From an uncultured Candidatus Saccharibacteria bacterium (GTDB lineage Bacteria > Patescibacteriota > JAQUNI01): a stretch of 64,000 nt of DNA. Below the pieces are notes generated by a model. It had not been told where the DNA came from and made no database searches. It was given only the letters and a program-made list of their open reading frames with translations. This document shows positions 1 through 64,000 of the stretch, in pieces. A program made the translations under genes and the position numbers. The DNA lies in the NCBI GenBank assembly GCA_964555185.1, contig CAZKRD010000001.1:303272-367271 (forward strand). Reading direction: 5' to 3'. The stretch's first letter is position 1. Each line of letters begins with the position of its first letter.

Positions 1-2
1 TC

Positions 3-371
3 GCAAAGACTCTGCTCGTCCAGGCGGATCGCGATTTTGTTTTCGCGGTTGTCCCCGGACACAAGTATTTAGATGTTTCTAAGTTAAAAAAACTGATTAA
101 CTTAGAGAGGAAGAAAGCGGGAGAGGCGCCGGTTAAGAAATTAAATATCGCAACCGAAACTCAAATCAAAAGAAGCATTACCAAGAAAGTGGGAGCACTG
201 GTGCCCTTTGGTTCGCTTTATCGCAAGCAGACTTATGTTGATCGCCTGCTTCTTAAAAATAAAAAAGTCATTTTGAACGCGGGCAGTTTTGAGGAGTCAA
301 TAAGGATCACTACTTCAGTTTACAGGAAAGTAGAACAGCCTATCGAAGGATCATTTTCTAAAATAAAATAA
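3..371 (+). CDS. YbaK/ProX-like aminoacyl-tRNA deacylase domain protein (5' partial; the frame is open from base 3)
   Basis: The frame translates from base 3 as ...GALVPFGSLYRKQTYVDRLLLKNKKVILNAGSFEE... The GALVPFG and VxLNAGS motifs are typical of YbaK-type deacylases. The start lies upstream of the window. Confidence 0.5.
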   Translation, partial: AKTLLVQADRDFVFAVVPGHKYLDVSKLKKLINLERKKAGEAPVKKLNIATETQIKRSITKKVGALVPFGSLYRKQTYVDRLLLKNKKVILNAGSFEESIRITTSVYRKVEQPIEGSFSKIK

Positions 372-418
372 AAAAGCTTCGTGAGCGGGTTAAAGAACAT
401 ACTCTTAAGCGAAGCTGG

Positions 419-1132
419 ATGAATATGTCCGAATATCATTGCGCGCTGCCGGAATTCCAAGGGTCTTTGGATTTGTTGCTGCGGTTAATCCAGGAAGAGA
501 AGTTGAATATCACAGACATTTCCCTGGCCCAAGTTTCTTGCCAGTATTTGGATTACATCGAAAAAAACAAAGTTGATCCGGAAAGTATTTCGGATTTTTT
601 AGTAGTGGCCGCGAAACTTTTGTTACTCAAATCTCGAGAGATTCTACCTGATTTGGAATTGAACCCAGAGGAAGAGGAGGGGATCGAAGATTTAAAACAG
701 AGACTTTTGGAATATCAGAAGTACAAATCATTGAGTTTGGAATTGAGGAAGCTCGAGAAGAGGGGGGAGTATAGTTTATTGCGAGAGGTCTGGTTTTGCG
801 AGAGGAAGGGGTTTTTGCCGCCGGCTAAAATATCCAAAGAGGACCTCCAGAAGATTTATGGAAGTATTTTAGCCCAGTTCCCGGATCAGCGGGAGTTGGA
901 AAGGAAGGCGATAGCTTCCAGATTAGCGCTTCGAGAAAAAATTACTTTGATCCGTGATGTATTAAAAAGGAGGGTAGAGGCAGGATTTTTGCAGTTAAAC
1001 CAAAGAGGGGATAAGGAGGGAGCGGTGGTTACTTTTTTAGCGCTTCTGGAGCTTTTAAGGAAGGGTGAGATTTTTGTCGAGCAGAGAGGCCGTTTTCAAG
1101 ATATTATGATTAGCAGAGAGGGGAGTCGTTAG
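419..1132 (+). CDS. scpA: Segregation and condensation protein A (kleisin ScpA)
   Basis: 237 aa. The N-terminus FQGSLDLLLRLIQEEKLNITDISLAQVSCQYLDYI matches the ScpA signature. An ATG is followed by a second ATG two codons later. Confidence 0.7.
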   Translation: MNMSEYHCALPEFQGSLDLLLRLIQEEKLNITDISLAQVSCQYLDYIEKNKVDPESISDFLVVAAKLLLLKSREILPDLELNPEEEEGIEDLKQRLLEYQKYKSLSLELRKLEKRGEYSLLREVWFCERKGFLPPAKISKEDLQKIYGSILAQFPDQRELERKAIASRLALREKITLIRDVLKRRVEAGFLQLNQRGDKEGAVVTFLALLELLRKGEIFVEQRGRFQDIMISREGSR

Positions 1133-1346
1133 TCCCCTGCCCCAAGCTTAAAATTTTTTTGCTTTGTTTTAATTAAATTTAAATTGCAATTTTGACCCCT
1201 AAATTGCAAATTTTTTGTATTTGTTGTAGATTAATCTCTGGTTCAAGTTATAATTTTATTCGTTTAAATTCGTTAAATCCGCGAAATTTTGTTTATATTT
1301 TGATTGATTTGAGGGACGGATTTACAAAAAGATAAGGATAAAGTTT

Positions 1347-2492
1347 ATGCGAAAAACACTGTTTATTACCACCATTTATCCGCCAAGCATAGGGGGGATT
1401 GAGCTCTGTCTTTATAATATTATTAAGAGGCTGCCGGAGGGTAAGGCAGTGGTTTTGACCAAGAAGGCAAAGAGGAGCTTCACTTTTGATCAAAGAGAGG
1501 ATTATCCGATTTACAGAAGGAGACTGGAGCTTCCGTATTTGAAACCGCGCTGGTTATTCTCCCCTATCTTGGCACTGCCAATAGCTTTAAAAGAAAAAGT
1601 GAAATCCGTGCAGGCGGCGCACGGCTTTGCCTCTTATTTTGCCGCTTTTTGGCTTTGGAAACTCCTAGGTCTTCCTTATTTTGTCTGGGCTTATGGCTTG
1701 GATATTTTATCAATGCGGAAATCCTGTCTTGTCTCTTGGTGGGTTAAGAGGATTTACAAAGGGGCAGAGGGCGGTGTTGCTAACAGTAATTTCACGAAGG
1801 GATTGATGATTGAGATGGGTTTAGAAGCTTCCAAGATTCGCGTGGTTTATCCAGGGGTTCAAAGTGATGATTTCAAGCCTGGTCTTCCAAAGAGAGGCGT
1901 ATTTCAGAAATATAATATTCCGGAAGGGAAAAACATCTTGCTTTCCGTTTCACGCTTGGTTTCACGCAAGGGTTTTGATTTGGTAATTCGGGCTTTGCCA
2001 GAGATTTTAAAAAAGTTCCCTAACACGGTTTATCTAATTGGCGGTCGGGGACCAGACAGTGAAAGGCTGCGCGTTTTGGCCGCCAAGAATTCTCTGGTTA
2101 AAAAGGCGGTTCGTTTCTTAGGGTTTGTTCCTGATTATGATTTAGCTTCCCTTTATAATCTAGCTTCGATTTTTTTAATGCCTTCGCGATTTATAAAAAA
2201 GCATGGTGACGTAGAGGGGTTTGGTATGGTTTTTTTAGAAGCAGGCGCCTGCGGGCGCCCGGTTATAGGCGGCAGGTCTGGCGGCATTCCGGAAGCAATT
2301 GTAGACGGGGAGACAGGATTTTTGGTTGACCCAAGGGATCCTCGTGATCTAGCAGATAAAGTGATAATGCTTTTAGGAGATTCTAATTTGCGCAAGAGAA
2401 TTGGTCAGGCAGGACGGGAAAGAGCAGTTTTAGAATTTAACTGGGATAAGATTGTTCGAAATTTCCAATTTCCAATTTCCAATTTCCATTGA
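1347..2492 (+). CDS. Glycosyltransferase, GT1/GT4 family (GT-B fold)
   Basis: 381 aa with the C-terminal motif EGFGMVFLEAGACGRPVIGGRSGGIPEAIVDGETGFLVDP typical of GT4 retaining transferases. The last 12 codons run into a heptamer tandem repeat (aatttcc). Confidence 0.8.
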   Translation: MRKTLFITTIYPPSIGGIELCLYNIIKRLPEGKAVVLTKKAKRSFTFDQREDYPIYRRRLELPYLKPRWLFSPILALPIALKEKVKSVQAAHGFASYFAAFWLWKLLGLPYFVWAYGLDILSMRKSCLVSWWVKRIYKGAEGGVANSNFTKGLMIEMGLEASKIRVVYPGVQSDDFKPGLPKRGVFQKYNIPEGKNILLSVSRLVSRKGFDLVIRALPEILKKFPNTVYLIGGRGPDSERLRVLAAKNSLVKKAVRFLGFVPDYDLASLYNLASIFLMPSRFIKKHGDVEGFGMVFLEAGACGRPVIGGRSGGIPEAIVDGETGFLVDPRDPRDLADKVIMLLGDSNLRKRIGQAGRERAVLEFNWDKIVRNFQFPISNFH

Positions 2493-2573
2493 ATTTCCAA
2501 TTTCCAAACATTTACCTTTTCAGCAGTCTAGAAAATTGGAAATTTACGATTGATCGAGTAATTATTTTTAATT
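2455..2573 (+). repeat. Heptamer tandem repeat (aatttcc, 6 or more copies) spanning the GT1 stop, with inverted words downstream
   Basis: aatttccaatttccaatttccaatttccattgaatttccaatttccaaac ... gaaaattggaaattt. It encodes the protein C-terminus ...RNFQFPISNFH. Confidence 0.6.
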
Positions 2574-3899
2574 ATGAAGTCTATTTTATTCCTCGCCTAC
2601 TATTATCCTCCGGTTAACAATGCCGGCACCCAGCGGATTGAAAAGTTTGCAAAATATCTGCCTGGTTTTGGTTTTAAGCCGATTATTTTAACCACGTTTC
2701 ATTTTTTAAACCCCTATCGGTCTTTGAAGACCTTTCGCTTGAGTCTGAAAGCTCCAAAGTTAGAGCCGGGTGAAGGATTCGTTTATCGCGCTGGTGAGCT
2801 GCGCAATATTATAAGGAGCGGGGGAGAACAGTCTAAAGATATTTCCGGTTATTCGGAAGACAGAGGAGGGTTTTGGAAAAAAAGGGTCAAAAGCTTTTTC
2901 AAGACTTGGCTTTTGATTCCTGACTCAAAAATAACTTGGCTGCCTTTTGCTTTTTTAAAGGCCCTGTGGATAACTCGAAAGCAGAGAGTAGAGTACATTG
3001 TTTCCTCTTTCCCGCCAGCCAGCTCTCACCTTTTGGCTTTGATTTTGAAGAAATGTACTTACTTAAAATGGATTGCTGATTTTCGGGACGGCTGGTGTCT
3101 TGATCCTTTGGATCCTGCTCTCGCCCACTCCCCCACTCGCCTATTCCTAGATAAAATTTTAGAGAGACTGGTTGTTAAAAACTGTGATAAGATTTTGGTT
3201 ACTTCGCCCGCAGTGGGGGAATATTTTAGGGCAAGCGGCAAAGTAGAACTTCTGACTAATGGTTTTGATCGAGATGATTTTATCACTGCCAGAAAAAATT
3301 TAGCCAGATTTAAAAATTTAGAAAAATACTTTGTGATTTCTCATACCGGCGCTTTTCATCTTTCCCATCCCGGCAATACGCCTGAATATTTTTTGAGCGC
3401 TCTAAAACAGGCTTTTGCAGAACATCCAGAGATGAGGCGAAGAGTTAAGGTGTTTTTCTTAGGGAATTTGACCGAGCAAGAAATTAAGCTTGCCAGCCGC
3501 ATGGGTCCAGGGGCCGCGGTTAAGGTTTTGGGCCCGCGCTCGCATCAAGAGACGATTCAATATCGTCTGATATCAGATTTATTGCTGCTTATCGATAGGC
3601 CAACCAAGAAAAAGTCCACTTACATTCACGGCAAACTTTTTGAACATTTAGCTTCCCACAAACCGATTCTGGCCCTATTGCCGCCAAAAAGCGCTTGCCG
3701 TGACTTCTTAGAAAAGCTCGGGGTCGGAGAGATCGTGGAACCCCAAGATATTGCCGGGATTGCAGAAAAAATTTACCGCCTATTTTTAGAATGGCAAAGG
3801 GGAGGGATCTTGAGATATGAGTTGACGGATGATGAACTCAAGGCCTTTGAGAGAAAGAAGCTGACCGAGAAACTAGCGAAAATTTTGAATAATTTTTAA
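2574..3899 (+). CDS. Glycosyltransferase (GT4-like N-terminal domain)
   Basis: 441 aa. The N-terminus LFLAYYYPPVNNAGTQRIEKFAKYLPGFGFKPIILT resembles the GT4-like N-domain. Confidence 0.55.
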   Translation: MKSILFLAYYYPPVNNAGTQRIEKFAKYLPGFGFKPIILTTFHFLNPYRSLKTFRLSLKAPKLEPGEGFVYRAGELRNIIRSGGEQSKDISGYSEDRGGFWKKRVKSFFKTWLLIPDSKITWLPFAFLKALWITRKQRVEYIVSSFPPASSHLLALILKKCTYLKWIADFRDGWCLDPLDPALAHSPTRLFLDKILERLVVKNCDKILVTSPAVGEYFRASGKVELLTNGFDRDDFITARKNLARFKNLEKYFVISHTGAFHLSHPGNTPEYFLSALKQAFAEHPEMRRRVKVFFLGNLTEQEIKLASRMGPGAAVKVLGPRSHQETIQYRLISDLLLLIDRPTKKKSTYIHGKLFEHLASHKPILALLPPKSACRDFLEKLGVGEIVEPQDIAGIAEKIYRLFLEWQRGGILRYELTDDELKAFERKKLTEKLAKILNNF

Positions 3900-3906
3900 T
3901 TGTTCT

Positions 3907-5349
3907 ATGTTTCGTATTTTACCTAAAACACTGTTGATTACTCTTGGCCTTGGTTTTATCTTGGCGATTCTAGCCAACATTTTCACTTGGCAGTTTTTGC
4001 TTTTGCCGCTTATGCTTATTTTAGTTTTGTGTTTTTTGGTTTTAAGTTGGTTGCGCTTGGATTATGCTCTTTATTTTTTTATTTTTGAGCTTGTCTTGGG
4101 CGGCGCTGGCGGGAGATGGCTTTCTTTAGGAAATTTTTTGTCAATCCGGATTGTTTTTTTCGCAATTTTGATTTTAGTCTGGGTTTATAAGATTTGCCGC
4201 AAGCAATTGAGCCTAAAACCGATCTTTGAAAGCAAGTTCAGCAAGTTCTTGATCATCCTCGCTTTATTCTTCCCTATCCTCTGGGGGACCCTGGGCTGGA
4301 TTTACGGGTGGCCGGCAAGGTATATTATCGGAGACGGGAATGGGTTTCTGTTCTATATTTTGTTTTTTCTTTTGATTACGGTTTTGCCGAAAGCAGAAAA
4401 GAGCAGAAAACTTGTTAAGGTCTATCTGGTTTCTATTGTTCTGATGAGTGTAATTTCAACCGCTCTTTATTTTTTGGCCGCGACAGAGATCATCAATATT
4501 TGGTTTTTAAAGCAACTGTTTCTAGGGCGGATGTTTTACGGCGGCAAGATTGGGATTATGCCGGACGGCGCTTATCGCCTATTTTTGGGCAACGGCATAT
4601 TTATTCAAAGCGGCCTTTTGATTTTAACCGCTTTACTTTTAAGCGGCTATCGATTAAGAAAGCGCGGACGGAACATTATTTTGGCCTCTATCCTTTTTGT
4701 TCATTTGGCGATTATTGCCAGCTATACTCGCGGCTTTTGGGTCGCGGTGCTTGGCGCGCTTTTATTTCTTACTCTTTGGCTTTCCTGGAAACAGAGATTA
4801 AAACTCTTAGCTGGAATTGTTGTTTTGTTTATCATCTCGGAAATTGTCTTCCAGGGTTTGTTCGGCCTTTCCTTTTTTAACTTTTTCTTTGGCCGGCTGG
4901 CCACAACCGTGAGCGTGGAGAAGGATCCAGTTTCTCTGGGTCAGCGCGTGTCCCAGATCCGGATTTTAGGCGGCGCGATTCTTCGCCGCCCTTTTTGGGG
5001 CACGGGTTTTGGCACTTATTTTCCGCTCTATCGCACCGAAGGGCTAGTAGCCGATCCTTATTCTTTTGAATTGGGTTATCTGGATATGCTGGTTAAATTT
5101 GGGATTGTTGGCTTTGTTTTCTGGGGCTTGGTGATGATCAGAATATTTTTTAAGGGAATAAAAATACTTTTGTTCAAATTTGATTTAGACAGACGAGATA
5201 GAGCAATAATGTTTGGCTTCCTATCTGGCTTAGTCGCGCTTTTGATTGTCGGCGGCACCTCGCCTTTCTTGATGTCATCCTTTGGCATTGCCCATATCGT
5301 ATTAACAATTTATTTAGTTGAACAATATGCTTCCAAGAGTGACGATTAA
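3907..5349 (+). CDS. O-antigen ligase/polymerase-like polytopic membrane protein (Wzy_C-like)
   Basis: 480 aa with more than 10 predicted TM helices. The YTRGFWVAVLGALLF segment and long periplasmic loop fit the O-antigen ligase family. Confidence 0.55.
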   Translation: MFRILPKTLLITLGLGFILAILANIFTWQFLLLPLMLILVLCFLVLSWLRLDYALYFFIFELVLGGAGGRWLSLGNFLSIRIVFFAILILVWVYKICRKQLSLKPIFESKFSKFLIILALFFPILWGTLGWIYGWPARYIIGDGNGFLFYILFFLLITVLPKAEKSRKLVKVYLVSIVLMSVISTALYFLAATEIINIWFLKQLFLGRMFYGGKIGIMPDGAYRLFLGNGIFIQSGLLILTALLLSGYRLRKRGRNIILASILFVHLAIIASYTRGFWVAVLGALLFLTLWLSWKQRLKLLAGIVVLFIISEIVFQGLFGLSFFNFFFGRLATTVSVEKDPVSLGQRVSQIRILGGAILRRPFWGTGFGTYFPLYRTEGLVADPYSFELGYLDMLVKFGIVGFVFWGLVMIRIFFKGIKILLFKFDLDRRDRAIMFGFLSGLVALLIVGGTSPFLMSSFGIAHIVLTIYLVEQYASKSDD

Positions 5350-6325
5350 TCTCCTTGGCTGGAACAGTAAAAACTATTTGAAACAAGCGATAGAATCTAT
5401 TTTAAATCAAACCTATCCTAAGATAGAGACGGTTTTTATTGATAATGGATCAAAAGATGGTTCGATTGATTTTGTGAAAAAGAATTTTCCAGAAGTGAAG
5501 ATTATTGATAACAGGGAAAATTTGGGTTATGCGCAAGGTCACAATATTGGTATTTCTAAAGCCAAGGGCAAATATGTGATTTGCGCGAATCCAGACATTA
5601 TTTTAGAAGATGATTTTGTTTCCCGGGCAGTTGAGGTTTTGGAGCAAGGTCCGCGGATTGGCGCGCTTTCGGGCAAGCTTTTGCAGATGAGAGAATATGG
5701 TATCAAGACCAATATTATTGATTCTACTGGTTTTAAGATTGTCAGGTCACGCCGCGTGATTGATCGAGGGTCAGGCGAAGAGGATCTTGGTCAATATCAA
5801 AGAAAGGAGCGGGTTTTTGGCGTTTCCGGCGCTTTGTCTGTATTCTCTAAAAAAGCCCTAGAGGATGTTAAGATCTTCAATGAATATTTTGATCCGGATT
5901 TTGAAAATTACAAAGAAGATATTGATTTATCTTGGCGCTTAAATCTCTATGGCTGGAAATGTGTTTACTCACCCAAAGCGATTGCTTACCACGAGCGGGG
6001 AACGGCTTTGGGCGCGAAAGCAAAAGGCAGTGACTTCTTGCGTGAAAAAAAGAAGCATTCTTTCCGGGCTAAATATTTTTCTTTTAAAAATCAGAGTTTA
6101 ATGCTTGCCAAGAATGATTTTTTAAGATATTATTTATTAGATTTGCCTTTTATTTTATTCTATGAGTTAAAGCGCTGGGCTTACGTGCTTTTGCGCGAGC
6201 CCAGGCTTGTTGGTTCTTTTCTAAAACTATTGAGTCAAATCCCGCGCGCTCTCAAAAAAAGGAGAGTGATTATGCGCGGGAAGAGGATCAAGCCAAGCAT
6301 GATCAGAGAATTTTTTAGGCAATAG
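5327..6325 (+). CDS. Glycosyltransferase family 2
   Basis: N-terminal GT2 fold: VTINLLGWNSKNYLKQAIESILNQTYPKIETVFIDNGSKDGS, with a DxD-like region. The ORF-track start at 5318 is TTG, so the first ATG at 5327 is used. It overlaps the upstream gene by 23 nt. Confidence 0.75.
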   Translation: MLPRVTINLLGWNSKNYLKQAIESILNQTYPKIETVFIDNGSKDGSIDFVKKNFPEVKIIDNRENLGYAQGHNIGISKAKGKYVICANPDIILEDDFVSRAVEVLEQGPRIGALSGKLLQMREYGIKTNIIDSTGFKIVRSRRVIDRGSGEEDLGQYQRKERVFGVSGALSVFSKKALEDVKIFNEYFDPDFENYKEDIDLSWRLNLYGWKCVYSPKAIAYHERGTALGAKAKGSDFLREKKKHSFRAKYFSFKNQSLMLAKNDFLRYYLLDLPFILFYELKRWAYVLLREPRLVGSFLKLLSQIPRALKKRRVIMRGKRIKPSMIREFFRQ

Positions 6326-6477
6326 AGGGAGGGTGTATGTTATGGTAGCAAAGATACTGATAGGAATTTTTCTATTGGTTTGTCTTGTTGTTTTCGTTTG
6401 GCTCTGCAGATGTTTTCCAGGGTTTATGCAGAGCTTGATGCGCATCTTGATTAGGTGAAGGAAGGAGGAAGTATCTG

Positions 6478-6687
6478 ATGAAAGTAAAGATAAAGCAGGT
6501 AGGAAAAGCGCTTTTATTTAGTTTTATTGCTTGTGTTATAGCATTTGCCTTTGCTTTAATAGTTTTGAACAGTACATGGAAAGGGGGTTTGGAAGGGGCG
6601 CTTGATTACTGTTTTGGTGAATATGGCGAGGTGATAACCTGGTGTTTAATGATAGCCACGCCTTTGTTCTTCCTGATCTCTTTATGA
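6478..6687 (+). CDS. Small hydrophobic protein (hypothetical)
   Basis: 69 aa with 2 predicted TM helices. A strong GGAGG RBS lies 8 nt upstream. Confidence 0.3.
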   Translation: MKVKIKQVGKALLFSFIACVIAFAFALIVLNSTWKGGLEGALDYCFGEYGEVITWCLMIATPLFFLISL

Positions 6688-6965
6688 CTATAGTGTTTGA
6701 TAAGCGGCTTGAGGAGAGAGCAAGGACTGCTTTGGAAGAAGATGAAGGTATTGATAAACCCATTGAGCATCCCTGACAAGAATTCCCTTTTTAGATCTAT
6801 TGTTGTATAGGTCTATTTTTTTATCCCAAATTCCCCTTTTTGACTTTTTCTCGTTTTCTTGTTATGATTTTGGTGTTAAACAAAAACCAATTTAAGAAGT
6901 GAAAATTCTTCATTTTCGCTTATATTTGAGTTCATTAAATCAAATTTTAACTAAAACACAAAAAA

Positions 6966-8345
6966 ATGCTGACCAAAACAAAGATTTGCGTCATTTTTAG
7001 CCTCTTTTCCATTTTAACCGTTCCTAAAATCAGTTTTGCTTTTGACAAGAACAACCTGCTTTCTGATTCTGAACTTTATTCCTGCAACTTAAGGAACGCG
7101 GGTTCGGTTCAACGTTTTTTAGAGTCAGAAAACAGCTGTCTTGCTTCTTATCGTGATGATGGGGAAAAGGCCTCGGAGATTATCGCTAATACTTACAATG
7201 AATACAACATCAGTACTTGCTGGATTCTGGCCACTCTTCAGAAAGAACAGTCTTTAGTTACGAGCAGGGAGGCAAGGAGTGAGCGGGCCTTGAATTTCGC
7301 GATGGGCTTTGCCTGCCCTTCCGGCGGGAACTGCGATGAGCGCTACAGCGGGTTTAAAAAGCAGGTGGAGTCAGCGGCATGGCAGATCCGCAATCGCTAT
7401 CTTGTCCACCCCGAATGGTATTCTTTCCGAAAAGGCAAGGAGACTGAGACCGAGGACGGGCATACGGTTCGTCCTGCGAATAAAGCAACAGCCGTGAATT
7501 ATAACTATACCCCGGTGGTGGGAGACGGAATAACCTCTGGCGCGAATTACAATTTTGTTCTCTCCTGGAAGAAGTGGCTCTCTTGGTTTGTGACCGTGCA
7601 TCCGGCCGGCAACCTCCTCCAGGCTTCGGGTTCCAAAGCAATTTATCTGACTGTCTATGATGATGACGAAGTAAAGAAGATGCTGATTACTAACTGGCCG
7701 GTGTTTACAGCGCGCGGCTACAGTTACCGGAAAGTAATCAAGATTGATCAGAGCGAGATTGACAGCTATAGGAATTCGAATTTAAGGATGACTTATCCCA
7801 ACGGCACCCTGATTCAGGGTTCGGGGCCGGCAATCTATGCGGTTGAGAATAACCGCCGGCGCCACATCTCAAGCTTGAATGTGATGAAACAATTAGGTTA
7901 TTCCTCGCGGGATATTAGAAAGCTTTCTGATCAGGAATTAGCGGCAATTCCTGGAGGCCCGGGGATCCTTTCTGGAAGCAAGAAGCTTGACGGCACCCTG
8001 ATTCGGACAAAAGATAATCCCGCGATCTATATTTTAGAGGACGGCAGACGGCGGCACATTGCCGAATGGAATGTGTTTAAAGCTAATGGTTATTCCTGGA
8101 GTGATGTCAGGATCATTACAGACGCGGAAATGGCGAGCTACCCGCCAGGGAAGAGCATGGATCTAGACGACGGTCTGCTGGTTAAATCTTCCGACCGGCC
8201 AGGGGTCTGGGTGGCAGAGAACGGTTTACTGCGTGCGGTTAACAACATTAATTCCTTTAATAACCTAGGTTATAGCTGGGGTTGGATCAAAACCGTGTCT
8301 AGTCAGTTTATCGACAGCGTGCCGAAGGGAGCGCCGTTGGAGTAA
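6966..8345 (+). CDS. Secreted protein with signal peptide and three tandem ~55-aa C-terminal repeats (hypothetical)
   Basis: N-terminal signal peptide MLTKTKICVIFSLFSILTVPKISFA. Repeats GTLIQGSGPAIYAVENNRRRHISSLNVMKQLGYSS / GTLIRTKDNPAIYILEDGRRRHIAEWNVFKANGYSW / GLLVKSSDRPGVWVAENGLLRAVNNINSFNNLGYSW. Confidence 0.5.
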   Translation: MLTKTKICVIFSLFSILTVPKISFAFDKNNLLSDSELYSCNLRNAGSVQRFLESENSCLASYRDDGEKASEIIANTYNEYNISTCWILATLQKEQSLVTSREARSERALNFAMGFACPSGGNCDERYSGFKKQVESAAWQIRNRYLVHPEWYSFRKGKETETEDGHTVRPANKATAVNYNYTPVVGDGITSGANYNFVLSWKKWLSWFVTVHPAGNLLQASGSKAIYLTVYDDDEVKKMLITNWPVFTARGYSYRKVIKIDQSEIDSYRNSNLRMTYPNGTLIQGSGPAIYAVENNRRRHISSLNVMKQLGYSSRDIRKLSDQELAAIPGGPGILSGSKKLDGTLIRTKDNPAIYILEDGRRRHIAEWNVFKANGYSWSDVRIITDAEMASYPPGKSMDLDDGLLVKSSDRPGVWVAENGLLRAVNNINSFNNLGYSWGWIKTVSSQFIDSVPKGAPLE

Positions 8346-8462
8346 TTACCAATTTACAAGGACCAATGTTCAATCAAATCCCAATTTTCAAATAGATTTA
8401 ATTTTCAAACAGTTTGAACATTTAGTCATTGGTTATTGAAAATTGATTGAAAATTGGAAATT
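8346..8462 (+). repeat. Heptamer-periodic palindromic upstream element (word aattttc / gaaaatt)
   Basis: ccaattttcaaatagatttaattttcaaac ... cattggttattgaaaattgattgaaaattggaaatt ends at the GT2 start. An 80-bp stretch is almost identical to part of 9333-9486. Confidence 0.6.
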
Positions 8463-9332
8463 ATGAATAATCTTTTTATTGTCATTATCAATTACAAAAC
8501 ACTGGATTTGCTCAAGCAGTGTTTAAATTCCATCTTAAAAGCTCATCCGGAACTTCTCCGCCAGATTTTGGTTATTGATAATTTTTCTCAAGACAAGACT
8601 CTTGAGATGATGGAAAAAGATTTCCCCGAGATTAAGGTTTTGGCTTCCCAGTACAACAGCGGTTTTGGCGCGGCGATTAATTGGGGAGTGAATAATGCCC
8701 CGGAAGGAGTTCGTTATTTTCTTTTCTTAAACCCGGATATTATTTTAAGGGGCCAGGCGATTAAGAAGATGGTTGAATTTATGGATGCTCATCCTAACGT
8801 CGCCTTGATTGGTCCTGGACTTTTCAATCCTGATTTGACGATTCAGAGTTCCTGCCGTCGCTTTATCAGTCCAAAATTGACTTTGTATCGTCGTACTTTC
8901 TTAGGCAGGTTTGGTTTTGCTAAAAAAGCGCTTAAGAAATTTTTAATGAAAGATATTGACCACAGCAAAGTCCAGGAGGTGGATTGGATTTTTGGCGCTT
9001 GTATGATGGTGAGAGCAGAGGCTGTTTCCGAAGTCGGCTTGATGGATGAACGTTACTTTCTGTATTTTGAAGATATGGACTGGTGCCGCCGCTTTTGGGA
9101 AAAAGGCTGGAAGGTCTGTTATTACCCAGAAGCGCAGATGATTCATTACCATCGCCGCGACAGCGCCCAGGAGTCTGGTTTTTCCGCTCTTTTCAATCGC
9201 GCGGCAAGGATCCATATCAAGAGCGCGTTTAAGTATTTTGTTAAGTACTTCGGGATTCCAAAGCCTCGGCGGGAGAAGATGAAAAAGGAAATTTTAAGAG
9301 CAAGGGTTCTCGATAAGACAGCAGAGGTATAA
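8463..9332 (+). CDS. Glycosyltransferase family 2
   Basis: NLFIVIINYKTLDLLKQCLNSI...VIDNFSQD is a GT2 N-terminus. The ORF-track start at 8454 is TTG, so the ATG at 8463 is used. Confidence 0.75.
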   Translation: MNNLFIVIINYKTLDLLKQCLNSILKAHPELLRQILVIDNFSQDKTLEMMEKDFPEIKVLASQYNSGFGAAINWGVNNAPEGVRYFLFLNPDIILRGQAIKKMVEFMDAHPNVALIGPGLFNPDLTIQSSCRRFISPKLTLYRRTFLGRFGFAKKALKKFLMKDIDHSKVQEVDWIFGACMMVRAEAVSEVGLMDERYFLYFEDMDWCRRFWEKGWKVCYYPEAQMIHYHRRDSAQESGFSALFNRAARIHIKSAFKYFVKYFGIPKPRREKMKKEILRARVLDKTAEV

Positions 9333-9486
9333 TTTTCAATTTTCAAATCTCAATTTTCAATCAAGTCCCAATTTTCAAATAGATTTAATTTTCAAACCTG
9401 CGAAAATGGTTTTGTTTGAAAATTTATTCATTGGTTATTGAAAATTGATTAGTAAATTGGTACTTGAAAATTGAAAATTAACTAAC
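9333..9486 (+). repeat. Heptamer-periodic palindromic upstream element (aattttc repeated at least 6 times, then gaaaatt 4 times)
   Basis: aattttcaattttcaaatctcaattttcaatcaagtcccaattttcaaatagatttaattttcaaac ... ttgaaaattgattagtaaattggtacttgaaaattgaaaatt. Confidence 0.6.
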
Positions 9487-11268
9487 ATGTTTTCTCCTCT
9501 AGAACAAGAAGAAAAGAAATCACGGAACCTAAAATTCATTTTGATAATTTTAGGGATTGTTTTGGTTGTATTTTTTATTATCGGCAGGCCGGTTTGGGCA
9601 GTTTACCGTCATGCTTCAAATGCCAAAAAATTTGTGGTCAAAGCGGAAGAGGAGTTGCGGGAAGGCGATTTTAAGGAAATGGCTTTGTATTTGTCTTTTG
9701 CCCACCAGGATTTTTTAAAGGCCCAAAAAAATATGAAGGGACTCCGCTTTTATAAGGGGATTCCTGTTTTGGGCAGGCAGGTGGAAGCCCTGGATTCACT
9801 TTTGCTTTCCGCTTGTGAGTTGACTGAAAGCTTGGATAATCTATCGCAAATTTTCGCGAGTATGTTGCTGCCTCTTGCTGACAATGAACAGAAAGGGGAA
9901 GCATTGAAGATTTTCGGTGAGTCCACTGCTCTTTTGCGCGAGATGAGAGGAAAGCTAGACAGCGCCGCTAGCCGCTTGGAAGGATTCTCCCTGTCCGGAC
10001 TCTTACCTCAACTGCGGGATACCTTTACCCTCTTGCGGGACAAGATGCCTTTTTTAAAAAAGACAGTTGATCAGTTAATCATCGCTTCGGAAATTTTACC
10101 CGAGATCCTGGGCTATCCTGACCAGAAGACCTACCTTTTTCTTTTTCAGAACAATATGGAGCTTAGGCCCTCTGGCGGTTTTATCGGGACTTATGGCATT
10201 TTGAAATTTAAAAACGGCGAGATTACGAGCTTTTTTACTGATGATACCTATAATCTGGATAAGAATTTTGAGGGCAAGATTCCGACTCCCGAGCCTTTTC
10301 AGATTTACAACAAAAGAGAGAATTGGTATTTTCGCGATTCCAACTGGTCTCCTGATTTTCCCGTGGCTGCCGAAAAAGCGGAATGGTTTTATCATTTAGA
10401 GGGCGGTGAAGAGGAACTAGACGGAGTGATCGCGATCACACCGAGTTTTATTGAGGATATTTTAGTGCTTACCGGTCCTGTTGAGGTAGCTGGTTATCCG
10501 TATCAGTTCACGAGCGAGAATTTTTCTGATCAGCTGGAGTTTCATGTGGAGCAGAATTTCTATAAATTTGAAGAAAAACAATACCGTAAGAGCATCATTG
10601 GCGATTTGGGAGAGATCGTGATGGATAGGGTTTTTAATCTCCCTCGCGGCCAGATTTTGGATTTATTTAATATTGTGTCTCGCGGCTTCTCGGAAAAACA
10701 GGCCTTTATTTATCTTAATGACGGTAATTTGCAGAATATTGTCGGAAAGCTAAACTGGGACGGAGGAGTGCGGGAAACCGCGGGAGATTATTTTCTGTAT
10801 GTTGACTGCAATCTGGCCAGTTTGAAGAGCGATCCTTTCGTTCTGCGCACTATTGACTATGAAGTTAATTGGGACGGCACGGGGCGTCCTCTGTCTCGTT
10901 TAACAATGAATTATAATCATACCGGTGATTTTGACTGGCGCACCACGCGCTACCGTACCTATGTCAGGATTTATCTGCCCCGAGGGTCAGAGCTGGTTGA
11001 GATCAGGGGTAATGAAAGCGAGGTTGAAGTTTACGAGGAATTGGGCAAGACAGTTTTCGCCTTTTTCAAAGTTACTGAACCTGGCACCGAAGAAGCAGTA
11101 ACTATAGAGTACCAATTACCAGAGAGATTAACCGAGGCGGCCTATTCTCTTTATGCCCAAAAACAGGGCGGGACCTTTGATCATGCATTGAACGTGAAGA
11201 TTGATTGGAATGGAGTGAGTAAAGAAATTGAAACAGATCTGAAGAAAGATCGGGAGTTTCAATTATAG
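9487..11268 (+). CDS. DUF4012 domain protein (cell-envelope associated)
   Basis: 593 aa with an N-terminal TM helix. The hallmark NNMELRPSGGFIGTYG motif of DUF4012 is present. Confidence 0.7.
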   Translation: MFSPLEQEEKKSRNLKFILIILGIVLVVFFIIGRPVWAVYRHASNAKKFVVKAEEELREGDFKEMALYLSFAHQDFLKAQKNMKGLRFYKGIPVLGRQVEALDSLLLSACELTESLDNLSQIFASMLLPLADNEQKGEALKIFGESTALLREMRGKLDSAASRLEGFSLSGLLPQLRDTFTLLRDKMPFLKKTVDQLIIASEILPEILGYPDQKTYLFLFQNNMELRPSGGFIGTYGILKFKNGEITSFFTDDTYNLDKNFEGKIPTPEPFQIYNKRENWYFRDSNWSPDFPVAAEKAEWFYHLEGGEEELDGVIAITPSFIEDILVLTGPVEVAGYPYQFTSENFSDQLEFHVEQNFYKFEEKQYRKSIIGDLGEIVMDRVFNLPRGQILDLFNIVSRGFSEKQAFIYLNDGNLQNIVGKLNWDGGVRETAGDYFLYVDCNLASLKSDPFVLRTIDYEVNWDGTGRPLSRLTMNYNHTGDFDWRTTRYRTYVRIYLPRGSELVEIRGNESEVEVYEELGKTVFAFFKVTEPGTEEAVTIEYQLPERLTEAAYSLYAQKQGGTFDHALNVKIDWNGVSKEIETDLKKDREFQL

Positions 11269-11332
11269 GGTTAACGAGTTAAGGGATTTGGAAATAATTC
11301 GTTAATTCGTTAATTCGTTAATCTAAGAACTT

Positions 11333-12631
11333 ATGTCAACAAAAATAAAAACAATAAAGGCGCGGGAGATTCTAGATTCCCGCGGTGATCCGACAATCGA
11401 GGCAAAAGTCATTGTAGAGACGGGCATAAAAACCCGGGCAGAAGTGCCTTCTGGCGCTTCAACCGGGAAGTTTGAGGCGTATGAATTGCGGGACAATGAT
11501 CCAAAGAGATACAGGGGTAAAGGGGTTTTGAAGGCTTGTCGCAATGTCAATACTGTGATAGCTAAGGCTTTGAAGGGCAAGGATGCGCGTAAACAAAAGG
11601 AGATTGACGGGATTATGTTAGGCTTGGACGGGACAAAAAGGAAGTCCAAGTTGGGCGCTAACGCGATCCTCTCTGTCTCTTTGGCTTGTGCGCGGGCAGG
11701 AGCTGTGGCCCAAGGCTTGGAGCTCTGGCAGTGGATCAGGAAAATTGCGGATTGTGAATCGAAGGTTCAAAATGTTAAGTCCATTATCAAACCGATTTCT
11801 TCTGATTTGCCCCGGCCTTGTTTTAATTTGATCAATGGCGGCAAGCACGCGGATAACAAGCTGGAGTTTCAGGAATTTTGGGTTATTCCGGTCAGCGCCT
11901 CTTCTTTCCGGGAGGCCGTACGGATGGGATCGGAAGTTTTTTACAGTCTGAAGGCCTTGTGCAAGGAAAAAGGGTATGATACGGACGTGGGAAACGAAGG
12001 GGGCTTTGGTCCGGAGTTAGACTCCAATGATCAAGCAGTAGAAATGCTGATTGAAGCGGTGGAGAGAGCGGGGTTTAGGCTCCCTCGCGATTTTGTTTTG
12101 GGTCTTGATGTCGCCGCGAATTCTTTTTATCAAGACGGCCAGTATATCTTTAAGTCCGAAGGGCTCTCGTTGTCTTCGGAACGTTTGATTAATTTGTATC
12201 ATGAATGGGTTAATAAATATCCACTTTTTGTGATTGAAGATGGCTTAGCAGAAGAGGATTGGGAGGCCTGGGTTTCTCTTCGTAAAAAACTGGGAGACAA
12301 AGTGCAGATCATTGGCGACGATTTGCTGGTAACAAATGTTAATAGACTAGAAAGGGCGATAAAGCTAAATGCGGCTAACGCGATCTTGATTAAACCTAAT
12401 CAGATCGGCACTCTGACCGAAACATTGGATTGTATTAAAAAGGCTCACAAGAATAATTTTGACACGGTGGTTTCTCATCGTTCAGGAGACACCTGCGATA
12501 CCTTTATCGCTGATTTGGCGGTCGGTGTCAGAGCAGGCCAGATCAAGACCGGTTCCCTTGTCCGGAGCGAGAGGACCTGCAAATATAATCGGTTGATGGA
12601 GATAGAATATGAGTTACTTAAGCTTAAGTAA
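11333..12631 (+). CDS. eno: Enolase
   Basis: 432 aa. The N-terminus KAREILDSRGDPTIEAKV...SGASTG and full length match enolase. Confidence 0.95.
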   Translation: MSTKIKTIKAREILDSRGDPTIEAKVIVETGIKTRAEVPSGASTGKFEAYELRDNDPKRYRGKGVLKACRNVNTVIAKALKGKDARKQKEIDGIMLGLDGTKRKSKLGANAILSVSLACARAGAVAQGLELWQWIRKIADCESKVQNVKSIIKPISSDLPRPCFNLINGGKHADNKLEFQEFWVIPVSASSFREAVRMGSEVFYSLKALCKEKGYDTDVGNEGGFGPELDSNDQAVEMLIEAVERAGFRLPRDFVLGLDVAANSFYQDGQYIFKSEGLSLSSERLINLYHEWVNKYPLFVIEDGLAEEDWEAWVSLRKKLGDKVQIIGDDLLVTNVNRLERAIKLNAANAILIKPNQIGTLTETLDCIKKAHKNNFDTVVSHRSGDTCDTFIADLAVGVRAGQIKTGSLVRSERTCKYNRLMEIEYELLKLK

Positions 12632-12680
12632 CTCATATTTTTTAGTCATAGGTCAAAAATCACAAACCCAAAGACTTAAA

Positions 12681-14270
12681 ATGAAAAAATACAATTTAGT
12701 CATTCTGGTTATTTTAGACGGCTGGGGGATTGGTCCTCCTACTCGCGCTAATGCGATTGCCCAAGCCAAAACGCCGGTAATGAATAATTTAATTGAGAAT
12801 TTTCCAGCCGCCACCCTGCGGGCATCAGGAGAGGGTGTCGGTCTGCCTTGGCAGGAGATGGGCAATTCCGAGGTGGGCCATATGAATTTGGGCGCCGGCC
12901 GGATTATTTTTCAGTATCTGCCGCGGATTAATAATGCGATTGAAAGCGGTCAGTTTTTCCAAAACAGAGCTTTTTTGAAGGCGATTGCTCACGTCAAGAA
13001 GAATAATTCAAGTTTGCACCTTATCGGCTTATTGAGTCCGGGCGGGGTGCACAGCCACAGCGATCATCTTTATGCTCTTTTGAATTTTGCTAAAGGGCAG
13101 GGGATCACCAAAGTTTTTATCCATGCTTTTTTAGACGGCCGGGACACGGATCCCCAGTCGGGTTTGGGTTACTTGGAAGCCCTCGAGCAGCAGATCAGGA
13201 AAATAGGAACAGGCAGGGTTGCGACTATTGCCGGCCGTTTTTTCGGGATGGACCGGGATCAGCATTGGGAGCGCGTCAAGAGGAGCTATGATGCCATAGT
13301 CAGAGGGGAGGGTAAGAGAGTTGTTGATTTTCATAAGGAGATTGAGGAGAGTTACCGCCAGAATATTTTTGATCAAAACATTGAACCGATGGTAGTTATG
13401 GAGCGGGACAATAATCCTGTTGCTTCTGTTTGCGACAATGACGGTTTCATCTTTTTTAACTATCGGCAGGATCGAGCGCGTCAGATTACAAAGGCTTTTG
13501 TTTTGTCCAAGTTCGACAGGTTTCCGCGAGGAGACCAGATTAAAAATTTGTCTTTTGTCGCGATGACGGCTTATGAGGAAGGTTTGCCTTTAGAGGTTGC
13601 TTTTCCTAAGCAGGAGATCAAGATGACTTTAGCAGAAGTTTTAAGTAAAGCGGGATTGCGTCAGCTGCACATCGCGGAAACGGAAAAATACGCCCACGTA
13701 ACTTGTTTTTTTGACGGCAATCGGGAAAACCCTTTCCCAGGAGAAGATTATGTTCTAATTCGCTCGCCGCGGATTGAAGACTACGCGCAAATACCCGAGA
13801 TGAGCGCTTTTGAGGTTACCGATCGAGTGATCCGAGAGATCAAAGGCAAAAAGTACAATTTTATTGTTGTTAATTTTGCCAATCCTGATATGGTGGGCCA
13901 CACCGGGAATCTCAAAGCAGCCGTGCGCGCGGTGGAAGTGACCGATCAGTGCCTGGGCCAGGTAGTGAAAACAGCATTGGCGGAGGATGCGGTTGTCTTA
14001 GCAACAGCAGATCACGGGAATGTTGAGGAGATGCTGGATTTGCACAGAGGCACTGTTTTAACCGAACATACAAAAAATCCCGTGCCCTTTGTGATCGCAG
14101 CTTCCGAATTGAAGGGCAAGGCCAGCGGAAAAAAGACACTCTACGAGAAAGGAGATGGTTACCCAACGGGTTTGCTTTCGGATGTTGCTTCCACTGTTTT
14201 AGCGCTTTTGGGTCTTCCTAAGCCCGCCGAGATGACGGGGATAAATCTTGCAAAGGTTTTGCTTCAATAG
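12681..14270 (+). CDS. gpmI: 2,3-bisphosphoglycerate-independent phosphoglycerate mutase
   Basis: The NLVILVILDGWGIG N-terminus, plus GNSEVGHMNLGAGR and ADHGN motifs, identify gpmI. The ATG at 12681 is used because the ORF-track start at 12609 overlaps eno. Confidence 0.9.
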   Translation: MKKYNLVILVILDGWGIGPPTRANAIAQAKTPVMNNLIENFPAATLRASGEGVGLPWQEMGNSEVGHMNLGAGRIIFQYLPRINNAIESGQFFQNRAFLKAIAHVKKNNSSLHLIGLLSPGGVHSHSDHLYALLNFAKGQGITKVFIHAFLDGRDTDPQSGLGYLEALEQQIRKIGTGRVATIAGRFFGMDRDQHWERVKRSYDAIVRGEGKRVVDFHKEIEESYRQNIFDQNIEPMVVMERDNNPVASVCDNDGFIFFNYRQDRARQITKAFVLSKFDRFPRGDQIKNLSFVAMTAYEEGLPLEVAFPKQEIKMTLAEVLSKAGLRQLHIAETEKYAHVTCFFDGNRENPFPGEDYVLIRSPRIEDYAQIPEMSAFEVTDRVIREIKGKKYNFIVVNFANPDMVGHTGNLKAAVRAVEVTDQCLGQVVKTALAEDAVVLATADHGNVEEMLDLHRGTVLTEHTKNPVPFVIAASELKGKASGKKTLYEKGDGYPTGLLSDVASTVLALLGLPKPAEMTGINLAKVLLQ

Positions 14271-14313
14271 AATTTGTTTTTTAAAAGTTTTCTACGTCTT
14301 AAAATTCAAAATT

Positions 14314-15279
14314 ATGTATGATTTAGTAACCATTGGCAGTGCCACCCGCGATATCGTAATCAGGACGCGGGCAGGCAAATTAGTCGCAACGCCCGATGAC
14401 CCTTTGGCCCAAAAAGTTTTAGCCTTTGAGTATGGAGCAAAGATTCCTGTTTTGCAGACCTATGATAATTTTGGCGGCGGCGGCTGTAACGTGGCGATCG
14501 GTCTTGCCCGCTTGGGCTTAAATGTTGCGGCGAGAGTGAATTTGGGTAAGGACCTAGAGGGGTTTCGGATCAAAAAGAGGCTGAATAAAGAGAAGGTCGC
14601 CACTCGACTGCTTACTTGGGATCGGAAAGAGAAAACGGATATTTCAGTCGTGGTTGTTGATGAGAAAGTGGCGGGAGACCATATAATTTTTGTGGATAAA
14701 AATGCCAGCAATAATTTGGTTTTAGGTAAAAGAAAACTAGCGGCAAGATGGGTTTATGTTTCTTCCTTGGGCGGACAGTGGGAGAAACTGCTTTCTGATT
14801 TGTTGAAAGCGGCTTCTGCGGATAAAACAAAGATTGTTTTTAATCCTGGTTCTTTGCAGTTAGCCGCGGGATACGAGGGCTTGAGGAATATTTTTGCCAG
14901 GTTGGAGATTCTGATTGTTAGTTTAGATGAGGCGGTTGAGCTGGTTTTGGGCAAAAACAAGGGAGCTTCTTTGTCTCCTGAAGGATTAGCGAAAGAGCTT
15001 TTTTCTTGGGGCCCGAAGGTGGTAGTGATTACTCAAGGCGCTCGCGGCGCCCTAGCTTATGATGGCAAAAATTTAAAGCAGAGGCCGGCAGTGAAGGTGA
15101 AAAAGGTCGTTGATACCACCGGTGCTGGCGATGCTTTTTCCGCCGGCTTTGTCGGAGCAATGGTTTTAGGCGGGGATTTAGATCGCGCTTTAGAGTGGGG
15201 AGCGAAAAATAGCGCCAGTGTAATTCAAAAATACGGAGCCCAGGTAAGGTTGTTGAAAAGGGCGGAGCTTGAATTTTAA
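14314..15279 (+). CDS. PfkB-family carbohydrate kinase (ribokinase-like)
   Basis: The DTTGAGDAFSAGFVGAMVLG PfkB signature is near the C-terminus. The track start at 14248 is TTG, so the ATG at 14314 is used. Confidence 0.75.
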   Translation: MYDLVTIGSATRDIVIRTRAGKLVATPDDPLAQKVLAFEYGAKIPVLQTYDNFGGGGCNVAIGLARLGLNVAARVNLGKDLEGFRIKKRLNKEKVATRLLTWDRKEKTDISVVVVDEKVAGDHIIFVDKNASNNLVLGKRKLAARWVYVSSLGGQWEKLLSDLLKAASADKTKIVFNPGSLQLAAGYEGLRNIFARLEILIVSLDEAVELVLGKNKGASLSPEGLAKELFSWGPKVVVITQGARGALAYDGKNLKQRPAVKVKKVVDTTGAGDAFSAGFVGAMVLGGDLDRALEWGAKNSASVIQKYGAQVRLLKRAELEF

Positions 15280-15289
15280 AAAACAGGTT

Positions 15290-15434
15290 TTCTACTGGAT
15301 CAGACGCGCTGAAAATTAAAAAGAGTTCAAAGTTCAAAGTGCCTGCCTGCCGGCAGGCAGGCAAAGTTATAATTTAGTTTAAAATTTCTAATTCTAAATT
15401 CAATTTTTAATTTTGAACTTTTAACTGATATGAG
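15290..15434 (+). repeat. Heptamer-periodic palindromic upstream element (agttcaa) with GC-rich hairpin core
   Basis: agttcaaagttcaaagtgcctgcctgccggcaggcaggcaaagtt. The core gtgcctgcctgccggcaggcaggca is a perfect palindrome. Confidence 0.6.
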
Positions 15435-16523
15435 ATGCATAAACCCAACTATGTTCTGATCATTACGGTTTTTATCTTGGTGGTTTTTGGACTGATTATG
15501 ATCGCCTCCTCAAGTTCGGTGATTTCTTACGAGCGGTTTGGAAATAACAGTTATTATCTGCGGCATCAATTTTTTTTTGGTGCGCTTTTGGGATTAATTG
15601 CCTGGCTCCTTTTTTCGAAAGTTGATTACCATAAATGGCAGAAATGGTCCTTTTTGTTATTATTGGTTACTTTGATTCTTTTGATTTTGGTTTTTGTTCC
15701 TGGAATTGGTTTGGGTTATAAAGGCGCGCGGCGCTGGATTGGATTTGGCTCTTTTTCTTTTCAGCCGACAGAGCTTTTAAAACTTACTTTTGTTTTGTAT
15801 CTTGCTACTTGGCTTTCTAAGAGAAAAGAAAAGGTTTCTGATTTTTTTCATGGCTTTTTTTCTTTTGTTGTGGTTTTGGGCGTGATCAGTTTTTTAATTA
15901 TTTTACAGCCTGACCTGGGGACATTGTCGATTGTGCTTTTAACGGCGGTGATTATTTATTATTTAGCCGGCGCGAGAATTCCGCACCTTGTCACGATCGG
16001 GGTTTTTTTGGGCCTTGTTTTTGTCCTTTTGGTTTTGGTCGCGCCTTATCGGATGGAGCGGTTTACGGTTTTTTTGGGATCAGAGACCGATCCTCAAGGC
16101 GTGAGTTATCACATTAATCAAGCCTTGATTGCAGAAGGGTCGGGTGGATTGTGGGGTTTGGGTTTTGGTCAGTCGCGGCAAAAATATAATTATTTGCCTG
16201 AAGTCTCCGGGGATTCAATCTTTGCCGTGATTTGCGAAGAGCTGGGTTTTTTCAGGGTTTTAAGCTTGGTTGCTCTTTTTCTGGTTTTAATGTATCAAGG
16301 ATTTAAAATAGCGCGCAAAAGCCCAGACCTTTTTGGCAAGCTTTTGGCCGGAGGGATCACTTCCTGGCTTTCTTTTCAGGCCTTTGTCAACATTTTGGCT
16401 ATGATCGGTTTGATTCCATTGACCGGCATTCCCCTGCCCTTAGTGAGTTACGGCGGATCTGCTATGGTGATTTCTTTGATTGGGGTAGGGATCGTGACTA
16501 ATGTCTCAAAGCATACGGTTTAG
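15435..16523 (+). CDS. ftsW: SEDS-family peptidoglycan glycosyltransferase FtsW/RodA
   Basis: 362 aa polytopic membrane protein. The C-terminal PLPLVSYGGSAMVISLIGVGIV matches FtsW/RodA. It lies immediately upstream of murG. Confidence 0.85.
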   Translation: MHKPNYVLIITVFILVVFGLIMIASSSSVISYERFGNNSYYLRHQFFFGALLGLIAWLLFSKVDYHKWQKWSFLLLLVTLILLILVFVPGIGLGYKGARRWIGFGSFSFQPTELLKLTFVLYLATWLSKRKEKVSDFFHGFFSFVVVLGVISFLIILQPDLGTLSIVLLTAVIIYYLAGARIPHLVTIGVFLGLVFVLLVLVAPYRMERFTVFLGSETDPQGVSYHINQALIAEGSGGLWGLGFGQSRQKYNYLPEVSGDSIFAVICEELGFFRVLSLVALFLVLMYQGFKIARKSPDLFGKLLAGGITSWLSFQAFVNILAMIGLIPLTGIPLPLVSYGGSAMVISLIGVGIVTNVSKHTV

Positions 16524-16535
16524 AATTAGAAAATT

Positions 16536-17615
16536 ATGAATATTCTATTAACCGGCGGCGGCACGGGCGGACATACGATTCCGCTTGTTGTTGTTGCCGC
16601 TGAATTAAAAAAAAGAAGAAAGGACTTGGTTCTTTTTTGGATTGGTGGAGAAGGGATTGAAGAGCAGGCAGCGCGGGAAAATAATATCGCTTTTGGAAAG
16701 ATAGTTGTCGGGAAATTTCGCCGCTACTTTTCTTTTTCTAATCTGCTTGATTTTTTTAAAATTCCGATTGGATTTTTCCAAAGTTTCTTTTTGATTTTGG
16801 GCTTTAAGCCCGATCTTGTGTTTAGTAAAGGAGGTTATGTCAGCTTGCCTGTGGTTTTCGCGGCCTTCCTCTTGCGCAAAAAGATTATCATCCACGAATC
16901 TGATTTGAAACCGGGTCTAGCGAATAGAATCGGAGCGAGGTTAGCTTCCAAGGTTTTGTTAGGATTTAAAAAAGGGGCAGACGAAAAGCAGCATATCTTT
17001 GTTGGCAATCCAATAAGAGAAGAGATTTTACAGAGAGATAAAGCAGAAGGTTGTCGTTTTTTTAATCTTGATCCAGAGAGGAAAACAATTTTGATTCTGG
17101 GCGGCAGTCAGGGCGCGCGTTTTCTCAATCAGTTAATTACAAAAGCAAAAACGAACTTGGGAGAATATCAGCTTATTCACCTTGTTGGACCAAAATATCC
17201 TCTGCCCAAAACAGGAGAAAATTACAAGCCCTATAACTGGCTTGCGGCAAAAAGAATCGGCCAGGCTTATGCTGCGGCTGACTTTGTGATTTCCCGGGCC
17301 GGGGCTAATACTTTGGCTGAAATTGCGGCCTGCGGCAAGCCATCAATCCTAATCCCAATGCCGCGATCAGCAGCCGGCCACCAGCTTGCCAATGCCAAGG
17401 TGTTTGAGAGAGAAGGAGCGAGTATTGTTTTAGAACAAGAAAGTCTATCGCGAGATAAGTTGATTAAGATTGTGAAAAGTTTATTAGCTAATCAAGAGAG
17501 GTTAAAAGAGATGGGTTTGGCTGCTCAAAACCTGGCTTGTCCTGATGCGTCATCTCGGATTGTTTCCTCTATTTTGAATAATGTTACAAATTTGAACGAT
17601 CGTGAAGATTTGTAA
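16536..17615 (+). CDS. murG: UDP-GlcNAc--lipid I N-acetylglucosaminyltransferase MurG
   Basis: The NILLTGGGTGGHTIPLVVVAAEL N-terminus is the G-loop of MurG. 359 aa. Confidence 0.9.
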   Translation: MNILLTGGGTGGHTIPLVVVAAELKKRRKDLVLFWIGGEGIEEQAARENNIAFGKIVVGKFRRYFSFSNLLDFFKIPIGFFQSFFLILGFKPDLVFSKGGYVSLPVVFAAFLLRKKIIIHESDLKPGLANRIGARLASKVLLGFKKGADEKQHIFVGNPIREEILQRDKAEGCRFFNLDPERKTILILGGSQGARFLNQLITKAKTNLGEYQLIHLVGPKYPLPKTGENYKPYNWLAAKRIGQAYAAADFVISRAGANTLAEIAACGKPSILIPMPRSAAGHQLANAKVFEREGASIVLEQESLSRDKLIKIVKSLLANQERLKEMGLAAQNLACPDASSRIVSSILNNVTNLNDREDL

Positions 17616-17628
17616 CGCCCAAATTACA

Positions 17629-18993
17629 ATGTCAGGCAATCAACAACAAAAGGATATTCACTTGATCGGGATTGGCGGGATTGGGATCTCCGGTTTAGCG
17701 CGGATTTATTTAGAGAAAGGATATAGGGTTTCTGGTTCAGATTTAGTAGGATCAAAGATAACACGCGGCTTAGAGAAATTAGGCGCCAAGATTTTTATTG
17801 GCAAGCACAAGAAGGAGAATTTGTCATCTTCTGCTAATCTAGTTGTTTATAATCTGGCGATTCCAGAAGATAACCCAGAGCTTGCGGGCGCGCGGAAGAA
17901 AAAAATCAAGTGTCTTACTTATCCGGAAGCTTTAGGTGAATTGAGCAAAGATTATTTTACGATCTGCGTTTCTGGAACCCATGGCAAAACCACGACCACC
18001 TCGATGCTTGCTTCAATTCTATTGAAAGCCGGCTTGGATCCAACCGTGATTGTGGGAAGCAAGCTCAAAGAATTGGATGGCAGTAATGCTCGTTTAGGCA
18101 AAAGCAAGTATCTAGTGATTGAAGCGGATGAATACAAGCGGGCTTTTTTGAATTATCATCCGAAAGTGATTGTGGTTACGAATATTGAAGCAGATCATTT
18201 GGATTATTATAAAGATATTGATGATTTGAATTCGGCTTTTGAGAGCTTTGTTGAGAACTTGTTTCCGAAGGGCATATTAGTGGCTAATGACGAGGTTTTT
18301 TCTTCTTTGTCATTACAAAGAGCAAGCGAGGCAGAGCCGAGCGCAGCGACGAAGCAATCTCCTTTTGGAGAATTTATCTTTTACAATCAGGGGCCGCGGG
18401 AGAAAATTAAAAAGGTTTTGCAAGTCCCTGGTGACCATAATATTCAAAATGCTTTGGCTGCTTTTGCTGTGGCGAAGAATTTAGGTATTCCCGATCAGAC
18501 TATTTTTAAAGCTTTGTCAAAATTCCAAGGCGCTTGGCGCCGTTTTGAAGTAAAGTATAATAGAGAAGTGACGATTATTGACGATTATGGCCACCATCCC
18601 ACAGAGATAAAAGCTACGCTGGCCGGAGCGCAGGAGAAATATCCGGATCGTAAGCTCTGGTGCGTTTTCCAGCCCCACCAGATTGAGCGGACCAGGAAAC
18701 TATTCCAAGATTTTATAAGTTCTTTTGATTCTGCTGATAAAATAATTATTGCCAAAATTTTTGGCGTTGCCGGCCGTGAAAAAGGAGATATGCAGGAGGA
18801 AGTATTGTCTAAAAAATTAGCCATTATGCTAAAGGATCGAGGATTAGACGCGATTTATTTAGATAATTTCGAAAAAATAGTCAATTATCTCAGTAAGAAT
18901 ATTAAAAAAGGAGATGTAATCATTGTGATGGGCGCGGGCACGATCAACCAGCTAACCCCTAAATTAATTAAAAAAATCAAGCCTGAGATTTAG
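17629..18993 (+). CDS. murC: UDP-N-acetylmuramate--L-alanine ligase MurC
   Basis: IHLIGIGGIGISGLARIYLEKGYRVSGSD and GTHGKTTTTSM P-loop. The track start at 17602 is GTG, so the ATG at 17629 is used. Confidence 0.9.
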   Translation: MSGNQQQKDIHLIGIGGIGISGLARIYLEKGYRVSGSDLVGSKITRGLEKLGAKIFIGKHKKENLSSSANLVVYNLAIPEDNPELAGARKKKIKCLTYPEALGELSKDYFTICVSGTHGKTTTTSMLASILLKAGLDPTVIVGSKLKELDGSNARLGKSKYLVIEADEYKRAFLNYHPKVIVVTNIEADHLDYYKDIDDLNSAFESFVENLFPKGILVANDEVFSSLSLQRASEAEPSAATKQSPFGEFIFYNQGPREKIKKVLQVPGDHNIQNALAAFAVAKNLGIPDQTIFKALSKFQGAWRRFEVKYNREVTIIDDYGHHPTEIKATLAGAQEKYPDRKLWCVFQPHQIERTRKLFQDFISSFDSADKIIIAKIFGVAGREKGDMQEEVLSKKLAIMLKDRGLDAIYLDNFEKIVNYLSKNIKKGDVIIVMGAGTINQLTPKLIKKIKPEI

Positions 18994-19018
18994 ACTTGAG
19001 TTAATGAACCAGTATTCT

Positions 19019-19255
19019 TCATGTTCTTCGCTTTCGCTCGTTTTTGCGGTAGACAATCCTGCCCTGGGTCAGGTCATAAGGTGAGAGATGAACGATTACC
19101 TTGTCATCAGGCAAAATTCTGATATTGTTTATTTTTATTTTGCCTGAGAGGTAAACCAAGGCCTGATGGCCGTTTTTAAGCTCGACCCGGAATGTAGTGT
19201 TGGGAAGCGATTCGATAACTTTCGCTTCCATTTCGATCGCATCCTGTTTTGGCAT
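19019..19255 (-). CDS. infA: Translation initiation factor IF-1 (first of two copies)
   Basis: 78 aa. [64 protein letters not shown] aligns along the full length of canonical IF-1. This is one of only two minus-strand genes in the window. Confidence 0.75.
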
Positions 19256-19394
19256 TTATTTCACACCTTCTTTCTTCTGCTCTGCCGGTCATTGTAACAC
19301 TATCTTGTTCAGATATCCCATACCCTAATTTGAGTTTTTCGTAATTACGTTTTTAGCTTTTATGTATTTATAAATCATTTTTCAAAAAAAGTCA

Positions 19395-20348
19395 ATGTCT
19401 ACTAAGATTTATCAAAAATTAAAGAAAGAACTGAATTCCGTTAAAAAAGATGAAAGTTTGCGCGAGCACACTAATTTTGAAATCGGCGGGCCGGCAAGAT
19501 ATCTTTTTGAAGCTCGAAAGAGTGAGGATATTGTCCGCGCGTTTGGGGTCGCTCATGATTTGAAAATACCCTATTATATTTTGGGCGGCGGCAGTAATCT
19601 TTTGGCTAGTGACCGAGGATTTCCCGGTCTTGTGATTAAGCTTAATAATAATAATCTAGATTTAAAGAACAATCAGATTGTTTGTGGCGCGGGAGCGGCT
19701 TTTTCGGATTTAATTAAATTTTCTCTGGATAATGATCTGGAAGGCTTAGAGAATTTTATCGGCATCCCCGGCACTGTCGGTGGAGCAGTTTACGGCAATG
19801 CTGGCGCCTTTTTTAGATCAATCGGTGATTTTGTGTCTTTCGTTAAGGCATTAAATTCTAAAGACGCGAAGACTAAAGAATATAGCAGGGAGGAATGCCA
19901 ATTTGTTTATCGCGGCAGTGTTTTTAAAGAGAACAGAATGATTGTTCTGGAAGCGGGTTTGAATTTAAAGAAGATTACAGACAAAAAAAATCTTCTTGTA
20001 AAAATAGAGAAGATTAAGAAAATTCGTGAGAAACATCCTAAAGAAAAGTGCGCTGGATCTATTTTTAAGAATATTGAATTTAAAGATAACAAAGAGATTA
20101 CAAAAAGAGTGCCTGATGACTGTGTTCGCTTCTCTGAAATTAAGGTTGCCTGTTTAATTGACAAATTAGGCTTAAAAGGCAAAAATATTGGCGGAGCTCG
20201 AATTTCGCAAAAAAACGCTAATTTTATTGTCAATACAGGCAAAGCAAAGGCAAAGGATGTCTTGGGGCTGATTAAATTGATTAAAAAGAGAGTGAAGAAA
20301 GAGTATGGGTTGAATTTAGAAACAGAGATTCAGTTTGTCGGATTTTGA
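19395..20348 (+). CDS. murB: UDP-N-acetylenolpyruvoylglucosamine reductase MurB
   Basis: FAD-binding domain: NFEIGGPARYLFEA...YYILGGGSNLLASD. 317 aa. Confidence 0.85.
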   Translation: MSTKIYQKLKKELNSVKKDESLREHTNFEIGGPARYLFEARKSEDIVRAFGVAHDLKIPYYILGGGSNLLASDRGFPGLVIKLNNNNLDLKNNQIVCGAGAAFSDLIKFSLDNDLEGLENFIGIPGTVGGAVYGNAGAFFRSIGDFVSFVKALNSKDAKTKEYSREECQFVYRGSVFKENRMIVLEAGLNLKKITDKKNLLVKIEKIKKIREKHPKEKCAGSIFKNIEFKDNKEITKRVPDDCVRFSEIKVACLIDKLGLKGKNIGGARISQKNANFIVNTGKAKAKDVLGLIKLIKKRVKKEYGLNLETEIQFVGF

Positions 20349-20371
20349 TTAAAACTTTTAATTTTTTTCAA

Positions 20372-20417
20372 CCTGAGGACTTCGGCTGAGCTCAGTCGAA
20401 CGCCCTCGGGACGAAGG
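20372..20417 (+). repeat. 46-bp palindromic element, copy 1
   Basis: cctgaggacttcggctgagctcagtcgaacgccctcgggacgaagg. Its reverse complement matches 57257-57302 at 45 of 46 positions. It lies between murB and secA. Confidence 0.8.
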
Positions 20418-20451
20418 TTTAGTTTGTATTTTTGAGATTTGACTTTTATTT

Positions 20452-23148
20452 ATGTCTTTTCTAAGCAAATTTTTCGGTGATCCCAATGAGAAGGTTTTAA
20501 AAAATTTACAGCCTCTCGTGGATAGGATCAATAAGCTTGAATCAAAATTTGAGGGTTTTTCTGATTCTGATTTTCCGCGCTTCACGAAAAAGTTAAAAAA
20601 GAAAATCAAAGCGGGAGAAAAATTAGATCAGCTTCTGCCTCAAGCTTTTGCCGCCTGCCGCGAGGCCGCGAAAAGGACCCTGGGCGAACGGGCCTATGAT
20701 GTTCAGGTTTTAGCGGGAATTGTTTTGCACCAGGGCAGGATCGCGGAACAGAAAACAGGCGAGGGCAAGACTTTGTCTGCGACGATGCCGGTTTATTTGA
20801 ATGCCCTAACCGGCCGCGGCACGCATGTGGTAACAGTCAATGATTATTTGGCGCGCCGGGATACAGAATGGATGGGCGCGGTTTACGACTTTTTAGGATT
20901 ATCCGTGAGCTGTATTCAGCATGATCAAGCTTCTCGTTATCAGACTCGACGGCAAGAAAAAAAAGAAACCCATGATCAAATTGAGATGGGAGATGAGATA
21001 GATTCCGGTTTAGTTGAGATTACTCGCCGCGAGGCTTACGAGTGTGATATTACTTATGGTACAAACAATGAGTTTGGTTTCGATTATCTGCGGGACAATA
21101 TGGTCTGGGATAAGGCCCAAATCGTGCAGGGCAAGCTTAATTTCGTGGTGATTGATGAGATTGATTCGATCTTGATTGATGAAGCGCGGACTCCGCTGAT
21201 TATTTCCGCGCCGGACACGGAATCCACGGATCAGTATCAGGAATTCGCGCGGATTGTGCCGCGTTTGCGCGAGAACACTGACTATAATGTTGATGAAAAG
21301 ATGCGCGCGGTTACCTTGACCGATAAGGGGATTGGGAAACTGGAAGAGATTTTAGGGGTAGAAAATATCTATCAAGAAAAAGACGTAGCCACGGTCCATC
21401 ATATCGAGGAGGCTTTGCGCGCTCATGCCCTGTTTCGCCGGGACCGTGATTATGTGGTTAAAGAGGGCGAGGTTATGATTGTGGACCAGTTTACCGGCCG
21501 CTTGATGCCTGGCCGACGTTATTCAGGGGGTCTGCATCAGGCGATCGAGGCAAAAGAGAGAGTAGAAGTGAAGCGTGAAAGCAAGACTTTAGGCACAATC
21601 ACTTTCCAAAATTATTTCCGGCTTTATAAGAAATTATCCGGGATGACCGGCACCGCCGCCACGTCAGCAGAGGAATTCAGCAAGGTTTATGATCTGGAAG
21701 TGGTGGTGATTCCGACTAATGAGCCGATGGTTCGTCGTGATTTAGCGGATTTGGTTTATAAGAATGAGGAAGGCAAATTTAAGGCTGTAGTCTCGGAGAT
21801 CAAAAAGCGGCATCAAAAAGGCCAGCCTGTGCTCGTCGGTACGATTTCAATTGACAAAAACGAATTGCTTTCAGGGATGCTGGAGCGTCGGGGCGTGCCC
21901 CACGAAATTTTAAATGCCAAAAACCACGGTCGAGAGGCAAAGATTATCGCCAAAGCCGGTCAGCGCGGATCGGTGACCATTGCCACCAATATGGCTGGCC
22001 GCGGTACAGACATTAAACTGGGGGTAGGTGTTACAGGCTTGGGCGGCCTCCATGTTTTGGGCACGGAACGTCATGAGGCGAGGCGGATTGACAACCAGCT
22101 GCGCGGACGTTCTGGCCGCCAGGGCGATCCTGGTTCTTCCCAGTTCTATGTTTCTTTAGAGGATGATTTGATGCGGATCTTCGGCGGCGAGAGGATAAAA
22201 GGGCTGATGGACCGTCTCCGTCTGCCCGAGAATCAGCCGATTCAAAATAAGATATTAAACCGCTCGATTGAAGGGGCCCAGAGTAAGGTAGAAGGCAATA
22301 ATTTTGATATCAGAAAACATTTGGTTGAATATGATGATGTTTTAAACAAACAGCGAGGAGTATTTTACAAAAAACGGGAAGAGATTCTGGATGATGGTGA
22401 AATCCTACGTAAGTCAATCTTGACAATGATTGAAGAAGAGATTGAAAAGATAGTAGTTAACCACACGATGGGTGATAAGGAAGATAATTGGGACTTTAAA
22501 GAAATTTGTGAGAATATGTATTCAATCCTGCCTTTGGATAAAAAAGACGGCATGGAGCAAAGAACCTTGCGCGCGAAACTCGAGGGTATGGCTTCGCCTT
22601 CAAAAGCAGGCAGTAAGGCCCGAACCATGATCATTGAATATTTAGTTGCTTTAGCTTTTAAGATTTATAAAAAGCGGGATCAGGAATTGACCAAAAAAGG
22701 TATGCGCCAAGTAGAGCGGGCAGTTGCCTTGCGGATTATGGATACGCTCTGGACCGAGCATCTTGATTTGATGGAGTATTTGCGCCAGAGTGTTCGTCTG
22801 CGCGTTTACGGCCAGAAGGATCCTCTGGTTGAGTATAAACGGGAAGGGTATCAATTGTTTCAGAAACTTCTTTTAAAAATCAAAGCGGATATTGTGAATA
22901 TGATCTTCAAGGTCAGTATGATTATGCCGACTGCTTCCAGTTTAGCCCAAAACAATTTTGTTACGAGGGGAGCGGATAAGCAGTATGGCGGAGTGACCGC
23001 TTCCGGATCCGGGGACAGAGGCGTTGCGGCCGAGCCCGCTTTGGTTCGTAAGCGCGATAAGGTTGGCCGCAATGATCCTTGTCCCTGCGGCAAGATTAAT
23101 CCGGAAACAGGAAAGCCAATGAAGTACAAAAAATGCTGCGGAAGATGA
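20452..23148 (+). CDS. secA: Preprotein translocase ATPase SecA
   Basis: 898 aa. DEAD motor motifs QLLPQAFAACREAAKRTLGERAYDVQ, GEGKTL and TGRGTD. The C-terminal zinc-binding tail is CPCGKINPETGKPMKYKKCCG. Confidence 0.95.
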   Translation: MSFLSKFFGDPNEKVLKNLQPLVDRINKLESKFEGFSDSDFPRFTKKLKKKIKAGEKLDQLLPQAFAACREAAKRTLGERAYDVQVLAGIVLHQGRIAEQKTGEGKTLSATMPVYLNALTGRGTHVVTVNDYLARRDTEWMGAVYDFLGLSVSCIQHDQASRYQTRRQEKKETHDQIEMGDEIDSGLVEITRREAYECDITYGTNNEFGFDYLRDNMVWDKAQIVQGKLNFVVIDEIDSILIDEARTPLIISAPDTESTDQYQEFARIVPRLRENTDYNVDEKMRAVTLTDKGIGKLEEILGVENIYQEKDVATVHHIEEALRAHALFRRDRDYVVKEGEVMIVDQFTGRLMPGRRYSGGLHQAIEAKERVEVKRESKTLGTITFQNYFRLYKKLSGMTGTAATSAEEFSKVYDLEVVVIPTNEPMVRRDLADLVYKNEEGKFKAVVSEIKKRHQKGQPVLVGTISIDKNELLSGMLERRGVPHEILNAKNHGREAKIIAKAGQRGSVTIATNMAGRGTDIKLGVGVTGLGGLHVLGTERHEARRIDNQLRGRSGRQGDPGSSQFYVSLEDDLMRIFGGERIKGLMDRLRLPENQPIQNKILNRSIEGAQSKVEGNNFDIRKHLVEYDDVLNKQRGVFYKKREEILDDGEILRKSILTMIEEEIEKIVVNHTMGDKEDNWDFKEICENMYSILPLDKKDGMEQRTLRAKLEGMASPSKAGSKARTMIIEYLVALAFKIYKKRDQELTKKGMRQVERAVALRIMDTLWTEHLDLMEYLRQSVRLRVYGQKDPLVEYKREGYQLFQKLLLKIKADIVNMIFKVSMIMPTASSLAQNNFVTRGADKQYGGVTASGSGDRGVAAEPALVRKRDKVGRNDPCPCGKINPETGKPMKYKKCCGR

Positions 23149-23211
23149 AATTAGTTGGAGATTTATTATTTTCTTGGTAGAATAAAAATAGGATAAGTTT
23201 ATCTATCGTAG

Positions 23212-24672
23212 ATGTCTCTGGAAAATCAAAACGAACAAAAAACAGATATTGAGGCCTTGAAAAGCTTAGGCAGAAAGCTTTCAGGAGGAACAAGCGCCCT
23301 CTGGCGTATTTTATTCCAATCCTCGCCGCGCAGACGGGTTTGGCTTGTTTTTGTTTTGATTGTTCTGCTCACTGCTTTTGTCGGGTTGATTGACTGGCCG
23401 AAAGGCCCGGATTTTGCGGCTGGCGATTATTTTAAAGAGATCAAGCTGCACTTGGGCTTAGATCTCCAAGGCGGCACCCATCTGGTTTACAAAATGGATC
23501 TATCCCATGTCGCGGACGAGAGGCGTCAGGACGCGATCTCGGGCGCTCGCGACGTAATTGAGAGACGGGTCAATGCTTACGGGGTAGCGGAATCGATTGT
23601 CCAGTACACGCGCGCCGGGGAGGAATGGCGCCTGATTGTTGAACTCCCGGGCATCCAAGATATTGACGAAGCGGTTGCTATGATCGGAGCAACTCCTTAT
23701 CTGGAGTTCCGAGAAGCGCAGGTTTATAAAGCTTCTGATTTGCCCGAGGAGGCTTTAGCCGAAATTATGCCGGGCCAGGAAATCACGCCCGAGACTGAAC
23801 TCACTGCCTTTGTGCCCACCAACTTAACCGGTAAAGAATTCGAGCACGCTACGGTTAAGTTTGATCCGAATACCGGAGATCCGGTGATCGGATTGGAGTT
23901 TAACAGTGAGGGGAGGGAGCTTTTTGCCGAGATTACCAAGCGCAATGTCGGCAAGCAGGTAGCGATTTATTTAGACGGCCAAGTCTTATCCGCCCCCAGA
24001 GTTAATGAGCCGATTACTGGCGGCGAAGCGATTATTACCGGTCAATTCACCGTAGAAGAAGCAAAAGACTTGGCAACTCGCTTAAATTCCGGCGCTCTCC
24101 CTGTGCCGATTAGTTTAATCGCCCAGCAGAACATCGGCGCTTCTTTAGGAGAGAAGGCTTTGGAGGCAAGTATTATCGCCGGTTTGATCGGGATTATTCT
24201 GGTTGCTCTGTTTATGATTATTTATTACCGTCTGCCCGGACTGATTGCGGTCTTGGCTTTAACGATCTATGCGATGATTACTCTGGCTGTTTTTAAGCTT
24301 GTTCCCGTAACTTTAACTTTGGCGGGCATAGCCGGATTTCTTCTTTCCGTGGGTATGGCCGTGGATGCCAATGTTTTGATTTTTGAACGGGTTAAAGAGG
24401 AGTTAAAAAAGAAGGAAGGGCTGTCCGCTTCAGTCGCCTCTGGTTTTAAGCGGGCCTGGAGCTCAATCCGCGATTCCAATATCTCCACTTTAATTATCTG
24501 TATTGTTTTAGCCTATTTTGGCACGAGCATTATTCGCGGTTTCGCGATTACTTTAGGGATTGGTGTCCTAGTCAGTATGTTTACGGCAGTGGTTATTACG
24601 CGCAATTTTTTGAGGATACTGGTCGTAAATAATTTGGTCAAGAAGAAACTGTTTGGAATTGGAATAAAATAA
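23212..24672 (+). CDS. secD: Protein-export membrane protein SecD
   Basis: 486 aa with a periplasmic domain followed by six C-terminal TM helices. Directly followed by secF. Confidence 0.9.
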   Translation: MSLENQNEQKTDIEALKSLGRKLSGGTSALWRILFQSSPRRRVWLVFVLIVLLTAFVGLIDWPKGPDFAAGDYFKEIKLHLGLDLQGGTHLVYKMDLSHVADERRQDAISGARDVIERRVNAYGVAESIVQYTRAGEEWRLIVELPGIQDIDEAVAMIGATPYLEFREAQVYKASDLPEEALAEIMPGQEITPETELTAFVPTNLTGKEFEHATVKFDPNTGDPVIGLEFNSEGRELFAEITKRNVGKQVAIYLDGQVLSAPRVNEPITGGEAIITGQFTVEEAKDLATRLNSGALPVPISLIAQQNIGASLGEKALEASIIAGLIGIILVALFMIIYYRLPGLIAVLALTIYAMITLAVFKLVPVTLTLAGIAGFLLSVGMAVDANVLIFERVKEELKKKEGLSASVASGFKRAWSSIRDSNISTLIICIVLAYFGTSIIRGFAITLGIGVLVSMFTAVVITRNFLRILVVNNLVKKKLFGIGIK

Positions 24673-24724
24673 CGCAAAATATCCTTAGCCTTTAGCTCTT
24701 CACTCCTCATTTTTAGCTTTAATA

Positions 24725-25615
24725 ATGTATCAAATTATTCCTAAAAAGAAAATATTTTTTTCAATCTCCGGCGTCGTTATTTTGGTTGGCCTAGTTTCTT
24801 TATTAGTTTTTGGCTTGAATTTTGGCATTGATTTTCGCGGCGGCACGCTTTGGGAATTAAAATTTTCCAAAGATGTTTCCAATGATCAAATTAGAGAAAG
24901 CTTAGGAGATTTTGATTTAGGCGAAATCAGGATCCGGGAATCGGATAAGGGGAAGATGATTAAGTTTAGGAGCTTAAAGCACGGAGAACGGGATCTAATT
25001 TTCGAAGGCTTGAAGCAGGGATTTGGCGAGATAGAGGAATTAAGTTTTGAAACAATTGGTCCGGTCATTGGACGGGAGATCAAGGAAAAGGCGATCATTG
25101 CCTTGATTGTGGCTTCGGCCGCTATTGTTCTCTATGTCGCTTGGGCTTTCCGCAAGGTGAGTAAGCCGGTTTCATCTTGGCAGTTTGGCGCCACCGCGAT
25201 CATTACTCTTTTACATGATTTGGCGATTATGTTCACGGTCTTTGTGCTCTTGGGCAGATTTTTAGATGTGGAGATTAACACTTTTTTTATTACTGCCCTG
25301 CTCGCGGTTTTAGGTTATTCTGTTAATGACACGATTGTGGTTTTTGACCGGATTCGGGAGCGCCTCCAGTTGAAAGCAGATGAGCCGTTTGAGGACTTGG
25401 TTAACAAAAGCATTAATGGAACCCTGATTCGCTCGCTTAACACCAGTATCACCACCCTTTTGGTTCTGCTTGCTATTTTCCTTTTTGGCGGCGAATCAAT
25501 CCGTTTCTTTGTCTTGGCAATGATTGTCGGTGTTTTGGCCGGCACTTACTCTTCCATTTTTATTGCCTCGCCTCTTTTAACGGTTTGGTATAACTTGAGC
25601 AGAGGCAGGAGTTAA
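24725..25615 (+). CDS. secF: Protein-export membrane protein SecF
   Basis: 296 aa. The LGYSVNDTIVVFDRIRE motif is typical of SecF. Confidence 0.9.
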   Translation: MYQIIPKKKIFFSISGVVILVGLVSLLVFGLNFGIDFRGGTLWELKFSKDVSNDQIRESLGDFDLGEIRIRESDKGKMIKFRSLKHGERDLIFEGLKQGFGEIEELSFETIGPVIGREIKEKAIIALIVASAAIVLYVAWAFRKVSKPVSSWQFGATAIITLLHDLAIMFTVFVLLGRFLDVEINTFFITALLAVLGYSVNDTIVVFDRIRERLQLKADEPFEDLVNKSINGTLIRSLNTSITTLLVLLAIFLFGGESIRFFVLAMIVGVLAGTYSSIFIASPLLTVWYNLSRGRS

Positions 25616-25636
25616 AATTGAATAGATAATTTTTAA

Positions 25637-25672
25637 TAAAAACCCTTTTTGCTGCGACCCGGGTTTTTTTAT
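25637..25672 (+). terminator. Putative intrinsic terminator after secF
   Basis: aaaaaccc ... gggttttttt; the AT-rich stem with a T-run makes this only a weak call. Confidence 0.35.
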
Positions 25673-25695
25673 TTGAACAAAACAAAAACGAAAGA

Positions 25696-25729
25696 GTTAC
25701 AAATTTAGCCGATCGGTCAGTTTTGTAAC
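25696..25729 (+). promoter_or_regulatory. Operator-like palindrome GTTACAAA-N-GATCGG-N-TTTGTAAC, copy 1 (upstream of the sigma-r4 HTH gene)
   Basis: gttacaaatttagccgatcggtcagttttgtaac. A promoter candidate TTGACT-(15-17)-TAGTAAT follows at 25737-25765. Confidence 0.45.
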
Positions 25730-25852
25730 ATATTTCTTGACTTATTCCCAAAATTGTAGTAATCTAATTCTTTTAATCGTGATTTTTGGCTTATTTTCCA
25801 GTTTTCTTGACAGATCTATCTATCTATGATATTATTTTAAATAGACAAATTT

Positions 25853-26926
25853 ATGGCTAAAAACCGGGGAATAAAAAAGAAGCAAGGAGCAATCAAAGGA
25901 GTGGATTTACAGTCCTTAATTTTTGAGATGTTTGCTCCTTTTCCAGAGAAAAATCAAGAGATTATCAAAAGACGGTTTGGTTTGCTTGCCGAATCCGGCG
26001 AAACCCTGGAAGCGATTGGTAAGGATTATGGAGTTACCCGGGAGCGGGTGCGCCAGATCGAAGCTTTAACCTTAAAGACCTTAAAACAGGAGAAGGGGAC
26101 TCAAGAGTTAAAGATTGTTGAGGAAATGATTATTTCTGTTTTGGTTGATATGGGGGGCGTTATTGGAGAAAGAGAATTGCTAGCAAAGCTTTTGGGAGAC
26201 GATTTTAGAAATCCTGTCTATTGCAATCTAGTTTTGTTTGTTTTGAAAATTTCAGATAAATTTTTCTTATTGCCTGAAAATGATCACTATCGCCAGGCTT
26301 GGACCACGGAGCGCGGTTTTTTCAAGAAGACAGAAGGAGTGATCGAGCTCGCTAAAGAAGTTTTAGAAAAGGTTGGCGAGCCGCTCACGATTGACGAGTT
26401 GCAGAAGGCAATTGATGTTTCCAAGATCCCGAGCAGTTTGAATGATAAGATGGTTCGCAATTACCTGGCGCTTTCAAAGGAAGTGATCCCCAACCCCTAT
26501 GGCGATTGGGGTTTGTCTGATTGGAATGAGATCAATCCGCGCGGCGTAAAAGACAGGGCCTATATTGTTTTAAAGAAAAGCGGGAAGCCTTTGCATTTTA
26601 CCCAGATTACAGAAGCGATCAATAGAAGCGGGTTAGGAACCAAACCAGCGCACGCGCCGACCGTGCACAATGAATTGATTAAAGATTCTCGTTTTATTTT
26701 AGTTGGTCGCGGTATTTACGCGCTTCGCAATTGGGGATATCAAGAAGGGACCGTGAAGGAGGTCTTGGTTGGTGTTTTAAAGAAACAAGATCAGCCGGTA
26801 AAGAGAGAGGAACTGATCAATCTTGTTTTGAAACAGCGGATCGTGCGGCGCTCTACGGTTTTACTCAATCTTCAAGATGATTCTCTTTTTGTCCAGAGCT
26901 GGAGAAATGAGATTAGTTTGAAATAG
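25853..26926 (+). CDS. DNA-binding protein with N-terminal sigma-70 region-4-like HTH (C-terminal ~250 aa unknown)
   Basis: ETLEAIGKDYGVTRERVRQIEALTLKTLKQ matches the sigma-70 r4 / LuxR-type HTH consensus. The rest of the protein has no recognisable domain. Confidence 0.5.
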   Translation: MAKNRGIKKKQGAIKGVDLQSLIFEMFAPFPEKNQEIIKRRFGLLAESGETLEAIGKDYGVTRERVRQIEALTLKTLKQEKGTQELKIVEEMIISVLVDMGGVIGERELLAKLLGDDFRNPVYCNLVLFVLKISDKFFLLPENDHYRQAWTTERGFFKKTEGVIELAKEVLEKVGEPLTIDELQKAIDVSKIPSSLNDKMVRNYLALSKEVIPNPYGDWGLSDWNEINPRGVKDRAYIVLKKSGKPLHFTQITEAINRSGLGTKPAHAPTVHNELIKDSRFILVGRGIYALRNWGYQEGTVKEVLVGVLKKQDQPVKREELINLVLKQRIVRRSTVLLNLQDDSLFVQSWRNEISLK

Positions 26927-27230
26927 AAATAGAAAGTTTAAATCCTAAATCCTAAATCCTAAATCCTAAACAATTTCCCGCCTTCGCTCACGAGCTTCGG
27001 CGGACAGGCCCGCCTTGCCCCGCTTCGCGAGGTGAGCCGCAAAGCGAGGCAGGCAAAGTTCAAATGTTCAAAACCCGGCCGTACGCCTTGGCGTAGGCAA
27101 GGATTTGTTTAGAGTTTAGGCGTTGGGATTTAGGATTTTTTGAACCTTTAAGAATCCTATTTGTTTTAGATTGGGCGGTTGTGGTATAATGTCTATAAAG
27201 ATATTGTTCAATAAATCAAAATAAAACAAA
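26927..27230 (+). repeat. Heptamer-periodic palindromic element (aatccta x4 ... tttaggatttaggatt) enclosing a GC-rich structured core
   Basis: aatcctaaatcctaaatcctaaatcctaaa ... ccgccttcgctcacgagcttcggcgg ... ggcaggcaaagttcaaatgttcaaaac ... tttagagtttaggcgttgggatttaggatt. Confidence 0.6.
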
Positions 27231-28541
27231 ATGGACTTGTCGATTTTCGCGCCCTTTGTCCAAATTTTTGGTATCCTAAAAATTGTTTTTGGCAATCTAT
27301 GGCACTTTATTGTTCCGCCTTTTTTGTTTCTGATTGCTTTTATCTCTTGGGTTTATTACCGCCAGGGTCAGTACTTAAAGGGCATTGAGTATGCTCTTTT
27401 GGCGGTCAATGTTCCGGCTGAAAATCTGCGCACTCCTTTTGCCGCAGAGCAGATTATGGCTGGCTTGCATGGTATCTTAACACCACGCGATTTGATTGAA
27501 AGGTATTGGCTGGGTGAAATCCAGGAATGGTTTTCTTTTGAGATTATTGGTATTGAGGGTCATGTTCATTTTATTATCAGGACGCCGGCTAAGTTCATAG
27601 ATTTGGTGGAAGCTCATGTTTATGCCCAATACCCGGAAGCAGAAATAATAGAAGTGGAGGATTATACCAAAAATGTGCCAGACGATATTACCAGTCCAGA
27701 ATCCAAGTGGGACATTTGGGGCACGGAGATGGCTCTTGCCAAGGAAGACGCCTATCCGATTAGAACCTATGTGGATTTTGAGTTCGCAACCCAGGCCGCG
27801 CCCGATGAAGCAAAGATAGATTCTTTGGCTGGTGTTATTGAGCTAATGAGCCATTTAGGGAGAGGTGAGCAGATGTGGATTCAGATACCATCCCAGCCTG
27901 CTTTCGACACCTGGAAGGAGGATGGTGAAAAACTGGTTAAAAAATTGATCGGCGTCAAAGAGCCCAAAAAGAAAAGTATTTTAGGGGATGTGGCGCGGGA
28001 ATGGGGCGAGATTGCGGTCAAGACAGTAACTCAAGCCCCTTTTGAACCTCCGACTTTTCAAGAACCGGGGGAGAAAGAGGAAGATCGTGGCTTGCCAAGT
28101 CTAATGCAGTTTCTTTCCCCTGGTCAACAGGAAACGATTAAAGCGATAGAGCGGAATATTAGCAAGGTCGCTTATCGCAATAAAGTAAGGATGATTTATT
28201 TAATCCATAAGGATGTTTACAATAAAGAGTTGATGAAATCACGGGCCGCCGCTTTTATCGGCGCTTTCACCCATTTTGCCACCACTCATCTTAATACTTT
28301 TGTGCCGAAACGGAAGACCAGCGCCCACTATTGGTTTCCTGCTACCAGGCTTAATTTTCGCAAACGTCAGATTTTGCGGGAATACAAAGAGAGGAAACTT
28401 TCTGACGGCCAGAGTTTTTTCTTGAACACGGAAGAGTTGGCCACTATTTTTCATTTCCCAACGGCCACGGTCAAGGCGCCAATGGTCGAGAAAATAGAAG
28501 TGAAGAAAGCAATGCCGCCTGCTGGCCTGCCGGTTACCTGA
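27231..28541 (+). CDS. Membrane-anchored hypothetical protein (2 N-terminal TM helices)
   Basis: 436 aa; the N-terminus IFGILKIVFGNLWHFIVPPFLFLIAFISWVYY is predicted as two TM helices. An extended -10 (TGgTATAAT, 27182-27190) lies upstream. It precedes the VirD4-like ATPase gene. Confidence 0.5.
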   Translation: MDLSIFAPFVQIFGILKIVFGNLWHFIVPPFLFLIAFISWVYYRQGQYLKGIEYALLAVNVPAENLRTPFAAEQIMAGLHGILTPRDLIERYWLGEIQEWFSFEIIGIEGHVHFIIRTPAKFIDLVEAHVYAQYPEAEIIEVEDYTKNVPDDITSPESKWDIWGTEMALAKEDAYPIRTYVDFEFATQAAPDEAKIDSLAGVIELMSHLGRGEQMWIQIPSQPAFDTWKEDGEKLVKKLIGVKEPKKKSILGDVAREWGEIAVKTVTQAPFEPPTFQEPGEKEEDRGLPSLMQFLSPGQQETIKAIERNISKVAYRNKVRMIYLIHKDVYNKELMKSRAAAFIGAFTHFATTHLNTFVPKRKTSAHYWFPATRLNFRKRQILREYKERKLSDGQSFFLNTEELATIFHFPTATVKAPMVEKIEVKKAMPPAGLPVT

Positions 28542-28689
28542 AGAGGGGGAGTAATTTTTGATTTTTAATTCTTAATTTCCCATTGAATTTTTAATAAGTT
28601 AATTTTTAATTTTTAAACATTCCATTGTCTCAAATTTATCTTGTTTGGAAACTCAATCATTAAAAATTAGAAATTGAAAATTATCATTT

Positions 28690-30396
28690 ATGTCAGAATA
28701 CATTGTTCCCTTTGCGATGACTAATTTCCGCAATTCAGAACGGAAGTTTGGGATTAAAGGAGATGATCGCCGCAGACACATTTATATTATCGGTAAGACG
28801 GGCATGGGCAAAACCACCCTGCTTGAAAATATGGCAATTACCGATATCCAGGCAGGCAAGGGTTTGGCGATTGTTGATCCGCATGGGCAGTTCGCGGATA
28901 AGATGCTGGATTTCGTGCCCCCTAATCGTATCAATGACGTGGTTTATTTTAATCCCGCGGATTATGATTACCCAATCGCTTTTAATATCTTGGAGCAGGT
29001 GGAGCCGCAGTATAAGCATTTGATTGCCGATGGTTTAGTTGGTGTTTTCAAAAAAATCTGGGCTGATTCTTGGGGGCCCCGTTTGGAGTATATTTTGCGC
29101 AATGCTATTCTAGCCCTCTTGGATTATCCTTCTTCTACTCTTTTAGGCGTGACCCGGATGCTTGTTGATAAAAATTACCGCAAAAAGGTAGTGCGTAAAA
29201 TTCAGGATCCCGTGGTGCGCTCTTTCTGGATTGATGAATATGCTCATTACAGTGAGCGTTTCAGGAATGAAGCAATCTCGCCAATCCAGAATAAAGTAGG
29301 CCAGTTTTTGTCTTCAGCTTTAATTCGTAATATCATTGGTCAGCCTAAATCAGTGATCAATATCCGCGATATTATGGATTCAGGTAAGATTTTATTAATG
29401 AATATCGCGAAAGGCAAAGTAGGTGAAGAAAACAGCGCTCTCTTAGGCGCGATGATGATTACCAAGATTCAGTTGGCGGCAATGAGCCGCGCTGATATCC
29501 CCGAAGACGAGAGGCGCGATTTTTATCTCTATATTGATGAGTTTCAGAATTTTTCCACAGAGTCGTTTGCCAATATTTTATCAGAAGCGCGTAAGTACAG
29601 ATTGGATTTGATTCTGGCTCATCAATACATCGCCCAGATGGAGGAGCCGGTGCGTGATGCCGTATTCGGTAACGTGGGGACGATTGTTTGTTTCCGCATC
29701 GGTGCGTGGGATGCTGAATTTTTAGAGCCGGAATTCCAGCCGGTGTTTACCCAGCTGGATCTCGTTAATTTGACCAAATACGAGATTTATCTCAAATTGA
29801 TGATTGACGGCGTGGCTTCGGATGCTTTTTCCGCCAAGACCTTGCCGCCGATTGAAGACGAGGCGTCCTACTATCCAGAGAGTCGGGATAAAATCATTAA
29901 GATTTCGCGGGAAAGGTACGCCAATGAGCGCTCCGAAGTGGAAGATAAGATTAACCGTTGGAGCGGAGCGGATCAGGAACCCGCGCGCGACAATGTGCCA
30001 AGACAGCAAGAAGAGCACTGGAATAGGGATAGGGATAGACGGGATTATGGTCGTCGCAATTTTAATAACCAGAGAGAACGGGATAATAGATATCAGCAAA
30101 GCAAGCAGGACCGTCGTCCTTGGGACAATTTTGGCCGGCGCTTTCCGCGTAAACAGGAAGTAGAGCCGATTGCTACCCCTGTGCCTAAAAGTATTTCTTT
30201 GAGCGACGCGATCAAGCAGGGAACCCAAACTTTTCGCAAACCAAAAAGAAGACCGGAGCCAGACAAGAGAGAGACAAGAGAGAGTCGCGATTTCACCTCG
30301 CCAAAGATACAGAGGAATCCTAAGGTTCAGGAAAACAGAGACAAAACCCGTCGTCCTGCCCAAGGCGTGCAAGAGGACCAAGTCATTAGACTTTGA
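28690..30396 (+). CDS. TraD/VirD4/TrwB-like P-loop ATPase (DUF87/AAA-like coupling-protein family) with a disordered R/D/E-rich tail
   Basis: Walker A HIYIIGKTGMGKTT and Walker B FYLYIDEFQNF. The arrangement is similar to type IV coupling proteins and HerA. The last ~170 aa are low complexity (RDRDRRDYGRRNFNNQRERDNRYQQSKQDRRPW...). Confidence 0.6.
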   Translation: MSEYIVPFAMTNFRNSERKFGIKGDDRRRHIYIIGKTGMGKTTLLENMAITDIQAGKGLAIVDPHGQFADKMLDFVPPNRINDVVYFNPADYDYPIAFNILEQVEPQYKHLIADGLVGVFKKIWADSWGPRLEYILRNAILALLDYPSSTLLGVTRMLVDKNYRKKVVRKIQDPVVRSFWIDEYAHYSERFRNEAISPIQNKVGQFLSSALIRNIIGQPKSVINIRDIMDSGKILLMNIAKGKVGEENSALLGAMMITKIQLAAMSRADIPEDERRDFYLYIDEFQNFSTESFANILSEARKYRLDLILAHQYIAQMEEPVRDAVFGNVGTIVCFRIGAWDAEFLEPEFQPVFTQLDLVNLTKYEIYLKLMIDGVASDAFSAKTLPPIEDEASYYPESRDKIIKISRERYANERSEVEDKINRWSGADQEPARDNVPRQQEEHWNRDRDRRDYGRRNFNNQRERDNRYQQSKQDRRPWDNFGRRFPRKQEVEPIATPVPKSISLSDAIKQGTQTFRKPKRRPEPDKRETRESRDFTSPKIQRNPKVQENRDKTRRPAQGVQEDQVIRL

Positions 30397-30437
30397 ACTT
30401 ATTTTTTTGAATAATATAGTTAACAGGAGGGAAAGTT

Positions 30438-31004
30438 ATGAAAAAAGATCGTGAAACCTATAAAAATCTGGTCAGGGCTTTTGCCGGCGAGTCAATGGCG
30501 CGCAACAGGTATGAATTTTTTGCTGTTTTAGCGGAGAACGAAGGTTTGCGTTCAGTAGCAAGAATCTTTCGTGAGACAGCGGACAATGAAAAAGCGCATG
30601 CCGAGCGCCATCTCAAGTTTTTGAAAGGTAAAGTGGGCGCCATGGGTGAACTCGGCTTGGACAAATTGGGTGATACAAAGTTTAATCTGGTCCAAGCGAT
30701 TGCCGGCGAGCATTATGAGGCAGCGGCTATGTATCCTGGATTTGCCAAGACAGCGCGAAGAGAGGGTTTTTCCGAGATCGCCAAGGGTTTTAAAGAGATC
30801 GGCGAGGTGGAGGAAAAACACGAGGAGCGCTATAAGTCGCTTTTGAAAAGACTAGAGGATGGGAATATGTTTAAAAGCGTGAAAGTCGTAAAGTGGAAGT
30901 GCTTAAACTGCGGCTATGTCCATACTGGCAAAACCGCACCCAAAACCTGCCCGGCCTGCGCCTTCCCGGAAGGATGGTATGAGCTATCCTGTCGGAACTA
31001 TTAG
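30438..31004 (+). CDS. Rubrerythrin (ferritin-like diiron domain plus C-terminal rubredoxin-like CxxC..CxxC)
   Basis: N-terminus [20 protein letters not shown], ExxH motifs, and C-terminal [10 protein letters not shown]...CPACAFP. The RBS is AGGAGG. Confidence 0.85.
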
Positions 31005-31171
31005 CTCCAATCACCAAGATACAATAACCAAGTTACAAACAATAACCAATTATCCAATCACCAATCTGCCTTGCCCCGTCTCGCCGAGGCAGACGACAGA
31101 CAGGTAACCAAACCGTTTGATTATTGGTTATTGAAATTTGTTTGTTTCTTGTTTCTTGGTTATTGGTTATT
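31005..31171 (+). repeat. ~140-bp heptamer-periodic palindromic element (word caccaataacca / tggttattggtg), copy 1, with a 40-bp GC-rich insertion
   Basis: About 85% identical to 34191-34322. The internal hairpin is caatcaccaat...aaccaaaccgtttgattattggttattg. Confidence 0.7.
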
Positions 31172-31564
31172 ATGAACACTTTATCTCAATCTAATTTCGT
31201 AAAAATTTCACTTGATCTTGTTAAGGAAATTTTATACTTCCCCCTCTGGTGGTACTCGCGCGGAGCGGGGAAATATTGGCAATGGGCATGGAAGCGGATC
31301 AAGCAGACAGAGAAGGTTCTCGCTTTCCAGATTATGTTGAAGAATATCTACCGGCCCTTATACGGCGATTACAGTTTTATTGGTATTTTGATTGGACCGG
31401 TGATCAGAAGTTCCTGGCTGATTTTGATTAGTATCGGGATGCTTTTGACCTTGTTGTTTTTCGCGGGTCTTTTTTTGGTTTATCTTCTCCTGCCTCCTTT
31501 TTGTCTTTATATAATTATTTTCCAATATGGCTTTTTCCAAAACGCGAATCCTACACTGCCCTAA
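31172..31564 (+). CDS. Small membrane protein (hypothetical)
   Basis: About 130 aa with 3 predicted TM helices. The track start at 31124 is TTG, so the ATG at 31172 is used. It overlaps the start of the ClpB/C-like gene, which suggests translational coupling. Confidence 0.4.
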   Translation: MNTLSQSNFVKISLDLVKEILYFPLWWYSRGAGKYWQWAWKRIKQTEKVLAFQIMLKNIYRPLYGDYSFIGILIGPVIRSSWLILISIGMLLTLLFFAGLFLVYLLLPPFCLYIIIFQYGFFQNANPTLP

Positions 31565-34190
31565 CTGCAAAGGCGCGGGTTGTTCTCAATGCGGGAACAG
31601 AGGTGTTTTTTTGCAGACAGAAAAAGGGATTTTTTATTGGGGGCCATCCCGGGAGGATCGTTATCTTCGCTGCCAGAGATTCAGTTTGATTCTAAACAAT
31701 TTTTTGGATTATTTGGTTTTGTTTTTCGGCATTGCCGCTTTGATTTACCAGGCCGTAATTTTTATTTGGGAGCGAGGGTTTTTTGCCTCTCCGCTTTTGT
31801 GGGCGGGAATTTTAGCCTTGGCTTTTGCCGGCTTTCGCTTTTCCCGCAGGAAGGAAAAGCAAAAAAGACTGAAATTTTCCAAAGAGCCTTCTCCAGAAAT
31901 TAAAGCTAAGAGTTTGAGCGGTTTGCTCCAATCCAAAGACCTTCTGGATGTCCAGCCTTTTTTAAGCCGGCCGGTCAAATTAACCCTGATCAAAGCCTGG
32001 GCCCAGGCGGGCGGCACCTTGGAGCCCTTTTTTATTTTTAAAAATCTTCTCTCCTGCCGAAAAATAGAAGAACTTATTTTGAGATTAGGTTTGGACTTTG
32101 GAGACTTAAATAAAAAATGGCGCAAGCAGACTCGCCATTTTAAAAGAGAGGCTGGAGTTGGATTTAATCTTGTTTTTAAAAAGCTTGTTTTGGAGAGCTT
32201 GGCCTTTGCCCTATTTCTAGAAAGGGAAACAATTTCGCCTTTGGAGTTTTTTCTAGGCGCGGTCAAAGCAGAGCCGAAACTGCTGGCTCTGTTTCAGGAT
32301 CAAGGTTTAGACCTAAAAGCCCTGTATTATACGGCTCAATGGATTTACAACAAAAAGGAGTTTGTCGGGAGATGGAAGAAATTCTCCGCTCGCGCCAGGT
32401 TCAAGCCAAAAGGAGTAATGAATCGGGCCTATACTTCGCGGGCAACACCGATTTTGGATAGAGTCAGTGATGACTTGACTGTCCAGGCCAGAGCGGGAGC
32501 TTTGCCTTTGCTTGTTAATCGTAAAAAAGAGATTGACGAGATTTTAGTGAATTTAAAGCAGGCAGACGGCAACGCAATTTTAGTGGGCAAACCGGGAGTG
32601 GGCAAATCCGCGATCGTTTATGGCCTTGCTAATCTGATGGCGGCAGAAGAAGTCCCCGAGATTTTGCAGGATAAACGCTTGGTCAGTTTAGATGCAGCTT
32701 CTCTGTTTTCTGTGTCAGGAGAGGGTGAGAGGCCGATTGTTATTTTAAAAAAGATTATTTCTGAAATAATCAAATCCGGCAATATTATTCTTTTTATTGA
32801 TAACATTTCTAACTTGATTGGACTGGGCCGGGGCGGCAGCGGCTTGGACGCGGCAGAGATTGTGATGCGCGTTTTGCCCAAACCCACGGTTCATGCGATT
32901 GGGATATCAACGGAAGAAGATTACCATCAGGTTTTGGAAGCAAGAGGGGATTTTACAAGAAGGTTCCAGATCATCGAAGTAGCAGAACCGGACTCTAATT
33001 TAACATTGGAAATTTTGGAAAGCAGTTCCAGTTTAATTGAATACCAGGAGAACATTTTCTTTACTTATCCTGCCCTAGATCAGGCAATTGTTTTATCCCA
33101 ACAATATATTTATGACAGTTACTTGCCAGCTAAAGCGCTGAACCTCTTGGCTGATGCCGCTTCTTTTGCTCATCGCAAAGGGAAATTAAGGGTTGTCCGC
33201 GGTGAAGATGTAGTTCGCTTAGTAGAGGAAAGGGTTAAGGTGCCGATCTCTAAAGCTACAAAAGAAGAAGGAAAAAAATTACTGCACCTAGAAGAGGAGA
33301 TGCACAAAAGAATTGTTGACCAAGAGGAAGGAGTTGGAATGGTAGCGGAAGGATTGCGCAGGGCAAGGGCGGGAATGCGGGAAAAGAAAAGGCCGATTGT
33401 TTCCCTGCTTTTTGCCGGGTCCACCGGGGTGGGTAAGACCGAGACAGCGAAAACTTTAGCCGAGATCTATTTTGGTTCGGAAGAGCGGATGATCCGCTTG
33501 GATATGAGCGAATATCAAGCCCCAGATTCGATTAATAAGCTGATTGGCGTCTCGGCAGGCCATGCCAGCGAGGGACGAGGTTATCTTACCGCGGCGGTGC
33601 GGAAGAACCCTTTTTCTTTAATTCTTTTGGATGAGCTCGAAAAAGCCCATCCTGATATTTTGAATGCTTTTCTACAGGTGGTTGAAGACGGCAGACTAAC
33701 TGATGGCCGCGGCCGGACTATTGATTTTACGAACACGATAATTATTGCTACTACTAACGCGGGAACGGATGAGATTACGCAAGCGATTAAAGGCGGCGTG
33801 AAATTAGCGCAAATCAAAAGACAGTTTATTGAGAATGTCTTGACCAAGCATTACCGTTTGGAATTTCTCAATCGTTTTGACGGTATTGTTCTCTTTAGAC
33901 CTTTAGCTCCAGAACACGTAGTTGCGATCGCTGGTCTTATGCTTGAGAAAGTGCGCAAACGACTGCTTGCCAAAAATATGCATTTTTCCTATACAAAAGA
34001 GGCGGCAGAAGACTTGGCAAAAAAGGGCTTTGATCCTGTTTTTGGCGCCAGACCCTTGCGCCGTTTGATTCAGAATACCGTGGACAATGCGCTAGCCAAA
34101 CACATTCTTTCCGGAGAACTCGGCCCTCGCGATGTCGCGGTTTTAGAAGCAGGAGGCAGAATCACAATCAAACAGGCAGAAGAAATATAG
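31527..34190 (+). CDS. ClpB/ClpC-family AAA+ chaperone with unusual N-terminal zinc ribbon and 2 TM helices
   Basis: 887 aa. N-terminal CPNCKGAGCSQCGNRG, then two hydrophobic helices. D1 P-loop LVGKPGVGKSAIVYGLA; D2 P-loop AGSTGVGKTETAKTLA with Walker B LILLDELEKAHPD and sensor GARPLRRLIQ. The D1 Walker B reads ILFIDNISNLIG, i.e. DN where DE is expected. Confidence 0.8.
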   Translation: MAFSKTRILHCPNCKGAGCSQCGNRGVFLQTEKGIFYWGPSREDRYLRCQRFSLILNNFLDYLVLFFGIAALIYQAVIFIWERGFFASPLLWAGILALAFAGFRFSRRKEKQKRLKFSKEPSPEIKAKSLSGLLQSKDLLDVQPFLSRPVKLTLIKAWAQAGGTLEPFFIFKNLLSCRKIEELILRLGLDFGDLNKKWRKQTRHFKREAGVGFNLVFKKLVLESLAFALFLERETISPLEFFLGAVKAEPKLLALFQDQGLDLKALYYTAQWIYNKKEFVGRWKKFSARARFKPKGVMNRAYTSRATPILDRVSDDLTVQARAGALPLLVNRKKEIDEILVNLKQADGNAILVGKPGVGKSAIVYGLANLMAAEEVPEILQDKRLVSLDAASLFSVSGEGERPIVILKKIISEIIKSGNIILFIDNISNLIGLGRGGSGLDAAEIVMRVLPKPTVHAIGISTEEDYHQVLEARGDFTRRFQIIEVAEPDSNLTLEILESSSSLIEYQENIFFTYPALDQAIVLSQQYIYDSYLPAKALNLLADAASFAHRKGKLRVVRGEDVVRLVEERVKVPISKATKEEGKKLLHLEEEMHKRIVDQEEGVGMVAEGLRRARAGMREKKRPIVSLLFAGSTGVGKTETAKTLAEIYFGSEERMIRLDMSEYQAPDSINKLIGVSAGHASEGRGYLTAAVRKNPFSLILLDELEKAHPDILNAFLQVVEDGRLTDGRGRTIDFTNTIIIATTNAGTDEITQAIKGGVKLAQIKRQFIENVLTKHYRLEFLNRFDGIVLFRPLAPEHVVAIAGLMLEKVRKRLLAKNMHFSYTKEAAEDLAKKGFDPVFGARPLRRLIQNTVDNALAKHILSGELGPRDVAVLEAGGRITIKQAEEI

Positions 34191-34322
34191 TTACAATCAC
34201 CAAGAAACAATAACCAAGTTACAAACAATCATCAATCATTCAATCACCAATAACCAAACCGTTTGGTTATTGGTGATTGGTTATTGAAATTTGTTTGTAC
34301 CTTGTTTCTTGGTTATTGGTTC
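34191..34322 (+). repeat. ~140-bp heptamer-periodic palindromic element, copy 2 (direct repeat of 31005-31171)
   Basis: caatcaccaataaccaaaccgtttggttattggtgattg is a perfect 17-bp inverted repeat. The two copies flank the small-membrane-protein plus ClpB/C-like module. Confidence 0.7.
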
Positions 34323-34463
34323 TTCTTTGCTATTTGACCTGATTTTTTTTACTTTAAACTTTGACATAAATGAAGATTTAGAGTTATAATATTCTCTTGC
34401 TCTTTTTTTAAAAAACAAAGATCACAACCACAACAACCCTTAGTTAGATAGAGGAGGTCTTAA

Positions 34464-34934
34464 ATGGCACGCAGTAAAAGTGGACAGAAGAGACGCCGGA
34501 CCCAGATCCGGCAGAGGCAGAGACGGAGAGAGAAGAGGAGAAAGGCAAGGTTAAAGGAGCAGATTGGCAAGTCTCCGGAACCTCAAGAAAAAGTCTATTT
34601 CTCTGATCTTTCGGCATCAACCCATCCAGACAATAGATGTCCTCATTGCGACCAAAGAACGGGGCATAGAAGCGAAACAGTGCATACTCAGGATGCGGGA
34701 GATCAAAGACTGTTCCGTTGTCAGAATTGTCAGAAATTGTTTAAACCATACATAGAGGAGGTTTATTACAAAAATCTCCTAGAAGCAGGTTTTACAGATT
34801 GTTGCCCGCACTGCTATAGCAGATCTGGCAATCAAACAGTGTCTATCGATACCAAGGATCAAGGCAGACAGAGACTGTTCCGTTGCGGCAATAGTGAATG
34901 TGGCAGACTGTTCAAACCTCGTCCAAGCTATTAA
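34464..34934 (+). CDS. Small basic protein with two tandem IS1-InsA-like zinc-ribbon motifs
   Basis: 156 aa. The N-terminal arginine-rich segment is RRRTQIRQRQRRREKRRKAR. Two repeats of CPHC...QRLFRC.NC.KLFKP, similar to the C-P-x-C...Q-R-Y-x-C-x-x-C-x-K zinc finger of IS1 InsA. The RBS is GAGGAGG. Confidence 0.5.
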   Translation: MARSKSGQKRRRTQIRQRQRRREKRRKARLKEQIGKSPEPQEKVYFSDLSASTHPDNRCPHCDQRTGHRSETVHTQDAGDQRLFRCQNCQKLFKPYIEEVYYKNLLEAGFTDCCPHCYSRSGNQTVSIDTKDQGRQRLFRCGNSECGRLFKPRPSY

Positions 34935-34942
34935 GTTTTATT

Positions 34943-34968
34943 CCATACAATTATTGTATGGTTTTTTT
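34943..34968 (+). terminator. Intrinsic terminator after the zinc-ribbon gene
   Basis: Hairpin CCATACAA-tta-TTGTATGG followed by TTTTTTT. Confidence 0.65.
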
Positions 34969-35020
34969 ATTCTAAGTTTATTTATTGCTTAAAATTCGCG
35001 ATTATGGCACATTTAAAGAA

Positions 35021-36112
35021 ATGATCAAAGATCACAAAAAAGCAATTGTTTTAATGTCTGGCGGAATTGATTCTTCGGTGGCAGCGGTCTTACTTCAAAA
35101 ACAAGGTTTTGACCTAACTGGTATTTTTATTATCTTCGGCAATCAAAATGATAGAATCAGCAAAGAAAACAAATGCTGCAGCATTGAGGCCCAGGATTCA
35201 GCGCGGCGCGTGGCCGGAAAATTGAACATTCCTTTTTATACAATCAATTTGGCCAAAGAATTTAAAGCGCGAGTGATTGATTATTTCATCTCCGAATACA
35301 AAAAAGGACGCACGCCTAACCCGTGCGTTATGTGCAACAAGTTTATGAAATTTGGTTTAATGCTGGATAAAGCTCTGAGTTTAGGGTTTGATTATGTGTC
35401 CACCGGCCACTACTTGATAAGTGCAAAGTGCAAAGTGCAAAGTGCAAAGTTATTTAAATTATTCCAAGCTAAAGACAGAGTAAAAGACCAATCATACTTT
35501 TTATATACCCTCACCCAAAAAAAGTTGAAGCATTTGTTGTTTCCAGTTGGTGATTATGTTAAAGACGAGATTAGGGACTTGGCAAAAAAGTTCGATCTGC
35601 CAGTCTTGGAACGCAAAGAGAGCCAAGGGGTTTGTTTTGTCGGCGATGAGAGCGTTGTTGATTTTTTAAAAAAGAAGATCAAGGTTGAACCCGGCGAGAT
35701 TGTTGATATTAATACAAAAAAAGCGGTAGGCGAGCATAGTGGTTTGTCCTTTTATACGATCGGCCAGCGCCAGGGGATCGGCGTGGGCGGAATTGGACCC
35801 TATTATGTCGTAAGCCTTGATTTTAAAAGGAATAAGCTGTGGGTTACAAATAAAGCAGGGGATCCGCTTTTGTTTGGAAAAGGGTTTATTGTCAGAGATT
35901 TAAGCTGGGTCGCGGGCAAAAAACCAAAACTGCCTTTTCCCTGCCGGGTTAGAATCAGATACGGTCATCCGAGTCAAAAAGCAGAACTTAAAGCTTCAAA
36001 CAAAGCAAGGATCAGAGTTGAATTCTGTAAAGCCCAGAGAGCGATCACGCCTGGCCAAGCCGCTGTTTTTTATAATAAGAAAGAACTCCTGGGAGGCGGG
36101 ATCATTGTTTAG
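35021..36112 (+). CDS. mnmA: tRNA-specific 2-thiouridylase MnmA
   Basis: PP-loop AIVLMSGGIDSSVAAVLL, plus CNKFMKF and KDQSYFLY motifs. The track start at 34985 is TTG, so the ATG at 35021 is used. A 4x heptamer repeat lies inside the variable loop. Confidence 0.85.
   Translation: MIKDHKKAIVLMSGGIDSSVAAVLLQKQGFDLTGIFIIFGNQNDRISKENKCCSIEAQDSARRVAGKLNIPFYTINLAKEFKARVIDYFISEYKKGRTPNPCVMCNKFMKFGLMLDKALSLGFDYVSTGHYLISAKCKVQSAKLFKLFQAKDRVKDQSYFLYTLTQKKLKHLLFPVGDYVKDEIRDLAKKFDLPVLERKESQGVCFVGDESVVDFLKKKIKVEPGEIVDINTKKAVGEHSGLSFYTIGQRQGIGVGGIGPYYVVSLDFKRNKLWVTNKAGDPLLFGKGFIVRDLSWVAGKKPKLPFPCRVRIRYGHPSQKAELKASNKARIRVEFCKAQRAITPGQAAVFYNKKELLGGGIIV
35421..35450 (+). repeat. In-frame heptamer tandem repeat (agtgcaa x4) inside mnmA
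   Basis: agtgcaaagtgcaaagtgcaaagtgcaaag encodes SAKCKVQSAK in the variable loop before the conserved KDQSYFLY. Confidence 0.7.
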
Positions 36113-36167
36113 TGTCTTTGTTTATAGTACAATAAAACCGTGTTTTCATTATTAATTCCAAAAATTT

Positions 36168-36473
36168 ATGGCAAATGTGACAGCTCAGCTTGATAAAGAA
36201 ATTTTAAATTTAGGACAGGAAAGACAGAACAAACATCGATTGAAATTAGAGTTCGAGCGGGACATCGCTGATTTAGGGAGGAAAATTGAAGAAAACAGGA
36301 AGAAATATGAGGAGGAAATGAAAAAAGCGGAATCAAAACTGCGAAGAGAGAGAAAGGACTTGGAGCGGGATTTAGACAAAATAGTGAGAGAGATTAGAGG
36401 GATGGATCGTGAAATTGAAAACTTAGCTCAAAAATTAAGGGATTTTCCCAAGGGACACAATGGAATCTTCTGA
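36168..36473 (+). CDS. Small coiled-coil protein (hypothetical)
   Basis: 101 aa, highly charged K/E/R heptads. The stop overlaps the alaS start. Confidence 0.35.
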   Translation: MANVTAQLDKEILNLGQERQNKHRLKLEFERDIADLGRKIEENRKKYEEEMKKAESKLRRERKDLERDLDKIVREIRGMDREIENLAQKLRDFPKGHNGIF

Positions 36474-38373
36474 GCTGAAAAAAAAGTTTTTGCGTTTTTT
36501 TAGAAATAAGGGTCATGTGATCATCCCCTCGGCTTCTTTGATTCCAGAGCATGATCCGAGTGTTTTGTTCACAAGCGCGGGAATGCATCCTTTAGTTCCC
36601 TATCTTTTGGGCGAACCGCATCCGGAAGGCCGGAAATTAACTGACGTTCAAAAATGCGTTCGGACGGGCGACATTGACGTTGTGGGTGATGCCTGGCATT
36701 TGACTTTTTTTGAGATGCTCGGGAATTGGAGCCTTGGTGACTATTTTAAAGAAGAGGCAATTGTAATGGCTTGGGAGTTTTTAACCTCTCAAAAGTGGCT
36801 GGGCCTTGATCCGGAAAGGCTTTCTGTTTCTGTTTTTGCAGGTGACAACGATGCTCCGCGCGATAATGAAGCGGCCAAGATTTGGCAAAAGGTCGGCATG
36901 CCAAAAAAGAGAATCTATTATTACCCCAAATCTGAAAATTGGTGGGGTCCAGCCGGCAAGATTGGGCCTTGCGGTCCGGATACGGAAATATTTTTCGACA
37001 GTGGGAAAGAGCCTTGCGGAGAAAAGTGCGAACCCAAATGTATTTGTGACAAATACACCGAGATCTGGAATTTGGTTTTTATGCAATACGATAAAAAGAT
37101 CAAAGATCAACCTTCGAGTCCTGAGCCTCAGGTCGAGGGAAAATCAAAGATCAAAAATGCAAATCAAAGATCAAAAATGCAAGAAATTAAGACTATTTAT
37201 GAATATGTTCCGCTTAACCAGAAGAACATTGATACAGGAATGGGGCTTGAGCGGACAATCGCGATTTTAAACGGAAAAGATAATATTTATCAGACCGATT
37301 TATTTAAACCCTTGATTGATAAGCTCACAGAGCTTTTAGAGGGCCGGATAATAAAAAAAGACAGCGAGGATTTAAGGTCGATGCGGATTATTGCCGACCA
37401 TATCCGCGCCGCGGTTTTTATTTTAGCCGAAGGGATCACCCCTTCCAACCTTGATCAGGGCTATGTTTTGCGCCGTTTAATCCGAAGAGCAATCAGAAAA
37501 ACAAGCTCGCTTAAACTGGAGAAAGGATCTCTTTTAAAACTTGCCAAGATTGTGATTGATCAATACAAACAGGATTATTCAAGGCTCTTTGAGAACAAAG
37601 ATTTTATTCGCAAGGAGCTTTCCCGCGAGGAGGAGAAGTTTAAGAAGCCGCTAAAATGGGTGGAGCAGTATCGGAGCGATCTTCGCGAAGCGATAGAGCA
37701 TGATCTGATTAAGAAAATCAAAGATGCGCCGATCCTCTCGGCTTCCGGCGAGGCTTCCGGCCAGTATGTTTATGAAAATTATCAGACCTACGGCGTGCCT
37801 CCTGATTTGAGCGAGGAGATAATTCGCGAGCTTGGTTTGAAATACAACAAGCGGGAATTTGAGCGAGCTTTTAAAAAACACCAGGCCCTTTCACGGAAAG
37901 GGAGCGCGGAGAAATTTCAAGGCGGGCTTGCTGACGCCAAAGAAGCGACAATCAAATACCACACCGCGACCCATCTTTTGCATCAAGCGCTTCGTCAGGT
38001 CTTGGGAGATCATGTGGAACAGCGAGGGAGCAATATTACGGCCGAGCGCTTGCGCTTTGACTTCTCCCATCCCAAGAAAGTGGAAGCAGAAGAACTAAAA
38101 GAAGTAGAAGAGATTGTGAACAAAAAGATTAAAGAGAAACTTTCCATCAAATGCGAAGAGATGAGCCCGGAAGAAGCAAAAAAGCAGGGTGCGATAGGAC
38201 TCTTTGGCCGCAAATACGGCGATAAAATCAAGGTTTACACAATAGGAGAGTTCTCTAAAGAAATCTGCGGCGGCCCGCATATCAAAAACACCAAGGAACT
38301 TGGCAAATTCAAAATCATCAAAGAAGAATCCTCCTCCGCAGGCATCCGCAGAATCAAAGCGACTTTAGAATAA
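36460..38373 (+). CDS. alaS: Alanine--tRNA ligase (short form, no C-terminal C-Ala/DHHA1 domain)
   Basis: Class II catalytic core FTSAGMHPLVPYLLG and WHLTFFEMLGNWSLGDYFK, IDTGMGLER, and the editing-domain HTATHLLHQAL motif. 637 aa, versus about 870 for a full-length AlaS. It contains an in-frame repeat-derived insertion at 37097-37185. Confidence 0.85.
   Translation: MESSELKKKFLRFFRNKGHVIIPSASLIPEHDPSVLFTSAGMHPLVPYLLGEPHPEGRKLTDVQKCVRTGDIDVVGDAWHLTFFEMLGNWSLGDYFKEEAIVMAWEFLTSQKWLGLDPERLSVSVFAGDNDAPRDNEAAKIWQKVGMPKKRIYYYPKSENWWGPAGKIGPCGPDTEIFFDSGKEPCGEKCEPKCICDKYTEIWNLVFMQYDKKIKDQPSSPEPQVEGKSKIKNANQRSKMQEIKTIYEYVPLNQKNIDTGMGLERTIAILNGKDNIYQTDLFKPLIDKLTELLEGRIIKKDSEDLRSMRIIADHIRAAVFILAEGITPSNLDQGYVLRRLIRRAIRKTSSLKLEKGSLLKLAKIVIDQYKQDYSRLFENKDFIRKELSREEEKFKKPLKWVEQYRSDLREAIEHDLIKKIKDAPILSASGEASGQYVYENYQTYGVPPDLSEEIIRELGLKYNKREFERAFKKHQALSRKGSAEKFQGGLADAKEATIKYHTATHLLHQALRQVLGDHVEQRGSNITAERLRFDFSHPKKVEAEELKEVEEIVNKKIKEKLSIKCEEMSPEEAKKQGAIGLFGRKYGDKIKVYTIGEFSKEICGGPHIKNTKELGKFKIIKEESSSAGIRRIKATLE
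37141..37180 (+). repeat. In-frame 20-bp tandem duplication (aaatcaaagatcaaaaatgc x2) inside alaS
   Basis: Part of an insertion of about 90 bp (37097-37185) that encodes ...QPSSPEPQVEGKSKIKNANQRSKMQEIK... in the AlaS loop preceding IDTGMGLER. Confidence 0.7.
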
Positions 38374-38433
38374 TCCTCCTGTAGGGGCAGCCCCTCGTGG
38401 CTGCCCTCTCCAACACCACCCACGACAATTACC

Positions 38434-38505
38434 CGGGGATTGGCCTAATGGTAAGGCGCACGATTCGGGTTCGTGAGACTCCGGGTTCAAATCCCGGATC
38501 CCCGA
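38434..38505 (+). tRNA. tRNA-Pro (anticodon CGG); CCA not encoded
   Basis: Hand-folded. Acceptor stem CGGGGAT/ATCCCCG (7 bp). D arm gcct-aatggta-aggc. Anticodon stem cacga/tcgtg with loop ttCGGgt (U33, G37). Variable loop agact. T arm ccggg-ttcaaat-cccgg. Discriminator A. Confidence 0.8.
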
Positions 38506-38515
38506 CAAAGGTGAT

Positions 38516-38588
38516 GATCAAGTCTTGCTTTTTGGTATTTTAAGAAAAACTAAAACATCAAAATATAAGATTTGATCTCATTTATCCT
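38516..38588 (+). repeat. Island repeat family A, copy 1 (immediately 3' of tRNA-Pro)
   Basis: gatcaagtcttgctttttggtattttaagaaaaactaaaacatcaaaatataagatttgatctcatttatcc. Related copies start at 41545, 45031 and 51906, with a partial copy at 46001. Confidence 0.6.
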
Positions 38589-38637
38589 TTCCTAGACCAT
38601 TGAAAAAAACTTCAAAAAAAAGGTAAATTAAAATAAT

Positions 38638-39324
38638 ATGCCACCATCTGGAAAACACAAAGCCGAAGGCCACAGAAAGCGACTCAGAGAAAGGTTTTTA
38701 CAGGGCGGATTTGATGGTTTTCTTGATTATGAAATAGTAGAGTTGCTTTTAACTTTGGGTACTCCTAGAAAAGACTGTAAACAAATGGCAAAAGAGGCGA
38801 TAAAAAAGTTTGGAGGATTGCGGGCCGTGCTTGATGCTCAGTCTGAAGAATTGCAGCAGATTAAAGGCATCGGCCCTTTTAATGTTTTTGGTATCAAGCT
38901 TTTTCAGGCGGTATCCGAACGTTACGCCAAAGAACAGATACCGAAAAAAATTACACTTAATACGTCAGAAGCAGTAGCTAGTTTTTTACAAAAATCTATT
39001 GGCCGAGAAAAGAAAGAGCACTTTGTTATGTTATCTTTAGACGCGCATAATAATTTGATCAAGATTAGTAATATATCCACTGGTTCGTTGACCGCGAGTA
39101 TTGTCCATCCACGGGAAGTTTTTAAGGAAGCAATTAAAGCTTCTTCCGCGCAAATTATAGTTGCCCATAATCACCCATCAGGAGATACTGAACCTTCTCC
39201 GGAGGATGTCGCGCTTACTAGGCGACTTGAAGAAGCGGCCAAAATATTTGGCATCGGACTTCTTGATCATCTTATTATTACCAAAGATAAATTTTCTAGC
39301 TTAAAAGAACAAAATTTAATGTAA
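38638..39324 (+). CDS. RadC-like JAB/MPN-domain protein
   Basis: 228 aa. The HhH-like N-terminus and C-terminal JAMM-like motif IIVAHNHPSGDTEPSPEDVALTRRL are characteristic of the RadC/UPF0758 family. Confidence 0.7.
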   Translation: MPPSGKHKAEGHRKRLRERFLQGGFDGFLDYEIVELLLTLGTPRKDCKQMAKEAIKKFGGLRAVLDAQSEELQQIKGIGPFNVFGIKLFQAVSERYAKEQIPKKITLNTSEAVASFLQKSIGREKKEHFVMLSLDAHNNLIKISNISTGSLTASIVHPREVFKEAIKASSAQIIVAHNHPSGDTEPSPEDVALTRRLEEAAKIFGIGLLDHLIITKDKFSSLKEQNLM

Positions 39325-39328
39325 ATTT

Positions 39329-39676
39329 ATGTCCGATATAAAAAATCTTACAGAAAAAATTAATAAATTTCGGGATGAGCGAGATTGGAAGCAATTCCAT
39401 AATCCTAAAGATGTTGCACTCTCCCTTGCTTTAGAGGCGGCAGAGGTTATTGAACATTTTCAATGGAAGAATAATCAAGAAGTAGCCAAGTATATTAAGA
39501 GCAATAAAGATGATATAGGAGAAGAGCTAGCAGACGTATTGTATTGGGTTTTACTTATGTCTCACGATCTTGAAATAGATATAAAGGAGGCGCTCGAAAA
39601 AAAGATTGCAAAAAATGAAAAAAAGTATCCCATAGACAAATCAAAGGGCAAGCACAATAAATACAACAAACTTTAA
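39329..39676 (+). CDS. MazG-like nucleotide pyrophosphohydrolase
   Basis: 115 aa. EAAEVIEHFQWK...EELADVLYWVLLMSHDLEIDIKEALEKKIAKNEKKY fits the all-alpha MazG/NTP-PPase fold with the EExxD/E motif. The start is 4 nt after the RadC stop. Confidence 0.7.
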   Translation: MSDIKNLTEKINKFRDERDWKQFHNPKDVALSLALEAAEVIEHFQWKNNQEVAKYIKSNKDDIGEELADVLYWVLLMSHDLEIDIKEALEKKIAKNEKKYPIDKSKGKHNKYNKL

Positions 39677-39679
39677 ATT

Positions 39680-41539
39680 ATGATCCTGTATGAAAATACA
39701 ATAGAGCATTTTAACGAAGATGTAATGCAAAATTGCGTTGCGGATCGTGCGGCTGAAAAATACCGAGCATATTATAATAGGGATCCTGGTAATTCCGAGT
39801 ATCGGTCTTGGAGAAACTCACTTGCCATTCTAAATAATAGTTTTATCTATGCCGGATTAAAAAATAACCATATAATTATAGAATATGAACTTCCTTATTC
39901 ATCACGCAGAATTGATGTTTTGCTTTTTGGAAATGATCCTGATGGAGAAGAAAATATTGTCATGATGGAACTCAAGCAATGGTCGAATGAAAACGTTGAA
40001 GACTCTGCATCAGAAGGTAATGTAATTGTTGATTACGGGAAATTCAAAAAAGAACAAGTGCACCCTGCGTTGCAAGTGCAGGGATATCATTTTGGTTTAA
40101 AAGATTTTCTTGGAATTTTTGAACAAAAAAACGCTCCAGAGCTAAGTTCATGTGCATATGCACATAATTATTCAAAAGAAGATAGCACTGTTCTTTTTTT
40201 ACCTAAATTTTCTAGTACAATCAAGACATTTCCTTTATTTGCGAAGGAAGATGCTGTTGAATTGGGGCGGTATCTTAAAGATCGACTTCAAGGTGGCGGT
40301 GGGAAAATAATCTTTGAGCGTTTTGCAAGAAGCGCAATTAAGCCATCTAAAAGACTTCTTGATCATACGTCAGAGATGATAAATGAACAGCAAATTTTTA
40401 ATTTAATTGATGAGCAAATTACTGCCTATAATGCGATAATGCACAAAGCCAAACAGCTTGCGAAAACAAAGCAGAAAGCTGTAGTCATAGTAAAAGGTGG
40501 TCCAGGTACGGGAAAATCTGTGATAGCATTAGAAGTTATGGGAGAACTTTTACGACAAGGGAAAAGGGTTATGCATGCCACAGGATCATCCGCGTTTACA
40601 AATACATTAAGGAAGATAGTGGGTATGCGAGCAAGAAATCTCTTTAAATTTTTTAATAGCTTTATTGCAACGGAGCCAGATTCTTTTGATGTGCTTATTT
40701 GTGATGAAGCCCATCGTATAAGAGAATCGAGCATGAGTAGATATACTCCAAGGGCTCAAAGAACAAATTTGCCTCAGATAGATGAATTGCTAAGAGTAGC
40801 AAAATTAAATATTTTCTTTTTAGATGAGCATCAAATCGTACGGCCAAGTGAAATTGGCGGCATTGCGATGCTTAAGGAGGCCGTTAAACGTTTTGGTATT
40901 AATGATAAAAATGTAGCTGAATTTGAATTAAAAACACAATTTCGTTGTTCTGGATCAGATGCTTATTTACAATGGCTTGATCATGTTTTAAGGATTCGTG
41001 ATACGGAAATGAGAGAGTTTGATGCAAAAATGGAATTTCGTATTTTCGATAACCCTTCAGATATGATGTCTGAAATTCGAAAGAGGAACAAGGAAACATC
41101 AAACTCAGCTCGCATAGCAGCGGGGTTTTGTTGGCCTTGGAGCAAACCAAACCCGGAAGGTTCATTAGTAAAAGATGTAAAAATTGGAAATTTTGCAATG
41201 CCATGGGAGAAGAAAGATCAATTTTGGAAATGGGCAACAGATGATTCAGGCATGGAACAGGTTGGTACTATATATACGGCTCAGGGATTTGAATTTGATT
41301 ATATTGCTGTAATTTTCGGTAACGATTTAGTTTTTGATCCGGTTGAAAATAAATGGCAGGCAGTGCCGGAGAATTCTCATGATACACAAGTAAAACGCAA
41401 TAACCCAAATCTCACGAATCATTTAAAAAACGTTTATCGCGTGCTTCTTTCTCGGGCCCATAAGGGCGTGTATGTTTATTTTATGGATAAAGATACAGAA
41501 AAATATTTTAAGAGTTATTTACCGGAAATAAAATCATGA
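39680..41539 (+). CDS. DUF2075-type nuclease-helicase (N-terminal PD-(D/E)xK nuclease plus P-loop SF1-like ATPase)
   Basis: 619 aa. N-terminal PD-(D/E)xK-like motif IEYELPYSSRRIDVLLFG...IVMMELKQWS; Walker A KGGPGTGKSVIALEV; DEAH-like ICDEAHRI. The start is 3 nt after the MazG stop, so the three genes look like one operon. Confidence 0.65.
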   Translation: MILYENTIEHFNEDVMQNCVADRAAEKYRAYYNRDPGNSEYRSWRNSLAILNNSFIYAGLKNNHIIIEYELPYSSRRIDVLLFGNDPDGEENIVMMELKQWSNENVEDSASEGNVIVDYGKFKKEQVHPALQVQGYHFGLKDFLGIFEQKNAPELSSCAYAHNYSKEDSTVLFLPKFSSTIKTFPLFAKEDAVELGRYLKDRLQGGGGKIIFERFARSAIKPSKRLLDHTSEMINEQQIFNLIDEQITAYNAIMHKAKQLAKTKQKAVVIVKGGPGTGKSVIALEVMGELLRQGKRVMHATGSSAFTNTLRKIVGMRARNLFKFFNSFIATEPDSFDVLICDEAHRIRESSMSRYTPRAQRTNLPQIDELLRVAKLNIFFLDEHQIVRPSEIGGIAMLKEAVKRFGINDKNVAEFELKTQFRCSGSDAYLQWLDHVLRIRDTEMREFDAKMEFRIFDNPSDMMSEIRKRNKETSNSARIAAGFCWPWSKPNPEGSLVKDVKIGNFAMPWEKKDQFWKWATDDSGMEQVGTIYTAQGFEFDYIAVIFGNDLVFDPVENKWQAVPENSHDTQVKRNNPNLTNHLKNVYRVLLSRAHKGVYVYFMDKDTEKYFKSYLPEIKS

Positions 41540-41544
41540 AAGAG

Positions 41545-41632
41545 AATTGATGGTCAAATTTTACTTTCTGACATTTTAAGAAAGATTAAAACATCAAAAT
41601 ACAAAATTTAAGCCTATTTATCTGGCCCCATT
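41545..41632 (+). repeat. Island repeat family A, copy 2
   Basis: aattgatggtcaaatttt...cattttaagaaagattaaaacatcaaaatacaaaatttaagcctatttatc. It shares the gattgatggtcaa prefix with copy 4 and starts 6 nt after the DUF2075 stop. Confidence 0.55.
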
Positions 41633-41781
41633 CTCTCCCTTTGTCATCTCCGACTTGATCGGAGATCCAGGGTTTTAGAGCAAGAATCCTGGATTCCCGC
41701 TTTCGCGGGAATGACAAGCGTGTCGTGGCTTCACAGGATTCCTTCCAAGTTTCTCCGACTATGGAGTATTTGTACACATAT

Positions 41782-41810
41782 AAAAAAACAGAGTCGACCC
41801 CATTTTGCAC
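41782..41810 (+). repeat. Repeat family C motif AAAAAACAGAGTCGACCCCATTTTGCAC, copy 1
   Basis: Related copies start at 44390, 45004, 47440 and 54951; a degenerate second copy lies at 41820-41845. Confidence 0.55.
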
Positions 41811-41927
41811 TAGCTAGGGAAAAACAGAGCCGGTCCCATTTCATCAATTTGGTGCGGGGGGAGGTGAGATCTAGGGTTGGAATCTCCAAAAATGTTATAA
41901 TAAAGATAAGTTTTTCAATAAATAAGC

Positions 41928-41987
41928 AAAAATGGGGTTAGGTCTTGAATAGTGAATTGTTAAAATCAGAAATGTCTCCATTTTTTT
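41928..41987 (+). repeat. MITE-like element family B, copy 1 (forward, 3' truncated)
   Basis: aaaaatggggttaggtcttgaatagtgaattgttaaaatcagaaatgtctccattttttt. Inverted termini: AAAAATGGGG / CTCCATTTTT. Confidence 0.6.
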
Positions 41988-41999
41988 AAAAATTTCGTT

Positions 42000-42377
42000 A
42001 TGATACAAATTGATACAATTTATAATCGTTATGGAGAACCGAGATTGCGATTACGCAGCAATGGTCGTTTGGTTGATTTTTCTGGACGAAATATCGGATT
42101 TTTAAGTGGAGATAATCTTTATAATGATGAAGGTCGCCATGTTGGTTGGTATGAAGGAGGTATAATGAGAGATCATGGGGGTTTTTGTACGGGCTTCGGG
42201 GAAAATGTGACTGACCAACTTCATCCCCTGCTTCCTGTGCGACAATTGAAGCCTGTTCCAGCTTTACCCCGATTCGAGCCGTTAAGACCCCCAAAGCGTT
42301 TATCCCCATTAAAGCCTTACAAATCTTTTAGATGGTCAAACTTCGACCCGATAGATTTGTTTTTAATGTATGAATAA
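42000..42377 (+). CDS. Hypothetical protein (internal GR.IGFLSGDNLYNDEGRHVGWYEGG repeat-like segment)
   Basis: 125 aa, no recognisable family. It overlaps the next ORF by 8 nt. Confidence 0.35.
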   Translation: MIQIDTIYNRYGEPRLRLRSNGRLVDFSGRNIGFLSGDNLYNDEGRHVGWYEGGIMRDHGGFCTGFGENVTDQLHPLLPVRQLKPVPALPRFEPLRPPKRLSPLKPYKSFRWSNFDPIDLFLMYE

Positions 42378-42801
42378 TATAAGCAAAAAAGGTGAGGGTA
42401 ATAGAAACCAAATCAGCTCAAAGAGTGCCAAGCCCGAACTATCTTTAGGTTATACACAAAGAGATTTAAAAAACCCTGGTGTTGCAAAGGGAATATTGGC
42501 AGAAAATCAAAGGCTCCAAGGAGAGGCAAATCAACTGAAGAAGTCATTAAGGTTAACACAGGACAGTTTTGAGAAGTTAAGGCAAAAATATCATACCAGA
42601 GATAAAGAAAATGCAGTAATGAAAGAGAAGTACTCACTTCTTTCGAGGTTTGAAATTATAAAGTCACTTTCTTTAATCGGCGTTGGTTCGGCGATTTCAT
42701 TTTTAATAGATAAAAAATATTTAACAGCGGCGGCGACTGGTATTATATCATTCATTCTATTGCTAGTTGTAACACGTAAAGATACTAAGGTAAAAAGATA
42801 A
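42370..42801 (+). CDS. Hypothetical coiled-coil protein with C-terminal TM helix
   Basis: 143 aa; coiled-coil segment then a hydrophobic tail LIGVGSAISFLI...IISFILLLVV. Confidence 0.35.
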   Translation: MNNISKKGEGNRNQISSKSAKPELSLGYTQRDLKNPGVAKGILAENQRLQGEANQLKKSLRLTQDSFEKLRQKYHTRDKENAVMKEKYSLLSRFEIIKSLSLIGVGSAISFLIDKKYLTAAATGIISFILLLVVTRKDTKVKR

Positions 42802-42821
42802 TCTTCTATTGCATTTGAGGG

Positions 42822-42878
42822 GAAATGGGATCAGGTCTTGAATAGTGAATTGTTAAAATCAGAAACGTCCCCGTTTTT
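42822..42878 (+). repeat. MITE-like element family B, copy 2 (forward)
   Basis: ggaaatgggatcaggtcttgaatagtgaattgttaaaatcagaaacgtccccgttttt. Confidence 0.6.
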
Positions 42879-42916
42879 CTTAGCCCTAAAGTTTTAATTG
42901 CGAAATATATTCTCGT

Positions 42917-43390
42917 ATGAAAAAATCAACTATTGATTTATGTGTTTGCATGATACTTTTTAACAAAAAATTTGAATTTTTGCTTGTTAAAAAGTTTCAT
43001 GAAACTGAAAAGATAGGAGGTCTTTGGGTTCTTCCGGGCGGAGGCGGCGGTTTTGCCGATGCCAGAAGTTTTTCAGCTTTGGCAAAGCAAGAGGTGGAGT
43101 ATGATTTGAATGAAAATTATAATAAAAATAAAAAGAAAGGTCAATGGATTAACTTTGAGGTTGAGGAGGGCGCTATTAAAATTTTCAAGACTCAACCTAG
43201 CGAAAAAAAAATTATAATTTATACTTACTGCAACAATTACGAAGGGACTCCCACTCCGAATAATAAGGATATAATAGACTTTCGTTGGTTTCCTATTAAG
43301 AAGATTCGGGAGTTTGGCATGGTTGGGAAAATCGCTTACGGAAATCATTTAGTGATTTATGATTTTTATAGAAAATTTATAGAAATTTAA
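42917..43390 (+). CDS. NUDIX-fold-like protein with degenerate Nudix box (possibly inactive)
   Basis: 157 aa. GGLWVLPGGGGGFADARSFSALAKQEVEYDL resembles the Nudix box GX5EX7REUXEEXGU, but the catalytic E and R are replaced. Confidence 0.35.
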   Translation: MKKSTIDLCVCMILFNKKFEFLLVKKFHETEKIGGLWVLPGGGGGFADARSFSALAKQEVEYDLNENYNKNKKKGQWINFEVEEGAIKIFKTQPSEKKIIIYTYCNNYEGTPTPNNKDIIDFRWFPIKKIREFGMVGKIAYGNHLVIYDFYRKFIEI

Positions 43391-43401
43391 GATGAGAAAT
43401 C

Positions 43402-43436
43402 AAATGGGGACGTTTCTGATTTATTTGGTACAGGTC
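43402..43436 (-). repeat. MITE-like element family B, copy 3 (reverse orientation, partial)
   Basis: aaatggggacgtttctgatttatttggtacaggtc. Confidence 0.4.
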
Positions 43437-43482
43437 GGAAGATCAGAATCAACTAAGATGAAATGAATCAAAAAATTAATCT

Positions 43483-44247
43483 ATGACCAAGCAACCGGCA
43501 CTGGTGGGGATTGTGCCGAGAAAAAATCTCTGGGATGTGATTTGCGAGAAAAGATGGTATCACATCCCGGTGAAGTCGGCTCCCGACAATGTTTCTCTCG
43601 CGGAATTTATCGCCTTTTATTTTCCTAAAATATTCGGCGAAGAGGAAAGATACAAGGTGAATCATTATGCCCAGGTGCGGGCAGTGGATATTGTTAAGAG
43701 AGTCAAGCTTTTCCCAGGGGAGCCAAAACACAAAGGGGCGCATGAAGATTACTTTCAATTTCATCTTGGGGAGATTAAGAGATTGCCGCATCCCATCCCC
43801 AGTAAGAGATGGAGAAGAATTGTTCATATTCCCACCAGTCGTCAAAAATTATTCAGCGCGGAAGAGATTAATGATCTTTACGACACCAGCCCCTTGGAAG
43901 AAAAAGTGTACCGGGAAATGAAGAGACGGCGCATAGACGCCGAAAGACAGGTGTTTGTCCAAGTCGCAGGCCGGGTGTACTGCCTAGACTTTGGAATCTT
44001 TTGTCGCAATGGCGACATAGATGTTGAATGTGATGGTGAGAAATACCATATTTTACCTGATGCCTTAACCAGGGACAGAGAGCGCAACAATCAATTAACC
44101 AGCTTTGGCTGGCATGTTTTGAGGTTTTCGGGAAAAGAAATCAACTGGACTCTGGCAAATTGCTTCAAAGTTATTGAGAAAACGATTAGTAATCTGGGTG
44201 GACTGAGGCAAAAGCTTGATAAGTCGGTTAGTATGTTGTTAAGTTAA
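43483..44247 (+). CDS. Protein with C-terminal DUF559 (Vsr/PD-(D/E)xK-like endonuclease) domain
   Basis: The C-terminus YCLDFGIFCRNGDIDVECDGEKYHILPDALTRDRERNNQLTSFGWHVLRFSGKEI matches the DUF559 pattern D...E.DG..H...D..R...L...GW.VLRF. The N-terminal ~150 aa are unknown. Confidence 0.55.
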   Translation: MTKQPALVGIVPRKNLWDVICEKRWYHIPVKSAPDNVSLAEFIAFYFPKIFGEEERYKVNHYAQVRAVDIVKRVKLFPGEPKHKGAHEDYFQFHLGEIKRLPHPIPSKRWRRIVHIPTSRQKLFSAEEINDLYDTSPLEEKVYREMKRRRIDAERQVFVQVAGRVYCLDFGIFCRNGDIDVECDGEKYHILPDALTRDRERNNQLTSFGWHVLRFSGKEINWTLANCFKVIEKTISNLGGLRQKLDKSVSMLLS

Positions 44248-44283
44248 AACAATGGGTATATTATAAAAAATTAAGGGAATACG

Positions 44284-44364
44284 GGGGCAGGTTTTGTATT
44301 TTGGAAAAAATGGAGACGTTTCTGATTTATTTTTGCTAAATTCACTATTGTATGACCTGACCCC
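44284..44364 (-). repeat. MITE-like element family B, copy 4 (reverse orientation, full length ~81 bp, TIR GGGGYCAGGT/GACCTGACCCC)
   Basis: gggggcaggttttgtattttggaaaaaatggagacgtttctgatttatttttgctaaattcactattgtatgacctgacccc. Confidence 0.65.
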
Positions 44365-44389
44365 GTTTGTTGACCCCATTTGTATCCAT

Positions 44390-44417
44390 AAAAAAACAGA
44401 CTCGACCTCATTTTCCC
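44390..44417 (+). repeat. Repeat family C, copy 2
   Basis: aaaaaaacagactcgacctcattttccc, 40 nt upstream of the GNAT start. Confidence 0.5.
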
Positions 44418-44456
44418 TATAATTAAAGCAGGTTATTCTTTATCAAAATTGTTTGT

Positions 44457-44969
44457 ATGCAAGAAAAATATAGTTTCAAAAAGGCAACCTTGAAAGATTT
44501 AGATAAGTTCTTTATTTTCTTTTCTCAGAGCCTTAAAAAACAGTTCCCTCGATATACTCTAAAAACAAGAGATTATTTTATTCGGAAAGAGTATTGCTTA
44601 CAATCTTTAAAGGCTCGATTGAAGAGTAAAGACATTATCATCTATTTAGCAATGCAGGATAAGGAGGTAGTAGGCTATTTTGTGACTGGTGTAATTGTTG
44701 GCGGTGTATGTTTGGCTTTATGGCTGGCAGTATCTAAGAAGCACCAGGGGCAGGGAATTGGCTCACAGCTTTTGCAGATGTGGGAAAAAGATGCCAAGGC
44801 CTTGGGTATACACAAACTTCATCTTTGGACTGACAGAAGAAATTTGAGCTTTTACAAAAAAAGAGGATTCAAATTGCTCGGCAAGGTATCTAAAAACTAC
44901 TACGGCGTTGATGATTATTTATTCTATAAAAGTATTCAGAAGCCCATTGAAAAGAATTTTTTGAAATAA
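44457..44969 (+). CDS. GNAT-family N-acetyltransferase
   Basis: 170 aa. Motif A is HQGQGIGSQLLQMWEKDAKALGIHKLHLWTD, followed by FYKKRGF. Confidence 0.7.
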   Translation: MQEKYSFKKATLKDLDKFFIFFSQSLKKQFPRYTLKTRDYFIRKEYCLQSLKARLKSKDIIIYLAMQDKEVVGYFVTGVIVGGVCLALWLAVSKKHQGQGIGSQLLQMWEKDAKALGIHKLHLWTDRRNLSFYKKRGFKLLGKVSKNYYGVDDYLFYKSIQKPIEKNFLK

Positions 44970-45003
44970 ATATAGTGAGTTGCGGGATGGGATAATTAGA
45001 GTG

Positions 45004-45031
45004 AAAAAACAGAGTCGACCCCATTTTGCAC
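45004..45031 (+). repeat. Repeat family C, copy 3
   Basis: aaaaaacagagtcgaccccattttgcac, 35 nt after the GNAT stop. Confidence 0.55.
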
Positions 45032-45094
45032 TTGTTTTGCGGCATTTTAAGAAAACTGAAAACATCAAAATACAAAATTTGATCCCATTTACAT
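45031..45094 (+). repeat. Island repeat family A, copy 3 (fused to a family C motif)
   Basis: cttgttttgcggcattttaagaaaactgaaaacatcaaaatacaaaatttgatcccatttaca. Confidence 0.55.
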
Positions 45095-45098
45095 CAGA

Positions 45099-45767
45099 AT
45101 GGAACAAAAAAATAAAGTAAAATTTTGGCAGGTTAGCAAGGTGTTGATTGTTATAATACTGCTCTCATTGTTTTTGAAGTGGCTTTTGTCTGTGATGGGC
45201 TCGGATGAGTTTAGGTTGGTTATCGAAAGAGTGGGTATTTTGGGGCCGTTGATTGTTATTATGTATATAGTGGTTTCGCACATTGTAGCCCCACTGGCGG
45301 GCTTGCCTGGTGTTTTGTTAGGAGTTTCTATTTATGGCATTGTGAAAGCAGTCTTTTTTATATACATCGCGGGATTGGTAAGTTGTGCCATTAATTTTTG
45401 GATAAGCAGAAAATTTGGCAGAGAGTGGGTTGCCAAGCTCGCTGGCAAAAAAACAATGAAGCAGGTTGATGATTTTGTGGAGGTAGCGGGTGTTAAGGTG
45501 TTGATTGCGGGCAGGTTATTTGGGTTTGCTTTGTTTGAGATTATCTCTTATGCGGTTGGATTGACTAATATGAGCTTTAGAAAGTATTTTGTTATTACTG
45601 CGGTCTTTTCGGCAATACCGGTTGCTGTTTTCGGCTATGCTTTTAAAAATGTAGATTTTCTTTCCGGGGCTGGGCAGATTTTGTGGATTGGGGCTATCCT
45701 TATTGTTGGCGCTGTGTTCGTTTTTATGATAAAAAGATATATAGAAAGGCAAAAGTCAAAAACTTAA
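45099..45767 (+). CDS. DedA/TVP38/TMEM64-family membrane protein
   Basis: 222 aa polytopic. FWISRKFGREWVAKLAGKK...VLIAGRLFGFALFEIISYAVGLTNM is typical of the DedA/SNARE-associated family. Confidence 0.6.
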   Translation: MEQKNKVKFWQVSKVLIVIILLSLFLKWLLSVMGSDEFRLVIERVGILGPLIVIMYIVVSHIVAPLAGLPGVLLGVSIYGIVKAVFFIYIAGLVSCAINFWISRKFGREWVAKLAGKKTMKQVDDFVEVAGVKVLIAGRLFGFALFEIISYAVGLTNMSFRKYFVITAVFSAIPVAVFGYAFKNVDFLSGAGQILWIGAILIVGAVFVFMIKRYIERQKSKT

Positions 45768-45779
45768 TTGAGAGAAATA

Positions 45780-45861
45780 GGGGTCAGGTTTTGGGAAAAA
45801 CGGAAAAATGGAGACGTTTCTGATTTATTTTTGCTAAATTCACTATTCAAGACCTGACCCC
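45780..45861 (-). repeat. MITE-like element family B, copy 5 (reverse orientation, full length ~82 bp)
   Basis: ggggtcaggttttgggaaaaacggaaaaatggagacgtttctgatttatttttgctaaattcactattcaagacctgacccc. Roughly 90% identical to copy 4. Confidence 0.65.
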
Positions 45862-45895
45862 ACTGACCCCCCACTGACCTGACCCCACTGACCCT
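45853..45895 (+). repeat. Short GC-rich microsatellite (cccactgac-like units) abutting MITE-like copy 5
   Basis: gaccccactgaccccccactgacctgaccccactgaccc. Confidence 0.5.
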
Positions 45896-46000
45896 AAGTT
45901 ATTGTTTTGGTTTTGTTTTAGAACAAGACATTTTTAGCTTTTATGTTATTATTCTTTTTTCGTTAAAAAGGTTTATTATAAATTATAATAAGAGGATTTA

Positions 46001-46030
46001 GGATCAAGTCTTGCTTTTTCGAATTTTTAG
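46001..46030 (+). repeat. Island repeat family A, partial copy
   Basis: ggatcaagtcttgctttttcgaatttttag, upstream of purD. Confidence 0.45.
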
Positions 46031-46129
46031 ATCGGATTGACAAAGCCACTGCATGGGATGATAATATAGATGAAATGTACATACACAAACAATTGGCCTA
46101 AATAACCGAAATGTTAGAGAGGAGGCAAA

Positions 46130-47401
46130 ATGAGGATTCTAGTGATTGGAGGGGGCGGAAGGGAACACACCTTGGTTTGGAAAATGGCCCAGAGTCCATT
46201 AGTTGATAAGATTTATTGCATTTCGGGCAATGCGGGAATCGCCGCATTGGCAGAGTGTGAGAAAATAGATGTAGATGGTGCGCTGGAGCCCATAGCAGAT
46301 TTTGCGCTGGATAACAGGATAGACCTGACGGTTGTTGGCCCCGAAGATCCGCTTGCAAACGGGATTGTTGACCTCTTTGCCGCTAGTAGGCTGAGAGCTT
46401 TCGGCCCGGACCAGCTAGCAACACAGATCGAGGCAAGTAAAATATTCTCAAAGGAGTTGATGTGGAAGTATGGCATTCCAACCGCCAACGCCGAGATATT
46501 TGACAACCACGAGGAGGCCACCGCATACATTCGTGATGCAGGTGTACCTATAGTGGTGAAGGCAGATGGTTCAGCTAAGGGGAAAGGCGTTATCGTTTGC
46601 CGTGATGAATTGCAGCAGGCTCTGGATGCTGTTAACACGATTATGGTGGAGAAGGCGTTTGGGAATGCTGGCAACAGGATTCTTGTAGAAGAATGTCTGG
46701 AAGGCGAGGAAGCGTCATTCATCGTTTTTACCGACGGTGAGAATATCTTACCCATGTCCTCTTCGCAGGATCACAAGCCCATATATGACGGCGATCGCGG
46801 GCTGAATACCGGAGGAATGGGAGCTTATTCGCCAGCGCCGGTAGTTACGCCAGAAGTATACGACCTTATCATGGAAACCATAATGCTGCCGACCGTAAAA
46901 GGCATGGCTGCTGAAGGGTATCCATACAAAGGTGTGTTGTATGCCGGCTTGATGATAGCCGATGGCAAACCAAAGGTTATAGAATTCAACGCACGGTTTG
47001 GCGATCCTGAAAGCCAGGCAGTACTACCAAGATTGCAAAGTGATATTGTGCCGGTAATGGAGGCCTGTATCGACGGTACACTGGACCAGGCGCAACTGGA
47101 ATGGTCGGACGAGGCGGCCGCATGTGTTGTAATGGCCTCTGGTGGGTACCCTGTAAAATACAAGAAAGGCAAAGTGATAACTGGCCTGGACGTGGCTGGT
47201 GCTATGGAAAACGTAATGGTTTTTCATGCTGGTACCGCGCGACAGGGGGGCAAGATCGTCACTAACGGCGGCAGGGTCCTTGGTGTGACAGCATTGGGTA
47301 AGGATATCGAAGAGGCGGTTATCACTGCTTACGATGCCGTAGGCAGGATATCCTTTGAGGGCGCATACTTCCGAAACGATATTGCCTATCGTGCCCTCTA
47401 A
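46130..47401 (+). CDS. purD: Phosphoribosylamine--glycine ligase (GAR synthetase)
   Basis: 423 aa. N-terminus MRILVIGGGGREHTLVWKMAQS and a central ATP-grasp fold, collinear with PurD over the full length. Strong GGAGG RBS. GC content is visibly higher than the flanking DNA, and long spurious antisense ORFs appear. Confidence 0.85.
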   Translation: MRILVIGGGGREHTLVWKMAQSPLVDKIYCISGNAGIAALAECEKIDVDGALEPIADFALDNRIDLTVVGPEDPLANGIVDLFAASRLRAFGPDQLATQIEASKIFSKELMWKYGIPTANAEIFDNHEEATAYIRDAGVPIVVKADGSAKGKGVIVCRDELQQALDAVNTIMVEKAFGNAGNRILVEECLEGEEASFIVFTDGENILPMSSSQDHKPIYDGDRGLNTGGMGAYSPAPVVTPEVYDLIMETIMLPTVKGMAAEGYPYKGVLYAGLMIADGKPKVIEFNARFGDPESQAVLPRLQSDIVPVMEACIDGTLDQAQLEWSDEAAACVVMASGGYPVKYKKGKVITGLDVAGAMENVMVFHAGTARQGGKIVTNGGRVLGVTALGKDIEEAVITAYDAVGRISFEGAYFRNDIAYRAL

Positions 47402-47439
47402 TTTTTTCATGGGGTCAACTCTCATTTTTCGATTTACTT

Positions 47440-47468
47440 AAAAAATAGAGTCGACCCATTTTTTTTCT
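47440..47468 (+). repeat. Repeat family C, copy 4
   Basis: aaaaaatagagtcgacccatttttttt, 39 nt after the purD stop. Confidence 0.5.
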
Positions 47469-47520
47469 TTCATTTTTTAAGAAGGTGAAGGGCGGATGGA
47501 TCGCTCTTTGGGTGATTTTT

Positions 47521-47529
47521 TGCTATAAT
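47521..47529 (+). promoter_or_regulatory. Extended -10 element TGcTATAAT upstream of recQ
   Basis: A perfect TATAAT with an upstream TG, 31 nt before the ATG at 47560. Confidence 0.35.
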
Positions 47530-47559
47530 CAAAGAATCTCAATCTTTCTTAAAATAAAA

Positions 47560-49737
47560 ATGAAAAAATTACTTAAAGTTCACTTTGGCTATGATCAATT
47601 CCGGCCCCTGCAGGAAGAAATCATTAGTAATGTTCTGGCCCTGAAAGACACTTTTGTCCTGATGCCCACTGGAGGCGGAAAATCTCTCTGCTACCAGCTT
47701 CCTGCAATGAAATTTTCCGGTTTGACTCTGGTGGTTTCCCCGCTTATCTCCCTGATGAAAGATCAGGTGGATTCTTTGAAAGCCAACGGCATTGAGGCGG
47801 AATTTTTGAACTCTTCGCTTCTTCCCCGGGACGCTATGGATATCCGGCAAAAAGTCCAAGCCGGCAAAACTAAGATACTGTATGTCGCGCCGGAGCGATT
47901 GGCTCTTGATTTTTTCCGTAGATTTTTGCATTCCCTCAAGTTAAGCCTTATTGCCATTGATGAAGCCCATTGTATCTCGGAATGGGGACATGATTTCCGC
48001 CCTGAATACCGTAACCTTAAATTTTTCAAAAGAGAGTTTCTCAAGGTTCCTGTTATCGCCCTGACCGCTACGGCTACGCCGAAGGTCCGGGCAGATATTA
48101 TTAAACAACTTTCCTTAAGAAAAGCGAAGCAGTTTGTTTCCAGTTTTGACCGGGAAAATTTGACCTTCTCGGTTCTGCGGAAGAAGAATGCTTTTGAAAA
48201 AGTTATGGCTCTTTTAAAGAGGCACAAAGGCGGATCGGCCATTATCTATTGTTTTTCCCGGCGCGAGACCGAAGAAATTGCCGCCAACCTGAAGATCGAA
48301 GGCATTAAAGCCCTGCCTTATCACGCCGGATTGCCCCGGGAGATCCGCAAGCGCAACCAGGAACAATTCATCAAAGACGAGGCGCGGGTCATTGCCGCGA
48401 CTATTGCCTTTGGCATGGGCATTGACAAGCCTGATGTCCGTCTGATCGTCCATTACACTTTTCCGAAAACTTTGGAAGGATATTACCAGGAAATAGGGCG
48501 CGCAGGCCGCGACGGCCTGCCGGCTGAATGCGCCCTTCTTTATTCGTACGGAGATATCCGCAAGCATGAATTCTTTTTGGGGCAGATGGAAAATACGCAG
48601 GAACAGGAGAATAGCCGCCAAAAACTTAACCAGGTTGTGGAATACTGCCAGGGAAGAGGATGCCGCCGGAAATATCTGCTCCAATATTTCGGAGAGGAGT
48701 ATCCAAGGAAAAACTGCAAGGGTTGCGACAGCTGTCTTCGGCCTAAAATAGAATATGAGGCCACCGAGATTGCCCGGAAGATCCTTTCTTGCATTCTGCG
48801 CACTGAATCCCGGTTCGGTAAAAAATATGTCATTGATCTGCTTCGAGGCAAGGCCACCGCGCGGATAACCGGCAACGGCCACCAGACTCTTTCAGTCTTT
48901 GGGATTGTCCGGGATTTGACCATTGAAGAAATGAGGGAGGTGATCAATGACCTGATTTCTCTCGGCTATCTATCTTCTTCTGAAGGAATGTATCCCACTC
49001 TTTCGGTCACAGCTCACGGCATTCAATTTCTTAAGGAAAAACAGAGCCTTACCCTTTCCCGGATAACGCAGGATCTCCTGGATTATGAAGAGGAAGAATC
49101 AGCCGGAGTGGAAGCGCAGTATGATATTCGGCTCTTTGAGAACTTGCGCGTCCTGCGAAAGCAGATCGCGGATGAGCGGGGAGTGCCGCCTTTTGTTATT
49201 TTCGGCGATGCTGCTCTATATGCAATGGCTCGGTATTTTCCGGTCGATCCAGATAATTTTTTAAGAATTCAGGGAGTGGGAGAAAGAAAGCTGGAAAGTT
49301 TTGGCAATTCTTTTATGGATGTTATTTTAAAATATGTTAAGGAGAACAAGCTTAAGCCGGAAATGGTTCCTGACCGGAGCAGAATTAAACGCAACCGGGC
49401 GCGCAGAAAAGTTAAGGCAGGTTCAACCTATCGGGAAACAAAGGAGCTGATTGATCAAAAGACCTCCCTGCGGGAGGTCGCCAGGGCGAGGGGATTAAAG
49501 CCGGGAACGATCATCAGCCATCTGGAAAAACTGGTTATAGCCCAGGCAAAGATTGATCTTGATTATCTCAAACCGTCCGGTAAAGAATGTCGGGAAATCC
49601 AATCCGCTTTTCAAAAATGCGGATACAAATGGCTTAAGCCTGCTTATGATTTTTTGGATGAGAAATATACCTACGACCAGATCCGCCTGGTCAGAGTGAT
49701 AAGTAGCATCCGGCAATCCCGGAGAGAGGCAGGGTAG
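47560..49737 (+). CDS. recQ: ATP-dependent DNA helicase RecQ (helicase, RQC zinc-binding, winged helix and HRDC-like C-terminus)
   Basis: FGYDQFRPLQEEII, P-loop MPTGGGKSLCYQLPA, DEAH (IDEAHCISEWGHDFRPEY), and a four-cysteine RQC (CRRKYLLQYF...CKGCDSC). The track start at 47485 is GTG, so the ATG at 47560 is used. An extended -10 TGcTATAAT sits at 47521-47529. Confidence 0.85.
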   Translation: MKKLLKVHFGYDQFRPLQEEIISNVLALKDTFVLMPTGGGKSLCYQLPAMKFSGLTLVVSPLISLMKDQVDSLKANGIEAEFLNSSLLPRDAMDIRQKVQAGKTKILYVAPERLALDFFRRFLHSLKLSLIAIDEAHCISEWGHDFRPEYRNLKFFKREFLKVPVIALTATATPKVRADIIKQLSLRKAKQFVSSFDRENLTFSVLRKKNAFEKVMALLKRHKGGSAIIYCFSRRETEEIAANLKIEGIKALPYHAGLPREIRKRNQEQFIKDEARVIAATIAFGMGIDKPDVRLIVHYTFPKTLEGYYQEIGRAGRDGLPAECALLYSYGDIRKHEFFLGQMENTQEQENSRQKLNQVVEYCQGRGCRRKYLLQYFGEEYPRKNCKGCDSCLRPKIEYEATEIARKILSCILRTESRFGKKYVIDLLRGKATARITGNGHQTLSVFGIVRDLTIEEMREVINDLISLGYLSSSEGMYPTLSVTAHGIQFLKEKQSLTLSRITQDLLDYEEEESAGVEAQYDIRLFENLRVLRKQIADERGVPPFVIFGDAALYAMARYFPVDPDNFLRIQGVGERKLESFGNSFMDVILKYVKENKLKPEMVPDRSRIKRNRARRKVKAGSTYRETKELIDQKTSLREVARARGLKPGTIISHLEKLVIAQAKIDLDYLKPSGKECREIQSAFQKCGYKWLKPAYDFLDEKYTYDQIRLVRVISSIRQSRREAG

Positions 49738-50035
49738 GGGGAATAGCAGATTAAAATATTCATAGGATTTTTGGGTTCAGGCCTTGCTGCGCCAAGTAAG
49801 GCGATGATCTAACAGGTGTAAGCCCCCCCCTTTTTTGGACTAGCGGTTTTGGTCCTCCTTTGGAGAATTGAACCAACAAAAAAATCGCTGTCTTGGCGGT
49901 TTTCTGATATAATGAAAATGTAAAAAGTGAGAAATCACTATAATCAGGCCCGAAAGGGCTTAAACTATTAGAAATTAAAAATGTCAAAGGGCAAAACTCG
50001 ACCGTATTGACTTTGGCCCTGTTGATCTTCCAATT

Positions 50036-51331
50036 ATGGAAATTCTATTTTGCGTATTATTATTAATTTCACTGATTTGTCTGGTGATAGGGCTTATAAG
50101 GCCCCGTTATGTTTTGATTTTTTTAGAAGGGACTAAAACGAGAAAAAAGGCGCTTTTGATTTTTGGCATACTTAGCATTATATTTCTTGTTTCATTCAGC
50201 TTGACCATCACTGTGTTCAGTCCATTTAGACAACAGCCTGGAAAGGGAATCTTTCCTGTTGTTGAAAAAGAAGCAGAAGAAGAATCCCCAGAGACTCCTC
50301 AAAAAGAAGGTTTAGAAGAAAAGAAAGTATCAGAAGAGCCAGAAGAGAGTCAGCCGGAACCAAAAGTTTACGCTGTATCCATAGGTGACATTGCCAAGAC
50401 AGAATTATTGCGGCTAACTACGTGGACCGACGGGGCGGTTTCCATGGATGTGCCCGTGAACTGGAATATTTATACCGGGGGTCAATGCGCTACAAAGTCA
50501 ATCTTAGCCAGAGATCCTTCTACTGAATTAAAGCAGGTTTTTTATTTTTCAGAAGCCGGACCGGTTTATACCAGCCAAGAATCAAAACAAAGGGATCAAA
50601 ATTATGTCGCTATGGGCGGTAATAAGCTTTCCTACTTCGAAAGTCCGGTAGTAAATCCGTTGACCGCTGAAAATTATTTAAAGAATTTTGGAGCTTTTGC
50701 TATTACTTCTTTGTTTCAACAAGCATTCCCGGAGGTTCCCGTTATGACTGATATAAAAATAATAAGCAAAAAAGAAATTACTGATAAACCGCATTATGTG
50801 ACTGATGGAAAGTTAATAAGGGCAGAATTCAAGCAAGGCGGTAAGTCAGGGGAAGGATATTTTCATATCATAACCGCGGATCTTGGGATGGGCTTCGGAT
50901 ATGGAATGATGTTTGTTGGAATGACAGCCCCGAAGGGCTTGCTTGATTTGATAACACCTTCATTAAAGAAAAGCTTAGAATCTTACGTAATAAGTCAGGA
51001 ATATGTAAGTGCTTGTTTACAGGCGCAGAATAAGGCAGCAGCCGGGATATTAAAAGCAGGCAGGATATTAAGCCAGAGTTCTGATACTATAATGGAAGTC
51101 TGGGAGAATAAGCTTGAATCAGAGCAAAGGATGTCAGAAAAATATAGTGACGCTATTTTGGGAAGCAGCAGGTTGTATAATCCTCAGACTGATGAGGTTT
51201 ATGTAGTTACCCCCGAATTCTATGATTTTTATCAAATTCATAATACAGAATTTGAGAAGAATTATTTACAAGAAATGCCCAATGATAAATGGGGTCATGC
51301 TCCTCTAAATGGGGCCGAATATATATATTAA
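50036..51331 (+). CDS. Hypothetical membrane-anchored protein (2 N-terminal TM helices, acidic linker, large extracytoplasmic domain)
   Basis: 431 aa with no recognisable family. The N-terminal hydrophobic helices are followed by an E/P-rich linker. Confidence 0.45.
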   Translation: MEILFCVLLLISLICLVIGLIRPRYVLIFLEGTKTRKKALLIFGILSIIFLVSFSLTITVFSPFRQQPGKGIFPVVEKEAEEESPETPQKEGLEEKKVSEEPEESQPEPKVYAVSIGDIAKTELLRLTTWTDGAVSMDVPVNWNIYTGGQCATKSILARDPSTELKQVFYFSEAGPVYTSQESKQRDQNYVAMGGNKLSYFESPVVNPLTAENYLKNFGAFAITSLFQQAFPEVPVMTDIKIISKKEITDKPHYVTDGKLIRAEFKQGGKSGEGYFHIITADLGMGFGYGMMFVGMTAPKGLLDLITPSLKKSLESYVISQEYVSACLQAQNKAAAGILKAGRILSQSSDTIMEVWENKLESEQRMSEKYSDAILGSSRLYNPQTDEVYVVTPEFYDFYQIHNTEFEKNYLQEMPNDKWGHAPLNGAEYIY

Positions 51332-51431
51332 ATGTGAATTATGCTAATTATTTCGCTTGTTGATTTCATAGCCTTTAGTTGCCATCTATGGAAAGGGAAA
51401 TGGGGTCAGGTTTACATTTCTATAAACAATT

Positions 51432-51854
51432 ATGTTTAAACGCAGAAAAAACGCAGAAGCGGCCTCTCGAACGGAATCGGAAGCCGCTAAAACAGCTGAA
51501 GAAAAAGAAAAGCCCAAGAGAAATTATCAGATCACTCTGCATTTTCTGGGTGGAGGTGCGCCCATATCGCCGAGTGGGGCGAGAACAGACCTTAGTGAAC
51601 AAAGCAGAATAGACCTTGCGGTGGCAATGGTGGCAAAGGCAGAAGCAGATGATTATGAGCTGACTGATACGGGGATCAACATTATCTTTCGGGGAATAGA
51701 AAAAGCAACATGGAAGGAAGCCGTTATTTTTGGCAAAGCAAGGGGCGCCAAGATTGAAGACACTTTTTCGCATTCTGTGCGGCTTGACCCTAAGAAAGAA
51801 GAGCAGGGCGTTAAGGCAATACCCTATATTGAAGATGAGCAGGAAGCGGCTTAG
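51432..51854 (+). CDS. Hypothetical protein
   Basis: 140 aa, charged N-terminus. The overlapping ORFs 51379-51612 (+) and 51420-51917 (-) were judged less likely. Confidence 0.35.
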   Translation: MFKRRKNAEAASRTESEAAKTAEEKEKPKRNYQITLHFLGGGAPISPSGARTDLSEQSRIDLAVAMVAKAEADDYELTDTGINIIFRGIEKATWKEAVIFGKARGAKIEDTFSHSVRLDPKKEEQGVKAIPYIEDEQEAA

Positions 51855-51905
51855 GCAAAGCCAGATTTTAGTCGATAAAGGAGGTTGGGGTCGAGTTTTG
51901 GGAGG

Positions 51906-51968
51906 ATTGATGGTCAAGCCTTGCTTTTTGGCATTTCGAAAAAAACTAAAACATCAAAATCAAAGCGC
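51906..51968 (+). repeat. Island repeat family A, copy 4 (candidate distal boundary of the island)
   Basis: gattgatggtcaagccttgctttttggcatttcgaaaaaaactaaaacatcaaaatcaaagcgc. About 44 of 50 positions match copy 1. Confidence 0.55.
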
Positions 51969-52065
51969 TTTTTTTATTTGACGAAAGTCTTTTTTATTTA
52001 TATTATTCAGATAGATGGTTTTCCAAAAATTTAAATAAATACAAAAACAATTTAATCAAAAATTC

Positions 52066-53691
52066 ATGAAAAAAGTATCCCTTTGCGCAAGCTTTGTTTT
52101 TATTGTTGCGCTGATTTTATTACTTCCAAGCAAAACCCCGGCTTTGGCTGACGGCATGGTGATTATTAATGATGATCCTGGTTCGGGCGGCTGGGGTTAT
52201 GAAGCAGAAGAAAGTCAGGAGGCATTTATTCATTATGAGGATGGCACCCAGAAGATGATTTTGAGTGTTAATTTAGGTTTTGGGCAAGACAGTAATAAGA
52301 TTTGGCTCTTTCCCGTGCCCGGCGCGCCGGAACAGGTCGCGATTGATATTATGACTGCCGTGCCTTATCTCTCGGGAGAAGAGCTTTCAGGCAGAGCAAA
52401 GTCTAACTTAACTACTGCTAAGCAGTTTGCTTTTGCCAGCCAGATTTATTCCCTGCCTTTTGTTTTTTATTTTGATGCTTCCTCCCCTCCTTATGACACG
52501 GGAGAATCTTTGGAAATAATGGCTCCCGGCGAATCTTTGGAAAAGTCGCAGGATGTAACCGTCCACGCGCGCCTTGAGAAAGAAGGGATGGTCTCCGAGA
52601 TTATTACGGCGAGAACGGGAAACGGCATTTACGATTATTTGGAGAATAAGGGCTTGGAGATTGAGATCGGCGCGATTCCGGTTTTACAGGAGTATTTTGG
52701 CGAGGATTATTCTTTTGTTGTTTCCTGGATCAGTCAGGAAACAAGCGGGCGATATGACTTTTCATTTGAGCAGAGAGGCGTTTTTGTCAGCTTTCCAACA
52801 GACGAGCTTTATTACCCCCTCTTGCCGACCAGCGTTTATGGCGACGAAGTCGTGCCGGCCACAATCAGGGTGCTCGGCTATGTTTCGCCCCGGATATTCT
52901 CCGATCTTGAGCCTCATGTTTCGGTGGATTATTTTATTGATGATTATTATTTTGATTTTGAGGGCTTAGAGTCTTTTTATGATCAGGATGTTTCGGAAAT
53001 AAAGTACACCAAAATTGAAATTGACGCTCCTTCTAAATTTTTAACCGATGATCTGTGGATGGAAAGAGAAGTACCCGGAAAGGTAGCTTACAGTTCCTTT
53101 ATCGCGGAATATGGTTTGGTGACGACCTTTATCCTCTTTACCCTGTTTTCTGTGATTATCGGAATCATCATTGGCTTGATTGTTTTTAGAAGAAGCAGGT
53201 CATGGCTTCGTTATGGATTAATTGGTCTTTCTAATTGTTTGTCTCTTTTGGGTCTTGCTTTGGTTGTGATTTTTACCCGGACTAAAGAGAGAAATGAAAA
53301 CATTGAAAATTTGCTGTCCCAGGTCAGGCAAAAAGGTTATATTTGGAAAAGAAAGCTGGCTTTTGTTGTTTTGATTTTAGATTTGCCATTTTTATTTTTA
53401 TGTCTTTTCGCTTGGTATAATTTGATCATTAGTTCACTTAATTTCCAGTATTTCGATTTTAGCAGTTTCCTACTTGCTGTCGTGCCTGTCTTAGCTTTAG
53501 TTTTCGTGATTTTGATTCGGAAGATCAGGGCAGAAGACAGAAATTTGTTTTCGGAGTTACGCGCGAATAATTATTCATCCTGGACTTTTCAACCCAAAGA
53601 TAAGAGAAAAGTTATCTTCATCCCCGTTTTCTCGGTTGGGTTTTTGATTGTTTCTTGGATTATTATTACAGTATTAGAGATGACTGTGTGA
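52066..53691 (+). CDS. Hypothetical membrane protein (signal peptide, large extracytoplasmic domain, about 6 C-terminal TM helices)
   Basis: 541 aa. Signal peptide MKKVSLCASFVFIVALILLLPSKTPALA; hydrophobic C-terminal third. Confidence 0.5.
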   Translation: MKKVSLCASFVFIVALILLLPSKTPALADGMVIINDDPGSGGWGYEAEESQEAFIHYEDGTQKMILSVNLGFGQDSNKIWLFPVPGAPEQVAIDIMTAVPYLSGEELSGRAKSNLTTAKQFAFASQIYSLPFVFYFDASSPPYDTGESLEIMAPGESLEKSQDVTVHARLEKEGMVSEIITARTGNGIYDYLENKGLEIEIGAIPVLQEYFGEDYSFVVSWISQETSGRYDFSFEQRGVFVSFPTDELYYPLLPTSVYGDEVVPATIRVLGYVSPRIFSDLEPHVSVDYFIDDYYFDFEGLESFYDQDVSEIKYTKIEIDAPSKFLTDDLWMEREVPGKVAYSSFIAEYGLVTTFILFTLFSVIIGIIIGLIVFRRSRSWLRYGLIGLSNCLSLLGLALVVIFTRTKERNENIENLLSQVRQKGYIWKRKLAFVVLILDLPFLFLCLFAWYNLIISSLNFQYFDFSSFLLAVVPVLALVFVILIRKIRAEDRNLFSELRANNYSSWTFQPKDKRKVIFIPVFSVGFLIVSWIIITVLEMTV

Positions 53692-53738
53692 AAGTTTAGA
53701 CAAATGGGCGGACTTTAATCAATATAAAAACAAAACCT

Positions 53739-54296
53739 ATGTTTAAGAGATTCATGATTTTAGGGGCGGTGATTGTTTTAGTTTTTGTTGCTGCGGGATG
53801 TTATCCTCCGGAGCCGCCTGTACCACCACAGACTTCAGGCTTGACTGAGGAAGCATTAAAGAATGCGGAATACGAGTCTGGCTGTATTGAAGGAGCGGCG
53901 CCAATGATTAATGGCGAACATTATTATTCTCCGCCTGGAGACCCGATGCCGGGAGAGGAAGATATAGAGTATTTTACAGTGATTGAAGAGGGTTTAATCG
54001 CGTTTGGAGACTTAGATGGCGACGGCGTGGATGACGCGGCAGTTATCTTGGGCTCATGGACTGGCGGCTCTGGTTATTATATCGGTATCTCAGCGGTTTC
54101 TTTACAAGGGGGTGTTCCAGTGAATATTGCTTCTGAATGTTTGGGAGACAGGGTGCTTGTCAATTCAATTGCGATTGAAAATAATGAGATTGTACTTTCG
54201 GTTGTAACCCATGGCCCGGATGATGCCCTGTGCTGTCCGACCATGGAAGGCGAAAAAAGATTCAAGCTGGATGTGGATATGTTAATTGAGCAATAA
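53739..54296 (+). CDS. Putative lipoprotein (hypothetical)
   Basis: 185 aa. The signal plus lipobox LVFVAAGC and a GDLDGDGVDD calcium-binding-like segment are present. Confidence 0.5.
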   Translation: MFKRFMILGAVIVLVFVAAGCYPPEPPVPPQTSGLTEEALKNAEYESGCIEGAAPMINGEHYYSPPGDPMPGEEDIEYFTVIEEGLIAFGDLDGDGVDDAAVILGSWTGGSGYYIGISAVSLQGGVPVNIASECLGDRVLVNSIAIENNEIVLSVVTHGPDDALCCPTMEGEKRFKLDVDMLIEQ

Positions 54297-54416
54297 TTTA
54301 AAGCCAAGGCGTGCTTTTGGCCGCGGGCGAGGAGCGGCCAGTACTTTTAATGCCGGAAAAAGAAATTGAGCCGGGTACAAAGATACATTAGTCACGTGTT
54401 TGATATATTCGAAAAT

Positions 54417-54450
54417 GTTACAAAACTGGCTGATCGGCCAGTTTTGTAAC
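54417..54450 (+). promoter_or_regulatory. Operator-like palindrome, copy 2 (perfect 14-bp arms, 6-bp spacer; upstream of the NUDIX gene promoter)
   Basis: gttacaaaactggctgatcggccagttttgtaac. A promoter TTGATT-17-TAGAAT follows at 54490-54518. Confidence 0.5.
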
Positions 54451-54489
54451 GGTCTTGTTTTGTGTTTGCCGTTTAGTGCTTTGCTGGGG

Positions 54490-54518
54490 TTGATTTTTTA
54501 TCTTAAATAGAATAGAAT
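54490..54518 (+). promoter_or_regulatory. Sigma70-like promoter candidate (TTGATT-17 bp-TAGAAT) for the NUDIX gene
   Basis: -35/-10 hexamers with 17-bp spacing, 24 nt upstream of the ATG at 54542. Confidence 0.4.
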
Positions 54519-54541
54519 TAGATAAAGGAAAAACAAAAACT

Positions 54542-54952
54542 ATGAAGAGGGTAACCAAAGTTTTAATGTTTGTTTGGCGCAAAAAAGGCGGCAAAAAGGA
54601 GTTTTTGGTCCTAAAAAGACAAGAGCAGAAAGATTGTGTCGCCTTGACTGGCCATTTGGAGGCCGGGGAAAGCCGCGAGCGGGCCGTAAAAAGAGAGGTT
54701 TTAGAAGAGCTGGACGTCTTGGCAAAGGCGATTGTTGATCTTAATTTCCAAATTACGGTTTTCTTAAAGCATCTCAATGTTGATTCCGAAGAACACGGTT
54801 TTCTAGTGGAGATTCCTGCTCAAAAACAGATTACTTTCTTAGAGTATGAAGCGCGAGTAAGCTGGTATTCTTATCAGGATTTGATTAAGAAATTAACTTA
54901 TCCCAACCAAAGAAAAGCAGCAGAGAAGATCAAAGAATTTTTGAAAGTATAA
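54542..54952 (+). CDS. NUDIX hydrolase
   Basis: 136 aa. An intact Nudix box GHLEAGESRERAVKREVLEELDV. A sigma70-like promoter (TTGATT-17-TAGAAT) lies at 54490-54518. Confidence 0.75.
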   Translation: MKRVTKVLMFVWRKKGGKKEFLVLKRQEQKDCVALTGHLEAGESRERAVKREVLEELDVLAKAIVDLNFQITVFLKHLNVDSEEHGFLVEIPAQKQITFLEYEARVSWYSYQDLIKKLTYPNQRKAAEKIKEFLKV

Positions 54953-54979
54953 AAAAACAGACTCATTGATTTTTCGGGG
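54951..54979 (+). repeat. Repeat family C-like copy outside the island (part of a hairpin between convergent genes)
   Basis: aaaaaaacagactcattgatttttcgggg. CAGACTCAT (54957-54965) pairs with ATGAGTCTG (54990-54998), a 9-bp stem between the NUDIX gene (+) and the RlpA-like gene (-). Confidence 0.4.
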
Positions 54980-54986
54980 TGTCTAT

Positions 54987-55556
54987 TTATGAGTCTGCAG
55001 GAACCAGAAATTCTATGATGACATTTCCCACTCCCTCTTTTTTAAATCCGAGGTATTGAGCGAGACCCTCGGAAAGGTCAAACTTCCTTTCATGATGGGG
55101 AGTGAGATGTCCCCTTTCATTATATAGAGCTTTTACAATCCCGTTTTCAACTTTCAAGGCCCAAGGCCCTCGGTCAGTTACCCTTGTTAAGACTGATCGT
55201 TTATTCGCGGGATTTATAATTCGCACTTTTGTATTAAGAGCTAAAAGCTCTTTTGGCAAATTAGTAGCCATAGTGAAAGCGTTTTTGTTGAAGATTTCAC
55301 CGTTAGCCATTGTTCTGCCATGAAATTTGAGACCATACCAGCTCGCTCGACCTTCGATTTTTATAATTCTGTGTTTAATCCGGGTCTCTTTTTCTTGGGC
55401 GAGTTTAACGACTGGATGATACCATCCTTGAGCAAGGCTTTTGACGGGTTTTTCTACTGGCAGGAGAAAGTCGAGAATGAGAACGAGCATAAGCCCTAAG
55501 ATTAAGAATCTTACCTCTAGACCATTTTTTTCTTCTTCTTTCTTTTCTTCTTCCAT
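54987..55556 (-). CDS. RlpA-like double-psi beta-barrel (DPBB) lipoprotein
   Basis: 189 aa. ASWYGLKFHGRTMANGEIFN...ATNLP...KVRIINPANKRSVLTRVTDRGP matches the RlpA DPBB domain. A GGAGG RBS precedes the start on the minus strand. Confidence 0.65.
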   Translation of the reverse strand: MEEEKKEEEKNGLEVRFLILGLMLVLILDFLLPVEKPVKSLAQGWYHPVVKLAQEKETRIKHRIIKIEGRASWYGLKFHGRTMANGEIFNKNAFTMATNLPKELLALNTKVRIINPANKRSVLTRVTDRGPWALKVENGIVKALYNERGHLTPHHERKFDLSEGLAQYLGFKKEGVGNVIIEFLVPADS

Positions 55557-55624
55557 TTTTTCCCTCCTTGTGCTTTAATAAAGTGTTCCCCCAAAGCTTT
55601 GTTTTATAACATAGATTATAGAAT

Positions 55625-56596
55625 ATGTCAACGTTTGCTAATTTCTTAAAATCTTTTTGGCCAATTATTATTGTTTTAGTTATTATTATATTTCAATTTT
55701 TAAAAAAGAAAAAAATTATGAATGGAGAAAATGTGATCAATGTCAAAGCAAAGAATATCCTAAAGGATAAAAAGAACGCCCGTTATGTGCTTTGGGGGGT
55801 AATCGGGGTTATTGTTATCATTTTAATCGCGCTTTCAATCGTGGTTATTCCGGCGGGGACGACCGGGGTTTATCATCTCTTTGGCAAGGTGCGTGATCGC
55901 GAGGTTTCTTCCGGCATTCACCTTATTAACCCTCTAGCCCGGGTGACCAAGATGAGTATCCGGACCGAGGAATACACAATGACTTCTGTCCAGGGCGAAG
56001 GCCAAAAAAAAGACGATGATTCGATTGCTGCCTTGACGCGTGAGGGATTAAGTGTTAATCTAGAGATTACGGTTCTTTATCACTTGATGGAGGAGAGCGC
56101 TTCGGATATTTATCGGGAAGTGGGCCTAAATTACGAAGAAAAGATTATCAGACCCAGAATCAGAAGCGCGATCCGGGCGGCAGTGGCGCAATACGAAGCC
56201 AAAGATATCTATTCAGAGAAAAGAGAGGAGCTAACCACTAAAATCCTTTCTGATTTAGAGGATGAGATTGGATCGCGCGGGATTGGGGTTGAAGAGGTTT
56301 TATTGCGCAATGTGGTTTTACCTGAAAAGCTAGCAGTAAGCATTCAAGAGAAACTGTCAGCTGAACAGGAAGCGCAGAAATTTGACTTTATCTTGGAGCG
56401 CGAGATCAAGGAAGCAGAAAGAAAGAGGATTGAAGCGCGAGGCCAGCGCGATGCCCAGACAATCATCAATGAGAGCTTGACTACGGATTTCTTGAAGTAT
56501 TTGTACATCAAAGAATTAAAAGACCGGGAGGGAACGATCTATGTGCCGATCAGTCCTAATACTGGCTTGCCTTTGTTTCGGGACGTGGCAGAATAA
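55625..56596 (+). CDS. SPFH/band-7 (prohibitin/HflK/C-like) membrane protein
   Basis: 323 aa. An N-terminal TM helix, then an SPFH domain (GTTGVYHLFGKVRDREVSSGIHLINPLARVTKMSIRTEEY), then a coiled-coil tail. Confidence 0.7.
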   Translation: MSTFANFLKSFWPIIIVLVIIIFQFLKKKKIMNGENVINVKAKNILKDKKNARYVLWGVIGVIVIILIALSIVVIPAGTTGVYHLFGKVRDREVSSGIHLINPLARVTKMSIRTEEYTMTSVQGEGQKKDDDSIAALTREGLSVNLEITVLYHLMEESASDIYREVGLNYEEKIIRPRIRSAIRAAVAQYEAKDIYSEKREELTTKILSDLEDEIGSRGIGVEEVLLRNVVLPEKLAVSIQEKLSAEQEAQKFDFILEREIKEAERKRIEARGQRDAQTIINESLTTDFLKYLYIKELKDREGTIYVPISPNTGLPLFRDVAE

Positions 56597-56637
56597 GGAT
56601 TCTATTTACAGTCAAACAAAACCCATAGAGGAGGTAA

Positions 56638-57162
56638 ATGAAAATGGCGAAGCTTAGGTTGATTGTTGAAAGTGAAGAATATGCAGAGAATGTGGGGACG
56701 GATGATGCGCCAGAGCTTAAGACCATGGGAACAAGAATAAAGGTTAAAGAGGCCCTGGAATTCGTCGGTAATAAGAAGCCTGTGTTATCTATATCTTTAC
56801 CGAGAGTAGGCGATGAAGTTGCCAATAGAAACAATGTGGATCGCACCTTCTGGCTTGGGACTCGCCTCTCAGGCGGATGGTCGGAGATGTCGAAATCCGA
56901 GGGAGCAATCAAAGTCCGGGGTGAGATTAGAGACGGAAAGATTATAGGGATTCAGGAAATGGCTCTTGGAAAGAAACCTATCCCCGTTCCTGGCGACATT
57001 ATAAAAGGATGCATAGCCGAGGGTAAAGAAGGTGTTCTCCCTGAAAGAGAATGTGTACTGCATCTTAGGTTGATAGCTCCTGGCATATGGATCATCGCCC
57101 GCGAAGTAAAAGGAAGATCAGGAGGAGTGAGTAAAAGGAAGCTTCCTTTTCGCCGCAAGTAG
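56638..57162 (+). CDS. Hypothetical protein
   Basis: 174 aa; strong RBS AGGAGGTAAATG; no recognisable domain. Confidence 0.4.
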   Translation: MKMAKLRLIVESEEYAENVGTDDAPELKTMGTRIKVKEALEFVGNKKPVLSISLPRVGDEVANRNNVDRTFWLGTRLSGGWSEMSKSEGAIKVRGEIRDGKIIGIQEMALGKKPIPVPGDIIKGCIAEGKEGVLPERECVLHLRLIAPGIWIIAREVKGRSGGVSKRKLPFRRK

Positions 57163-57256
57163 GGTTAAACTTTACAAACCTATAGAGCTCATATTGTTTT
57201 TAACTTTCAGAGAATAATTGAGCTTTTTTTATACTTTTGAAAAATTAAAAAATAAA

Positions 57257-57302
57257 CCTTCGTCCCGAGGGCGTTCGACTGAGCTCAGCCGAAGTCTTCA
57301 GG
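57257..57302 (-). repeat. 46-bp palindromic element, copy 2 (inverted orientation)
   Basis: On the + strand it reads ccttcgtcccgagggcgttcgactgagctcagccgaagtcttcagg, with the internal near-palindrome CTTCGGCTGAGCTCAGCCGAAG. It lies upstream of ftsA. Confidence 0.8.
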
Positions 57303-57457
57303 TCGAGGAAAATTCAATAAAAATTAAAAAATAAGAAATAAACAAAAAATAAGAAATAAAAAACAAAAAACACTCCCTATTATTTGCCAAACTGAAACAA
57401 AAGTTGTAAAATGATCATAGAAGCGCTGTTTTTACAGTATTGTTTTTGGTTATCAAT

Positions 57458-58720
57458 ATGGGATTATTTTCAAAATTAAAAAACAAAAAAAATAAAGGTA
57501 ATTCTGCGTTTGCTTTGGATATTGGTACGGCCGTGGTCAAAGCTTTAATTTTCCGGATTGATGAAAAAGAGGGCAAGGGTTATATTTTAGGCGTGGGTCG
57601 GGCCAATCAGGCGTTAGGAGATATGCAGTCGGGTGCGGTTACGGACATTGCCGGCGTGGTTGCGACTTGCGAGAAAGCAATTAAGGCGGCAACAGATGAG
57701 GCTCATTTCCGGCCGACCCAGGTTATTTTAGGTATTGCTGGCGAGTTGGTCAAAGGTTCAACCACCATGGTTCATTATGAACGTTTAAAACCCAAGACCA
57801 AGATTGATCTGCCCGAACTTAAGAACATTCTCCATAAGGTGCAATGGAAGGCTTTTGACAAAGTCAGAAAACAGTTGGCCTGGGAGACCGGTCATTCCGA
57901 GATTGATGTCAAGTTGATTAACGCGGCAATCGTGGATGTCCGGATTGACGGCTACCGGGTGACTAATCCTTTGGGCTTTCAGGGTAAGGATGTTTCGATC
58001 GGGATTTTTAATGCCTACGCCCCTCTTGTGCATTTGGGCGCTTTGCAAACAATCGCTTCGGAATTGGATTTGGATCTCCTTTCGATTGCAGCCGAACCTT
58101 ATGCTGTGGCGCGGGCCACGGGTCTAGAAGACGCTCCGGAGTTTTCGGCTATTTTTATTGATGTTGGCGGAGGCACCACCGATATCGCGGTCGTGCGCAA
58201 CGGCGGGGTGGAGGGGACAAAGATGTTCGCTTTGGGCGGGCGCGCTTTCACAAAGAGAATCGCTTCTGATTTGGGTGTTAGTCTGGCAGAGGCCGAGGAA
58301 ATGAAGATCAAATATTCTCGCAGCCAACTGCCAGAAGCAAAACTTGCCAAGATTAAAGAGTCCTTAACCGGTGATGTGCGGGTTTGGATTTCAGGATTAG
58401 AGCTTGCTCTCTCTGAATTTACGGAATCTGATTTGCTGCCTTCGCGGATTCTGCTTTGCGGCGGCGGTTCTTTATTGCCTGGAATTCAAGCCGCGCTTCT
58501 CAATCCGATTTGGGTTGAAAATTTGCCTTTTGCTAAGAACCCGCAAGTGAGTTTTATTAAACCAGAGGAGGTGGTTGATATCATTGATCAAACAAAGAAG
58601 TTAACCCAACCCCAGGATATTACACCAATGGCCTTGGCCAATCTCGCTATTGATTTGGCTGGACAAGAGAGGGTGGTGGGTAAAATTTTGAGAAGAGTGG
58701 TTCGGATGATGCAGACTTAG
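57458..58720 (+). CDS. ftsA: Actin-like ATPase, FtsA-like cell-division protein
   Basis: FALDIGTAVVKALIF (phosphate 1) and FIDVGGGTTDIAVV (phosphate 2), about 420 aa. The track start at 57440 is TTG, so the ATG at 57458 is used. A PilM-like identity cannot be excluded. Confidence 0.6.
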   Translation: MGLFSKLKNKKNKGNSAFALDIGTAVVKALIFRIDEKEGKGYILGVGRANQALGDMQSGAVTDIAGVVATCEKAIKAATDEAHFRPTQVILGIAGELVKGSTTMVHYERLKPKTKIDLPELKNILHKVQWKAFDKVRKQLAWETGHSEIDVKLINAAIVDVRIDGYRVTNPLGFQGKDVSIGIFNAYAPLVHLGALQTIASELDLDLLSIAAEPYAVARATGLEDAPEFSAIFIDVGGGTTDIAVVRNGGVEGTKMFALGGRAFTKRIASDLGVSLAEAEEMKIKYSRSQLPEAKLAKIKESLTGDVRVWISGLELALSEFTESDLLPSRILLCGGGSLLPGIQAALLNPIWVENLPFAKNPQVSFIKPEEVVDIIDQTKKLTQPQDITPMALANLAIDLAGQERVVGKILRRVVRMMQT

Positions 58721-58850
58721 ATTAATGCAAAATGTAAATCTCAAAATGCAAAATGATAAATCAAAATGCAAAGAGAATCCTTCCTTTTTGCATTTAGGTA
58801 ATTTTACATTTTCATTTTGATTTTTGCACTTTGAATTTTGATTTTAAATA
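58721..58850 (+). repeat. Heptamer-periodic palindromic upstream element (word aaatgca / tgcattt)
   Basis: gcaaaatgtaaatctcaaaatgcaaaatgataaatcaaaatgcaaagag ... ttttgcatttaggtaattttacattttcattttgatttttgcactttgaattttgatttt. The 7-nt periodicity is clear on both arms. Confidence 0.6.
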
Positions 58851-60590
58851 ATGAAAACGATTTATATTGACATCGATGAAGAAATTACGAGTGTGATTGA
58901 CCGGATCAGGAAAATTACAGATCGGGAGATTGTTTTAGTTATTCCCCAGCGGGCTTTGCTTTTGCAGAGTATTGTCAACTTAAAGCTTTTAAAGGGACAG
59001 GGCGATATTTTGGGCAGGAAAGTGATTATTGTGACTGCCGACCAATTAGGGAAACATTTGGCGGTAAGGGCTGGTTTAGAAGTTAGAGAAAAGGTGGGGA
59101 ATAGAGCTGTTTTAACTACTGAAATCGAAGTGTCTCGAGAGGAAAAGGAAAGAGAGACAAAAACGAGGTCAAGGAAGCAGACGCAGCCTTTTTCTTCTCT
59201 AGAGCGGCATTCGGCGGTTTCGGTTTTTGATATTGTCCGGCGGGCCAAGAGTCAGAAGTTTTATCCCCTAAGGCAAGAAAAGGATAAAGAAAAAAAGAAG
59301 TTTTTTTCAAAGTTTAAAGTCCGCCGTCCCAAAGGCGGACGGCCGGACAGGCCCGCCTACGCCAAGGCTTCGGCGGGCAGGCCTAAATATCCAGGACTCA
59401 AAAGGAAACGTTCCCGCAGGCTGGGGGCGCGGCTCTCTTCGTTTTCCGCCAAGGTCGGTTTGGGTTTTATCGGCTTAAGTTTGGTTTTGGTTGTTTTAAT
59501 TATTTTATTGGTCCTTCCTCATGCCACGGTTACGATTATCCCCAAGAGCGAACCTTTAAGTCAAAATGTTGAGTTGGTGGTGCGAACAGATATTGAGGAA
59601 ATAGATGATTTAACCAAAGCGATTCCCGGCGAGTTTATGATTTTAGAAAAGCAGGAGTCGCGTATTTTCTCAAGCACCGGCAAGCAAGAAATCTTGGAGA
59701 AAGCTTCTGGCACAGTAACTATTTATAACGAGAAAGGCGTCAGCCAGACACTGGTTGCCACAACCAGATTGATGGCAGAGGGAGAGATTCTTTTCCGAAC
59801 CAAAGAGCGGGTGGTGATCCCGCCGGCCTCGGTTTCTCCAGAGGGTTCTTTGGCGCCAGGTGCCGTTGCTGTTTCCGTGATTGCTGACCAGGCCGGCCCA
59901 GAAGGCAATATCGCGCCTTGCGAGTTCTATGTTGTCGCTTTTTCTGAAAGTCAGCGCCAAAAGGTTTATGCTCGGAACACAGAAGCTTTTGTTGGCGGCG
60001 CTTCTTACGAGGCGAAAGTGGTTGCGGAGAAGGATTTAGAAGGAGCCAAAAGGATAATCTCCGAAGATTTGATTGCGATCGGCCGTGAAGAGATCAAGGC
60101 GGAATTAAACTTGGATTTTGAATTGCCTGAAGGCGCGATTGAGAGTGAAATTATAGAGGAAGAAGCAAGCAGAGGGGTAGGCGAGCAGGCAGAGAGTTTT
60201 GAACAAAAAGTTAAGATCCATCTTAAGGCTCTGGTTTTTAGAAGCGAAGAGGCGGCAGAACTAGCGTTGAATTCAACGATGGATGTTTTGCCGGATGATA
60301 AGTATATCATTAACCCTTCGCTAGAAGAAGGAATTGATTTTAGTATTGAAAGCATTGATTTAATCCAGGAAAGGGCTTTGTTGAACGTTCGGGTAGAGAA
60401 ACAGGTTGTCTGGAAGATTGATACCCTAAAGCTTAAAGCGGAGATCACTGGCTTGAGTCAGGAAGAGGCCTTGGAGCACCTTAATGAAATAGATGAGATT
60501 CTGGAGGCAGAACTGAAACTCTGGCCTTTTTGGGTCAGAAAAGTCCCTAGTTTAGAAAAAAAAGTGGAAATAGAGATTAAGGCAGAATAG
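58851..60590 (+). CDS. Hypothetical protein (single central TM helix, basic linker, acidic C-terminal half)
   Basis: 579 aa. TM helix LGFIGLSLVLVVLIILLVL; no recognisable family. It sits between ftsA and infA where ftsZ would conventionally be, but it has no tubulin/FtsZ motifs. Confidence 0.45.
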   Translation: MKTIYIDIDEEITSVIDRIRKITDREIVLVIPQRALLLQSIVNLKLLKGQGDILGRKVIIVTADQLGKHLAVRAGLEVREKVGNRAVLTTEIEVSREEKERETKTRSRKQTQPFSSLERHSAVSVFDIVRRAKSQKFYPLRQEKDKEKKKFFSKFKVRRPKGGRPDRPAYAKASAGRPKYPGLKRKRSRRLGARLSSFSAKVGLGFIGLSLVLVVLIILLVLPHATVTIIPKSEPLSQNVELVVRTDIEEIDDLTKAIPGEFMILEKQESRIFSSTGKQEILEKASGTVTIYNEKGVSQTLVATTRLMAEGEILFRTKERVVIPPASVSPEGSLAPGAVAVSVIADQAGPEGNIAPCEFYVVAFSESQRQKVYARNTEAFVGGASYEAKVVAEKDLEGAKRIISEDLIAIGREEIKAELNLDFELPEGAIESEIIEEEASRGVGEQAESFEQKVKIHLKALVFRSEEAAELALNSTMDVLPDDKYIINPSLEEGIDFSIESIDLIQERALLNVRVEKQVVWKIDTLKLKAEITGLSQEEALEHLNEIDEILEAELKLWPFWVRKVPSLEKKVEIEIKAE

Positions 60591-60711
60591 TGAGATATGA
60601 TCCCATTATAAGAAGACCAGGGGCCTTGCCCCATGTTTTTGACTTTATTTTAAGATATGTTATACTAAATCAGGTCTTTGTGATCACTATTTTTGGTGAT
60701 GTTTTTATATT

Positions 60712-60984
60712 ATGCTAAAAAAAAGTAAGATTTCTAGATCTGCTAAGGAATCTAGACCGACTTCGCCTTTGTCCAAGAAAGATGTCATTGAATTGCAGGG
60801 AGAGGTGAGCGAGGTTTTGCCTTCCACTACTTTTAAGGTAAAACTAGAGAACAATCATGAAATCCTCGCTCATATTTCAGGCAGAATCAGAGTGCATAGG
60901 ATTCGGATTATGCCGGGTGATAAGGTGCGCGTGGAATTGAGCCCTTATGATTTGAGTAAAGGGCGAATTGTTTATCGTTATTGA
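60712..60984 (+). CDS. infA: Translation initiation factor IF-1 (second copy, canonical alpha-operon position, with ~20-aa N-terminal extension)
   Basis: [66 protein letters not shown], directly upstream of rpmJ. Confidence 0.75.
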
Positions 60985-61066
60985 GATTTTGGGTGATTTT
61001 TTTGTTTTCGATTTGCTCGAACCTTTGTTTTGGTTTAGGGAAAATAAATTTAGTTAAAATTTAAGA

Positions 61067-61180
61067 TGAAAGTAAGGTCTTCGGTCAAGAAAATTTGCAA
61101 GAAATGCAAGGTCCTGCGGCGCAAGGGCAAGGTTTTTATAGTCTGTGAAAATCCCAAACACAAACAGAGGCAGGGATGAT
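61067..61180 (+). CDS. rpmJ: 50S ribosomal protein L36
   Basis: A 37-aa ORF, absent from the track because it is shorter than the cutoff. [37 protein letters not shown], with the C-x2-C...C...H zinc ribbon. Confidence 0.85.
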
Positions 61181-61254
61181 GATTAGTTCAAAGTTCAAAA
61201 TTAAAAGTTTTGAATTCAATTTTGAATTTTGGACTTTTAACTTTTAACTAAGAT

Positions 61255-61644
61255 ATGGCTCGGATTGCGGGAGTGGTATTGCCCCAAGACAAGAGAATAG
61301 AGATTGGTTTAACTTCCATCTATGGCGTGGGACGGTCTTTAGCTAATAAGATTTTAGAGAAAGCTCGGATTGATCCAGACAAGCCGGTCTCTGCCCTGAC
61401 AAGCGAAGAAGAAGGAAAATTGAGAGAGATCATTGAAGCCGAGCATAAAGTTGAAGGTGATTTAAGAAGAATGATTTCTTTACATATTAAACGTTTAAAA
61501 GACATTGCTTCTTACCGGGGCTTGCGACACAGCAAGGGTCTTCCTGTGCGGGGTCAGAGAACGCGGACGAATTCGCGGACCGTGAGAGGAAATATACGTA
61601 AGACAGCTGGTAGCGGCCGCCGGTCGTCGACAGAGAAAACGTAA
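61255..61644 (+). CDS. rpsM: 30S ribosomal protein S13
   Basis: [34 protein letters not shown]... and the basic C-terminal tail. Confidence 0.9.
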
Positions 61645-61717
61645 GGATATGAATCATGAATAATGAATTTTGCCTGCCGAAGCTCATGGGCGTAGGCAGG
61701 AATTAGGAGTTTTGAAT

Positions 61718-62173
61718 ATGGGGAAGAAGAAAATCAAGACAATTGAATCTGATGCGACAACCGAAGCCAGGCAGGTAGAGAAGCTCACAGCCCAACTTGC
61801 GCATAAGCGGAAGAAGGTGCGCAAGTATGTGCCGCATGGGTGTGCTTATATTTACGCTACTTATAATAACACAATAGTGAGTCTAACAGATCAGGGGGGC
61901 AATGTGGTCGCTCAAAGTTCAGCTGGCCGTTTAGGATTCAAGGGAGCAAAGAAGTCCACGCCCTATGCCGCAGGAAGAGTGGTTAAAGTAGCGGCTGAAA
62001 AAGCCCAGTTGTATGGCCTAGAAAAGGTTGATGTTTTCTTGAAGGGGATTGGCGCCGGCAGAGAAGCGGCAGTACGTGCTTTGGCTGCAAACGGCTTGAC
62101 GGTTTTATCAATTAAAGACACAACTCCAATCCCCCACAATGGCTGCAGGCCCAAAAAAGCGAGGAGAGTGTAG
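61718..62173 (+). CDS. rpsK: 30S ribosomal protein S11
   Basis: GCAYIYATYNNTIVSLTDQGGNVVAQSSAG...PHNGCRPKKARRV. The ATG at 61718 with an AGGAG RBS is used in place of the track start at 61670. Confidence 0.9.
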   Translation: MGKKKIKTIESDATTEARQVEKLTAQLAHKRKKVRKYVPHGCAYIYATYNNTIVSLTDQGGNVVAQSSAGRLGFKGAKKSTPYAAGRVVKVAAEKAQLYGLEKVDVFLKGIGAGREAAVRALAANGLTVLSIKDTTPIPHNGCRPKKARRV

Positions 62174-62318
62174 AGTGCAAATTTTTAATTTTTAGTTTTT
62201 AATTTTTATTTAATTTTTAAACATTGATCTTAAATTTTACTGTTTAAGAACTAAACCATTAGAAATTAAACATTCAATAAAAATTAAGAATTAATAATTA
62301 AGAATTGATAATTAGGAA

Positions 62319-62945
62319 ATGGCTAAACAAACAGGTCCTAAATGTCGTCTTTGCCGCCGGGAAGGAGTAAAACTTTTTCTGAAAGGTTCTAGGTGCCTTG
62401 GCCAGAAGTGCGCAATGGTGCGCAAAAATTACATCCCGGGCAATCAAGGAACAAAGGCAGGATACAAGAGATTATCTGAATATGGTTTGCACTTGCGTGA
62501 AAAGCAGAAATTACGTCGTGTTTATGGTGTTTTAGAAAGACAATTCAGGCGTTATTATTTTCAGGCGAGTAGAAAAAAAGGGATTACCGGCGATATTTTG
62601 TTTCAAGTTTTGGAGTCACGTTTAGATAACGTGGTTTACCGGGCCAACTTTGCCGCCTCGCGGAGTCAGGCAAGACAGCTTCTAAATCACAGCTTCTTTT
62701 TGGTTAATAGCAAAAAAGTCAACATCCCTTCTTATCAAGTGAAAGAAAAGGATAAGATCAGTTTAACCCCGCGGGCCCAGAAGACTAAATATTTTAAAGA
62801 ATTACAACTTCCCGTAAAAGGGACCTGTGTTTGGCTGGAGGTTGACCGTAAGAAAAAGGAAATCAGGGTTTTGCGCAAACCATCTATTTCCGATGTTGAT
62901 CAATCGATTGACATGGCTTTGATTGTTGAATATTACTCTCGTTAA
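62319..62945 (+). CDS. rpsD: 30S ribosomal protein S4
   Basis: MAKQTGPKCRLCRREGVKLFLKGSRCLGQKC zinc-binding N-terminus and an S4 RNA-binding domain. Confidence 0.9.
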   Translation: MAKQTGPKCRLCRREGVKLFLKGSRCLGQKCAMVRKNYIPGNQGTKAGYKRLSEYGLHLREKQKLRRVYGVLERQFRRYYFQASRKKGITGDILFQVLESRLDNVVYRANFAASRSQARQLLNHSFFLVNSKKVNIPSYQVKEKDKISLTPRAQKTKYFKELQLPVKGTCVWLEVDRKKKEIRVLRKPSISDVDQSIDMALIVEYYSR

Positions 62946-63036
62946 TATTTTTAAGATCATAATTTCAAAAAAGATGCGAAGGTTTAAGAAATAGGATTCT
63001 CTATTTCCTGAATTGGGTATCTTTTACTAGAATAAG

Positions 63037-64000
63037 ATGGAAAAGATCAAATTACCTAAGCGTATTGAAGTAACCAAAGCCAAAGCCAACAAAGCCACTT
63101 TGGTGATTGAACCCTGCTTTCCTGGCTATGGCTTGACTTTGGGCAATGCTCTAAGAAGGGTGCTTCTTTCTTCTTTGTCCGGGGGTGCGGTAACCAGCAT
63201 CAAGATTAAGGGTGTCGATCATGAATTCTCCACTCTTCCTTATGTTCGTGAGGATGTAGTGGAAATTATTTTAAATTTGAAACAGTTGAGGGTCAAGGTT
63301 CACAAAGAAGAGCCAGTGAAATTTACCCTCAAGGTCAAAGGAGAAAAAGAAGTTAAAGCCTCTGATTTCAAAACGGGGAGCGATCTAGAGATCGCAAATC
63401 CAGATCTTCACATCGCCAGTCTCACCGACAAAAAGGCCGAGCTAGAGATGGAACTTCAAGCTCTCAAAGGGCGTGGCTACCAGTCTGTGGAGCAAAGAGA
63501 AGGAGAGAAGAGAGAAATCGGCGAGATTGCGATAGACGCAATCTTTACGCCGGTTAAAAAGGTGAACTGTAATATTGAGAACATCCGGGTAGGAGAGATG
63601 ACTAATTTTGACAAACTAAAGATGGAGGTTGAGACCGATGGCACAATTTCTGCCAAAGAAGCCATGGAAGAGGCGTCTCAAATTCTGACCGATCACTTTT
63701 CTCTTTTGGGCGGAATAAAGGTGAGAAAGGCCGAATCCAAAAAGACCTCAAAAGAGAGAAGCAAGGGCGTTAAGAAAAAAGTGAAATCGCCAAAGAAAGC
63801 CCTTGTGGAAAAAGTAGAAGATTTATTTTTGGAAGAGCTGAAGTTTTCAGCCCGCACATTCAATGCTCTGAAAAAGAAAAAGATTCGACGGGTTAAGGAT
63901 TTGGCCAAGATGACGGAAAAAAGATTGAGCAGTCTCTCGGGCATTGGGGCCGCGACGGTAAAAGAGGTCAAAAGAGTCTTGGGCCGCAAAGGCATCCTTT
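63037..64000 (+). CDS. rpoA: DNA-directed RNA polymerase alpha subunit (3' partial at window end)
   Basis: MEKIKLPKRIEVTKAKANKATLVIEPCFPGYGLTLGNALRRVLLSSLSGGAVTSIKIKGV... The HhH-like alpha-CTD KFSARTFNALKKKKIRRVKDL lies near the end. No stop occurs before position 64000. Confidence 0.85.
   Translation, partial: MEKIKLPKRIEVTKAKANKATLVIEPCFPGYGLTLGNALRRVLLSSLSGGAVTSIKIKGVDHEFSTLPYVREDVVEIILNLKQLRVKVHKEEPVKFTLKVKGEKEVKASDFKTGSDLEIANPDLHIASLTDKKAELEMELQALKGRGYQSVEQREGEKREIGEIAIDAIFTPVKKVNCNIENIRVGEMTNFDKLKMEVETDGTISAKEAMEEASQILTDHFSLLGGIKVRKAESKKTSKERSKGVKKKVKSPKKALVEKVEDLFLEELKFSARTFNALKKKKIRRVKDLAKMTEKRLSSLSGIGAATVKEVKRVLGRKGIL

What the first reader, a model, noticed from the sequence alone, without database searches (positions are those of the whole stretch)
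58721..58850. Genome-wide architecture: intergenic regions are built from degenerate heptamer (7-bp) tandem repeats whose 5' and 3' halves are reverse complements, ending at the start codon
At least 13 upstream regions share this design: 1140-1346, 2455-2573, 8346-8462, 9333-9486, 11270-11332, 15290-15434, 26927-27230, 28545-28689, 31005-31171, 34191-34322, 57303-57457, 58721-58850 (taken as the example), 61181-61254 and 62174-62318. Each uses its own 7-mer word, and neighbouring or distant loci sometimes share one. Word pairs include aattttc/gaaaatt, aatccta/taggatt, agttcaa/ttgaact, aaatgca/tgcattt, aatttcc/ggaaatt, cgttaat/attaacg and aataacc/ggttatt. The 7-nt phase is maintained across tens of nucleotides, for example gcaaaat-gtaaatc-tcaaaat-gcaaaat-gataaat-caaaatg. 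The 3' arm runs right up to the ATG, and these genes lack a Shine-Dalgarno sequence. If transcribed, each would form a 40-60-bp imperfect hairpin that sequesters the translation start. Several carry a GC-rich CCTGCC...GGCAGG mini-hairpin at the centre. I am not aware of a described element class with heptad periodicity plus dyad symmetry at promoters. Candidate roles are RNase III-processed leaders that generate leaderless mRNAs, nucleoid-protein binding arrays, or slippage-prone phase-variable promoters.
Basis: seen in the sequence. Interest (0 to 1): 0.8.

Follow-up and report, generated by a model that had tools for sequence, protein, structure and literature searches.

The report
Fast-changing heptamer-repeat hairpins between genes
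In this tiny uncultured (CPR/Patescibacteria) bacterium, many gaps between same-direction genes hold a run of 7-base repeats followed by its mirror-image run. These can fold into long hairpins that sit after stop codons, change far faster than other non-coding DNA, and resemble heptamer repeats known in Xanthomonas and cyanobacteria.

Summary
Intergenic DNA in the window has a period-7 signal (z = 10.8) that coding DNA lacks. Ten of the 14 listed loci have strong dyad symmetry (z 5.9-18), two are weak and two fail.

The interpretation needs correcting:
- The elements are not promoter or leader devices. They start 0-10 nt after the upstream stop codon.
- In 161 CPR sequences they occur almost only between co-oriented genes: 28/597 such spacers, 1/78 convergent, 0/111 divergent.
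- Two window copies lie upstream of canonical promoters.
- The start codon lies 6-13 nt outside the stem.
- Shine-Dalgarno sites are rare genome-wide, so their absence is not specific.
- The elements are not terminators; there is no U-tract.

They are hypermutable. Against a relative about 90% identical, ordinary spacers are 79-91% identical, but hairpin spacers at the same junctions changed word and length while still folding. Copies flank single genes and differ by one 7-nt unit. One element matches a different junction in a distant genome.

Best reading: slippage-built, locally copied inverted heptamer arrays that act as, or are tolerated as, intercistronic mRNA hairpins. Function is inferred only. 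This is a new variant of known heptameric repeat arrays.

The parts
58724..58837 (+). Example element between the FtsA-like gene (stop TAG 58718-58720) and the 579-aa gene (ATG 58851). 5' arm 58724-58777 (about 7 units of AATGCAA type), loop 58778-58781, 3' arm 58782-58837.
   Evidence: TRF period 7, 7.1 copies. 43 Watson-Crick pairs of 53 aligned, z 8.9. RNA fold -36.5 kcal/mol, z -5.5.
9333..9477 (+). Element between the GT2 gene and the DUF4012 gene. Arms 9333-9397 and 9414-9477; word CAATTTT / TTGAAAA. It starts at the first base after the stop and ends 9 nt before the ATG.
   Evidence: 51/63 pairs, z 10.1. RNA fold z -5.5.
8363..8457 (+). Paralogous copy of the 9333 element on the other side of the GT2 gene. 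Arms 8363-8409 and 8413-8457.
   Evidence: z 6.3. 80% column identity to the 9333 copy, with a 15-nt loop indel. blastn 94-96% over the arms.
2456..2549 (+). Asymmetric element. An AATTTCC array of 7.3 units (2460-2507) begins inside the 3' end of the upstream glycosyltransferase ORF. Only about 2 complementary units (2531-2549) lie opposite.
   Evidence: TRF score 68. Dyad weak, z 3.9.
11271..11313 (+). Short hairpin upstream of enolase, built from the 8-mer TAATTCGT (3.5 units). Period 8, not 7.
   Evidence: TRF 100% matches, period 8. z 6.1. RNA fold z -6.7.
15324..15426 (+). Element between the PfkB-like and FtsW genes. AGTTCAA units, a central GC-rich mini-hairpin (GCCTGCCTGCCGGCAGGCAGGC, about 15341-15365), then AATTTTT / TTGAACT units.
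   Evidence: RNA fold -40.3 kcal/mol, z -3.5. TRF at 15324 and 15402. The strand-neutral dyad score is weak, z 3.0.
26940..27138 (+). TAAATCC x4.6 array, a roughly 130-nt GC-rich centre, then GGATTTA-type units followed by TTTTTT. It lies 92 nt before the next ATG, with a TGgTATAAT promoter-like site in between.
   Evidence: 48/60 pairs, z 14.0. RNA fold z -6.2. Sequence read.
28552..28683 (+). Element between the DUF8128 gene and the VirD4/TrwB-like gene. Arms 28552-28606 and 28632-28683; word TAATTTT.
   Evidence: 40/51 pairs, z 5.9. 100% identical in three separately assembled Logan runs.
31022..31165 (+). Element upstream of the ClpB-like gene. Arms 31022-31065 and 31123-31165 (CAATAAC / GGTTATT words), carrying a 40-nt GC-rich insert at 31066-31105.
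   Evidence: z 9.4. Alignment to the 34191 copy.
34199..34320 (+). Paralogous copy downstream of the ClpB-like gene. Arms 34199-34258 and 34262-34320. It is followed by a consensus promoter (34361-34390, TTGACA-18-TATAAT) and an SD before the ATG at 34464.
   Evidence: 49/59 pairs, z 18.2. It differs from the 31005 copy by one 7-nt unit and the 40-nt insert. Promoter scores 12/12.
61185..61242 (+). Element between rpmJ (L36) and rpsM (S13). Arms 61185-61209 and 61218-61242; word AGTTCAA / TTGAACT.
   Evidence: z 5.9. Homologous hairpins at the same junction in L107 (85%) and L007 (89%).
62180..62306 (+). Element between rpsK (S11) and rpsD (S4). Arms 62180-62220 (AATTTTT x6) and 62266-62306.
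   Evidence: 35/41 pairs, z 6.4. RNA fold z -5.2. In relative L161 the 5' arm is conserved and the 3' arm is replaced by GAAAATT units.
57316..57370 (+). One-armed A-rich heptamer array (AATAAAA x8) with no complementary arm. It lies next to a GC-rich 74-nt element (57241-57314).
   Evidence: TRF. Dyad z 1.0. blastn to 20360-20433 in inverted orientation, 90%.

Best explanation
WHAT IT IS. The elements are hypermutable, quasi-palindromic tandem-repeat elements. An array of 3-8 copies of an A/T-rich word (usually 7 nt) begins within a few bases of a stop codon. A short loop follows, sometimes holding a GC-rich insert. Then comes an array of the reverse-complement word, which ends about 6-13 nt before the next start codon or before a promoter. 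They live in spacers between co-oriented housekeeping genes of a CPR/Patescibacteria bacterium with a roughly 0.7-Mb scaffold, and in many of its relatives.

HOW THEY ARISE (partly shown). Units are gained and lost by slippage within each arm. Whole elements or arms are copied between nearby spacers, and apparently between genomes. Word and length therefore turn over far faster than other non-coding DNA, while the dyad is retained.

HOW THEY WORK (inferred). They lie inside co-directional gene strings such as rpmJ-rpsM-rpsK-rpsD, so they are probably transcribed as part of polycistronic mRNA. There they would fold into 40-60-bp imperfect hairpins with a mismatch about every 7th position. Folding brings the upstream stop codon and the downstream start codon to within roughly 10-20 unpaired nucleotides. 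A ribosome terminating at the base of the stem would open the basal pairs and expose the A/U-rich, SD-less start region. [quoted passage not shown] The stem could also protect the upstream cistron's 3' end or serve as a processing site.

They are neither promoters nor intrinsic terminators.
For: Shown:
- The period-7 signal and dyads are real.
- Across 2.2 Mb of CPR sequences, 7 is the commonest period of intergenic tandem repeats (108 arrays; next is 11 with 44). It is also the commonest period of hairpin arms (69 of 150).
- The 5' end sits within 10 nt of the stop in 41 of 67 hairpins. The 3' end sits within 20 nt of the start in 39 of 67.
- Strict heptamer hairpins occur in 28/597 co-directional, 1/78 convergent and 0/111 divergent spacers. 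Period-7/14 arrays occur in 11.5%, 7.1% and 2.3% of those spacers, p = 4.6e-4.
- The same junctions carry hairpins with different words in different species: FtsA|next gene, DUF8128|VirD4-like, S11|S4 and rpmJ|S13.
- Against relative L161 (86-94% nucleotide identity), ordinary spacers are 79-91% identical. Hairpin spacers are 41-77% identical with length changes of 130 to 67 nt and 74 to 154 nt. All three hairpin spacers still fold, at -15.6, -41.2 and a long rpmJ|S13 stem.
- Paralogous copies flank GT2 and ClpB and differ by one 7-nt unit plus a 40-nt insert.
- Stem mismatches recur at lag 7, z 5.9.
- Spacer lengths form a continuum, and nested 33-, 83- and 125-nt versions of one family exist.
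- The example element has 82% column identity to L103 15862-15993, which lies at a different junction in a distant genome.
- There is no U-tract after the stems, and canonical terminators and promoters exist elsewhere.

Established knowledge used: the RNA-unfolding model of translational coupling, including the f1 gene VII/IX hairpin and rpmI-rplT at +52 nt (PMC12548453).
Against: - There is no RNA-strand signature. G-T and A-C mismatches in stems are equal (154 vs 149).
- Sense and antisense fold energies are equal (33 vs 33 hairpins, p = 0.95).
- Only 1 compensatory pair was found in an 8-member family.
- The elements are optional. Several relatives have the same genes abutting with 0-15 nt between them, so no essential role is implied.
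- One-armed and non-dyad arrays occupy the same junctions (L063, L119/L043).
- Structure just downstream of a stop codon has been reported to reduce coupling in a synthetic operon (cited in PMC12548453).
- No transcript, ribosome or RNase data are available.
- Gene starts were called crudely (first start codon in the ORF), so distances to starts carry error.
Confidence: 0.45

Rival explanations
1. Selfish or neutral DNA. The elements are palindromic microsatellites produced by replication slippage, template switching and local copying. They have no RNA-level function. They persist only where they do little harm, namely spacers inside gene strings, where a self-folding insert does not separate the stop from the start.
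For: - Mismatches and fold energies are strand-symmetric.
- The elements are optional at every junction examined.
- Turnover is extreme compared with other spacers.
- There are multi-copy local families, and the same family sits at different junctions in different genomes.
- One-armed arrays exist.
- Logan assemblies break inside the elements.
- The published idea that 7 nt is favoured by polymerase slippage is reported in PMC4679880 and PMC4692102.
Against: - Genomes of about 0.7 Mb with strong deletion pressure keep 70-150-nt elements at the same junctions across family-level divergence.
- The hairpin is retained even when the word is replaced, in 3 of 3 junctions against L161.
- The elements are depleted from divergent spacers.
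- There is a modest orientation bias: the 5' arm is A-rich in 42 hairpins and T-rich in 22.
Confidence: 0.3
2. RNase III (or other double-strand RNase) processing sites. These would cut polycistronic transcripts into separately stable mRNAs, as between the early genes of phage T7. This can coexist with the best explanation.
For: - Stems of 40-60 bp are predicted in intercistronic positions.
- The elements sit inside the ribosomal-protein gene string.
- There are no terminator tails.
- T7 intercistronic RNase III sites are the analogy; this rests on my own knowledge.
Against: - No cleavage data exist.
- Stems are interrupted about every 7 nt.
- No conserved internal-loop motif was seen.
- No RNA-strand signature was found.
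- Presence of the enzyme in this genome was not checked; it is not in the window.
Confidence: 0.12
3. The elements are 5' leader or promoter devices: hairpins that sequester the start codon, leaderless-mRNA generators, or slippage-driven phase-variable promoters.
For: - The 3' arms are T-rich and often contain TTG words.
- One weak -10-like site sits 6 nt before the rpsD ATG (62307-62312).
- Heptamer arrays are in principle slippage-prone.
Against: - None occur in divergent spacers.
- The elements are anchored at stop codons.
- Consensus promoters lie downstream of two elements.
- The ATG is outside the stem.
- No conserved motif lies upstream of the starts.
- The flanking genes are housekeeping genes, not surface or contingency genes.
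- The hairpin is identical in three separately assembled runs.
Confidence: 0.06
4. Rho-independent transcription terminators with unusually long A/T-rich stems.
For: - The elements sit right after stop codons.
- 26927 ends in TTTTTT and 34191 is followed by a T-rich stretch and then a promoter.
Against: - The mean T count in the 8 nt after the stem is 2.97 against 2.83 expected. Only 7 of 66 hairpins have 5 or more T.
- Canonical GC-stem plus T-run terminators exist elsewhere in the same window (34943-34961, 60620-60632, 54416-54451). These are what occupy convergent spacers in relatives.
- The elements lie inside the ribosomal-protein operon.
Confidence: 0.04
5. Arrays of binding sites for a DNA- or RNA-binding protein with a 7-nt footprint, for example a nucleoid protein, or a cold-shock-domain protein on single strands. 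Alternatively, attC-like recombination sites flanking cassettes.
For: - Conserved cores are separated by variable positions at fixed spacing.
- The TACGAAT and ACAGAA words are conserved across species.
- Identical hairpins flank GT2 and ClpB like cassette boundaries.
- CspB binds one heptamer per protein, as noted in PMC4679880.
Against: - Dozens of unrelated words occur within one genome, so no single sequence-specific protein fits.
- The window holds no integrase or transposase, and the flanked genes are core genes.
- No attC-like R/L core sites were seen by eye.
Confidence: 0.03

Closest known systems
Xanthomonas GGGAATC heptameric repeats, including 70-75 inverted pairs per genome (Rehm et al. 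2015, PMC4692102)
   Same: - Tandem 7-nt units lie in intergenic DNA.
- Many are arranged as two arrays on opposite strands that can form stem-loops.
- Position and type are conserved between related species while length varies.
- Most are transcribed.
   Different: Xanthomonas uses one G-rich, G-quadruplex-prone word genome-wide. Here each locus or small family has its own A/T-rich word. The elements fill the stop-to-start gap and are confined to co-oriented junctions.
Heptanucleotide long simple-sequence repeats of prokaryotes, and cyanobacterial STRR / Nostoc heptamer arrays with embedded small dispersed repeats (Mrazek 2007 as cited in PMC4679880 and PMC4692102; Mazel 1990 and Elhai 2008 from my own knowledge)
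   Same: - Seven is the preferred unit length.
- The location is intergenic.
- Slippage is the proposed origin.
- Small GC-rich hairpin inserts sit inside the arrays, here at 31066-31105 and 15341-15365.
   Different: A dyad arrangement is not a defining feature of those repeats. The host here is a CPR bacterium. Words are many and A/T-rich.
TAACTGA direct repeats of marine Beggiatoaceae (MacGregor 2015, PMC4679880)
   Same: These are heptamer arrays in a fixed orientation just upstream of start codons, and a translational role has been proposed for them.
   Different: There is a single word, the repeats are direct, and only one inverted case was reported. The TAACT[AG] motif is not enriched here: 2/39 against 12/670.
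REP/BIME, ERIC and Correia-type intergenic palindromic repeats (my own knowledge; overview in PMC3733652 and PMC3184786 as listed)
   Same: They are imperfect palindromes of 40-150 nt in transcribed spacers. They form multi-copy families, and they fold in mRNA and can affect stability.
   Different: Those families have a genome-wide consensus, no internal tandem periodicity and, for MITEs, terminal repeats with target duplications. Here families are small, internally periodic and replaced within about 10% sequence divergence.
Structure-mediated translational coupling (f1 genes VII/IX, rpmI-rplT, MS2), reviewed in PMC12548453
   Same: A hairpin next to the downstream start is opened by the ribosome finishing the upstream gene.
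   Different: The known cases are single conserved structures that overlap the ribosome-binding site. Here the stem spans the whole spacer, the start is just outside it, and coupling is untested.

Membership tests
Heptanucleotide long simple-sequence repeats (LSSR) | Head-to-tail copies of a 7-nt unit, at least 2-3 units | tested here: met
   TRF finds period-7 arrays of 2.3-9.4 copies at 12 of the listed loci.
Heptanucleotide long simple-sequence repeats (LSSR) | Over-representation in intergenic DNA relative to chance and to other unit lengths | tested here: met
   Lag-7 z = 10.8 in the window. In 2.2 Mb of CPR sequences, intergenic TRF arrays number 108 at period 7 against 36, 36 and 44 at periods 8, 9 and 11.
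Heptanucleotide long simple-sequence repeats (LSSR) | Unit-number change by slippage (length polymorphism) | tested here: inconclusive
   There is a 7-nt indel between the ClpB-flanking copies. Gap lengths among homologous hairpins show a small bump at 7 (6 cases, against 3 at 6 and 1 at 8). Three assembled runs show no variation at 28545-28689. Read-level data are not available.
Xanthomonas / STRR-type single-word heptamer families | One or a few words used genome-wide | tested here: not met
   The window alone has at least 8 unrelated words, and the CPR survey found 29 heptamer hairpins carrying about 24 different consensus words.
Xanthomonas-type inverted heptamer pairs | Two arrays of complementary words in convergent orientation, close together | tested here: met
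   10 of 14 loci have dyad z of 5.9 or more.
REP / ERIC / MITE-like dispersed palindromic repeats | Many dispersed copies sharing a consensus | tested here: inconclusive
   Only pairs are seen within 64 kb (8346/9333, 31005/34191, 15290/61181). Families of up to 8 copies are seen across 4 genomes.
REP / ERIC / MITE-like dispersed palindromic repeats | Terminal inverted repeats with target-site duplication, or an associated RAYT or transposase | tested here: not met
   No duplication is visible at filled versus empty junctions. No transposase-like Pfam hit appears in the roughly 50 window ORFs scanned.
Intrinsic (Rho-independent) terminators | U-tract immediately after the stem | tested here: not met
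   2.97 T in the 8-nt tail against 2.83 expected. 7 of 66 hairpins have 5 or more T.
Phase-variable (contingency) promoter repeats | The repeat lies in the promoter or 5' region of a variable gene and varies in copy number within populations | tested here: not met
   The elements are absent from divergent spacers. They sit next to housekeeping genes. The sequence is identical in three runs. Read-level variation was not testable.
RNase III processing sites | Cleavage in a stem of at least about 20 bp of double-stranded RNA, leaving a 2-nt 3' overhang | not testable with these tools
   Only the stem is predicted. No RNA end data exist.
Known RNA families (Rfam 15) | Match at gathering score | tested here: not met
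   The only hit in the window is a tRNA at 38434-38505.
Integron attC sites | Integrase nearby, conserved R''/L''-L'/R' cores, and promoterless accessory cassettes | tested here: not met
   No integrase-like Pfam hit in the window. The flanked genes are core genes such as ClpB, ribosomal proteins and enolase. Core sites were inspected only by eye.

The most novel reading that the evidence does not exclude
The elements would be a new kind of non-autonomous 'junction element': a hairpin built from heptamer arrays that is copied, by a mechanism not encoded nearby, precisely into the gap between a stop codon and the next start codon. It would be exchanged between spacers and even between distant CPR genomes. 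It would be tolerated because folding lets the terminating ribosome reach the next start across a spacer of 100 nt or more, a bacterial analogue of ribosome shunting. The lead is that the window's FtsA-junction element resembles an element at another junction in a distant genome (82%) far more than it resembles the orthologous spacer of a relative about 90% identical (45%).
Probability: 0.15. Interest if true: 0.8.

Novelty: new variant of a known kind. Interest (0 to 1): 0.55.

Why it matters
CPR/Patescibacteria have some of the smallest and most streamlined genomes known, yet they keep 70-150-nt repeat hairpins between essential genes, including inside the ribosomal-protein gene string.

If the hairpins matter for expression, they would show how SD-poor organisms organise operon translation and mRNA stability. 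If they are selfish, they are a clear case of hypermutable DNA surviving strong genome reduction.

They also have practical consequences:
- They break assemblies; Logan contigs end inside them.
- They could serve as strain markers.
- They may explain why CPR phyla top a recent survey of inverted-repeat density (PMC13155455).
- They extend the long-unexplained preference for 7-nt repeat units to a new major lineage, in a form that can be tested with reporters.

Tried and rejected
- RNA-strand signature. G-U versus A-C mismatches (154 vs 149) and sense versus antisense fold energy (33 vs 33) show no difference, so RNA-level selection could not be demonstrated.
- Covariation. An 8-member ACAGAA family gave only 1 compensatory pair because the cores are invariant. 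L017/L018/L095 are too similar to be informative.
- Terminator idea. Rejected by tail composition.
- Leaderless promoter idea. The consensus scan found no consistent -10 element at the right distance, and no motif is shared upstream of hairpin-abutting starts.
- TAACTGA-like motif (Beggiatoaceae). Not enriched.
- GGCAGGCAAA motif of the GC-rich centres. Not significantly repeated.
- Rfam. Only a tRNA was found.
- Exact-protein look-ups for S13 and the FtsA-like protein found nothing. The source scaffold was later found through the DUF8128 protein.
- Strain-level polymorphism. The three Logan run assemblies are 100% identical to the window over 2.7-4.1 kb, so no slippage variants were seen.
- Viral contigs. 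No exact match to the core of the example element.
- Bimodality of spacer length, expected for discrete insertions. Not seen; lengths form a continuum.
- TIGR-Tas arrays, which surfaced in a literature search. Their guide units are far longer than 7 nt (my own knowledge), and no Pfam hit suggesting a Tas protein turned up among the window ORFs scanned. I did not pursue them.
- Mrazek 2007 could not be read directly. It is cited through two papers that summarise it.
Full report
CONTEXT. The window is a piece of a bacterial chromosome with about 42% G+C. Almost every gene is on the + strand. The genes are housekeeping: ScpA, glycosyltransferases, enolase, iPGM, FtsW, MurG/C/B, SecA, SecDF, a ClpB-like ATPase, AlaRS, RecQ, an FtsA-like protein, IF-1, L36, S13, S11 and S4. 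The FtsA-like protein has relatives only in CPR/Patescibacteria genome bins, labelled Moranbacteria, Doudnabacteria, Berkelbacteria and so on. The best matches are 82% among species representatives and 80-85% in metagenomes. The window is 100% identical to part of a 706,972-bp scaffold, BAEC19-1 scaffold_1. I fetched 160 related CPR sequences (2.2 Mb), plus a close relative, L161, with 86-94% nucleotide identity.

- In 7.95 kb of window spacers, the fraction of identical bases at lag 7 is 0.338 against 0.281 +/- 0.005 in dinucleotide-preserving shuffles (z = 10.8). There are shoulders at lags 6 and 8 and a harmonic at 14. Coding DNA shows only the codon period.
- TRF calls period-7 arrays at 12 of the 14 listed loci.
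- A strand-neutral hairpin alignment, compared with shuffles, gives z = 5.9-18.2 at ten loci.
- ViennaRNA gives z of -5 to -7 for the larger hairpins. The example folds at -36.5 kcal/mol, z = -5.5.
- Exceptions: 1140-1346 and 57303-57457 have no dyad; 2455 and 15290 are weak; 11270 has period 8.
- The GC-rich central mini-hairpins are real (15341-15365, about 26975-27060, 31066-31105).

THE FEATURE IS GENERAL IN THIS PART OF THE CPR.
- In the 161 sequences (the window plus 160 loci) I found 67 distinct long hairpins in spacers between co-oriented genes. The best arm period is 7 in 69 of 150 arms and 8 in 23.
- Among all TRF arrays in intergenic DNA, period 7 is by far the commonest: 108, with 44 at period 11 next.
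- The words are A/T-rich with one or two C or G, and differ from locus to locus.

WHERE THE ELEMENTS SIT.
- The 5' end of the stem is within 10 nt of the upstream stop codon in 41 of 67 cases, and within 3 nt in 27. The distance to the next start is more variable: median 16 nt, up to 279.
- Strict heptamer hairpins occur in 28 of 597 co-directional spacers, 1 of 78 convergent and 0 of 111 divergent. Within hairpin-bearing sequences the long-hairpin counts (score 36 or more) are 67/291 against 0/41, p = 9e-5.
- Period-7/14 arrays occur in 11.5%, 7.1% and 2.3% of those spacers, p = 4.6e-4.
- The elements therefore need a gene end upstream and avoid promoter-only spacers.
- In the window, 26927 and 34191 are followed by promoters. 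The second promoter is a perfect TTGACA-18-TATAAT at 34361-34390, followed by an SD.
- Where the element abuts the next gene, the ATG lies 6-13 nt beyond the stem rather than inside it.
- SD motifs are rare everywhere: about 5 of 52 window genes; 17% of non-hairpin starts and 10% of hairpin-abutting starts in the survey. 'No SD' is a property of the organism, not of these genes.
- No shared motif precedes hairpin-abutting starts.

NOT TERMINATORS. The 8 nt after the stems hold 2.97 T on average against 2.83 expected. Classical GC-stem plus T-run terminators exist elsewhere in the window (34943-34961, 60620-60632, 54416-54451). These are what fill convergent spacers in relatives. Rfam finds nothing but a tRNA.

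HOW THE ELEMENTS EVOLVE. This is the most informative result.
(a) The same gene junctions carry hairpins in many species, but with unrelated words. Examples are FtsA|next gene, DUF8128|VirD4-like, S11|S4 and rpmJ|S13. Other relatives have the two genes abutting with 0-15 nt between them. Spacer lengths at the FtsA junction form a continuum from 0 to about 140 nt. One family exists in nested 33-, 83- and 125-nt versions that share their outer ends.
(b) Comparison with L161 is a direct test.
- Ordinary spacers are 79-91% identical with nearly equal lengths. These include 579aa|IF-1 with its terminator and promoter, the rpmJ leader, and the S4|rpoA structured spacer.
- The three heptamer hairpin spacers are 45%, 41% and 77% identical.
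- FtsA|579aa went from 130 to 67 nt with a new word (GAATTCn).
- rpmJ|S13 went from 74 to 154 nt with a new word (CAATTTT).
- S11|S4 kept its 5' arm exactly but has a different 3' arm (GAAAATT units).
- All three still fold into long stems.
(c) Within the window, near-identical copies flank single genes. GT2 has 8346 and 9333; the ClpB-like gene has 31005 and 34191. The second pair differs by one 7-nt unit and a 40-nt GC-rich insert.
(d) The example element has 82% column identity over both arms to L103 15862-15993. That site lies at a different junction in a genome whose FtsA-like protein is only 62% identical. The L161 S11|S4 and L13|S9 spacers resemble the window's 9333 element. An ACAGAA family (period 10) has 8 copies at four or more junctions in four genomes.
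(e) Mismatches in the stems recur at lag 7 (z 5.9). This is what unit turnover within each arm would produce.
(f) Three separately assembled sequencing runs give a 28545-28689 hairpin identical to the window. Their contigs end inside the 26927 and 31005 elements. The elements are therefore not hypervariable at the consensus level within these samples, but they do break assemblies.

DNA OR RNA? I could not show an RNA-level signature.
- G-T and A-C mismatches are equal (154 vs 149).
- Sense and antisense fold energies are equal (33 vs 33).
- Covariation is nearly absent because family cores are invariant.
- A modest orientation bias exists: the 5' arm is A-rich in 42 hairpins and T-rich in 22.
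- The dyad is thus maintained either by a strand-symmetric DNA process or by weak selection on a very long stem.

BEST EXPLANATION, WITH SHOWN AND INFERRED STEPS MARKED.
- Shown: these are hypermutable inverted arrays of short (mostly 7-nt) tandem units. They are anchored after stop codons in co-directional gene strings, conserved in position and fold, and not conserved in sequence.
- Partly shown: they grow and shrink by unit slippage and are copied between spacers.
- Inferred: they are transcribed within operon mRNAs, since they sit inside rpmJ-rpsM-rpsK-rpsD. Folding brings the stop and the next start to within about 10-20 unpaired nucleotides. A terminating ribosome would open the base of the stem and free the A/U-rich start region. 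This is the RNA-unfolding model of translational coupling reviewed in PMC12548453. 3'-end protection or RNase III cutting are possible additions.
- Main rival: they are selfish or neutral DNA that survives only where self-folding makes it harmless. I give the composite best explanation 0.45 and this rival 0.30.

COMPARISON WITH WHAT IS KNOWN.
- Heptanucleotide repeats are the most over-represented long simple-sequence repeats in many prokaryotes, and polymerase slippage has been proposed as the reason (Mrazek 2007, as summarised in PMC4679880 and PMC4692102).
- Xanthomonas has about 185 GGGAATC arrays. Of these, 70-75 form inverted pairs that could make stem-loops, with position conserved and length variable between species.
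- Marine Beggiatoaceae carry TAACTGA repeats just upstream of start codons.
- Cyanobacterial STRR and Nostoc heptamer arrays carry small hairpin inserts (my own knowledge).
- CPR phyla have the highest inverted-repeat density of all phyla in a 2026 survey, which does not mention periodicity (PMC13155455).
- I found no paper that describes heptamer-built hairpins in CPR genomes.
- What is different here: many locus-specific A/T-rich words; stop-to-start filling; restriction to co-oriented junctions; and replacement of word and length within about 10% sequence divergence while the fold persists.
- I file it as a new variant of a known kind.

VERDICT. Interest is 0.55. The finding is a robust, apparently undescribed feature of CPR genomes with striking evolutionary behaviour, but its function is unproven and it has clear precedents in other phyla.

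Noticed in passing
window 38434-52000: A tRNA gene (38434-38505) is followed by a low-GC (37-39%) stretch. It encodes RadC, a MazG-like protein, a Schlafen-type helicase, Bflower plus a SLATT-like protein, NUDIX, a DUF559 nuclease and a GNAT. Roughly 75-nt direct repeats begin right after the tRNA (38512) and recur at 41548, 45019 and 51908, along with several other short repeat families. It looks like a tRNA-adjacent variable or defence island with repeated boundary sequences.
   Followed up: partly
window 20360-20433 and 57241-57314: A 74-nt GC-rich, hairpin-forming element is present twice in opposite orientations (90% identity). Each copy sits in an A/T-rich spacer.
   Followed up: partly
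window 31066-31105 (also about 26975-27060 and 15341-15365): GC-rich inserts or mini-palindromes sit at the centre of heptamer hairpins. The 40-nt insert is the main difference between the two ClpB-flanking copies. This recalls the small dispersed repeats embedded in Nostoc heptamer arrays (my own knowledge).
   Followed up: partly
window 31172-31564 / 31527-34190: The ClpB-like gene is split into two overlapping ORFs in different frames. This could be a frameshift, an assembly error or a real split. The source annotation calls only an 859-aa product.
   Followed up: no
window 25689-25731 and 54410-54450: Two distant spacers share a roughly 40-nt palindromic, terminator-like sequence (TGTTACAAAACTGGC...GCCAGTTTTGTAACA).
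   Followed up: no
window 62946-63040 and L161 14118-14208: The S4|rpoA spacer holds a non-repetitive hairpin that is 91% conserved in the close relative. It may be a conventional structured RNA, and it served here as a slow-evolving control.
   Followed up: partly
window-wide gene starts: Only about 5 of 52 genes have a clear GGAGG-type Shine-Dalgarno site (30438, 34464, 46130, 56638 and perhaps 54542). The rest have A/T-rich upstream regions, so the organism appears to initiate translation mostly without SD.
   Followed up: partly
L063, L044 and L105 (FtsA|next and rpmJ|rpsM spacers): Other oddities occupy the same junctions. L063 has a 14-mer direct array of 8 copies with no dyad. L044 has a perfect 40-bp GC-rich hairpin. 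L105 has TTAGCCA x4 followed by GAGCTAA/AAGCTAA x5.
   Followed up: no
window 54953-55624 versus L161 6809-7023: The only clear minus-strand ORF of this part of the window (54987-55556) is missing from the close relative, whose spacer is 215 nt instead of 672 nt.
   Followed up: no
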